A stretch of 64,000 nucleotides of DNA from the NCBI GenBank assembly GCA_002269645.1, contig NIVC01000280.1, forward strand, positions 434,001 through 498,000, read 5' to 3'. The position numbers and the translations under genes are program-made. Positions 1 to 64,000 of the stretch are shown in pieces (position 1 is the stretch's first letter; each line of letters opens with the position of its first letter). The stretch is from Macrostomum lignano (lineage: Eukaryota). The notes beneath the pieces were generated by a model. The model saw only the letters and a list, made by a program, of their open reading frames with translations. It did not search any database and had not been told where the DNA came from.

Positions 1-605
1 ATGATAACTGAGATCCCATCTTTTGATAACTGAGATCCCATCTTATGATAACTGAGATCCCATCTTTTGATAACTGAGATCCCATCTTTTGATAACTGAG
101 ATCCCATCTTTTGATAACTGAGATCCCATCTTTTGATAACTGAGATCCCATCTTTTGATAACTGAGATCCCATCTTATGATAACTGAGATCCCATCTTTT
201 GATAACTGAGATCCCATCTTTTGATAACTGAGATCCCATCTTTTGATAACTGAGATCCCATCTTTTGATAACTGAGATCCCATCTTTTGATAACTGAGAT
301 CCCATCTTTTGATAACTGAGATCCCATCTTTTGATAACTGAGATCCCATCTTTTGATAACTGAGATCCCATCTTATGATAACTGAGATCCCATCTTTTGA
401 TAACTGAGATCCCATATTTTGAAACTGAGATCCCATCTTTTGATAACTGAGATCCCATCTTATGATAACTGAGATCCCATCTTTTGATAACTGAGATCCC
501 ATCTTTTGAAAACTGAGATCCCATATTTTGATAACTTAGATCCCATCTTATGATAACCGAGATCCCATCTTTTGATAACCGAGATCCCATCTTTTGATAA
601 CTGAG
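1..605. repeat. 22-bp minisatellite (GATAACTGAGATCCCATCTTTT)n, runs off window start
   Basis: About 27 near-identical copies with period 22, read directly. Confidence 0.97.
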
Positions 606-1274
606 ACACAGCTGACCTCATGGACAGCCCAACCAGGTGATCATCAGTAGAGGTCCGAAGGATTGCTTTGGTTAAGTTTGGTTAAGGTCGGATTTGTGTT
701 TTAAAAGCAAATTTCTTTACAATTACAGTCCTCAACCAAATATTTCATGCACCTTTTAAGCCTGCATAGATTCTGCCAGACTCTGTTCTCTCTGTGTGTA
801 AATCTTTGTCTTTTACTTTGTTCCTTGTTCAGAATTGCGATACATTACATGCGTAGATTGTCTGTACCAGTCTCAGCCACCCTAAACCAGATTTTATCAT
901 TAAATTTAAACCAACTTATTTGACTATTTGCAATCGATTATGAATATTAATTTTTTTTATAAGCGCATGCTCCTCTGTACACATCGATCTGCTATCAATA
1001 TATCCATATATTTATTTATGACTGCGTGTGTAGTTTGTGTCATTCATCAGTTTTAGCGGTGTCTCACTGATAATCCATACAAGGTACACCTGTCACACCC
1101 ATATTAGCCGCATTCAATGCACCTGCGTTATCACCCACCCCTTCTACCTTGATTTGTACTGTTTGCCTCTGTTGAAACTTACTGTAGGGTCGCGAACTGA
1201 GCTTTTGACCTAATTTGTTTGTTAGACTGTTGTTGCGTGTCTTTTAATTTGCTGATGTTGTGGGGCCCCTCCTT

Positions 1275-1745
1275 GCATGTCATCTGTCTCCCTTGCATGA
1301 CAGTCTCTCTCCCCTCATCTTCTCACCTGTCAGCTGTCTCTCCTTGCATGACAGTCTCTCTCCCCTCATCTTCTCACCTGTCAGCTGTCTCTCCTTGCAT
1401 GACAGTCTCTCTCCCCTCATCTTCTCACCTGTCAGCTGTCTCTCCTTGCATGACCGTCTCTCTCCCCTCATCTTCTCACCTGTCACCTGTCGCTCCTTGC
1501 ATGCCCGTCTCTCTCCCCTCATCTTCTCACCTGTCACCTGTCTCTCCTTGCATGACCGTCTCTCTCCCCTCATCTTCTCACCTGTCATGTCTCTCCTAGC
1601 ATGTCCATCTTCTCACCTGTCCCCTGTCTCTCCTTGCATGACCGTCTCTCTCCCCTCATCTTCTCACCTGTCACCTGTCTCTCCTAGCATGTCCGTCTCT
1701 CTCCCCTCATCTTCTCACCTGTCACCTGTCTCTTCTGTCTTTCTC
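1275..1745. repeat. 51-bp pyrimidine-rich minisatellite
   Basis: Unit CTGTCTCTCCTTGCATGACAGTCTCTCTCCCCTCATCTTCTCACCTGTCAG. It explains the 17-aa periodic ORFs at 1219-1865. Confidence 0.93.
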
Positions 1746-2546
1746 CACTCTGACCTGTCAGCCTTCTCAGTCCCATCATATCAGTCTCACGTCTCTCCAG
1801 CGTCTCGCTCCTTTCTTCTCGTCCGTCTCATGAATGCAGACAGTACAAACCCATGCATCAGCTAGTTATTTTTTGCGTCAAATTTCCCAGTTCTCACAGT
1901 CACTGAGAGACCAAATCCTACATGCCTATAAGTTTGAGCAAGCCAACAGCACTTACAGCAGTTCCTTTGGTCACAAACCCCATCACAGCAAGCCATTGTG
2001 GATTAATTAGCTGTAGCTTTGCCAGTGTCTGCCGCGCTGTACCGTCTCTGTGTTATAAATTTAGTAAAATTATTGATTTGATTGCTTCTAGCGAAATAAA
2101 GCTTGGATTTTGTTAAGTAGTTAGCACCCTGTCATTGTTGAAGCCTAAAATAAAAGAAATAAATTTGCAAGGGAGAAATGGGGAGCATATTTACTTGGAA
2201 TTAGAGCGAGAGTTCTGATTTATTTGTTTAGAAAATTTTGAATTCTTTTGATTGGACTGAAAATCAGCAAAATCAGACGCAATAAAATTCATAAAAACTG
2301 ACGAAACTTCTGGGTAATTAGTGTAAATTTGCTGACTCTATTGGGGGGGGGGACTTTAATTAGGAGATAATTGCGCGATTCCGCAAGTGAGACGGTTCAC
2401 TCTGCGATAATTAGTCAATAATTAGGTCCCTGTCAATTATGCTGTCAATTCATTGAGCACTATACTATTGCAGTAAAAATCTCTGTGGGTAAAACCTGAA
2501 ACTCCACCCAAGCATATTCGGTAGACAGAGCACAGATCCGAAGGCC

Positions 2547-5500
2547 CTAAGTCGGTCTCGCCAGCTCCGGCATGGCCGCCAGCCGGTCCATCGCGTCCAC
2601 CTCGCAGCCGGTCAGCACATCGTAGCCGTCGCCGTCGAACCTCGGCATCAGGACGGCGAGGCCGTCGAATCCGGCGCTCGGCACGGCGAATCGCAACGGC
2701 CGGCCCCAGCCGAAGTCGGCCTCGTAGACGGGGAAGTGCACCCAGGAGGTGAAGGCCAGGTCGTTGGCGAACATCCGGAAGCCCGGCAGGATGCGCGACC
2801 GGTCGGGCCGCTCGGCCAGCCAGCGCAGGATGGAGCGCAGGTAGTCCGGCGCCGTGCCGCGCGACACCGCGGCGCGAACCCGGCGAGCCAGGCCGGCCAG
2901 GCTGAGGCCGTCGGCCACCTCGCCAGCCGTCAGCTGGTCGGCGATGTAGAAATTCGCGTTGCCAGCGTAGCCGGCCGGCAGCGACAGGCGCTGGCGGGCG
3001 TTGCAGGCCATGGCGAATTTTGTTGGCGCGTCGGCGGGCAGCCGCTTTGCCTTCGTGACGCAGCGCCACAGCAGCGCCACCAAGCAGTCGTTGGTGGTGC
3101 ACTGGACCGCGGGCTGCAGGGGCGGGCAGGAGCTGCTGGTAATTCACACTGGTAGGAACTGGCGACATCCTGACACCCACTGCACTGGCGCCATCCTGAC
3201 ACCCCATAAGGACTTTCTAACAAGGACTTTCTAACAAGCACTTCAATAGCAACAACTGACACACAACTTGAAGCCACTGACACCCCAACTTGAAGCCACT
3301 GACACCCCAACCTGAAACCACTGACACACCAAATTTGACGCTCAAATTCATAATCTCTGTGAGATATTAGTTAAAGCTGTTGAACCTCTTTAAACAGAAC
3401 AGACATCGCTTACTAACGAGTAGCATAAAATTAAGTTGAAAAGAATTTTGTTCCTCCCTACTCAGAAACTGTCACACACATTGCTAGCTATGACCCCACG
3501 TACTAGTTGAGCTGGAGAAGATTAAACAAATTAAAAATTGGGTCTCATGCAGCCCTCTACCGTTTCTGGCAGACCGGCGTCTTGATAAGATAAAAAACTG
3601 AAATAAGAAGTCAGAATAAGAACTTGTTCCTCGCTAACGTAAGGAGTGCCAACTGAAACCCGACGTGGCTAGATCACTTATGAATAACAAATAATAAAGA
3701 ACGCTCGACACTAGGCGAGTAACAAGAAAGGAGTATAAAGCGAAAATGTTGTTAAAGCGTTTGCTAAAAGTATTGTCACTCAGGCAAAAGATTTTGAGCT
3801 TAAAAGACATGAAAGGCAAAGCTTGAGTGTCTGACCTCAAACTTGACGGACGACCCTGACAACCAACTTAGCAACCCTGATAACCATAGCTTGGTGTCCC
3901 TGACAACAAATTTGGCGTCCCTGACAACCAATTTGGCGTCCCTGACAACAAACTTGGCGTTCCTGACAACCAACTTGGCGTCCCTGACAACCAACTTGGC
4001 GTCCCTGACAACCAACTTGGCGTCCCTGACAACCAACTTGGCGTCCCTGACAACCAACTTGGCGTCCCTGACAACCAACTTGGCGTCCCTGACAACCAAC
4101 TTGGCGTCTTTGACAACCAACTTGGCGTCCCTGACAACCAACTTGGCGTCCCCGACAACAAACTTGGCGTCCCTGACAACAAACTTGGCGTCTTTGACAA
4201 CAAACTTTGGCGTCCCTGACAACCAACTTGGCGTCCCTGACAACAAACTTTGGCGTCCCTGACAACCAACTTGGCGTCCCTGACAACCAACTTGGCGTCC
4301 CTGACAACCAACTTGGCGTCCCCGACAACAAACTTGGCGTCCCTGACAACAAACTTGGCGTCTTTGACAACAAACTTTGGCGTCCCTGACAACCAACTTG
4401 GCGTCCCTGACAACAAACTTGGCGTCCACAACAACAAACTTGGCGTCCACAACAACAAACTTGGCGTCCACAACAACAAACTTGGCGTCCACAACAACAA
4501 ACTTGGCGTCCACAACAACAAACTTGGCGTCCACAACAACAAACTTGGCATCCACAACAACAAACTTGGCGTCCACAACAACAAACTTGGCGTCCACAAC
4601 AACAAACTTGGCGTCCACAACAACAAACTTGGCATCCACAACAACAAACTTGGCGTCCACAACAACCAACTTGCCTACTAAATCCCTCCAGCGACGACCT
4701 TCTGCCACCCAAACAATAAAAGTCCCGCTATCTGCTGGGATCTCGCACCGAGCCCCTCTCCCTGACCTGCTCGCCCGGCTCGCTATTAACACTGTTCTTC
4801 AGTCGGGCCAGAAAATCCGCGCTCAGGTGGAACAGACGGGCCGTGAATTGCGGCGCCTGGGTTACTGGCAGCGTCGGCTTGACCTCGGGCTCGGGCGCCG
4901 GCTGCGGCTCCACGTAGGCGTACTCGCGACCTTGGTGGTCGACACTTGACGGGACGCCGTCGGGCTTCAGCACCGACCGGTCGCGGGACACCGGCGGCCG
5001 CTGCAGCTCCGGCTCGGCGGGCCGACCTCCCCGCTGTCGCAGCTCCCGGCAGATGCCGGCCCACCTGGCGTTTTTGATAGATTTCACAAGTTACAAGTTG
5101 GATTTTGATACCTTGCAAGCGTACCATCTGCTCCTTCAGTGGTTCGTGTGCTTGTTAGCTTCGCACGGAGTAACTTCTCCAAGCGCACCTGTTGATAAAG
5201 CCGAAGGCGCCGTCTCCGTCCATCACGTTATGGTGCAGCAGGACGCCTAGCGCCACCGAGTTGTCGGACAGGCGGGTCAGCTTGAACTGCGGGTGCGTGC
5301 GATTTTACATTACGATCCCAACTCAATTATCCCATCTCCGCTACCATGACCCTAACCGAGCCCATCTCACCCCACCCTCAATTCCATCTCCCCCACCCAA
5401 AACCCCATCTTCCCCACCCTCAATCCCATCTTCCCCACCCCCAATCCCATCTTCCCACCCTCAATCCCATCTTCCCCACCCCCAATCCCATCTTCCCACC

Positions 5501-6524
5501 CTCAATCCCATCTTCCCCACCCTCAATCCCATCTTCCCCACCCTCAATCCCATCTTCCCACCCTCAATCCCATCTTTCCCACCCCTAATCCCATCTTCCC
5601 CCACCCTCAATCCCATCATCCCACCCAAAACCCCATCTTCCCCACCCTCAATCCCATCTTCCCCACCCTAAATCCCATCATCCCACCCAAAACCCCATCT
5701 TCCCCACCCTCAATCCCATCTTCCCCACCCTAAATCCCATCTTCCCACCCTCAATCCCATCTTCCCCACCCCCAATCCCATCTTCCCACCCTCAATCCCA
5801 TCTTCCCCACCCTCAATCCCATCTTCCCCACCCTCAATCCCATCTTCCCACCCTCAATCCCATCTTTCCCACCCCCAATCCCATCTTCCCCCACCCTCAA
5901 TCCCATCATCCCACCCCAATCCCATCTTCCCCACCCCCAATCCCATCTTCCCCACTCTCAATCCCATCTTCCCCACCCTCAATCCCATCTTCCCCACCCT
6001 CAATCCCATCTTCCCCATCCCCAATCCCATCTGCCCCACCCCCAATCCCATCTTCCCCACCCTCAATTCTATCTTCCCCACCCTCAATCCCATCTCCCCC
6101 ATAGCAGCACCTTGCACACGAACTGTCCGCAGTCAGCGGGGCTGCCATCCAGCAGGCTGGCCGGCAGTCTGACTGGGTCGAAATTGATGGCCTCGAGGTC
6201 GGCAGCCGAGAAGTCGGCGTTGGCGGTGACCAGCCGGACCCCGCAGTTCTCGGTCACCAGTACGCAGTCACCGGTGCAGTTTCGCTTCAGCCGGTAGTTG
6301 AGATCCGGGAAGTCGACCATGGCCAGCTTCAAGCCCTCGGACAGCAAGTCGAACGGCATGAAGTCTGCCAACCCATTGGCATTCTTGAACACGTAGATGG
6401 CGGTGATGTAACAGGGCGGCATCACGGAGTCAATCGGAGACAGTGGAATCTCTGGTGGGTCGATGCCCGACCACCTGGACAGGTCTGCATGCAGCACTTC
6501 AGCTGTGCTTTCAGTGACAAGCAT
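2547..6524 (-). CDS. BAHD-family (Transferase, HXXXD-type) acyl-CoA acyltransferase, 4 exons, 458 aa
   Basis: Exons 6524-6111, 5286-5189, 5064-4767 and 3113-2547, all with GT-AG introns and consistent phases (1377 nt, ATG to TAG). Catalytic motif LLHHNVMDG (HxxxDG) in exon 2, TTNDCLVALLWRCVTKAK in exon 4, and C-terminal YEADFGWGRP (DFGWG). Length is typical of BAHD enzymes. Confidence 0.92.
3860..4672. repeat. 21-bp minisatellite in BAHD intron 3, two subtypes (CTTGGCGTCCCTGACAACCAA then CTTGGCGTCCACAACAACAAA)
   Basis: Direct inspection; 7-aa periodic ORFs. Confidence 0.95.
5375..6095. repeat. 20/21-bp C-rich minisatellite (CCACCCTCAATCCCATCTTCC) in BAHD intron 1
   Basis: Direct inspection; G-tract-rich on the sense (minus) strand. 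Confidence 0.93.
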
Positions 6525-8481
6525 TTTCTGTGTCTAATTTGCTGCAAATTTTATTCTCATTTGTTAGGACTATCAGCCAAAAATTCAGCTAAAAATAAGA
6601 ATCAACAATTCAAAATTTTAAGAGTTTAAAAACTGAAATATGGAAGTAAATAAAAAATAAAATGTTTAAATGCTTTTGCTAAATTAAAATTTCTGAGGCG
6701 AAAGATAATGCCAAAATTTAAACTTCTAAGAATTTGTTAGAATAAATAGCTACAAGCATATAAAAAAGATTTTCAAAGTGAAGCATAGATATATTTTTAA
6801 ATGTTTTTGTGGACATTAAAGCCAAAAATATAGGTAAAATACATTGTGCTAATTATAATTTTGTTTTTTATTTCACTTTGCAGAGCTTAGTATAGTCCTT
6901 CTTGGAGTGAAGCTTACACCTTGTATAGTTATTAATATTGGTAAAATGGCCTTATTTAATAGAATGAAATTAATCAAAGCCAAGAAAACAATAATCTGAC
7001 CCACTTAAAATATCATATTTTATGTAAACTCTTAATTTCAACTATTAAGGTCTTTATATGACTTAATAAAATATGCTTTTAAAGATTTGTCTTTAAACCA
7101 AATAAATAAAGTATTCCAGGAATTTGTGATGACATTAAAAGTAAGCACAAGATTAAGAATCGAATGCGCAATTAACAAAGAACAATAGGTTCCGTAGATT
7201 TAATTACACGAAAGTAGGACTACTCGTAGCTTGTTTACCTTCAAGTAAAAAGTAAGTAAATAAATATTGCCACCAATCAAGCAGTAGCTACAACTGGGGA
7301 CAAAAATTAAACATTTGCAACTACGCGTGCGCGGTTTCTTGCATTTTGGATGTTTTGAATTGACGGGAACGTTTCTCGGAAGCTAAAACGCTTTTACGAA
7401 CAATCGTATTACTTTCTTTAATTAATTATTAATTGCTTTATTAATTGCTTAACTGCTTTTATTATTTGCTTTTCTTCTGGAGACACACTGCTTCGCTTTC
7501 ATGAGAAATAAGGATATCATAAATGCTGCGGCGACTCTGCTAAAGTACACGCTATTCGTTATAAGTTACTCGTAATTGTCTAGGTCAGCTCTATCAAACG
7601 TTTAACCGGACCCATAAACAACACTGTACCCTTTAAATTATCAAAGAGTGAAGATTCTTTCTACAAAGGACAAAAAAGTGCTCACTTCTGCTGAATATCA
7701 GAAATTACACTTGTAGTGCCTTGCTCAAGAACAGGACTACAGCCATACATGCATGTATTAGGATATGCTATACATGTGCGACTTTGTGAGTCTTTTAATA
7801 CAATAGAATTGCACTGCCGTTGCCACCAGTTTCTCAGTACCCTTTTTAATGCTAAAAACAGATTGCTGTATAGATGATAATTAATTCAGTTGATTTCTGG
7901 TAATAAAACGCTGGTATAAAATGTCAATCTCCGAAATTTTTCCTTTACACCGTGTAAGGTTTTCAAAGTTTTATTTGATATACTTAACAATTTTTTTCAA
8001 AAGGAAAATTAAAATTAAAGGTCGAGGATTTGTTCCAAAAATACTTTTGTAACGGATGGTTTACATGAAATCTGAAAATATTTTCGAAACTCTAAATAAG
8101 ACGAGACCTGGATACGATGGATTTTAACACAGAGTGGAGACTGAGAGGAAAAAACTCTAAGAATGCAAAATGCCATTCATTCAAAAAATCATTCACAGAG
8201 GTGCATGCTTATCATAGATACTTTGTGCGCTTAAAAAAACAATAAAATAATTTCTAGGCAGTCAGTTTATCTTCGGATCTTATTCACATGGCTTGCATAT
8301 ATGCTTATCTGCAATTCGCTTAAACTCAATGTAGGAATTAAGAGTTATCATTGTTATACCAGCAGTATAAAGTGGCAATCGGGCAATTTTTCGCTGTATA
8401 CTACTGAATAATTCAAAGCAGCAGTACATTGAGCAAAATGCCAACATTTTACTGCTCTCACATAATAGTGATGACGTCACA

Positions 8482-11400
8482 TCACACTATCGCGGCGGCC
8501 AATCGCAGCTGCCTCTCCCGCCGGCGCCGCCTGGCGCAGGGCAGCAGCAGAGCGTCCAGGGTACGGCGCCCCATCCCGCCGGCGTCGGGTTGCGACGTTG
8601 GAAATCGAAAATCCGCGATTGCGGCCGGCCGGCCGGTGACGGGAGGCACTCGGTCGAGGTCCTGAAACCGCAGGCTCTGACTGTCCTGGATGGACACCCG
8701 GCCAGAGAAGAAATACTCGACTAGCAGCTCCGCCAGGGAGTAGCACTGCTCATACTCTTGCTGCAATGCGAGTGAACAGTGGCGAATGAATTTGGACACT
8801 TTTAGCCCAAAAACCGGCGCCCAGGAAGCAGCAGAAAGAGCTATTATCAGAGGTCAGTCACTTTCAGACGCGCTAATAAAGGAGTTTTTAGCGAAAATCG
8901 AAGGCGCCAAAAGCAACTTCTCTGCTGGCCATGGTTGTCACGCGGAAGGCTTCATCATTAGCACACCCCATGAAAGGCCACAATTTTCATACTGCACTAC
9001 TATCAGAGAGTAGGACAGATGGTGCCCAATCTCGGAAACCAAAACTCACCTGGCTGCCAACCAGCTGCGGCCGATTGCGCTTCACCTTTTCGACTGCCCG
9101 GAAGATGTCCACCTCGCCCTCGTAGCGCATCTTGTCCATGGTCATGTGCAGCACGCAGAAGACTCCGCACTTGGTCACTCCGTCGCTGCGCAATGGCGGG
9201 AACAAATTTACTTAGGGACAAAATCTTCCTAGTGATGAAATTATCGTTGCGTTGATAAATCAAACTAACCTGCTAACGACTAGTAGAGGACTCGAACCCG
9301 GGGTCTCCTCCAGATTCTGATTGGTTGACTCGGCCAGACAGGCGAGCTCGAGGAGGCCGTGACTGCCGCGACTTCGGCTGGAGGTTGGCCAGGGCGAGGC
9401 CAAGCAGAGGAAGGCCACGTGACGGACGTCCTGGGAGAAACCAGAGGGGCCCCCGCTGCCGATCTGTTGGAGTTGCGAGGTTCAGATTAAGAGTAACAAT
9501 GCCGACCGAGTGACATTGTGTTTGAGTGAAATTGTGATCGAGTGACATTGGGATCGAGGGACATTGTGATCGAGTGACATTGTGATCAAGTGACATTGTG
9601 ATCGAGGGACATTGTGACCGAGTGACATTGTGACCGAGTGACATTGTGACCGAGTGACATTATAACAGTTTTTATTCCTGTTATCTTCTGCTCACAAGTC
9701 AGAAAGAATTTCTAACACACTGGCCTCTGATGGCCCTGTTATGAGTGTGAGGCTCACATCTCCGAATCTCTCTCTGTGCCGCAAATTATTCAAGACAGTG
9801 TATTTTATAGTCAAGCAAGCAAACTGGTTTAGTTGACAAAATGAAGAGCAATGCATAGTTTGAGCGGGGCAGGGTTATCGCTCGAGCATTTTTCTCTGTC
9901 CCGCTGTTAGGCAACCATATCACCCCCCAAAGCATTGCTGCGAGTCTACTGTGTCACGCGTTCGCAGGCTGCTGGCTTGGCCTTCGAACCTCAGCTTTGT
10001 TATCTGCCCTTTAGTGTAGAGCTGGTCTACACTAGGTTCGGATAGAACCGGTCGAGACGAGAGGAGGCCGTTGTTTTTTCGCTTCGATGTAAGCACAATT
10101 CCAGTGCTTACAGACATTGTGACCGAGTGATATTGCGACCGAGTGATATTGTGATCGAGTGACATTGTGTTTGAGTGACATTGTGGTTGAGTGACATTGT
10201 GACCGAGTGATATTGCGACCGAGTGATATTGTGATCGAGTGACATTGTGATCGAGGGACATTGTGATCAAGGGAAATTGTGATCGAGTGACTATGATTTA
10301 AGTTACATTATGTAGTTATCTCGTATCTGACCTTTACGTGAGTGGCATAGTGACAGAGTGAAAATTATAACAGAAAGAAATTACTGTTGTGCAAAATTGT
10401 AGCTGTCAGAATTTCCGACTGAGTGGTATTTTGGATGAGCAGAATTGCGATACTGCTGGCAATAATTGTGTACCAGATATGCAACAAAACCGTGCCAGGA
10501 AATGCAGGATGGAGGCAGGCAGCTCTGTGTGAAATGAAGCCGTGTGAGGCTTGAGAGAAGAAGAGTACAGAAGCCCCAGACAGCATTCCGTCCGGGGCTG
10601 CGAGAACCGTCGGGGAAGAGAAGCGATTGTCGCCAAGGGGAGCAGGTTAACCATATAAGCCACTCTGTGACGCGCTGAGCCCCAAATACTCAGGAATGAA
10701 GCTGGGGTGGGCCGGTGAAGTGAGGAGATAAGCAAACACTGGCATAGGCAGATAGGCCCAAGTCATGGGAGCCGGGTTGACGGCCGGGTGGCCCAGTGCA
10801 ATTATATTATTGAAGTTCTCAGCAAAGACGTTTTCATGGAAAATATTTCCAACCACCCCGATTGCTGGAACGCTGCTAAGCTGGTTGAAGAGAGACGTCT
10901 GCTCTGAGCTGCAGAGGGGGGTAAATTTCAACTCCTCTTCCACTTAATAATGCTACTTTATTCCCAACATCTCCAAGCCGGCTTCCCTTGCAGTCGGGTT
11001 GGCTCGTCCCTATCAGTGCAGTGCAAGTAAATCTGCGTGTCGGGGCCCAATATCGCGCGGGATGCAGGGTGGCCGCTGCTCTTGGGAAACAATTCATCAG
11101 GCTTTTCATGGGTAGGGCTTTTTTGAAAAAAAATCCCCTTCAGTTTGGTCTGCAGGGTGGTTGTAGACCATGGCAGCGCCTTCTTACCCTCAATTCTCTG
11201 CTCTCTCTCCCTCTCTATGCTCTCACTTTCCAGCTCAGCACCTTTCCCCTTTTGCCCTCCAGCCTGCCAGGCCGCCATAAAGTCCACTTTTGCGCCCCGA
11301 GATCCTCCTTTGACAGGCTGGCGTGCCGCCCGCCTGTTAGATGGGGAAGCTGGAGGGATTAAAGACAGGTTTGAGCCCGACCGCCCTCTCTCTCTCTAAC

Positions 11401-14400
11401 CTCCACTTCTCCAGGCCCAAACACTGGACCTGGTGATGAATTGGGAAGTTGATTTCGTGGAACTAAGGGCCCACTCACGCTCCCAGCATCGAGAGAGATT
11501 GTACAGGCCACCGATATTTCATAGAAACTGAACTGTTGGACCAGCCGACCTTGATAGCTAATTCGTAGGAAAATAGTTTGTCCTTCAAAGAGACATTGTT
11601 TTTGGTTAGAGATAGTGGCTTTTTTATCGCTTACGAGCTATAAGATCAATCTACGAGCATAATTCTCACATGTAGTGTATATTAATAAAAGTAATATTTT
11701 TAACTGCGCCACCATATCGAGTGGGGAGTAGGTCTTATCGATTTTCCGGCAAAGGACCCCAACCCCCAACACCCCAATTTTCCTATCCCCACGTCCGCAA
11801 CCCCCCCCCCCCTTAATTAGATCTGTCTGCTAAGCGACTTACGTTAACCTCAGCGGGGAGTGGGGTGGGTGAAGTTTATCGATTAATGCTTATACACTCG
11901 GCACCCACCCCAGCCGCAGTTTTCCTACCCCGCCCGATACTCGTGTACACAGCAGCCAAGATCAGGTCTGTTAGCTGACGAATCTTTATTGACGCTCTCG
12001 TGAGATGGATGAGGACTATTGAGTTTCTGATGTTAGTCGAATTTAAACTCTAGTAGGACAAAGTTAGTCTAAGTAGCCATCCATATGCTAGAAGGAATAA
12101 AAGTTTTTGTAAGTACTATAATAATGCTAGAATTATTCTATCAGAATTCCTAACCTTTGTAACGGCGTGCATCCTGCAGAGCACACTCTCGGTGGCTCTG
12201 AACTCGTCCTGCTTGATGGCAAACACTGAGCCGAATCCCTGCTCCGAGCCGGTCTCAGCTGGCCAGAATCTCGGCTGCGAGCCGGTGCCGCCACGGCTGG
12301 AGTCGGACAGCAGCACCACCACTGACACGTGGTGATCGTGGATTAGCTTCCAGAAGTCGCAGACAGTATTCTTCAGCGGCCACTGGGTCACAATGTACTG
12401 ATTGGTCCGACTATGCCCCTGCCAGTGGTATTTTAGATAATATACTTTTAGTGGGCACAATGCTCATAGAGCATTTCAGAGTATGAACACTGGGCTATTC
12501 GTATAATTTACCGTGGTATGTCTAGAAATTTAGGGAGCTGCCACCGAGCCCTACAATTTACTCACATCAACATAGACAGCATTGATGAAGTCCGTGCTGG
12601 ACGCGCTGTCCTGCGTCAGCAGGTAGGGCCTGGCTCGCTCGGCTGAAGGTGGCGCGGAAATCAGGTGATAATTTTAAATTCAAGAACACGGAACCAACGA
12701 TCTAGCAAACTTAATGAGCAGCTTGTACTTCATTGACAGCTCTGACAAACAAAAAGATTAAAAATCATATTTGATAAATGAAGCCCGCCGTGTAAAGTCA
12801 GCTGGACGGTTTGACAGTGATTAATTAACCTGGGACGGATCAAGGATTTCGTCTTGGCTGCCTTGCATCTTCTGTCGGACAGAGGGCAACGTTGTTTCAG
12901 GCGATGATCCAGGTCGTAAGAAGGTTTTTAACAGGGCCAAGTCAAGGACCTGCCCCAGGATCTGCCTCGTCGTCGGAGACTCCAGGCGGTAGGCCACATC
13001 ATCCGCGTCGAGTCCTACTGCTCACAGTATAGGGTGCTGCTGATGCTGCAGACACTCTGAGTACCCTCAGCGAGTCTACCATTCCGTAATCCACTTTCAA
13101 TAGACGAACTACCATCAGATAGCTAATTGCGACTTGCACCTGACACCTTGATTGGGTGAACTACTGAATTTCTGAGATCAGAATCCTAGCATCAGCCCGA
13201 TGAAAACGGTACCTGGGCCAAGAAGCGTCTCAGAGTCACTTGTGTCGCCCCAGGGTCGTTTTAGAGTCGTTGCAGATGATACAGGTAAAATAAGAAAGAA
13301 GTGACGTGGGACTAAACTCTAAAACGACGAGATTTCACGTTTAAAGCCGCCGAAAAAGTCATCAAAGATTCGCCCAAAAGTCACTTTGAAGCGTTTTATT
13401 GTCTGCGACTCTGGAACGACTCTGGGGCGGTCGACGCAACTCACTCTGGCTTGACAGTATAACTACTCTGGGCGGTAGAGTCGTATTTGAGGCGTGCTTC
13501 GTGCTTGAGTCGTTGTAGTCACTGAGTTGTGTTTGAAGCGCATTTTCGTAGCTTGATGAAGTAGAGTCACATTTCTAGCGAAAGTCAAGCGTCAGCACAA
13601 CGAGTTTGAGTCGTTAAAAAGTCAAAATAGTCGCCACGGAGTCGCAAGAGGCACGAGAGAGTTGCTTGCAACGATTTTTTTAGCGATTCTCATCCACGCT
13701 AACGTTTGCAACGGGCAGTGGAGTCAGCCCAGTCAGTGCTCCTGCACCCCTCCCTTGGTAGTCCAGCTGCTAGCCAGGGACTCACGCGGCTGCACCATGA
13801 CGTCTCGACTTTTCCATCGATTCTCCGCCCGATGCCCGCCCGCGCACTCGCCGACGCTGAGCGGCTTCACCAGGCCGGCCAGGCAGGTGAACTCCGCCGA
13901 GAAGCCGGTCGCCTGGCTGCCACCCGACGGGTCGCGCTGGGCCATCCTGGCGGTCAGCTTAGCGAAGTCGAACACCTTCACGGTGGTCGGTCGGCAGGCC
14001 AGCGCCGTGGCCACAGTCTCGTACACGAACCGGTACTGGCTGAGGTTGCCCACCAGGCCTGGCCGGGCTTTGCGCAGCGCCAGCGTCTGCTGAAGAATGT
14101 CAATGGGCCGGCCGTCCTCCGCCTTGCTGACTTCGATGTCGATGCAGATGTACGTACCGGTGCGGCCCGCCCCGTCGCTGGGTCGGGGAGCGGTTTCGGA
14201 GGATTTTCAGGACTTTTCGGATTTTATGAGGACTTTGTTTAGGTAAATGTCGACGGTACAATTAAAAGTACTAGGGGCGCCAAGTTCAGGTACTAGGGGC
14301 GCCAACTAGGGGGCGCCAAGTTCAGGTTCTAGGGGGCGCCAAGTTCAGTTTCTAGGGGGCGCCAAGTTCAGTTTCTAGGGGGCGCCAAGTTCAGGTACTA

Positions 14401-17400
14401 GGGGGCGCCAAGTTCAGGTACTAGGGGGCGCCAAGTTCAGGTACTAGGGGGCGCCAAGTTCAGGTACTAGGGGGCGCCAAGTTCAGGTACTAGGGCAGAG
14501 CATTCATTAGTCTGGTCTTTAAAAGTTAGAAAAGTACGCATTCAGGCTTTATAGATTGTGCTGCGCAGTATTTTATCTTAGAAGCATCATTCAAATAAGT
14601 TGGCACAATGCCCACCCAGTTCCAGGATGCGGAGGTGCAGTCAGTTTAAAGTAAAAAATGGGATATTAATTCTGTCCCTGAACGCGGACAGCGGAGGTCC
14701 CGGCAGTGCCGGACACAGGGGGGGGGGGGGGGTTAAAAAGAGATCGGCAAAGATTTGAGTTTCAAAATCAGGAAATTGAATGGACTAAAAGAGCCAGGAG
14801 GCATTGTGCCGTGTAGAGGGATCTGGATGCTCCGCTTCCTGCTGTCGTGGGGTTGGGCCATTGCTGCTCAGGCTCGCTTCTTCTGGTGTGGCGTTGCAAA
14901 AAAAGTTTTTTTTTAAACCGGAAGAGAGCCGAGGACAAGCAATGTCGGTGGGACCAGACGCTGGGTAAGAATATCTTGTGCGAGATTTTCCGTTTCAGAT
15001 ATTCTTTTTAATATTTTAGTTATTATATTTCACAATCCGCATTCGACTCGTGCATGCCAAGGGGCGCCACTTTGGTATCGGGGGCGCCACTTTGGTATCT
15101 GGGGCGCCACTTTGGCATCTGGGGCGCCACTTTGGTATCTGGGGCGCTACTTTGGTATCTGGGGCGCCACTTTGGTATCTGGGGCGCCACTTTGGTATCT
15201 GGGGCGCCACTTTAGAACTAGGTTGCCACTTTGGTATCTGGGGCGCCACTTTGGTATCTGGGGCGCCACTTTGGTATCTGGGGCGCCACTTTGGTATCTG
15301 GGGCGCCACTTTGGTATCTGGGGCGCCACTTTGGTATCTGGGGCGCCACTTTAGAACTAGGTTGCCACTTTGGCATCTGGGGCGCTACTTTAGAACTAGG
15401 TTGCCACTTTGGTATCTGGGGCGCCACTTTGGTATCTGGGGCGCCACTTTGGTATCTGGGGCGCCACTTTGGTATCTGGGGCGCCACTTTGGTATCTGGG
15501 GCGCCACTTTAGAACTAGGTTGCCACTTTGGTATCTGGGGCGCCACTTTGGTATCTGGGGCGCTACTTTGGTATCTGGGGCGCCACTTTGGTATCTGGGG
15601 CGCCACTTTGGTATCTGGGGCGCCACTTTAGAACTAGGTTGCCACTTTGGTATCTGGGGCGCCACTTTAGAACTAGGTTGCCACTTTGGTATCTGGGGCG
15701 CCACTTTGGTATCTGGGGCGCCACTTTGGTATCTGGGGCGCCACTTTGGTATCTGGGGCGCCACTTTGGTATCTGGGGCGCCACTTTGGTATCTGGGGCG
15801 CCACTTTAGAACTAGGTTGCCACTTTGGCATCTGGGGCGCTACTTTAGAACTAGGTTGCCACTTTGGTATCTGGGGCGCCACTTTGGTATCTGGGGCGCC
15901 ACTTTGGTATCTGGGGCGCCACTTTGGTATCTGGGGCGCCACTTTAGAACTAGGTTGCCACTTTGGTATCTGGGGCGCCACTTTGGTATCTGGGGCGCCA
16001 CTTTGGTATCTGGGGCGCCACTTTGGTATCTGGGGCGCCACTTTGGTATCTGGGGCGCCACTTTAGAACTAGGTTGCCACTTTGGTATCTGGGGCGCCAC
16101 TTTAGAACTAGGTTGCCACTTTGGTATCTGGGGCGCCACTTTGGTATCTGGGGCGCCACTTTGGTATCTGGGGCGCCACTTTAGAACTAGGTTGCCACTT
16201 TGGCATCTGGGGCGCTACTTTAGAACTAGGTTGCCACTTTGGTATCTGGGGCGCCACTTTGGTATCTGGGGCGCCACTTTGGTATCTGGGGCGCCACTTT
16301 GGTATCTGGGGCGCCACTTTGGTATCTGGGGCGCCACTTTAGAACTAGGTTGCCACTTTGGTATCTGGGGCGCCACTTTGGTATCTGGGGCGCCACTTTG
16401 GTATCTGGGGCGCCACTTTGGTATCTGTGGCGCCACTTTGGTATCTGGGGCGCCACTTTGGTATCTGGGGCGCTACTTTGGTATCTGGGGCGCCACTTTG
16501 GTATCTAGGCGCCACTTTGGTATCTGGGGCGCCACTTTGGTATCTGGGGCGCCACTTTGGTATCAGTGGCGCGACTTTGGTATCTAGGCGCCACTTTGGT
16601 ATCTGGGGCGCCACTTTGGTATCTGGGGCGCCACTTTGGCATCTGGGGCGCCACTTTGGTAACGGGAGCGCAATAAAAACAATTCGTACTTTTCGATAAG
16701 AACTTTAAATAAACAGCGTCACAACGTCACAGGCTGTCACGTGACCTACCTGCAGTGCACGATGATTGGTGCGCATTTGCCGCGCACCCAGTCGTTGACT
16801 TTGCGTCGAATTTCGATCACCGTGGTTGGCAGCGGCGTGTCGAAGTGGCTCCAGTTCTTGAACTGGAACTGCCGGACCAGCCGCGTCTCGCAGCCGGCCT
16901 GGCGAGGCGGAGGTGAAGACATGCACCGATCTATGCACCGATCTATGCACTGATCTATGCACTGATCTATGCACTGATCTATGCACTGATCTATGCACTG
17001 ATCTATGCACTGATCTATGCACTGATCTATACACTGATCTATGCACTGATCTATGCTCTGATCTATGCTCTGATCTATGCTCTGATCTATGCACTGATCT
17101 ATGCACTGATCTATACACTGATCTATGCACTGATCTATACACTGATCTATGCACTGATCTATGCTCTGATCGCCGCACTGATCTATGCACTGATCTATGC
17201 ACTAATCTATGCACTCATATAGACAAAGCCACTAACCTTTTTAACCTTGAACAGCCGGCTCTCGTACTCGGCAGTTGAGTACAGGTCGTCAAGCCACACG
17301 TCAATGTCGCCAAACCTGGCATAGACATTGTGCCAGTACTTGTCGCACTGTTGCTAGAAGTTTGGACCAGCAAAATTTCTGAATTAGTTTGGAGTAGCTA

Positions 17401-20400
17401 ATCCGGTATAAGGGGATTAAGCCAGGGAGGCTTAAGACTCTTGACTCACCCTGGCGTGCTCAAACAGATTCGTAGTCATGACGATGCAGCAGCAGCGGTA
17501 CTGCCACACCATTCGCCAGAAGTCATTTTTAGTAGCCGCCAGGGGGCCCTGGGCGGCAATGAACTTCTTGGGCTGGTTGTAGCCCTGCCGATAATTTGGG
17601 GATTAAGAGATCGTAAACTATCGGATGCTCGTGATAAAAAATTAAGCAGAAGCCATTAAAACTTTTTCTCACATCAATCCAGCTGGCGTTCATGTAGCCG
17701 CCGCCCTCAGCCACGTCGGGCTCGCCCAGACCCGGCTCCAGACGGACTATGTTGCGTTCGTCTGGGGAGAGGGGAGATCGGTGAATGAGGTTTAGTCGGT
17801 GAATGGGGATAAGGGAAATTGGTGAATGACGTTTAGTTGGTGAATAGAATCTGGGAGATCCGTGAATGAGGTGGAGTTGGTGAATGGAATCTGGGAGATC
17901 CGTGAATGAGGTTTAGTTGGTGAATGGGAAACCGAAGCTTGGTGAATGAGGTTTAGTTGGTGAATGGAAAGTCGGGGAGATCGGTGAATGAGGAGCGGTT
18001 GGTGAATGGGGAGTCGGGGAGATCGGTGAATGAGGAGCGGTTGGTGAATGGGAGTCGGGGAGATCGGTGAATGAGGAGCGGTTGGTGAATGGGAGTCGGG
18101 GAGATCGGTGAATGAGGAGCGGTTGGTGAATGGGGAGTCGGGGAGATCGGTGAATGAGGAGCGGTTGGTGAATGGGGAGTCGGGGAGATCGGTGAATGAG
18201 GAGCGGTTGGTGAATGGGGAGTCGGGGAGATCGGTGAATGAGGAGCGGTTGGTGAATGGGGAGTCGGGGAGATCGGTGAATGAGGAGCGGTTGGTGAATG
18301 GGGAGTCGGGGAGATCGGTGAATGGAGATCGGAAGATGACATGAATGAGGGCACCGATCCCAATTAATCTTTACGAATGCAACCTGTTGGTGCGGCACTC
18401 ACACGGCAGGACTCGTTCACTGAGGTTTTTCTCTTTATTGCACGGCAGCTTGGCGGCCTCAGCAACCTTGTGCTGACCTTCGCTTCTGATGCTGGCCTGC
18501 GGGTTCGGGGATTCAGGGATGGCGTTTTGATAGAGGTGTGTTTGCGGGCCCTGAGGAGCTGAGGTGGCGGGCCCTGAGGAGCTGAGGTGGCAGACCCTGA
18601 GGAGCTGAGGAGGCAGACCCTGAGGAGCTGAGGTGGCAGACCCTGAGGAGCTGAGGTGGCAGACCCTGAGGAGCTGAGGTGGCAGACCCTGAGGAGCTGA
18701 GTTGGCAGACCCTGGGGAGCTGAGGTGGCAGACCCTGGGGAGCTGAGGTGGCAAACTTTGAGAAGTTTGCTTTGTGGCCCCTGGGGATTTCAATTATTGA
18801 CGAGTCTTTCTCGATTAAATTTCATTTTTGATTTCCTCACCGACTGCTTCTCGCCCACAGAGATTTGCTCGATAGCCTGAAAAGGACAGTTGAGATCGAT
18901 AAGCTCATTTTTCATAATCTCATTAATCCAGCGAAATCCGATACGCCTAAAGAAACGTTGAACTTATTGAACTCTTCAGACTGTGTGGAGCTTTACTAAA
19001 TAATGGAATCAGCTTCAGAAAATTGGCAGCAGCCCTGAGTCTGCCTGAGTCTGTGCTCAAAACTCAGCTTGCCAGCTTTGCGCAGAAACAGGAAAAAAAG
19101 CAATTGTGGCAGCTGCCACTGAAGACGCGTGAGAGAGCGATGATACAGACCCAAGCCATGATGGGAGCCCTGGTGCCAATCGATAAATGCTTTGAGCCGG
19201 CGGCTTGTGGAGCCAGTTGTTCTCTCTACCCTGTCAGGCAAGCAGAGATTAATTTTTCATCAAAGTAGAAATTTCCTGCTTGGAGACAGAGCAGCGCCTC
19301 AAGTCAAGCCGCCTCACTCTGGCAAACTGCCGCAGGATGTCGTAGAGAGGAGGCAGGCGACTTTCGTAAAATGCGTGAAGAATATTCGAGGTTGAATCTC
19401 AGATTGAATGAATTGGCCATTGACTGACTGCATACTGTGGAGTCCCTACTACACGAGTGTCTTCCCGCGATAATACCCTGAGGTACGCGTCTGCAGTGCA
19501 TGTCCGTGTCTGCATGTCCATGTCTGCATGGCCATGTCTGCATGTCCGTGTCTGAATGTCTGTATCTGCATGTCCGTGTCTGCATGTCTGTGTCTGCATG
19601 TCCGTGTCTGAATGTCTGTATCTGCATGTCCGTGTCTGCATGTCTGTGTCTGCATGTCCGTGTCTGCATGTCTGTATCTGCATGTCCGTGTCTGAATGTC
19701 TGTATCTGCATGTCCGTGTCTGCATGTCTGTATCTGCATGTCCGTGTCTGCATGTCTGTGCCTGCAGTGCGTATCCATGTCTGCATGTCCGTATCTGCAT
19801 GTCCGTGTCTGCATGTCCGTGTCTGCATGTCCGTGTCTGCATGTCCATGTCTGCATGTCCGTGTCTGCATGTTCGTGTCTGCAGTGCATGTCCGTGTCTG
19901 CATGTCCATGTCTGCATGTCCGTGTCTGCATGTCCGTGTCTACATGTCCGTGTCTGCATGTCCGTGTCTGCATGTCCGTGTCTGCATGTCCGTGTCTGCA
20001 TGTCCGTGTCTGCAGTGCGTGTCCGTGTCTGCATGTCCGTGTCTGCAGTGCGTGTCCGTGTCTGCATGTCCGTGTCTGCAGTGCGTGTCCGTGTCTGCAT
20101 GTCCGTGTCTGCAGTGCGTGTCCGTGTCTGCATGTTCGTGTCTGCAGTGCATGTCCGTGTCTGCATGTCCATGTCTGCATGTCCGTGTCTGCATGTCCGT
20201 GTCTGCATGTCCGTGTCTGCATGTCCGTGTCTGCATGTCCGTGTCTGCATGTCCGTGTCTGCATGTCCGTGTCTGCATATCCGTGTCTGCATGTCCGTGT
20301 CTGCATGTCCGTGTCTGCATGTCCGTGTCTGCATGTCCGTGTCTGCATGTCCGTGTCTGCATGTCCGTGTCTGCAGTGCGTGTCCGTGTCTGCATGTCCG

Positions 20401-23263
20401 TGTCTGCATTTCCGTGTCTGCATGTCCGTGTCTGCATGTTCGTGTCTGCAGTGCATGTCCGTGTCTGCAGTGCGTGTCCGTGTCTGCATGTTCGTGTCTG
20501 CAGTGCGTGTCCATGTCTGCAGTGCGTGTCCATGTCTGGAGTGCGTGTCCATGTCTGCAGTGCATGTCCATGTCTGCAGTGCATGTCCATGTCTGCAGTG
20601 CATGTCCGTGTCTGCAGTGCATGTCCATGTCAGCAGTGCATGTCCGTGTCTGCAGTGCATGTACTCATACTGCAGCTCCACAACCAGCCGCTACTCACCT
20701 TGTACTCATACTGCAGCTCCTTGTTCCGGGTCCTGCGCCGGTGCTCCTTCACGAAGGCGGCAGCTTCGATGGGGTCCTGGCTGACTCGGTTCAGCCTGCG
20801 CTCCTCTTCCACTAAAATTTTGCGCTCGTGAATGAGACTGCAGACCTTCCACAGGAACATGGCCGCTGGCTCAGACAAGGGGGCTGGAAACTGACAAAGA
20901 CTCGGCAGGGGGGATGCGACCGGCCAACTCCATTTGATGGGTCTCAAATTGCTGAAGTCAAGCTTTCTCAGCTGCCTTCTTTTTAAAACAAAAGTCCTGA
21001 CTTCGTAGGCGGCGGCAAGGTTGGGGGGCTGCTGGAGGAGATGGAGAGCGGAGGCTGGGGACACAATAGCCGGGGGAGATGATGGGGTGCCCAGAAACAA
21101 CAAACAAATGTTTAGCGAGAGGGAAGAAGCGATGGAGCAACAGAGCAGCTCAGCGGATCTGGGGCGCAGCGTCAGCTCTGGCCCTTGATTAAATAAGTGC
21201 AGCACTAAAACGCGCACACGCCACTTGGGCAAGCCGTTCTGTGCTGCGCAATCTTGAGTCTATGGGGGGTCAGTGTTGGGTCACTGTGAAGTGACTAGCT
21301 CCGTTCCTGTGCCTCTCTCTCTCTCTCTCTCTCTCTGACGAGATGGAATGCGCTCACCTCCAGATGGGTGGGGGTGCTCCACCAGTTCTCAATCCCTACT
21401 CTCTGTCCCGCTCTCCTCCTTTTTAATGGGGGGGGGGATTCAATGGCAGCAGCCTTTCTGGCTGGTGGGCAGCGGGGGTGGGGCGAGGGGAGACTGAGCA
21501 GTGAGGGATAGAGAGGCGCAGGCGATGCAGCTGGGAGTCTGGGAGATGGCGTTGCAGCTTAGGTATTGGTCTAGACTGGTCCCAGTGATGAGCAGCGGCT
21601 CAGGCTGCTACTCATGCTCTACTGTATCTGCTCCATTGTTGCCGGCGCTCCTTTGTCTCTCGCGATTCCAGCATCTCTGCTGCACTGCTGAAGCCAGGCT
21701 GCTTGCAGCAAAACAAAAGACGCAGCTGCAGAGCATGCGAGCTACACTAAGAAGCGCCATGCAGGGTAAAGTTCTGGCTGGGACTGAGGCAGTGAAAATG
21801 GAGGTGCTCAAATTCTTGCCTTTTTTGTCGATTGACCTGAACAGCTGCTGACAAAGCGTGAAATTCTCGCTAGAAACCAAACTCTTTGAGCCCAAGGAAT
21901 ATCACATTTTTCCGATCAAAAAGCAAGCAGGCAGCAAAAGAGACGCGCCTTGAACTCACTCAGCTCCCGTTTCTGGCTTTGCAATTGTCTGCGAGATCTG
22001 GAAATCAGAGAGGAGCGGGGGAAGAATTACTGCAGAGTTGCTTGAGCGCTTTTTCTGTGATCGCTTTTTCGATCAGGCAAAGCCCCGCTCTGGGCGCCGG
22101 GTTGCCGGAAACGCTGCCAGCTAAGGGGGGTTGCAGTCGATACGCTTCGATACTGTTGAAACATTCTGCACTGGACCTCGAAAACAGACACTACAATAGC
22201 AGCAGACAAGAGCTGCACTGCATGAGTGGTGCTCACCTCAAATGCTTGAGAGTCGCAATTCCCAGCGCGAGCATCAGGGTGGACACGCAGCACATCCAGG
22301 TGAGGGCTGCCTCGTAATTCTTGGCAGATTCAATCGCCCTGAGCTGCTGCCGAGATGCGTCTGGCAGCGGGAGTGACGAATAACCACGTAGGAATGCGGC
22401 ATTTGCTACTGTTAGTAGGGCCTACTGTGGATCTTGGCGATCTACACGTTTTACCTTCAGCATTCTCAATACGTTTATGCTGCAACTGATTCTGTGACTC
22501 GGGGTCTCAGTAGTGCGTGCGACTCTACATCTGGAGTATTGCTTGCCATGGTGGTCGAGCACTCTTGTGTCTGTCATGTTGGTCCAGCACTCTTGTGTCT
22601 GTCATGGTAGTCCAGCACTCTTGTGTCTGTCATGGTGGTCCAGCACTCTTGTGTCTGTCATGGTAGTCCAGCACTCTTGTGTCTGCCATGGTGGTCCAGC
22701 ACTCTTGTGTCTGTCATGGTGGTCCAGCACTCTTGTGTCTGTCATGGTGGTCCAGCACTCTTGTGTCTGTCATGGTAGTCCAGCACTCTTGTGTCTGCCA
22801 TGGTGGTCCAGCACTCTTGTGTCTGTCATGGTGGTCCAGCACTCTTGTGTCTGTCATGGTGGTCCAGCACTCTTGTGTCTGTCATGGTAGTCCAGCACTC
22901 TTGTGTCTGCCATGGTGGTCCAGCACTCTTCTCTTGTGTCTGTCATGGTGGTCCAGCACTCTTGTGTCTGTCATGGTGGTCCAGCACTCTTGTGTCTGTC
23001 ATGGTAGTCCAGCACTCTTGTGTCTGTCATGGTGGTCCAGCACTCTTGTGTCTGCCATGGTGGTCCAGCACTCTTGTGTCTGTCATGGTGGTCCAGCACT
23101 CTTGTGTCTGTCATGTTGGTCCAGCACTCTTGTGTCTGTCATGGTGGTCCAGCACTCTTGTGTCTGTCATGTTGGTCCAGCACTCTTGTGTCTGGCATGT
23201 TCAGTCCCACACAGAATCGCTCACTTACAAAAACTTACACAGGCTGTCATTAGTTGCAAGCAT
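8482..23263 (-). CDS. Receptor-type protein tyrosine phosphatase-like protein (short ectodomain, TM, tandem D1/D2 PTP domains), 14 exons, about 737 aa
   Basis: Exons 23263-23239, 22360-22237 (TM AALTWMCCVSTLMLALGIATL), 20837-20699 (wedge PIEAAAFVKEH..ELQYEY), 18496-18403, 17761-17673 (YMNASWID), 17584-17450 (FIAAQGP..DFWRMVW), 17353-17237 (CDKYW), 16898-16750 (PIIVHCS), 14177-13786 (DGAGRTG..QYRFVY), 12642-12566 (DFINAVYVD), 12418-12155 (YIVTQWP..DFWKLI), 9463-9270, 9185-9050, 8760-8482. All introns GT-AG with matching phases, total 2214 nt. The first exon and the exon-4 acceptor are less certain than the PTP exons. Confidence 0.88.
9508..10292. repeat. Two blocks (about 9508-9662 and 10112-10292) of a 16-bp repeat GTGACATTGTGATCGA in a PTP intron
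   Basis: The same unit occurs in both blocks, separated by about 450 bp of unique sequence. Confidence 0.88.
14267..14493. repeat. 23-bp minisatellite (TACTAGGGGGCGCCAAGTTCAGG)
   Basis: About 10 copies, direct inspection. Confidence 0.92.
15060..16658. repeat. 20-bp minisatellite (GGGGCGCCACTTTGGTATCT) with interspersed TTAGAACTAGGTTGCCAC variant units
   Basis: 1.6-kb array in the PTP intron between exons 8 and 9; source of the many spurious ORFs at 15016-16699. Confidence 0.97.
16920..17215. repeat. 12-bp minisatellite (ATCTATGCACTG)
   Basis: Fills the PTP intron 16899-17236. Confidence 0.95.
17785..18325. repeat. 42-bp G-rich minisatellite (GGTGAATGAGGAGCGGTTGGTGAATGGGGAGTCGGGGAGATC)
   Basis: 14-aa periodic ORF; fills a PTP intron. 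Confidence 0.93.
18551..18752. repeat. 23-bp minisatellite (CCCTGAGGAGCTGAGGTGGCAGA)
   Basis: About 9 copies just upstream of PTP exon 4. Confidence 0.92.
19490..20660. repeat. 14-bp minisatellite (CATGTCCGTGTCTG) with CTGCAGTG variants
   Basis: 1.2-kb array in PTP intron 3; source of the His/Cys-rich spurious ORFs. Confidence 0.96.
22545..23195. repeat. 28-bp minisatellite (GTCCAGCACTCTTGTGTCTGTCATGGTG)
   Basis: Fills PTP intron 1. Confidence 0.95.
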
Positions 23264-23789
23264 CGTCGTGACTTCTCAGCTCACTGAGTCCGATTCAGGC
23301 TTCAGTTCTTTTTAGCTATTCTTTTCTAACTAAAAAATATTTACTTAAATAAATTAGCTTGTCTGGTGGGTTCAGTAATAAACTTGCACATTGAATCTGT
23401 ACATATCATCTCGCACCACTCACATCTCGCCTAGCGATTGCGCAACACTCAGAAGCCCACTCAACTTGTTGGAAATATAACTTTTTCGCAATCAACTTCG
23501 GAATTGTCTAGCAAACCACCTGCCTACTACTGCAATTGGGCGGAATAGATAAGTTTGATTGAATAAAACAGAAAGCGCCTCAGGTCATGACTGAAAGTTT
23601 TTGCATTTAGCTAGCTGTCAATCCAGCTCTACATGTGCAATGCGCATGTATTTCAACTGTATTTACAACGCATTGTAAAAGTATCATGCCGTTAATACTA
23701 AAATCATTTGAAACAGAAAACTGTACAAGCCACTTGGACGCAAATATAACAACATTCGATCACTAATTCCTTATGGAGCCCTTCCCCAA

Positions 23790-24392
23790 TGCTTCCTAAT
23801 GAAACCCTTCCCAATGGAACCCTTCCCCAATGGAACCCTTCCCCAATGGAACCCTTCCCAATGAAACACTTCCCAATGGAACCCTTCCCAATGAAACACT
23901 TCCCAATGAAACCCTTCCAATGGAACCCTTCCCAATGGAACCTTTCCCCAACCCTTCCAATAGAACCCTTCCCAATGGAACCCTTCCCAAAGGAACCCTT
24001 CCCAATGAAACCCTTCCCAATGGAACCCTTCCCAATGGAACCTTTCCCCAATAACCCTTCCAATGGAACCCTTCCCAATGGAACCCTTCCCAAAGGAACC
24101 CTTCCCAATGAAACCCTTCCCAATGGAACCCTTCCCAATGGAACCTTTCCCCAATAACCCTTCCAATGGAACCCTTCCCAATGGAACCCTTCCCAAAGGA
24201 ACCCTTCCCAATGGAACCCTTCCCAATGGAACCCTTCCCAATGGAACCCTTCCCAAAGGAACCCTTCCCAATGAAACCCTTCCCAATGGAACCCTTCCCA
24301 ATGAAACCTTTCCCAATGAAACCCTTCCCAATGAAACCCTTCCCAATGAAACCCTTCCCAATGAAACCCTTCCCGATGGACCCCTTTCCAAC
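23790..24392. repeat. 15-bp minisatellite (AATGGAACCCTTCCC), intergenic
   Basis: 5-aa periodic ORFs (MEPFP). Confidence 0.95.
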
Positions 24393-24546
24393 AGAACCGT
24401 AACTCTTACAATGGGAACTTTCAAAACAAATTTTAATTGCTGCAACCTGACTGGAAAGAATTCCAACTGAAAAGAATGGAAAGAAAATTTTAATTGCTAG
24501 ACCTGAAAAAGACGTACAACATTTGCTACCATGCATCAGTAGCATG

Positions 24547-27500
24547 CTAAGAATTGTCAATGAGCTCCCCGGTGTCAGGGTTGGCCATCAAAAGTCGCGG
24601 ATCGCGGCGATAGTTAAAATGGTCGCCACTGGCCGTCAGGCGGTGTCTCAAAAACTGCCGCACCTGCTGAGGATTGTCCAGTATGGCGAACGCTGAGTAC
24701 ACCACTCCGGCGTGTCCTGGCTGCTCAGCTGATGAGCTCCCGCAGGATTTGATCGCCCAGATCAGGGCCACCCCGGCCGACAGCAAGACTGCGATGAACA
24801 GCGCCGTGCCGATCCGACTGTTGCACCGGTTGGGAGCTCGGCGGGAGGCGACTTCGCCGTCGAGGTCGCTGTCGTGGCGGCATCCCGACAGCCGGCGGGC
24901 AGGAACTCGAACTGGTCCGGCACGGAGCTGCACCTCACCGGCTCGCTGCTGATTGGGTAGTGCGGGCACTGCCGGCTCCGGCCGACTGGGGAAGCGCGAC
25001 TGGCTTTGTTGAAAGGTATTTCGGGGATGGGGTATTTCGGGGATGGGGTATTTCGGGGATGGGGTATTTCGGGGATGGGGTATTTCGGGGATGGGGTATT
25101 TCGGGGATGGGGTATTTCGAGGATGGGGTATTTCGGGGATGGGCTATTTCGGGGATGGGGTATTTCGGGGATGGGGTATTTCGGGCAAGGGGTATTCTGG
25201 GGAAGGGGTAGTTTGGGCAAGGGGTATTTTGAGGAAGGGGTATTTCGGGGAAGGGGTATTTCGGGGAAGGGGTATTTCGGGGAAGGGGTATTTCGGGGAA
25301 GGGGTATTTCAGGGAAGGGGTATTTCGGGGAAGGGGTATTTCGGGGAAGGGGTATTTCGGGGAAGGGGTATTTCGGGAAAGGGTTATCTCTGGGAAGGGG
25401 TATTTTGGGGAAGGGGTATTTCGGACAAGGGGCATTTTGGGGAAGGGGTATTTTGGGGAAGGGGTATTTTGGGGAAGGGGTATTTCGGGGAAGGGGTATT
25501 TCGGGGAAAGATGTATTTCGCGGAATGGGTACTTCGGGGAAGGGGTAAGTAAAGACTCACTTTTTACTCGACATTCATTGAACGGAATCAGATCTGAGCA
25601 CTTCGGCTGTTTAGTTGAGCTTCTGTACAAAATTTCTTCGATCTAAAATGGATGAAAGAAAAACATGGTTATGCAATATTTCCAAGCCAAGTTCATGCTG
25701 CTTAGTGAAACCTGGAGTGCGCAGAGCCGTACCTTCCACTTGTACTCGTATCGGCACATCAAGCCCTTCGGCGGTATCTTGAACTTTACGAGCAGGTGAG
25801 ACGGCAGGCCGTCAACCCGCGACTGCAATTAGTTGGACAGTGTGCAATATTTGAAGCTAATTATCCAATTACAGCATTTGTACACATGTATTGGATTGTA
25901 CACAACTATATACACAGTATGCCCCGATGTACGCATGGAATCATGCACCACGATGCACATCATACACATCATACACATCATACACATACACATTCAAAGA
26001 GTAAGAGTAAATTAGAATGTGTACACTTTTAAAATTTATTTTATTTTAATTGATTACACCTGCCCTAATGGCCAGATATGCAACCGACAGCTCAGCCGCA
26101 GCTATTGCGCGGCGCATCTGAAGGATGCGTACGGCTGTTCAGTCCAAGGACTGGGGGGTCGCCACACACCCTCTGTTACCCCAGCTAATGCTGGCACCCA
26201 TTTTACAGCTGGGTGAACTGAAGCAATGCAGAGTTAAGTGCCTTGCTCAAGGACACAAATTGTTCCGAGTGGGATCGGGAATCGAACCCCCGACCTTCAA
26301 ACCGTGAGTCCGACGCTCTAACCACTAAAGCGTCGGTACAACCCCTGCACTTAGAAAAGTACATCAATGTGTGTACCCTAAAAAAAGTACATCAGGATAT
26401 GTACACTCAGAAAAGTACATCAATGTGTGTACCCTAAGAAAAGTACATCCGGATATGTACACTCAGAAAAGTACATCCGGATATGTACACTCAGAAAAGT
26501 ACATCCGGATATGTACACTCAGAAAAGTACATCCGGATATGTACACTCAGAAAAGTACATCCGGATATGTACACTCAGAAAAGTACACCCAGCAAAAAAT
26601 ATCCCAGACAATAGCGGCAGACCTTCGAGTCGCTTGCCAGCGTCATCCTGGGGTCAGCGCCGCCGATAGACTGATCAGTGTCCAGGCAGGCCAGGTAGTC
26701 GGTTGAATTGGAGCTGCGGTTGCCAGCCTGGACGATGACCAGCAGCTCCGCCGTGGCGTCGCATGCGTAGGCGTAGGGGCTTGGAGCCAAGCCTGGGAGT
26801 GGCAATTGTTGCAGTCACTATTGTTTACCTCTTAAGGAAAATGAAGTTTAAAAAGCATAAAAGCATCAGCCCTGAAAGCCAGCTGTCTAGTCTAAGATAT
26901 CAGCACCCCTGAGAGCTTTGGCATCAAAGCATCTGAGCAACTCCCTATAAGCCACAGCATTTCAGCAATTCCCCATGAGCCACAGCATTTCAGCAATTCC
27001 CTCATGAGCCACAACATTTCAGCAATTCCCTCATGAGCCACAGCATTTCAGCAATTCCCTCATGAGCCACAGCATTTCAGAAATTCCCCATGAGCCACAG
27101 CAATCCCCCGTGAGCCACAGCAATTCCCCCCGTGAGCCAAAGCAATTCCCCCGTAAGCCACAGCAATTCCCCCCGTGAGCCAAAGCAATCCCCCCATGAG
27201 CCACAGAGCCACAGCAATTCCCTCATGAGCCACAGCAATTACCCAAGGAGCCACAGCAATTCCCAATGAGCCACAGAAATTCCCTCATGAGCCACAGCAA
27301 TCCCCCGTGAGCCACAGCAATTCCCCCCGTGAGCCAAAGCAATTCCCCGATGAGCCACAGCAATTCCCCCATGAGCCTTAAAATCTCAGCAGTTAGGGTC
27401 GAGAGGGCTTGATACTTTTTAAGTTTCAAACAGGCGGCAATGCATTTTGAGTCGAAAACCGGTCTCCAGCTGTCCGTACACAGTTTGGTGAGTTTTACCT

Positions 27501-27577
27501 TGACTGGCCTTGGCAACCGAAAGTAGTAGCAGCAGCAGCAGCAACAGCAGCAGCAGCGGAAGCAGTGTTGCTGCCAT
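24547..27577 (-). CDS. Type-I membrane protein B of an unrecognised family (paralog of 28641-31129); possibly frameshifted
   Basis: Signal-peptide exon 27577-27499 (MAATLLPLLLLLLLLLLLSVAKASQ), exon 26792-26623 (YACDATAELLV..NSTDYLACLDTD), exon 25822-25733, terminal exon with TM IGTALFIAVLLSAGVALIWAI and stop at 24547. An open 246-aa model results with acceptor 24948. The paralog-like acceptor at 24985 is out of frame with the TM. Confidence 0.62.
25015..25545. repeat. 16-bp G-rich minisatellite (GGGGTATTTCGGGGAA/GA)
   Basis: Fills the last intron of membrane protein B. Confidence 0.94.
26035..26340 (-). mobile_element. tRNA-derived SINE with CORE-like central domain, copy 1
   Basis: Minus strand shows an A-box-like TAGTGGTTAGAGC, B box GGTTCGATTCC, central GTGTCCTTGAGCAAGGCACTTAAC...CTGTAAAATGGG resembling the CORE-SINE domain, and an A-rich tail. 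A second, inverted copy lies at about 54670-54920. Confidence 0.8.
26350..26590. repeat. 28-bp minisatellite (AGAAAAGTACATCCGGATATGTACACTC)
   Basis: About 8 copies abutting the SINE head. Confidence 0.92.
26950..27375. repeat. Degenerate minisatellite built on ATGAGCCACAGCAATTCCCC
   Basis: Variable-length units in intron 1 of membrane protein B. Confidence 0.85.
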
Positions 27578-28105
27578 GCTTGTTCCTCTTAGCAAAGGGT
27601 GCGTCAGAGGTCAATGAGCAAACCTGTTGAGCCGGGGGCTGACTGGCTCAGGGGGTATAGGATGGAACAAACAGGCCTCGGCTCGATATTATTTTTTCAA
27701 AGCCTTCCTTGTTTCTGTGCGAGCGCTGTCTCCCGGGGTCTCTCTCTCTCTCTCTCTCTCTAGTTTCATTAAGGTAATGTTTATAAGGCGGGCGCGTGCC
27801 GAGCGATAGCAGCGATACAAGTCTTCTTATGGCCCATTTTGGCGTACGTTCTATCGCGTACATTTCGAATACCCCCCCACCACCACCACCACCAAAGAGC
27901 GCGGGGGCAGAGAGGCGTAGCGGGGGCAGGGGTGGCGCAGGCCGCGACAGGGTTTTTATTGGAACTTTTTGAATAAACAGGCCGTAGGATCCGGGGCTTC
28001 GGTTTGAGCATTGAGTTGGCGCATCCGCATGACCGAGTGGCTTCCCAGCTTAAGGACTGACTCCCGTCTGAGGGCTCGCGATCTGATGAGAACATGGAGA
28101 TCGGA

Positions 28106-28412
<307 letters not shown>

Positions 28413-28640
28413 ACTCAATACATGTAGGGACACTGATAAGCAGACACTAAGCGGGAGGCAAGTAGACAGACTAGAAACAGAATAGAGGTTACTTTTGATA
28501 CAGAATCAAAATGTAATCAACAGATTCGAAGTAACTCATATATTTGATTGAGGGCATCAGAGTACCGTGACAGCAATAATTGATCTACAAAAAAGAAAAC
28601 ATTTTAACGTCTTTAAGTTGAAAAACTTTTTTTCAGTCTT

Positions 28641-31129
<2,489 letters not shown>

Positions 31130-34100
31130 CTCCCCGTGCAGCTGAGACTGCAGTAAAGTGGATTTTATTGTTTCTCTTCTCTGCAGCTTTCATTGAGCAG
31201 AAAGCACAGTCCAGTTTTATATACTGGGTTGAAAGCTGGGGTGTGTTTTACCCGGTCGCTTGGGGGCTGGGCTGTGTTCAATCTTCTTTTCCTTTACTGC
31301 ATTGTGAATTGCTACGGCCACGAGTTGAATCAAGGAACAAGCAAATTAGTTAGAACATTGTTTACGGATCGCAGCTCAGATGGCTGGAGTGCTCCGAGGA
31401 AAGAGATTTGCTTTGCGATGTGCTGCAATATTTAAGCCAAAGGCTTCTAAACCATTTACCAAGCAGCTTAATTGCTTTCGGTCCTTTGCATGATAAGGCC
31501 TGCTTTTCTTAGCCAATGACTGAAGCTCTCAGCTTGAAAGGACACAAAAATAAGTAACAAAACAGTGTTGGCTGTTGGATAAGATGCTTTAAGAAATATC
31601 CATGTCGGGGTGACTGATACCCTGAGGTTTCATGGTATGCATTTTAATTTGCTAATTTAAATATAAAACTTTCATAATTTCAAAAGCTAGGTGCTTAACA
31701 CTGTCCCCGACCCCTATTTTACGTCAGTTTTAATTCAATTAAACAGATGAAAGGGTAGAATCGTCGTAAATATCGACTGGAAAAATAATCCCAAACTTAG
31801 TTCCTTTCCTTTTTCAGTTTTCCCACTAAAAGTGTATACAAGCGTAATTTACTGGTTTTACGAAAATATCAATCAACATTTTGTAGCAATTTTGGAAATT
31901 CTAACAAAGGGGCGGGAGAATAAATAAAAAATCACTCTCTCTGATACAACAAGGAACTCTTTTAAGTTTATTTGTAGCGAGTAACTTGCTCAGCACTTTT
32001 CACGGCATTTTTGATAATCAAGGTCTTAGAGATATGTTGGTAATAATAAAATAATTTTACATGTTTTTATTTAATTGTTTTTATGTATGAAAAAACTACG
32101 CTTTTTCATTGAAACAGGGTTACTCGTACAACAATCGACGTTTAATCGATAATACACGTCAATATTTAAACTGAAACTTTTCCATGAAACATAGCTCGTA
32201 GTAATCCATTCGGATTATTGTTTCTAATTATGAAATAGACTTTCCCAGTCTTTATTGGATTCAAAGTTAGTTAAAGGCATTTAGGCAATCATATATTCTG
32301 ATAAATTATCAAGTTGTCTAAACTTCTTTTAAAAGTTGGAAATTTTCTACTGAAGAAAAAATTTTTCTACCTTTTTTAACTGATTGCGCTTTACACTTAC
32401 ACTGTAGTAGTCCCTGAAATTTAGGCATTCTTTCATTTTAGTTTTTAGCAGACAATCTAAATTTGCAGTTTTTTTCTAGGGTCCTCAAATAATAAAATTA
32501 CATTATAGGTCCTTTAAGCAAAACTATTGAAGATTTAAAGCAGCCACTCTACTGTTAGCCTTTACCTTGCTTTTGCTATCAAGGTGGTCAGGTGGACATG
32601 TGGAACAGATTCAGCTTGAAATACATTTACTTTTAGTGAGTTGATTAGACTAGGGCCTATGCGGTTTCACTATTAAAGGATGCCTTATACAAAACAAGCT
32701 AGTATTCTGGTGCAAATGCATAAAAATTGTGAAAAGGTAAACCTATATCTATATCTATATATACTTTTCTAATCAAAAACTGTTATCACAAGTAAAAAAT
32801 CTCCAAAAGAAAGTAAAAAAGGCAATGACTTTTTGTCCCAGCTGAGATGTCCCTCAGAGGCCATTTTGCAAAAATTAGTAGGCCCCTATGTATACTAAAA
32901 ATTATGGTATACAGACAAAGTCTTTGTAAGTCTTTTTGGGCATAGACATTAATAGAATTGGTAATAGTATATAGTGTGACAATATTGGCATGGTGGCATC
33001 GAGAGCAAAAGAAGACAAATAAATGTGGTAGAGGTAGGTGGAATTATAGCAGTAGCACTTGACAGTAAATTTTTCAGCATTATTACTAATGTTGGCTGCA
33101 GATTTGGTTTATTGTAATGTCTTATACTTTAATTAATAATGTGCTGGCGGCTATGCAACAATAGAATAATTAGTTTAAGTAGTAGAAATGGTGTGGCTAG
33201 AACTATGGCAGAGAGAAGGCAAATGACTAAACAAAGGCAGTCAGAGCCTACAAGCTACATAGGCTTGCAAGGGTGCAAAACTAGTATAGCATACTAGTAT
33301 AATGGCCCACTTTTAACAAATAGCTAGTAATATATTTTGTCAATTATAATGCCAATGGTATTATAATTGTTCTAAATAGGGATAAATATATTTACAAAAC
33401 ATTATTTTAGCATTAAACATTCCCATTGTATAGTTTCTAAAGCAGCAGCTTTTTTATTCTAGCATAAAATAGGCAAAATCTGCAATATGGCTCCGAGAGA
33501 TCCCCTTCCCTATTCCTTTGGATTCTACTACTAATGTCTAGTATCAACTTGTAGAACATAGGATAAGAGGCTATTATACCATTTTGTTTCTAATTGAAAT
33601 ATTGATAAATAGCCGCTATTTATTTCTACATATAAACTTGCTCATTAAATACAATATTATATTCAGATTAGGCACTCAAATCATTTTTCAGTCTCTAAAA
33701 TAAAAATAATTCATCATGTTTGAACTTGGTTATATAATACAATTATCTTTAATCTTTTTTGATTATGAAAACCTTTATTTTTATTACAATTTCTATTTTG
33801 ATATCTAGTAGTATAACACTTATTAACAAAGTTTGCATAAATAAATAATCTTATATATTAAAAAATATTTTTATTAGAATAAATTTTAGCTACTTGAAGA
33901 TGGAAACATTGGCAAAGGTAATAATCTCCTTTTAAAATTTTGTACTTTTAAGTTTTTAATTATTGTAATGAATGCGCAACCGAGAGATACATGTATTATT
34001 CAAGAGTGCCAAAAAGCATGTTATATAGAGGGGCGAGGGGGGCTGAGCAATCGATAGCAACGTACATGATTGGGGGACGAGGTGGCTGGGGCGCAGATGT

Positions 34101-34711
34101 GCATACAATAAATTATAGTTACAAGTGCATCACTGACATCTCTCTTCTAATAGCAAAAATCGAGAGGAATTAAAATCAATTTCTCGAAGGAATTATTGCT
34201 TCCAAAACATTTCATTATTTGTGCATTAGGCATGTGTGAGAACTCAAAAAAATATTTCTATTAATACAAATGCAAAAAATTAATTTTTTCAACATTTTTA
34301 GACAAAAAAATCAACAACGAAATTCGATTTAGATAAGGAATAAAAATATTTGGAATATTTTTTCAGCAACAAAATCAGCGGATTAATTGAAAATCCATGT
34401 TACAGTCCTTGAAAACAAACAAAAGTCACTGTCCCTATCACTCACACGTCATGTCTGTAGCGGAGAGGCGGAATGCCCTTTGTGGCCCTGGCAGAGCGGC
34501 GCAGTGGCTCTTCAGGCTCCGCAAGGTCTGATGCCGCCAACTCATCGCCGGCCGGAGCCGCCTGGGCCGCCCGCTGGACGTCCTCAATTGCGAATCAGCT
34601 CCCCGCCGCTTTGAGTCAGCAGTCGGTAGTTGCGGTGCTCCGGGTCAGCTTGCGTCACAACAGCTGGCTCCCATCTGAAACCATGCCGAAAACGAACTGC
34701 ATCTCCCTGAT

Positions 34712-37080
34712 TCAGTGTTGAGAGCGGTCGGGCTTGCTGGTCGTAGTGCCGTTTTTGAGCAGCCTGCAGCGGGGATTTAGAGAATAGTATACGGTTGTTC
34801 TGTCTTTGAGCAGCGCCTCCTCACCTGCTGGCAGCTTCGTACGAATCAACCGACCGAACATGAGCTCGCTGGGGCTGGTGCTCGTACCGTTAATTGGTGA
34901 AGCTCGATATTCCATTAGCGCAATTTCAGGCCAACCTTGGTCCATGGTGCATTCGGAATCTGATGGTTCAACAGCGGTTCATTTGGGTTGGCCGGCTGAA
35001 AAGTTTGACAAGTGCTGCAGTTCTTCACGAAGTTCTTAATGTCCGCTGACATGCCTGGCCAGTACAGAATTTGACGAGCTCGGGCCTCCGTCTTGCCCGC
35101 GCCAGCATGACCTTCGTGTAAAATTTGCAGAATCTTCTGCCGCAACGATGCTGGAACAGTAACGCGGTCCAACTTCATCAGCACGCCATCATTGTAGGTC
35201 AAGTCCTCCTTGAAGCTCCAATACGGACGGACAGAGTGGCAAATGTTCCGAAAGTTGCTTGGCCAACCCGCCTGAACAAACTGGGCTACAGAACTTAAGT
35301 CCGAATCTTTGCGGGTCTCGTCTCGGATTTCTTGCAAACGAATGGCGGAAATCGGGAGGCTCTTGCTCATTTGATGCACCTCCACCTCAATTTCGTCGTC
35401 TAGAGCAGCCTCGGCCTCCGGAAGGTAAGCTCTTGAAAGCGTATCGGCAATCAGCATCTTGGATCCCGGTGCCCAGGATACACGCAGATTATATCTTTTG
35501 AGTTGGTACAGCATTCGAGCAATGCGTGGCGGAACATGCAGCAAGTCACGCTTAAAAATAACCTCCAGGGGCTTGTGGTCTGTAGTCACTCGTACTACTG
35601 GAAGGCCATAGATGTAGTCATGAAATTTCTTGCAAGCAATAACAACGGCCAGAGTCTCCTTCTCAATCTGAGCATAGTTCTTTCTTTTGCGTGTTGGTCA
35701 GCGCAGCCGATCCATACGCCACAGGCTGTCCATTCTGCAGCAAAACGCAACCAACTCCGACCGATGAACTGTCAACTTGAAGCTCAACTTCCATATCGGC
35801 GTCAAACAACCTTAGCACAGGAGCGTCCGACAGAACATCTTTTAGTTTCTCAAAAGCTTGCTGCTGCTTCTCTTGCCAGTCAAAAAACACCTCCTTCTTG
35901 AGCAGGGCACGAAGAGGTTCAGTGATGTCCGACGCATTCGGAATAAACTTGCCCAGGTAGGTTGCCATGCCAAGCAGCCGCATCACTGCCTGCTTATCAC
36001 CTGGAACCGGAAGCTCTTGAATGGCTTTTACTTTAGCAGGATCTGGGCGAACACCGTCAAATGAGATCACGTGACCAACATAGTTTACTGAAGAAACACC
36101 AACTTTCAATTTCTTGCGATTTAGCTTTAAATTCGACTGACGGGCCTCACTGAGCACCTTGAGTAGCTTCTGATCGTGCTCTTCGCGGGTCCGTCCCCAG
36201 ACAAGCATATCATCAACAATTACCTCAGCCCAGCTGCTGAAAATTTTGCTTAGCTCACGTTGGTAGACTTCCGGTGCATCAATAGTTCCTGGGGGCAGGC
36301 GAACAAATTTGTATCTGCCCCACGGAGTGTTGAAAGTACAGAGCTGTGTACTTTCTTCGTCAAGTCTTATCTGCCAAAAACCAGTCTTTGCACCCAGCAC
36401 GGTGAAGTACTTGGCACCTGGAATGCGCGCAACAACTTGCTCGACTGTTGTCATCGGGTAGTGAGCGCGCTTGATAGCTTTGTTGAGATGTGTCGGATCG
36501 ATACACAGTCGCAGGCTGCCATCTGGCTTGTGCACAGTAACCAAAGAGTTTACCCAATCCGTTGGCTCAGAAACTTTAACGATGACTCCGAGGGCCTCCA
36601 TGCGCTTTAACTCCTCCTGAACCTTGCCTTGCAGCGCAAAGGGAATCTTTCTCGGAGCATTGACGACAGGAACAGCATGTTCATCGAGAGTAAACGAGTG
36701 CACGTAAGGCAAACAGCCAAGTTTGTCGTCAAACAGGTCACTGAATTCCTCTAGCACCAACTTTTCGTCAATCACTGGTGGCTGTCTAACGCTTTCAACT
36801 CGTCGAGTTAGGTCCAGATCCTTCAGCGCTGGTAAACCAATGATTGCTTGTTGAACCTCTGAAACCATAAACTCTATCTCGCACGGCCGACCCTGCACCT
36901 TGACCTTCAAACGACACTTTCCAACGACAGGAATGCGAGCTCCTCCAAAAGCCGTCAACACTGTGTGAGTTTTTAGCAACTGCTCACGACTGGGAAATAA
37001 TCTGCTGGCAACACGCTCACCTCTGCTCCGGTGTCTAGCTTGCATTGCAGCTTTTTATCATCTGGAAGCTGAACTTCTGC
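34712..37080 (-). pseudogene. Gypsy pol (PR-RT-RH-IN), disrupted
   Basis: Protease LDTGAEVS near 37040; RT LRLCIDP..FWQI..FNTPWGRY..IVDD; RNase H VDSS..TDHKPL; integrase Zn region HEGHAG..CSTC. Frameshifts are present, an RT motif reads LG instead of LD, and the integrase core is missing. Confidence 0.9.
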
Positions 37081-37539
37081 TAACCAACTGGAACTGTTGT
37101 GTCGCAAATGACTAAGAAAAGTTCATTCTGTGAGTTTTAGAACGAGGCGAGATAAATTCTTTATTTCAAAGAGCGATAGTCAATAGCAAAATATTATATA
37201 GCGATCAGGAGAGAGTGGTGGAAGGTGACAATATTTGGGGTGGTGGGCAAGGCGCACACAGGTAGACAGAGTGTACTAGAGAAAATGAGTATGTACTTGC
37301 AGAGGAATAAAATAAGTAAGAACAGAAAATATAATAAACAAGTTGCGATGCAATATAAGTCAGTCAGCTCAAATCCACATAAGTTCATCGAGTCATTCAA
37401 ATAAGTTAAAGTCAAACGCCGCCTCAGGAACCATTATCAGTCTGCAGCGTTCCGATAAAATACACCTCTTCACCAGCACTAGCATCCTCACCTTCAGCTG
37501 CTGTTACAGTCATAACCCTCCGGTTATTGTTGCTTCGGC

Positions 37540-38324
37540 ATTGACTGCGAAAGTGGTTCAGACGGCCACAGGACAGACACCGCTTACCGAAAGCCGGACA
37601 CTTGCCATCACGATGACTGTAACCGCAGTTGTGACAGCGACTTTCTCCAGGAAGGCGTCCCTGAAGTTGACTCGGGTTCGAACTTTGTACTCGACACTGG
37701 GCGCCCTGAGTTGCGGATTTGTTGCTGCCGAGGCGCTGCCGGAGCAGGTGACAACCTTACGACGTTTAGGCCTTTCTCGACTTCCTTTAGCTGATGTCGC
37801 GCGGACTCTGCAGCTCTGCACATGTCAATTGCCGTTCTCAGGTCCAAGTCCGTTTCTCGAAGTAGCCGCTCTCGCATTCGTGAGTCGTTGCACCCCAGGA
37901 CAATCTTGTCTCGAATCATTTTCTCTTTTTGTGTTTTGAAATTGCACGTTCCAGCCAGACGTTTCAAATCAGTCACAAACAGGTCGACTGGCTCAGACTC
38001 CTTCTGGTCGCGTTCCCAGAACTTAAAACGCTCGAAGACTTCGCTCGTACGCGGACTGAAGTGCTCATCGAATAGCTCCAGCAACTCGTCAAAAGCTATT
38101 GGTCGCCTTGCCGTTGCACCCTCCGCTGTTTCCTCTTCTATTTCTGTCTCCAGGGTGTTATAAATGTCAAGACCATTGTCACCGATCAGGTGCAAAAACA
38201 AATTTATTCGACGCTCTTCGCCAACAATTCCAGTTGCCTTGAGGTATATAAAAAATCTCTGTCGCCAGCGTTTCCAAGACTCGTTGGAGTCCGTCTCCAA
38301 CTCTTCGGGTGACTTCAGGTCCAT
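37540..38324 (-). pseudogene. Gypsy gag (frameshifted before the CCHC knuckle)
   Basis: ORF 37608-38324 (WKRWRQRFFIYL..MIRDKIVLG..RERLL). The knuckle CLSCGRLNHFRSQC lies in another frame at about 37540-37580. Confidence 0.88.
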
Positions 38325-38831
38325 GCTCTGAGTCTAGCTAGCTTGCGACGCCATGTAATGAACGCGCAACCGAGAGATACGTGTATTATTCAAGAGTGCC
38401 AAAAAGCATATTATATAGAGGGGCGAGGGGGGCTGAGCAATCGATAGCAACGTACATGATTGTGGGACGGGGCGGCTGGGGCGCAGATGTGCGTACAATA
38501 AATTATAGTTACAAGTGCATCACTGACAATTATGAGCCTCTGCCAATTATACTTATCTCAACTTTTTATAATATTGATGTTTTATTAAAATAAAGGTTAG
38601 GCCACAAAGAACCCGATATGGTTATGTTTTTTTATGCTGCCTATTTATGACATTCCATATAAATTCTAGAACTTAAAAATTTCATGACCATGAATGCCAT
38701 GACTCCTATATATACCACAAAACCCTAGTATAGATCTTTTATACTTTTAACTTTTATATCTATGAACCTTTGTAGAACTAGAAATATACCATCATAAACT
38801 TGTGTACCATTTATGTTCTTTCCAGCGCGCA

Positions 38832-40135
38832 ATGCAAAGCTACCTGACCCCTGAGCAGCGCCAGTTCTATGCTGACAATGGCTACCTGGTGATTGACAGC
38901 TTCCTCAGTCCTGAGCAGTGCGAGGAGCTCCGTAAAGAGTGCCACCAGCTGACTGCCACGTTCAACCTGGACGAGCACCGGACCATCTTTGACGCCAAGA
39001 ACCGCGACAACGAGGCCGAGCAGAGCTACCGCTCCCAGCAGTACTTCTTCGACAGCTGGAACAAGGTGGCCTTCTTTTTTGAGAAGGACGCCTTCAACGA
39101 CAATGGCGAGCTGACGGCTCCTCGCAACCAGTGCATCAACAAGCTGGGCCACTACCTGCATGTGGAGTGTCCCGGCTTCCGGCGCGTCACCTTTGATCCC
39201 AGGGCTCAGGCTATTAGTAGGGATCTGGGATTCCAGGTGAGTAAATTAGCTATTAGCGAGGATCTGGATTCCACGTGCTTCCATTATACGCTGTTCCTGA
39301 CCCTTGCCTTCTCAAAGCTTCTTCAGACTTATTGTTGTCTGTCCCGACTCTCCGCAGGTGCCCCGCATCTGCCAGAGCATGTACATCTTCAAGCAGCCGC
39401 GCATCGGCGGTTGCGTCGACTCGCATCAGGACGCCACCTTCCTGTGGACGGAGCCGACGGAGCCGCACCTGATTGGCTACTGGATCCCGCTGGAGGACAC
39501 CACGCAGGAGAACGGCTGCCTGTGGTTCGTGCCCGGCTCGCACCGCTCCGGACTGGTGGACGGACGCCGGTTCAAGCGGGAGATCGGCCAGGACGGCCGG
39601 GTTAGCATGACTTTCGTTGGCAGAGATCCCAACGAGATCGTGCCCATTGAGAGATACGTGCCTTGCGAGGTGAGGGTCTTGCGGCACCTGGTAATGTCAC
39701 TAGTCTTTGTGTCGCCTTTGTGGTGCACTTCATAGAACCTCGGTCTTTGTTCCGCCTACTACAACCTCAGTCTTTGTGCTGCCCCTACTTCCTCAGTCTT
39801 TGTACCGCTCCTACATCCCCAGTCTTTGTACCGCCCTACATCCCCAGTCTTTGTACCGCCCTACATCCCCAGTCTTTGTACCGCTCCTACATCCCCAGTC
39901 TTTGTACCGCCCTACATCCCCAGTCTTTGTGCAAAACTCGCAGGTGAAGCGCGGCTCCCTGGTGCTGATTGACGGCTTTGTGCTGCACAGAAGCAACGAG
40001 AACCGCAGCCAGAAGTCAAGAGACTGCTACACCTGGCACGTGATCGACCTGCCCCCCGGCATTAGCTGGTCAGCCGAGAACTGGATGAACCCGCCGGATG
40101 TGAGCAGCGGGTTTGAGCTGCTATGGAAGGAATGA
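38832..40135 (+). CDS. PHYHD1: Phytanoyl-CoA dioxygenase domain-containing protein 1-like, copy 1 (302 aa from internal Met)
   Basis: Exons 38832-39236, 39358-39669 and 39944-40135. Fe(II) ligands HQD and distal H (VLHRS), 2OG-binding N-x-S-x-K-S-R, and family motifs QSMYIFKQPRIGG, FFFEK, INKLGH. Confidence 0.9.
39760..39930. repeat. 25-bp repeat (CAGTCTTTGTACCGCCCTACATCCC) in PHYHD1 intron; related units at about 44790-45110
   Basis: Direct inspection of both paralog introns. Confidence 0.85.
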
Positions 40136-40664
40136 CCATAGACACTGAAGCTTGTGTCACTTTACTTCAGCAGCCAAAGCACTGAAATTTCCGTAACCGA
40201 ATTTTTATTGAAAAAATGTCTGTTTCCGGTATAAGAAATCTATGACATTATTTTGTATGCTCCACTGTAAGAAATCATCACATTAACAGGTAAATTTTAT
40301 GCTTTTTTTATTGAAGGACCCCGGTAGCTTTTTATCCTGAAAATGTTTGAAGTAACAAATTTTTTCTGTTGATGAATTTTTTGACTTGTTCTGAATCTCA
40401 TTTTAACAAAATAAAACTGACATTTAAATTTTAACTTTTTTTCTGCTCTAACTTTATGAATTACTATTTATAAATTCTTGTTTTTAACAGATTTGAATGC
40501 CAAAATTCAAGTCATCCGTATGTCCCACAAACCCAGCTGTCACGTGACCGCTCTTCCACCCAGGACACTTAAAATTTCAAGTTTCTTGTAGCAGCAATAT
40601 GTTCTGAGTTTTTCATTCAAAGATTGACGCAGTCTCAAGTGGCTTCTAAACGACCTGTCGGATC

Positions 40665-42485
40665 GCGCACTGAATGACCTTCGGATCGTGTACTTGAATT
40701 AACTGCCGGATCATGCACTAAATGACCGTGTACTTGAATTAGCTGCCGGATCATGCACTGAATGACCTTCGGATCGTGTACTTGAATTAACTGCCGGATC
40801 ATGCACTGAATGACCGTGTACTTGAATTAGCTGCCGGATCATGCACTGAATGACCTTCGGATCGTGTACTTGAATTAGCTGCCGGATCATGCACTGAATG
40901 ACCGTGTACTTGAATTAGCTACCGGATCATGCACTGAATGACCTTCGGATCGTGTACTTGAATTAGCTGCCGGATCGTGCACTGAATGACCTTCGGATCG
41001 TGTACTTGAATTAACTGCCGGATCATGCACTGAAAGACCTTCGGATCGTGTACTTGAATTAACTGCCGGATCGTGCACTGAATGACCTTCGGATCGTGTA
41101 CTTGAATTAACTCCCGGATCGTGCACTGAATGACCTTCGGATCGTGTACTTGAATTAACTGCCGGATCATGCACTGAATGACCTTCGGATCGTGTACTTG
41201 AATTAACTCCCGGATCATGCACTGAATGACCGTGTACTTGAATTAGCTGCCGGATCATGCACTGAATGACCGTGTACTTGAATTAGCTGCCGGATCATGC
41301 GCTGAATGACCTTCGGATCGTGTACTTGAATTAGCTGCCGGATCATGCACTGAATGACCGTGTACTTGAATTAGCTGCCGGATCATGCACTGAATGAACT
41401 TCGGATCGTGTACTTGAATTAGCTGCCGGATCGTGCACTGAATGACCTTCGGATCGTGTACTTGAATTAGCTGCCGGATCATGCACTGAATGACCTTCGG
41501 ATCGTGTACTTGAATTAACTGCCGGATCATGCACTGAATGACCTTCGGATCGTGTACTTGAATTAACTCCCGGATCATGCACTGAATGACCTTCGGATCG
41601 TGTACTTGAATTAGCTGCCGGATCATGCACTGAATGACCGTGTACTTGAATTAGCTGCCGGATCATGCACTGAATGACCTTCGGATCGTGTACTTGAATT
41701 AGCTGCCGGATCGTGCACTGAATGACCTTCGGATCGTGTACTTGAATTAGCTGCCGGATCATGCACTGAATGACCTTCGGATCGTGTACTTGAATTAACT
41801 CCCGGATCGTGCACTGAATGAACTTCGGATCGTGTACTTGAATTAGCTGCCGGATCATGCACTGAATGACCTTCGGATCGTGTACTTGAATTAGCTGCCG
41901 GATCATGCACTGAATGATCTTCGGATTGTGTACTTGAATTAACTCCCGGATCGCGCACTGAATGACCTTCGGATCGTGTACTTGAATTAGCTGCCGGATC
42001 ATGCACTGAGTGATCTTCGGATCGTGTACTTGAATTAGCTGCCGGATCATGCACTGAGTGATCTTCGGATCGTGTACTTGAATTAACTGCCGGATTATGC
42101 AATGAATGACCTTCGGATCGTGTACTTGAATTAGCTGCCGGATCATGCAATGAATGACCTTCGGATCGTGTACTTGAATTAACTGCCGGATCGCGCACTG
42201 AGTGATCTTCGGATCGTGTACTTGAATTAACTGCCGGATCATGCACTGAATGATCTTCGGATTGTGTACTTGAATTAACTCCCGGATCGCGCACTGAATG
42301 ACCTTCGGATCGTGTACTTGAATTAACTGCCGAATCATGCACTGAATGAACTTCGGATCGTGTACTTGAATTAGCTGCCGGATCATGCACTGAGTGATCT
42401 TCGGATCGTGTACTTGAATTAACTGCCGGATCGCGCACTGAATGACCTTCGGATCGTGTACTTGAATTAACTGCCGAATCATGCG
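40665..42485. repeat. 48-bp minisatellite with a 40-bp deletion variant, between the two PHYHD1 copies
   Basis: Unit GTGTACTTGAATTAGCTGCCGGATCATGCACTGAATGACC(TTCGGATC); 16-aa periodic ORFs. Confidence 0.96.
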
Positions 42486-42880
42486 CAGAACGATCCGACG
42501 TACGCCTGTAATATCCGTTAGATGACCCTCCGGAGGTTTTGTCGGAAGATCCATAGAAAGGCCCGTCTAAAGACGCACAGAATGAGGCCTCGAGAGACAG
42601 TGATTCAGCTGCCTGAGTTGATGTTGGATAGGCGTGCCACGATAAAATATAAAGCAACACTTGCTACGAGTACAAATCTGTTTTTTTAGTTTTCGCCGAC
42701 ACTGAGCCCAGATTTGCACAGGACGCTCACTTTGAGGAGGTCACTTTCACTTGTCACACGTCACAACGGTCACAGTACAGTTTAGATTTTTAGGGTCATA
42801 TCGAGGGTCACATTGTACAGTTACACAGAGGTCACTGTTCTTACCTAACAGTCCCGTAGCGGGCCGGACCTGATCCCACC

Positions 42881-45310
42881 ATGCCCGTCAAGGTAACAGT
42901 GACACTCAATTTTAAACAGGTGTACAGATTTTCTGTCTGTATAAAGTTGGAAGAGGCACATAAATTCGTGTTCTTTCCAGCGCGCAATGCAAAGCTACCT
43001 GACCCCTGAGCAGCGCCAGTTCTATGCTGACAATGGCTACCTGGTGATTGACAGCTTCCTCAGTCCTGAGCAGTGCGAAGAGCTCCGTAAAGAGTGCCAC
43101 CAGCTGACTGCCACGTTCAACCTGGACGAGCACCGGACCATCTTTGACGCCAAGAACCGCGACAACGAGGCCGAGCAGAGCTACCGCTCCCAGCAGTACT
43201 TCTTCGACAGCTGGAACAAGGTGGCCTTCTTCTTTGAGAAGGACGCCTTCAACGACAAGGGCGAGCTGACGGCTCCTCGCAACCAGTGCATCAACAAGCT
43301 GGGCCACTACCTGCATGTGGAGTGTCCCGGCTTCCGGCGCGTCACCTTTGATCCCAGGGCTCAGGCTATTAGTAGGGATCTCGGATTCCAGGTGAGTCCT
43401 GTGAATACTCTGTGTTTTGTGCTTTTTTCGGACAGTTGGCAAGCAGCCAAAGAAGAGGCTGGTCAGTAATTATGCCCATCCCGCTGACCCCTAAACATGC
43501 ACGAGGCACGCACACAGGGTGTAAATCTTGACGGGCATTTTCATCATCAGGCGTGTTGACTTACTTGACTTAGCTGCAGGGTGGTCCGTAGACACAGCGG
43601 GGAGGCGAGGGTCGCCCATTCCGCCAGCCCCTGAAGGCCCGCAGACAGGCAGATGCGTGGGGCCGGTCAGGGTGGTCCGCCGGTTCGTTCTGCAGCGGGA
43701 TCTTCCGTGGGGAAGAAAGTGGCTCGTCTTGTCGCCCGAAGGAACTGGATGAGCCGTGGGATGCTGTCGGGCTGGCAGACCTCGTCAATGGACGGGTTTG
43801 GCCCGAGGTAGCTCGTAGCTTTAGCCGGTTTCTGGTAAAGAAAGGGCAGAGACAAACAAAGTGCTGAGCGTCTTCATTGTCGTACTCGCAAAAAGGGCAA
43901 AGTTAACTCTCGAGGTAGCCTCGGAAGAAGCAGTGCCTGGCGAGGTAGCCATGTTCAACCTGGTAATGTTAAAGCGTCAGACCAGAAATCCAAGTTATTG
44001 TCATCTTGCCGCGCATTCGAACCCTGAAACTCTCACGCTGATCTTGCGCGTACTCGAGACATCTTAGTAAACTAGTAAACGTCGGAATAAGCGAAATTTG
44101 CGGAATCTTCTTGTTGCAGATTGCAGATCTTGAATAATTTGACCATGTCTACTGATAAACATCAGGACGATTGTCGTCATTTGACGAAACGGTTGCCTAC
44201 GTGACGGCACTGGATGATTTGCGATTGAGCGAGAATACTGACTGTGTTCCTCAGTCGAAAACCACTGCCAGCCATAAGACTTTCCCTGAGCCGTGTTGTT
44301 TCGGAATGCATAGTCCGGCTTCTGCTTTGCTAGCTTCTGTTTGTCCTTCTCTATTGATGCCAGCTTTTTTCTTGCCTTCTCAAAGCTTCTTCAGACATAT
44401 TGTTGTCTGTCCCGACTCTCCGCAGGTGCCCCGCATCTGCCAGAGCATGTACATCTTCAAGCAGCCGCGCATCGGCGGTTGCGTCGACTCGCATCAGGAC
44501 GCCACCTTCCTGTGGACGGAGCCGACGGAGCCGCACCTGATTGGCTACTGGATCCCGCTGGAGGACACCACGCAGGAGAACGGCTGCCTGTGGTTCGTGC
44601 CCGGCTCGCACCGCTCCGGACTGGTGGACGGACGCCGGTTCAAGCGGGAGATCGGCCAGGACGGCCGGGTTAGCATGACTTTCGTTGGCAGAGATCCCAA
44701 CGAGATCGTGCCCATTGAGAGATACGTGCCTTGCGAGGTGAGGGTCTTGCGGCACCTGGTAATGTCACTAGTCTTTGTGTCGCCTTTGTGGTGCACTTCA
44801 TAGAACCTCGGTCTTTGTTCCGCCACTACTATCCTCAGTCATTGTAATGCCCTCTCATCCTGAGTCTTTGTGGCGCCTTTGTGGTGCAATTCAGAGAACC
44901 TCGGTCTTTGTTCCGCCACCACATCCTGAGTCTTTGTGCCGCCCTACATCCTGAGTCTTTGTACCGCCCCTATATCCTCAGTCTTTGTGTCGCCTTTGTG
45001 GTGCACTTCGTAGAACCTCGGTCTTTGTTCCCCCACTACATCCCCAGTCTTTGTGCCGCCCCTACATCCTCAGTCTTTGTACCGCCCTACATCCGCAGTA
45101 TTTGTGCCAAACTCGCAGGTGAAGCGCGGCTCCCTGGTGCTGATTGACGGCTTCGTGCTGCATATGAGCAAGGAGAACCGCAGCCAGAAGTCCAGGGACA
45201 GTTACACCTGGCACGTGATCGACCTGCGCCCTGGCACCAGCTGGTCATCTGAAAACTGGATGAACCCGCCGGATGTGAGCAGCGGGTTTGAGCTGCTGAG
45301 GAAGGATTAA
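42881..45310 (+). CDS. PHYHD1: PHYHD1-like, copy 2 (4 exons, 308 aa)
   Basis: Exons 42881-42892 (CCACCATG, MPVK), 42981-43391, 44426-44737 and 45119-45310. Same HQD...H triad and KSR motif as copy 1. Confidence 0.9.
43560..44000 (-). mobile_element. 3' remnant of a non-LTR retrotransposon ORF2, antisense in a PHYHD1 copy 2 intron
   Basis: Minus-strand frame reads HGYLARH..G..S*LCPFCEYDNEDAQHFVCLCPFFTRNR (C-x2-C-x8-H-x4-C knuckle typical of LINE ORF2 C-termini) with an in-frame stop. It is absent from the matching 121-bp intron of copy 1. Confidence 0.6.
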
Positions 45311-45721
45311 TGAAAAATTGCAATCTTTTGACCAGATTCTGACAGCTTCCATTAAGCTAAACAACTATTTTTTTGGACAAGTCAAATTACAGTGCTCTAA
45401 CGGCAGTAGCATGAATTGAATTTATTCATATTTTAAATTTCAATTTTATTCGTTCATTATATATTTATCATGGTAGTTTTATCGCGAAAAGTCTAGCCAA
45501 AATGCCAAAGGAGTTGTGCAATTTTTATATCCATTAGCTTCCTTTTTTTTCTAGAGTTGATCTTTGAGTTTGGAGTTGTCTTTGATTCACTGCGTTTATC
45601 ATTGAATATCTTCTGCTTTGGTATTTTTATATTATCAAAATATACTGATTTTTTTTAATTCATTGATTGATTCATTACGAACTTTTGATTATCAATTTTC
45701 AGATAATTATTTGTTGACTGA

Positions 45722-46882
45722 ATGACTTTCGAAAAATTGCTTTGCTACTACTGTATACTACTTGCAGTAAGCAGTCATGCACTGGAACTTTTAAGATGGG
45801 AATTTCATAAAAGCCTTGGCTGTCTCGGTGTCCCATCACGGAATCCCTCAATTCCTCATCACAGAATCCCTCAGTTCCTCATCACATTATATGTCACCTC
45901 ATCACAGAGTCCCTTTGTTCCTTGGTCACAGAATCATTCAGTTCCTCATTACAGAATCCCTCAGCTCCTCATCACAGAATCCCTCAGTTCCTCATCACAG
46001 AATCCCTCAGTTCCTCATCACAGAATTCCTCAGCTCATCATCACAGAATCCCTCAGTTCCTCATCACATAATCCCTCTGCGCCGCACCCGACTGCCCCGC
46101 AGTCTGGTCCTCTGTTCCTCGACGAGGCGCTGCTGCAGCGGCTGGCCAGAGCCGAGGAGCTACGCGCCGTGCTGCTGTCTGCCTGCTGTCCGGTGATGTC
46201 CGGCGATGTCGCCATGCCGTCTGTTCAGCGACTTTTGTCCGCCACCATCCAGGCCTGCGCGGTGCAGCTGCCCGCCCAGATGGTGCGCCGTGAGGACGGC
46301 CTGGCCGGCTCGGTAACGCAAACCGTCAATCTCGAATCGGGTCACCAAATCGACGGCGTTGTCGTCCTGTGCGACTGCGACAGCGGTCGCGTCCTGACGG
46401 TGGCCCCGCTGCCGCCGCTGCTGCGGCAGTTCGAGGCTGCCTGTCTTGACGGCCTCATGCGCCGATTCGCGAAGACTTCGCCATTCCGAGTGGCCTCTTT
46501 TGGCGGCTACGTCGTCCACAACAGCGAAGGACAGTTAAGCGTCGAGCTCAGCGACAACCTAGCCAGTGCGGATGTCGCCGTCTGCCGGGGTGTTGAAGCC
46601 ATTCGTCAAGCCCTGTCGGCTCCGGGCTCCGACCATCCTCGCTGCTGGATGGTCTTCCTGGCGGATTCGGAGCAGCGGTCTGCCGTCGCCGACCTCCCAG
46701 CCTTGTCCAAGGCAGCTGTGGTTAAAGCTGCAAGTCTGTTCCATGACGCTGACGGCGAGTTGTTCGATGGCCCAGTGGTGGCTGTGATTGAACCGCCCAG
46801 CGCCTCGGTGTGTCTGGCGCTGTGCAAGTACGCAATGGAGAAGTTCCTGTCTACGGAGGGCCGTTCAGTCCGCAGTGATTAA
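45722..46882 (+). CDS. Hypothetical protein, probably 2 exons (45722-45766 + 46103-46882), about 274 aa, possible signal peptide
   Basis: 780-nt GC3-rich open exon after acceptor CCCCGCAG. An upstream in-phase exon MTFEKLLCYYCILLA with a GTAAGC donor fits. The intron holds a minisatellite (about 45830-46070). No family recognised. Confidence 0.6.
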   Translation: MTFEKLLCYYCILLAVSSHALELLRWEFHKSLGCLGVPSRNPSIPHHRIPQFLITLYVTSSQSPFVPWSQNHSVPHYRIPQLLITESLSSSSQNPSVPHHRIPQLIITESLSSSSHNPSAPHPTAPQSGPLFLDEALLQRLARAEELRAVLLSACCPVMSGDVAMPSVQRLLSATIQACAVQLPAQMVRREDGLAGSVTQTVNLESGHQIDGVVVLCDCDSGRVLTVAPLPPLLRQFEAACLDGLMRRFAKTSPFRVASFGGYVVHNSEGQLSVELSDNLASADVAVCRGVEAIRQALSAPGSDHPRCWMVFLADSEQRSAVADLPALSKAAVVKAASLFHDADGELFDGPVVAVIEPPSASVCLALCKYAMEKFLSTEGRSVRSD

Positions 46883-47696
46883 TGAGAGACAGACAATGTG
46901 AGACTTAAGTGGGACCGGAAACTTGGCTCTATCTATGGAACTATATCGCAGAGGTCCTTGATAATTTACACAAACATTTTAGAATAAAAACTTACATTTT
47001 TTGCCGGTAGATTCTGCAATAAAGCTGGTACCTCATCGGATTGTCTAACTATTGTGACAGGCCTGTTTAAGTGCAGGCCGCAATGGGACGTATTGTCGAA
47101 CAGCTATTGAATTCAGTTGACATCGAGAAAAAATAAAGTGTCTCGTCAAGCTTGGCTAGAAAAGACTTGAAAATTCGTACGCTAGATCGTTGCCCCATTC
47201 TTCCATTAGCAGTGAACCCAGTCCATCTGCAGCGGATTCTCTGATAGATAACGCCCACAAAAGTGTCCATGACGAACATTTTAAATTGCTCTCAATGCCA
47301 CGCGCGGCTGTCGAGCATGCAGTAGCCTAAAGCTAGAGCATCTTATCAGACACCACTTCGAGTTCGCTCTCCATGCGGCGCAGTTGGTCACAAGCAGCGA
47401 CAGATTTCAATCCAAAATCTGTCGCGTAATTTTTGATAAGAATTGCGCGTGGAAGCCGCGCTACTTGAGGCTTGTTTATTTCACCTGTTTACACCGGTAG
47501 CCAATGGCAACCAGATTGTTAGCTATGCGCGCAGTTTGCCAACCAAAGGCGCATGCGAGAGAAACGGGGCAAGTAGATAAGGTGTAGCTGTGGCGATTCG
47601 GTGGGCATATTTATTAAGCTTCTCCGTGTGCATCGAGCGGCTGTGTTGAGCTCCGCCTGAGCAGCACCGCTACCTGAACTCTATCAATCAATCCCA

Positions 47697-59196
<11,500 letters not shown>

Positions 59197-59374
59197 CCTT
59201 CCTGCTTAGCTACCGCGGTCTCGTTTGACGAAAAACTTCTACTTCCAACCTGATTTGTTATATCGATCACGAGAGACAATAAAACTGACTCATTTTATGC
59301 TGATTGGGCTGAACATTCTTTGACTTAAAGAGTTTGAGAATGAGATTTAAGGCTAAGAAGGAGATGTGAAACTA

Positions 59375-59615
59375 ATAATGAGATTTTAGACTAAAAAAGA
59401 GATTTGAGACTTTGAGAATGAGATTTGAGACTTTGAGAATGAGATTTGAGACTTTGAGAATGAGATTTGAGACTTTGAGAATGAGATTTGAGACTTTGAG
59501 AATGAGATTTGAGACTTTGAGAATAAGATTCGAGGCTAAGAATGAGATTTGAGGCTAATAAAGAGATTTTAAACTAAAAATGAGATTTGAGACTTTGAGA
59601 ATAAGATTCGAGACA
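59375..59615. repeat. 21-bp repeat (GAGATTTGAGACTTTGAGAAT)
   Basis: Downstream of the ACE AATAAA signal; degenerate edges. Confidence 0.88.
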
Positions 59616-60081
59616 AGGTCAAATATTTCATATATTTTTGTTATAATTTCACAATCAAAAGTGCATTGCAGCTTTCGAACAGCAGAGTTGAAGCAGCTGG
59701 CAGCAAGTAGAAGCAGAAATCATTCGCCGTGGCCCCGGGCCGGGGGGGGGGCTCCCAGGATGAATGATTTGTTCAGCTTCCTGCTCCATTCCTCATCTCT
59801 CAGATTTCGCCGCCCCTCCTGCGCGGCGGCGCTTTCCCAGCGGATTAGCGGTGGGGTGGGGAGGATGAGAGGCCGCGCTCCCGAATCCCCGTCCAGCCAC
59901 CCTTGACTCAAACAGACTTCAGCTAGGATTGAAGTCGAGGATTGAGAAATGGGATTTGAGCTCAAAACCGCGGGGGGTTCTGCTCAAGTGTTTATGGAAA
60001 ATTAACTGTAGTTCTCGCGCAGGCTCATCGTCCAATGCATGAGAAAGGGACGTGACTGACAATGAGGCTTTGAAAGGATTC

Positions 60082-61590
60082 TCGACTGACTCTCTGGATC
60101 CGGTCAGCTCAAGGACATCCTAGACCCTCGACTGACTCTCTGGATCCGGTCAGCTCAAGGACATCCTAGACCCTCGACTGACTCTCTGGATCCGGTCAGC
60201 TCAAGGACATCCTAGACCCTCGACTGACTCTCTGGATCCGGTCAGCTCAAGGACATCCTAGACCCTCGACTGACTTTCTGGATCCGGTCAGCTCAAGGAC
60301 ATCCTAGACCCTCGACTGACTCTCTGATTTCGGTCAGCTCAAGGACATCCTAGACCCTCGACTGACTCTCTGGATCCGGTCAGCTCAAGGACATCCTAGA
60401 CCCTCGACTGACTCTCTGATTTCGGTCAGCTCAAGGACATCCTAGACCCTCGACTGACTCTCTGGATCCGGTCAGCTCAAGGACATCCTAGACCCTCGAC
60501 TGACTCTCTGGATCCGGTCAGCTCAAGGACATCCTAGACCCTCGACTGACTCTCTGGATCCGGTCAGCTCAAGGCCATCCTAGACCCTCGACTGACTCTC
60601 TGGATCCGGTCAGCTCAAGGACATCCTAGACCCTCGACTGACTCTCTGATTTCGGTCAGCTCAAGGACATCCTAGACCCTCGACTGACTCTCTGGATCCG
60701 GTCAGCTCAAGGACATCCTAGACCCTCGACTGACTTTCTGGATCCGGTCAGCTCAAGGACATCCTAGACCCTCGACTGACTCTCTGGATCCGGTCAGCTC
60801 AAGGACATCCTAGACCCTCGACTGACTTTCTGGATCCGGTCAGCTCAAGGACATCCTAGACCCTCGACTGACTCTCTGGATCCGGTCAGCTCAAGGACAT
60901 CCTAGACCCTCGACTGACTCTCTGATTTCGGTCAGCTCAAGGACATCCTAGACCCTCGACTGACTCTCTGGATCCGGTCAGCTCAAGGACATCCTAGACC
61001 CTCGACTGACTTTCTGGATCCGGTCAGCTCAAGGACATCCTAGACCCTCGACTGACTCTCTGGATCCGGTCAGCTCAAGGACATCCTAGACCCTCGACTG
61101 ACTTTCTGGATCCGGTCAGCTCAAGGACATCCTAGACCCTCGACTGACTCTCTGGATCCGGTCAGCTCAAGGACATCCTAGACCCTCGACTGACTCTCTG
61201 ATTTCGGTCAGCTCAAGGACATCCTAGACCCTCGACTGACTCTCTGGATCCGGTCAGCTCAAGGACATCCTAGACCCTCGACTGACTTTCTGGATCCGGT
61301 CAGCTCAAGGACATCCTAGACCCTCGACTGACTCTCTGGATCCGGTCAGCTCAAGGACATCCTAGACCCTCGACTGACTTTCTGGATCCGGTCAGCTCAA
61401 GGACATCCTAGACCCTCGACTGACTCTCTGGATCCGGTCAGCTCAAGGACATCCTAGACCCTCGACTGACTCTCTGATTTCGGTCAGCTCAAGGACATCC
61501 TAGACCCTCGACTGACTCTCTGGATCCGGTCAGCTCAAGGACATCCTAGACCCTCGACTGACTCTCTGATTTCGGTCAGCTCAAGGACAC
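60082..61590. repeat. 46-bp satellite with higher-order structure
   Basis: Unit CTCGACTGACTCTCTGGATCCGGTCAGCTCAAGGACATCCTAGACC; about 33 copies in three variants. Confidence 0.97.
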
Positions 61591-62659
61591 ACAAGACCCT
61601 CGACTCTCAAGGACATCTTCAAAGTATATATTCAAATATATTCAAAATAAACTTCAAATATTTCTATATTTTTGAGATATCGGTTAGCCTCATATCAATA
61701 ATTTACAATAATTTTATCAACAAATAAAAGCACGCAAACAGTTTATATAAAATATACAGGAGGTCTGTAAGCACACTAAACGCAAACCCTTAACTCTACA
61801 ATATCTTTGTAGTTGTAGTTGTTGCAAGCGTAGAATAACTTTGATGTTTGATAGTTTGTTCAGCCAGACATGCAGTCCTGACTGGATGTACTTTATCAGC
61901 GCATTGGAATTCAGCCGGGAAAACGCATCCAGTCAGTAATCCGCTAAGCTGTAGTTTTCCCTTTTTGCGTTTTTTCTGGAGAAACTTATCTGGGGTTGCT
62001 TGAAAAGACAGGATTGCTAGCGAGAGGGTTGGACTGACTGTTGGGGTAATTTCATTAAATCCCTCCTGAGCTGGCTGTGTTTGGCCAAATGCAAGCTAGA
62101 AGTGCAGCTCCAGTCTGGTGGAGAGAATTCTTGATTATTGTGTTCACCCCTGAGAATTGGCGAATTTTTGCTGTGTGCGAGAAAAGTCGAGCCGAAAAAT
62201 TTTTTGAATTATCGACGATGCAAGTTTGCCTTTATTTTGCTCAATTTAATTATACATGAAATTTTCCACACAACAGACAATCTGCAGAGGCGTTGGTGGG
62301 CGTTCGCTGCCAAGAACTCGGTGGTCAAGGACTGCTAGAATAACGCTTGAATTCCCATGTTGACATTTTTCGATAAAGGCAAAGTTGTTAATAATATTCT
62401 AGTGGTCCTTGAACCGTGCGCATCAGGTTAGGTTACACCATATAGTATCTTACAACATTGCAATTGTAATATAATATTTGTGAAAATTGTAATACTCATT
62501 ACACAATACAAGGACCACTAGGACACAATAGTGCATAGATGCATAGATCTACTAGACATTCTTCACAAAATATTGTAACTGATATTAAAATATTTACATT
62601 GTATACATTGGCCTTTATTTGCTGGATCGCTCAATGGCCCCTATGTAAACTCTCGATTT

Positions 62660-63125
62660 ACTCTCAATGTACACTCTCAATGTACACTTTCAATGTACAC
62701 TTTCAATGTACACTCTCAATGTACACTTTCAATGTACACTCTCAATGTACACTCTCAATGTACACTCTCAATGTACAATCTTAATGTACACTTTCAATGT
62801 ACACTTTCAATGTACACTCTCAATGTACACTTTCAATGTACACTCTCAATGTACACTTTCAATGTACACTTTCAATGTACACTCTCAATGTACACTTTCA
62901 ATGTACACTCTCAATGTACACTCTCAATGTATACTCTCAATGTACAATCTCAATGTACACTTTCAATGTACACTCTCAATGTACACTCTCAATGTACACT
63001 CTCAATGTACACTCTCAATGTACACTCTCAATGTACACTTTCAATGTACACTCTCAATGTACACTCTCAATGTACACTCTCAATGTACACTTTCAATGTA
63101 CACTCTCAATGTACACTCTCAATAC
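62660..63125. repeat. 13-bp minisatellite (CAATGTACACTCT/TT)
   Basis: Direct inspection. Confidence 0.95.
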
Positions 63126-63627
63126 ACCGGACACAACAACAGAGCAAAGCGTGAAGCAACATGTGAAAGATTTCGAAAAATTTCACGGAACAGCAATAAT
63201 TACTTTAATGATGGATTGACACTAAGTGTTGAGTCTCATTAACTCGTCACGAGTGCGCGTAGCAAACTCAAAAAATTTTTTTGAAATTTTTGAAACTGGT
63301 AAACTAAATTGAAATTTGATAACTTCCTAACTTCTTGTTTGATCTTTTATGGGAATTCTAATGAAGACATCTAAGGAGGATTGCTAGTTGAGTGGGCTAG
63401 CGCATTCCCCGTCATTCACTGTGCAAGTTAAGCAGAATCGGCAACGGTTAGTACACAGTTAGTCAATGGCGGAACAAAATCTGTACAAAATTCATATTTA
63501 AGTGTTTACTGGTGTTTTAATGGTGCTTGACCGGCTGTTTAACAATGTCCATGGCAATGTCCATGGCAATGTCCATGGCAATGTCCATGGCAATGTCCAT
63601 GGCAAGTCAAATACTCGTCGGAGATCT

Positions 63628-64000
63628 TCATTGAAAGCGCAGCTGCTTTCGAACGCTTCCGCAGACCTGCTGCTGCTGTTGCCGGCGAAGGCTGCCGCCG
63701 CCGTTGTCGCAGTGGTTCAGCAGCGCCGCCTGGATCCGGCCAGTTGGCCGCTGCGTCATCAGCAGCATCTGCCTGGTCTGGCTCCTGTCCGAGTCCGACT
63801 CGAACCGGACAACTCTGGCCGGCGGTTTCGGCCGCCGCTTCATCATGTAGATCATGTTGCGCCGGAAGTTGCGGCTCCAGACGCAGTAGATGAAGAAGTT
63901 CACCGCCGAGTTGAGCAGCGTGAGCAGGGTGGCCAGCGAGTAGAAGTACGAATAGAACCAGGTGCCTTTCTCGAACGAAGTGTCCAGCAGCACATGCCAG
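63628..64000 (-). CDS. Class A (rhodopsin-like) peptide GPCR, TM7 and C-tail; 5' part lies beyond the window
   Basis: YSLATLLTLLNSAVNFFIYCVWSRNFRRNM matches TM7 (NSxxNFxIY variant of NPxxY) plus helix 8 (FR), as seen in FMRFamide-receptor-like families. Confidence 0.85.
   Translation of the reverse strand, partial: WHVLLDTSFEKGTWFYSYFYSLATLLTLLNSAVNFFIYCVWSRNFRRNMIYMMKRRPKPPARVVRFESDSDRSQTRQMLLMTQRPTGRIQAALLNHCDNGGGSLRRQQQQQVCGSVRKQLRFQ

Follow-up and report, generated by a model that had tools for sequence, protein, structure and literature searches.

An intact, spliced BAHD-type acyltransferase gene in the flatworm Macrostomum lignano and its possible ancient origin

Much of the specialised metabolism of plants and fungi depends on BAHD acyltransferases, and the only well-studied animal case that we know of is that of the plant-derived detoxification genes of the whitefly. 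The presence of what looks like a complete, intron-containing gene of this family in the flatworm Macrostomum lignano raises the question of whether the gene truly belongs to the animal and, if it does, where it came from. We address this question using the window that carries it (the whole 64,000-nucleotide stretch of assembly GCA_002269645.1 that was analysed), in which a sequence-only reading had proposed an old horizontal gene transfer (HGT).

The gene and its surroundings

Enumeration of GT and AG sites around the open reading frame fragments yields a minus-strand gene of four exons and three GT-AG introns encoding a protein of 458 amino acids (Table 1). This protein is identical to UniProt/UniRef A0A1I8INC0 and, over 454 aa, to GenBank PAA86452.1, and it matches A0A1I8JM83 at 457/458 residues, all of these being M. 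lignano entries. The four-exon model with both BAHD signatures that had been read from the letters alone therefore stands, including the placement of the catalytic motif in the 98-bp second exon (HHNVMDG, residues 156-162), and the existence of an intact, spliced BAHD-type gene of M. lignano at positions 2547-6524 is confirmed, chance being ruled out. Introns 1 and 3 do consist mostly of 21-bp minisatellite arrays, and the exons are, as had been stated, GC3-rich like those of the neighbouring genes (0.86 for the BAHD coding sequence versus 0.65-0.84 in the exons of the PTP, PhyH and ACE genes). The BAHD gene is also GC-rich relative to the intergenic DNA around it; no support for contamination was found.

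Table 1. Features of the BAHD-type gene and of two neighbouring genes, in window coordinates
Feature	Position	Strand	Description
5' flank	6525..6560	-	AT-rich tract; TTTGCAG 17 nt upstream of ATG
Exon 1	6111..6524	-	ATG 6524-6522; codons 1-138; N-terminal part of BAHD N-domain; from splice enumeration
Intron 1	5287..6110	-	824 bp, GT..AG, phase 0; 21-bp minisatellite at 5361-6101 (x35.6) forming most of the intron
Exon 2	5189..5286	-	98 bp; bears catalytic HxxxD (H157 N V M D161 G)
Intron 2	5065..5188	-	124 bp, GT..AG, phase 2
Exon 3	4767..5064	-	298 bp; end of N-domain and crossover loop
Intron 3	3114..4766	-	1653 bp, GT..AG, phase 0; 21-bp minisatellite at 3854-4673 (x38.8); smaller arrays at 3208-3332
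Exon 4	2547..3113	-	567 bp including TAG stop 2549-2547; C-domain with PGF (P380-F382) and DFGWG (403-407)
Tandem Y_phosphatase (PTP) exons	8990-14206	-	Pfam domain matches
Peptidase_M2 (ACE) exons	47661-58196	+	Pfam domain matches

The receptor tyrosine phosphatase and ACE genes named as animal neighbours are real, as shown by their Pfam domains, and two PhyH genes lie in the same window. The introns of the ACE gene are likewise filled with minisatellites. An open reading frame at 41346-42566 on the minus strand, with weak HEAT and Clathrin Pfam matches, was rejected as a gene, being a translated 48-bp minisatellite.

Judging from its sequence, the TTTGCAG upstream of the start codon may serve as an acceptor for 3' splicing or for SL trans-splicing; trans-splicing concerns 38.8% of M. 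lignano genes (PMC5730564). The gene models of this assembly were built from RNA-seq and transcriptome data, with the Mlig_3_7 models coming from StringTie, TACO and de novo transcriptomes (PMC5730564), and it is from the way the annotation was built, rather than from reads, that we infer the BAHD gene to be transcribed. Its prior record consists solely of automatic annotation ('Transferase', 'hypothetical protein'). We found no paper describing it in the searchable literature (gene identifier Mlig030323 included), and nothing relevant on BAHD or PF02458 in flatworms, rotifers and cnidarians, or on HGT in M. lignano.

Three near-identical copies of the gene, which are homeologous or allelic, are present in the assembly on contigs of 69, 426 and 723 kb, and the gene order is common to all of them (3' end of PTP, BAHD, Headcase, a chimaerin-like gene with C1, RhoGAP and SH2). 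Exon 1 is 100% identical between the window and copies L003 and L004. Array length varies among the copies, as intron 1 (824 bp in the window) measures 511 bp in copy L002 and 245 bp in copy L004; the corresponding values for intron 3 (1653 bp in the window) are 2791 and 1197 bp, and intron 2 keeps a length of 123-124 bp in 3/3 copies. Reading frames are intact and GT-AG borders kept in all three. Variable sites between the copies comprise 5 non-synonymous versus 9 synonymous ones (omega of about 0.19, binomial p 0.003), showing that the copies are under purifying selection.

That the gene is contaminant DNA, an assembly chimera or a decaying, functionless pseudogene is scarcely credible in view of these observations. 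The same animal neighbours are found at three loci on long PacBio contigs, the protein also occurs in a separate UniProt set (A0A1I8...), the introns carry host-type minisatellites, and the intact frames and splice borders, the low omega and the transcript-based models all count against it. The earlier argument against contamination is thus reinforced: the gene is linked to bona fide host genes and has host-like introns and composition.

Family, fold and proposed chemistry

The spliced protein is a clear match to the Pfam profile PF02458 ('Transferase') with an E-value of 2.1e-46 (158.9 bits, the cut-off being 22.7), and the match spans profile positions 18-427 of 434. Both HHNVMDG and DFGWG fall on conserved columns of 114 aligned homologues, and H157 and D161 are invariant in a 32-sequence alignment. 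The AF2 model (pLDDT 92.1, pTM 0.91) adopts the two-domain, chloramphenicol-acetyltransferase-like BAHD fold, with lower confidence (pLDDT 72-89) in a Pro-rich stretch encoded by exon 3 (around residues 181-240). The top 50 Foldseek matches in the PDB are all BAHD enzymes, the best being plant HCT and ACT (TM 0.79-0.86), and a sequence search of the PDB returns HCT, RAS and ACT at E-values of 1e-40 to 1e-27. The M. lignano protein thus combines, in its predicted structure, the two-domain BAHD fold and, in its sequence, HxxxD and DFGWG.

The gene product is thus a putative cytosolic acyl-CoA-dependent acyltransferase of the BAHD family (PF02458). Following the mechanism of the family, His157 would act as the general base that takes a proton from a small-molecule acceptor, at a hydroxyl or an amine, and the deprotonated acceptor would then attack the thioester of an acyl-CoA bound in the interdomain channel, with Asp161 and DFGWG probably having a structural role. 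In plant HCT, an arginine handle (R356 in AtHCT, R372 in SmHCT) binds the carboxylate of the acceptor and selects for shikimate (PMC6203249, PMC9950517); the residue is given as R371 for SbHCT. The AtHCT position aligns to Pro380 of a PGF motif in the M. lignano protein, a motif common to homologues from early-diverging fungi and protists; a true HCT-like sequence from a fern, aligned with them, reads VRGA there. Because the handle is replaced by Pro380, the acceptor is presumably not shikimate bound in the manner of plant HCT. A role in detoxification, as had been suggested for the gene, is pure speculation.

Relatives and origin of the gene

In exhaustive phmmer searches the best match is a protein of the fungus Basidiobolus (248 bits, E 1e-68, 36-39% identity), the next full-length matches reaching at most 187 bits; oomycete, Mucoromycota, Amoebozoa, chytrid and early land-plant proteins follow. 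An organism was assigned to about 40 of the best 150 of 2860 matches, and both the distribution among animals and the closest donor are read from those. Among these labelled matches, similarity to non-metazoan proteins is far above that to metazoan ones: the best non-animal match (1e-68) compares with recognised animal-borne matches at 1e-39 and 5e-22, an alien-index-style contrast of about 67 natural-log units. Searches of 5.8 and 1.8 billion proteins gave no homologue of more than 50% identity outside M. lignano, and a word-indexed protein search queried with the protein, the 32-sequence profile and a Hydractinia protein gave almost only self matches. Scans of bacterial and archaeal genomes yielded no confirmed relative, nor was there a bacterial donor among the labelled top matches. 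The PF02458 family occurs in Holozoa (Pigoraptor), Amoebozoa, chytrids, Mucoromycota, Zoopagomycota, stramenopiles and plants, and must be old in eukaryotes given this spread.

Transfer of an HCT-like gene from a plant, as for BtPMaT1 and BtPMaT2 of the whitefly, appears very improbable. The best solved-structure matches are indeed plant HCT, RAS and ACT; to our knowledge, however, nearly all BAHD structures in the PDB come from plants or Fusarium, and the order of the matches reflects this sampling. The top 25 matches also include several proteins of bryophytes, lycophytes and ferns, but plants match less well than fungi, oomycetes and Amoebozoa do. In the maximum likelihood (ML) tree described below, the plant sequences stand apart in clades of their own, remote from Macrostomum, which lies outside the HCT clade, and the arginine handle of HCT is absent. 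The whitefly precedent of a plant origin that had been cited does not apply here, since the best match is Basidiobolus and land plants score lower.

Genes of this family are borne by other animals as well. The cnidarian Hydractinia symbiolongicarpus has at least three PF02458 loci (LOC130647511, LOC130647513 and LOC130636699), and Logan contig SRR25018404_8546 carries a PF02458 gene about 450 bp from an Antp-class (Hox-class) homeobox and is attributed to another, Hox-bearing bilaterian. The view that BAHD genes lie outside the standard animal repertoire thus needs qualifying, as M. lignano is not unique in having one; the distant homologues elsewhere in Metazoa (Hydractinia and the Hox contig) go part of the way towards what had been named as refuting the HGT reading. 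None of these genes shares an intron position with that of M. lignano: the Hydractinia copies are tandem and nearly intronless, introns are absent in Basidiobolus, and the single intron of the Hox-contig gene lies elsewhere. Comparison of introns was therefore uninformative as to relationship.

Phylogenetic analysis of 36 taxa (about 416 columns, sequences only 22-39% identical) was carried out by ML in a home-made implementation with BLOSUM62-derived rates +F+G4 and NNI only. The M. lignano gene is placed on the stem of an animal-type clade formed by the Hydractinia and Hox-contig genes, with likelihood weights of 0.96-1.0 and RELL values of 0.67-0.89 (below 0.95) across alpha and trimming settings. 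This placement holds after dropping either subclade, and Macrostomum shares 13 clade-signature columns where any other taxon shares at most 7. Early-diverging fungi (Basidiobolus, Endogone, Dentiscutata) are the sister of the animal-type clade with weak support (40%). Distance trees (Kimura, Scoredist, ML-gamma) were not relied on, being unstable: Macrostomum pairs with whichever long branch is present, and the exact animal-type clade appears in only 5-10% of bootstrap replicates, so that long-branch attraction may still play a part. It seems, with moderate support, that the M. lignano gene is one of a small number of strongly divergent BAHDs borne by animals, whose nearest outgroup would be early-diverging fungi. 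As the gene groups with these rather than being nested with good support in a donor clade, classical phylogenetic proof of HGT is missing.

One way to read these results is that a Basidiobolus-related, early-diverging fungus (Zoopagomycota) or an unsampled protist gave the gene to the Macrostomum lineage specifically, the animal-type grouping being a long-branch artefact or reflecting parallel transfers from related donors. The marked lead of Basidiobolus in the searches, with no closer homologue from other animals among the labelled top matches, agrees with this, as do the size of the alien-index-style contrast, the introns common to no relative and the pairing of Macrostomum with Basidiobolus in 12-21% of distance trees. 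Placement as sister of Basidiobolus is nevertheless 5-14 lnL units worse than the animal-type stem in every setting, the signature columns point to the animal-type clade, and the gene, at 36-39% identity, does not sit within any clade of donors; we regard this scenario as unlikely, though not negligible.

A serious alternative to ancient transfer, to which we give somewhat less credence still, involves no transfer at all: the opisthokont or early metazoan ancestor would have had a BAHD gene, kept only in scattered animals after many independent losses, the family being an ancient eukaryotic one and not a plant or fungal invention borrowed by animals. In the ML tree every recognisable animal-borne sequence belongs to a single clade whose weakly supported sister is early-diverging fungi, an arrangement that agrees with opisthokont descent; the family is old in eukaryotes (Pigoraptor, Amoebozoa, fungi, stramenopiles, plants), and the animal members are separated by very long branches, as would suit genes of cnidarian-bilaterian age. 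If this were true, a cryptic metazoan BAHD lineage would survive in a hydrozoan, a macrostomid flatworm and at least one other bilaterian, most animals having lost it. Dozens of independent losses across Metazoa would be needed, however. The holozoan Pigoraptor lies away from the animal clade (placement there is more than 50 lnL units worse), support for that clade is moderate at best, and the animal genes have no intron positions in common, the nearly intronless tandems of Hydractinia looking more like acquired genes.

On balance we lean, without great confidence, towards a functional M. lignano gene acquired in ancient times from a fungus- or protist-like source, in an event that other animals may share or may have had in parallel, and not recently, in Macrostomum only or from a plant. 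The gene is old in the M. lignano lineage, since it predates the genome duplication that gave the three copies, has host-like GC3 and contains three introns without counterpart in its closest relatives. Of the old HGT initially proposed, what holds is an old, host-embedded gene that is not a contaminant; the ML tree that was to reveal its source groups it with animal-borne genes, with fungi as weak sister, and shows no donor clade around it.

Comparison with known BAHD enzymes

M. lignano has a BAHD gene that is old, under constraint and with affinities outside the plants; as a tractable flatworm model amenable to transgenesis and RNAi, it offers a testable system for the role of BAHD enzymes in animal metabolism. 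The cnidarian and bilaterian relatives raise the question of whether there is a hidden, patchily kept animal BAHD lineage or whether such genes have been captured repeatedly.

Plant clade-V HCT/HQT, RAS and ACT (PDB 5fal, 4ke4, 5kjt, 7cys) share PF02458 and the two-domain fold with the flatworm protein, have HxxxD and DFGWG in matching positions and are its nearest solved structures (E of about 1e-39). They are only 24-28% identical to it, have R356 (AtHCT) in place of Pro380, and come from plant hosts and separate ML clades, whereas the flatworm gene resides in an animal. Fungal Tri101 (trichothecene 3-O-acetyltransferase; PDB 2rkv, 2zba) has the same superfamily and fold but is distant, matching at an E-value of about 7e-11 over the C-terminal half only, with 16-20% identity in structural alignment.

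The whitefly genes BtPMaT1 and BtPMaT2 resemble that of M. lignano in being intron-bearing BAHD genes flanked by animal genes in an animal genome and in being expressed (as deduced from annotation for the flatworm). These BAHD malonyltransferases, acquired from plants, have 40-58% identity to plant proteins, reportedly nest among plant genes and have been demonstrated to act in detoxification (PMC9599486), whereas the flatworm protein is at most 39% identical to anything and closest to fungal and animal-borne sequences.

The best match, Basidiobolus meristosporus ORX94943.1, and other 'PGF-type' BAHDs of early-diverging fungi or protists (Endogone, Hyaloraphidium, Phalansterium), all of them uncharacterised proteins, share the clade motifs DRS.L, EY, STNDA..LWR, PGF..F and DFG(W/Y)G with the flatworm protein; the gene of Basidiobolus is, however, intronless, lies in a fungal context and is not sister to the flatworm gene in ML. 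The Hydractinia and Hox-contig genes are PF02458 members in animal genomes that group with the flatworm gene in ML and share its 13 signature columns, yet their proteins are only 22-30% identical to that of the flatworm, and those of Hydractinia carry HxxxDR and DFGLG variants, unlike the HNVMD and DFGWG of M. lignano.

Gene structure and surroundings

The intact, four-exon, intron-bearing BAHD gene proposed from the sequence was confirmed. When GT donors and AG acceptors were enumerated around the four ORF fragments, several combinations stayed in frame; the one listed in the table yields a product identical to UniRef A0A1I8INC0, to GenBank PAA86452.1 across 454 aa, and to A0A1I8JM83 at 457 of 458 residues (all from M. 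lignano). The spliced protein matches PF02458 over almost the entire profile (E 2.1e-46). Both predicted BAHD signatures, HHNVMDG in the 98-bp exon (residues 156-162) and DFGWG (residues 403-407), fall in conserved columns of an alignment of 114 homologues. Given a 32-sequence alignment, AlphaFold2 produced a confident model (pLDDT 92.1, pTM 0.91) whose best 50 PDB matches are all BAHD enzymes, with plant HCT and agmatine coumaroyltransferase at the top (TM 0.79-0.86).

The introns lie after codons 138, 170 (phase 2) and 270. The sequence-only reading had described minisatellite-filled introns and GC3-rich exons; introns 1 and 3 are indeed largely 21-bp arrays, and GC3 is 0.86 in the coding sequence, 0.65-0.84 in neighbouring exons and 0.49 in the ORF of the nearby LTR retrotransposon. 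Compared with the 458-aa protein, an alternative 416-aa model of the gene (P0162, UniRef A0A1I8FGT2) begins 34 residues later and is missing eight residues near position 263, where exons 3 and 4 join. As the remaining enumerated splice combinations are also open, minor isoforms are possible. A TTTGCAG following an AT-rich tract, 17 nt upstream of the start codon (window 6525-6560, minus strand), could be a spliced-leader trans-splice acceptor or that of a 5'-UTR intron.

Features of the window and of two loci carrying animal-borne BAHD genes (L006, Hydractinia symbiolongicarpus; L008, 9.7-kb Logan contig SRR25018404_8546)
Feature	Position	Strand	Remark
BAHD gene exons	6524-6111, 5286-5189, 5064-4767, 3113-2547	-	splice enumeration, 458 aa
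'124-aa gene' annotated in GCA_002269645.1	8482-9145	-	~2 kb upstream of BAHD gene
Tandem protein-tyrosine-phosphatase (PTP) domain exons	8990-14206	-	animal-type feature
LTR retroelement, pol fragment (RVT_1, RT_RNaseH_2, Integrase_H2C2)	34918-37054	-	GC3 ~0.49, unlike host genes
Two tandem PhyH (phytanoyl-CoA dioxygenase) family genes	38766-40132, 42945-45307	+	large minisatellite between them
ACE (Peptidase_M2) gene	47661-58196	+	animal-type feature
Minisatellite arrays, examples	2-606, 15061-16661, 19497-20654, 22547-23199, 56098-57059, 58205-58879, 60081-61605		
Hydractinia tandem PF02458 genes	L006:10001-11433, L006:16006-17307		nearly intronless
P0015, two-exon BAHD gene	L008:4319-6053	+	one ~350-400 bp intron
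Homeodomain exon	L008:6508-6828	-	~450 bp from P0015

The PTP and ACE neighbours claimed earlier were both found. Because its coordinates overlap the last Y_phosphatase exon (8990-9211), the '124-aa gene' probably belongs to the receptor-type PTP as its 3' end and was separated from it in annotation. A 403-aa ORF (41343-42554, minus strand), whose Pfam matches to HEAT_2, Clathrin and CHDNT are weak, is not a gene; it is a translated 24/48-bp minisatellite (window 40652-42484). Minisatellites occur in introns across the whole window, those of ACE included, and long clean arrays (periods of 12-57 bp, up to 80 copies) form a large share of the intronic and intergenic DNA; a perfect (CTA)225 is also present. 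This abundance fits the 15% of tandem and simple repeats reported for the M. lignano genome (PMC5730564).

Residence in the flatworm genome

Three copies of the gene are found in GCA_002269645.1, on contigs of 69, 426 and 723 kb; the window agrees in exons and intron lengths with the 723-kb contig, NIVC01000280.1. A Headcase gene lies downstream in all three. On the 426- and 723-kb contigs it is joined there by a C1/RhoGAP/SH2 gene, and the upstream side has a short gene that, by its coordinates in the window, is probably the 3' end of the PTP. Every copy is intact, with the same three GT-AG introns, whose lengths differ (511/124/2791, 824/124/1653 and 245/123/1197 bp) through variation in minisatellite array length. 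The copies differ at 9 synonymous and 5 non-synonymous sites (omega ~0.19; p = 0.003 in a simple binomial test against a neutral expectation of 74% non-synonymous sites). Only RNA-seq data (StringTie/TACO) and a de novo transcriptome, subject to expression filtering, went into the assembly's gene models (PMC5730564), and models Mlig030323.g1, g3 and g4 carry exactly the BAHD junctions; this implies, from the annotation method rather than from reads, that spliced transcripts exist.

The gene is therefore resident, constrained and, by the same reading of the annotation, transcribed. Contamination, chimeric assembly and a pseudogene are effectively excluded by the three intact copies, animal neighbours, omega and transcript-based models, and the earlier argument against contamination is borne out by copies lying beside animal genes on 69-723 kb contigs, with minisatellite introns. 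The gene is also old in the M. lignano lineage, since it predates the duplication behind the three copies, has host-like codon composition and has acquired three host-type introns.

Relatives and origin

When 1.84 billion representative proteins were searched exhaustively with phmmer, 2860 matched at E <= 1e-3 but only 42 at E <= 1e-30; neither in this search nor in a word-indexed one did any protein outside M. lignano exceed 50% identity to the flatworm protein. The top match comes from a zoopagomycete fungus, being a Basidiobolus meristosporus transferase (E 1e-68, identity 36-39%); among the matches listed, the oomycete Pythium and Endogone (Mucoromycota) follow. Also listed are the amoebozoan Phalansterium, the chytrid Hyaloraphidium, Dentiscutata (Glomeromycota), the xanthophyte Tribonema, the holozoan Pigoraptor, and liverworts, lycophytes, ferns and Ginkgo. 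By these matches, the family is broadly but patchily distributed among eukaryotes. Proteins P0157, P0006 and P0007 comprise an annotated acyl-CoA oxidase-BAHD fusion in Phytophthora palmivora (PF01756 + PF22924 + PF02458, 848 aa) and two multi-BAHD proteins, one in Pythium oligandrum (771 aa) and one in Turnera subulata (1640 aa); they could be genuine fusions or could come from gene models that were merged.

Two of the matches listed are animal-borne. P0132 is Hydractinia symbiolongicarpus LOC130647511, which sits in tandem with LOC130647513 on a 33.9-Mb chromosome; a third PF02458 locus, LOC130636699, lies elsewhere. The copies show motif variants (HxxxDR, DFGLG), and no literature on these Hydractinia genes was found. 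P0015 lies beside a homeodomain that, among solved structures, best matches Ftz, Antennapedia, Abd-A, Scr and Ubx, which identifies the exon as central-class Hox and the contig as bilaterian DNA; the contig also carries a multi-exon dienelactone-hydrolase-like gene. The Hydractinia-like protein P0048 comes from a gene-poor contig with an ORF that may encode the C-terminal end of a metazoan LINE reverse transcriptase, an identity for which a Pfam search of the ORF gave no support.

Distance trees were unstable, Macrostomum joining a Hydractinia-type group, a long branch or Basidiobolus, never above 45%, and we therefore wrote our own likelihood implementation (BLOSUM62-derived reversible rate matrix, empirical frequencies, four gamma categories; 36 taxa, L-INS-i, 416 columns). 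Both backbone placement and a full NNI search (lnL -29220.3) put the flatworm gene on the stem of an animal-type clade comprising P0015, an NCBI contig of GCA_024449895.1, the Hydractinia genes and environmental relatives (local NNI-RELL 98%; next-best alternative 10.8 lnL worse). The phylogeny, a check called for earlier, groups with animal-borne genes a protein whose best match is non-animal. The placement was stable for alpha of 0.7 to 1.6 and column-occupancy thresholds of 0.5 to 0.9 (likelihood weight 0.96-1.0, RELL 0.67-0.89), was kept when either half of the clade was taken out, and dissolved with P0015 alone left. Macrostomum shares 13 clade-specific columns with the clade, any other taxon substituted at most 7. 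Intron positions are uninformative (Basidiobolus intronless, Hydractinia nearly so, P0015 near aligned residue 70 versus flatworm 138/170/270). The signal is suggestive, not decisive, given ad hoc software, 22-39% identity, RELL below 0.95 and possible long-branch effects.

Those effects leave some room for a transfer into the Macrostomum lineage from a Basidiobolus-like donor, the animal clade being artefactual. We consider this less likely: Basidiobolus as top match speaks for it, a sister position to Basidiobolus, 5-14 lnL worse across the robustness runs, against it. An opisthokont relic, massively lost elsewhere, seems unlikely, though a serious alternative; Pigoraptor among the matches speaks for it, a position beside Pigoraptor, >50 lnL worse, against it. 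A plant-type origin, as in whitefly BtPMaT, is ruled out by weaker plant matches and a tree position away from plants, the top match being fungal. We lean towards an ancient acquisition whose donor resembled a fungus or protist; the event may be older than the flatworm lineage or have parallels in other animals. The sister of the flatworm gene and its clade is, weakly (40%), Basidiobolus + Endogone + Dentiscutata. The old horizontal transfer proposed earlier is weakened, on its own terms, but not refuted by the relatives in Hydractinia and on the Hox contig.

No paper on the M. lignano gene was found, and it is only automatically annotated. It joins BAHD acyltransferases already known as resident in animal genomes and makes it conceivable that animals have a cryptic BAHD lineage.

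Predicted activity and comparison with plant HCT

BAHD catalysis relies on the HxxxD histidine as general base: it activates an acceptor hydroxyl or amine, which attacks the acyl-CoA thioester inside the solvent channel that runs between the two domains. The aspartate and DFGWG have structural roles. The flatworm protein retains HxxxD, DFGWG and the two-domain fold (sequence and AlphaFold2 model), and its histidine would act likewise, with acceptor attack in the interdomain channel. Its nearest characterised relatives are clade V enzymes using hydroxycinnamoyl- and benzoyl-CoA. HCT shikimate selectivity is conferred by an arginine handle, AtHCT R356 (PMC6203249, PMC9950517). The aligned flatworm residue is Pro380, within a PGF motif common to fungal and protist homologues, and a genuine fern HCT has VRGA there. 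Because the handle is replaced while the catalytic elements are kept, the protein is predicted to transfer an acyl group from acyl-CoA to an oxygen or nitrogen of some small molecule that is neither shikimate nor quinate; the detoxification suggested earlier, in this case of dietary compounds, is a possible role. The flatworm protein thus resembles plant HCT in catalytic motifs and fold, and differs from it in the column of the arginine handle.
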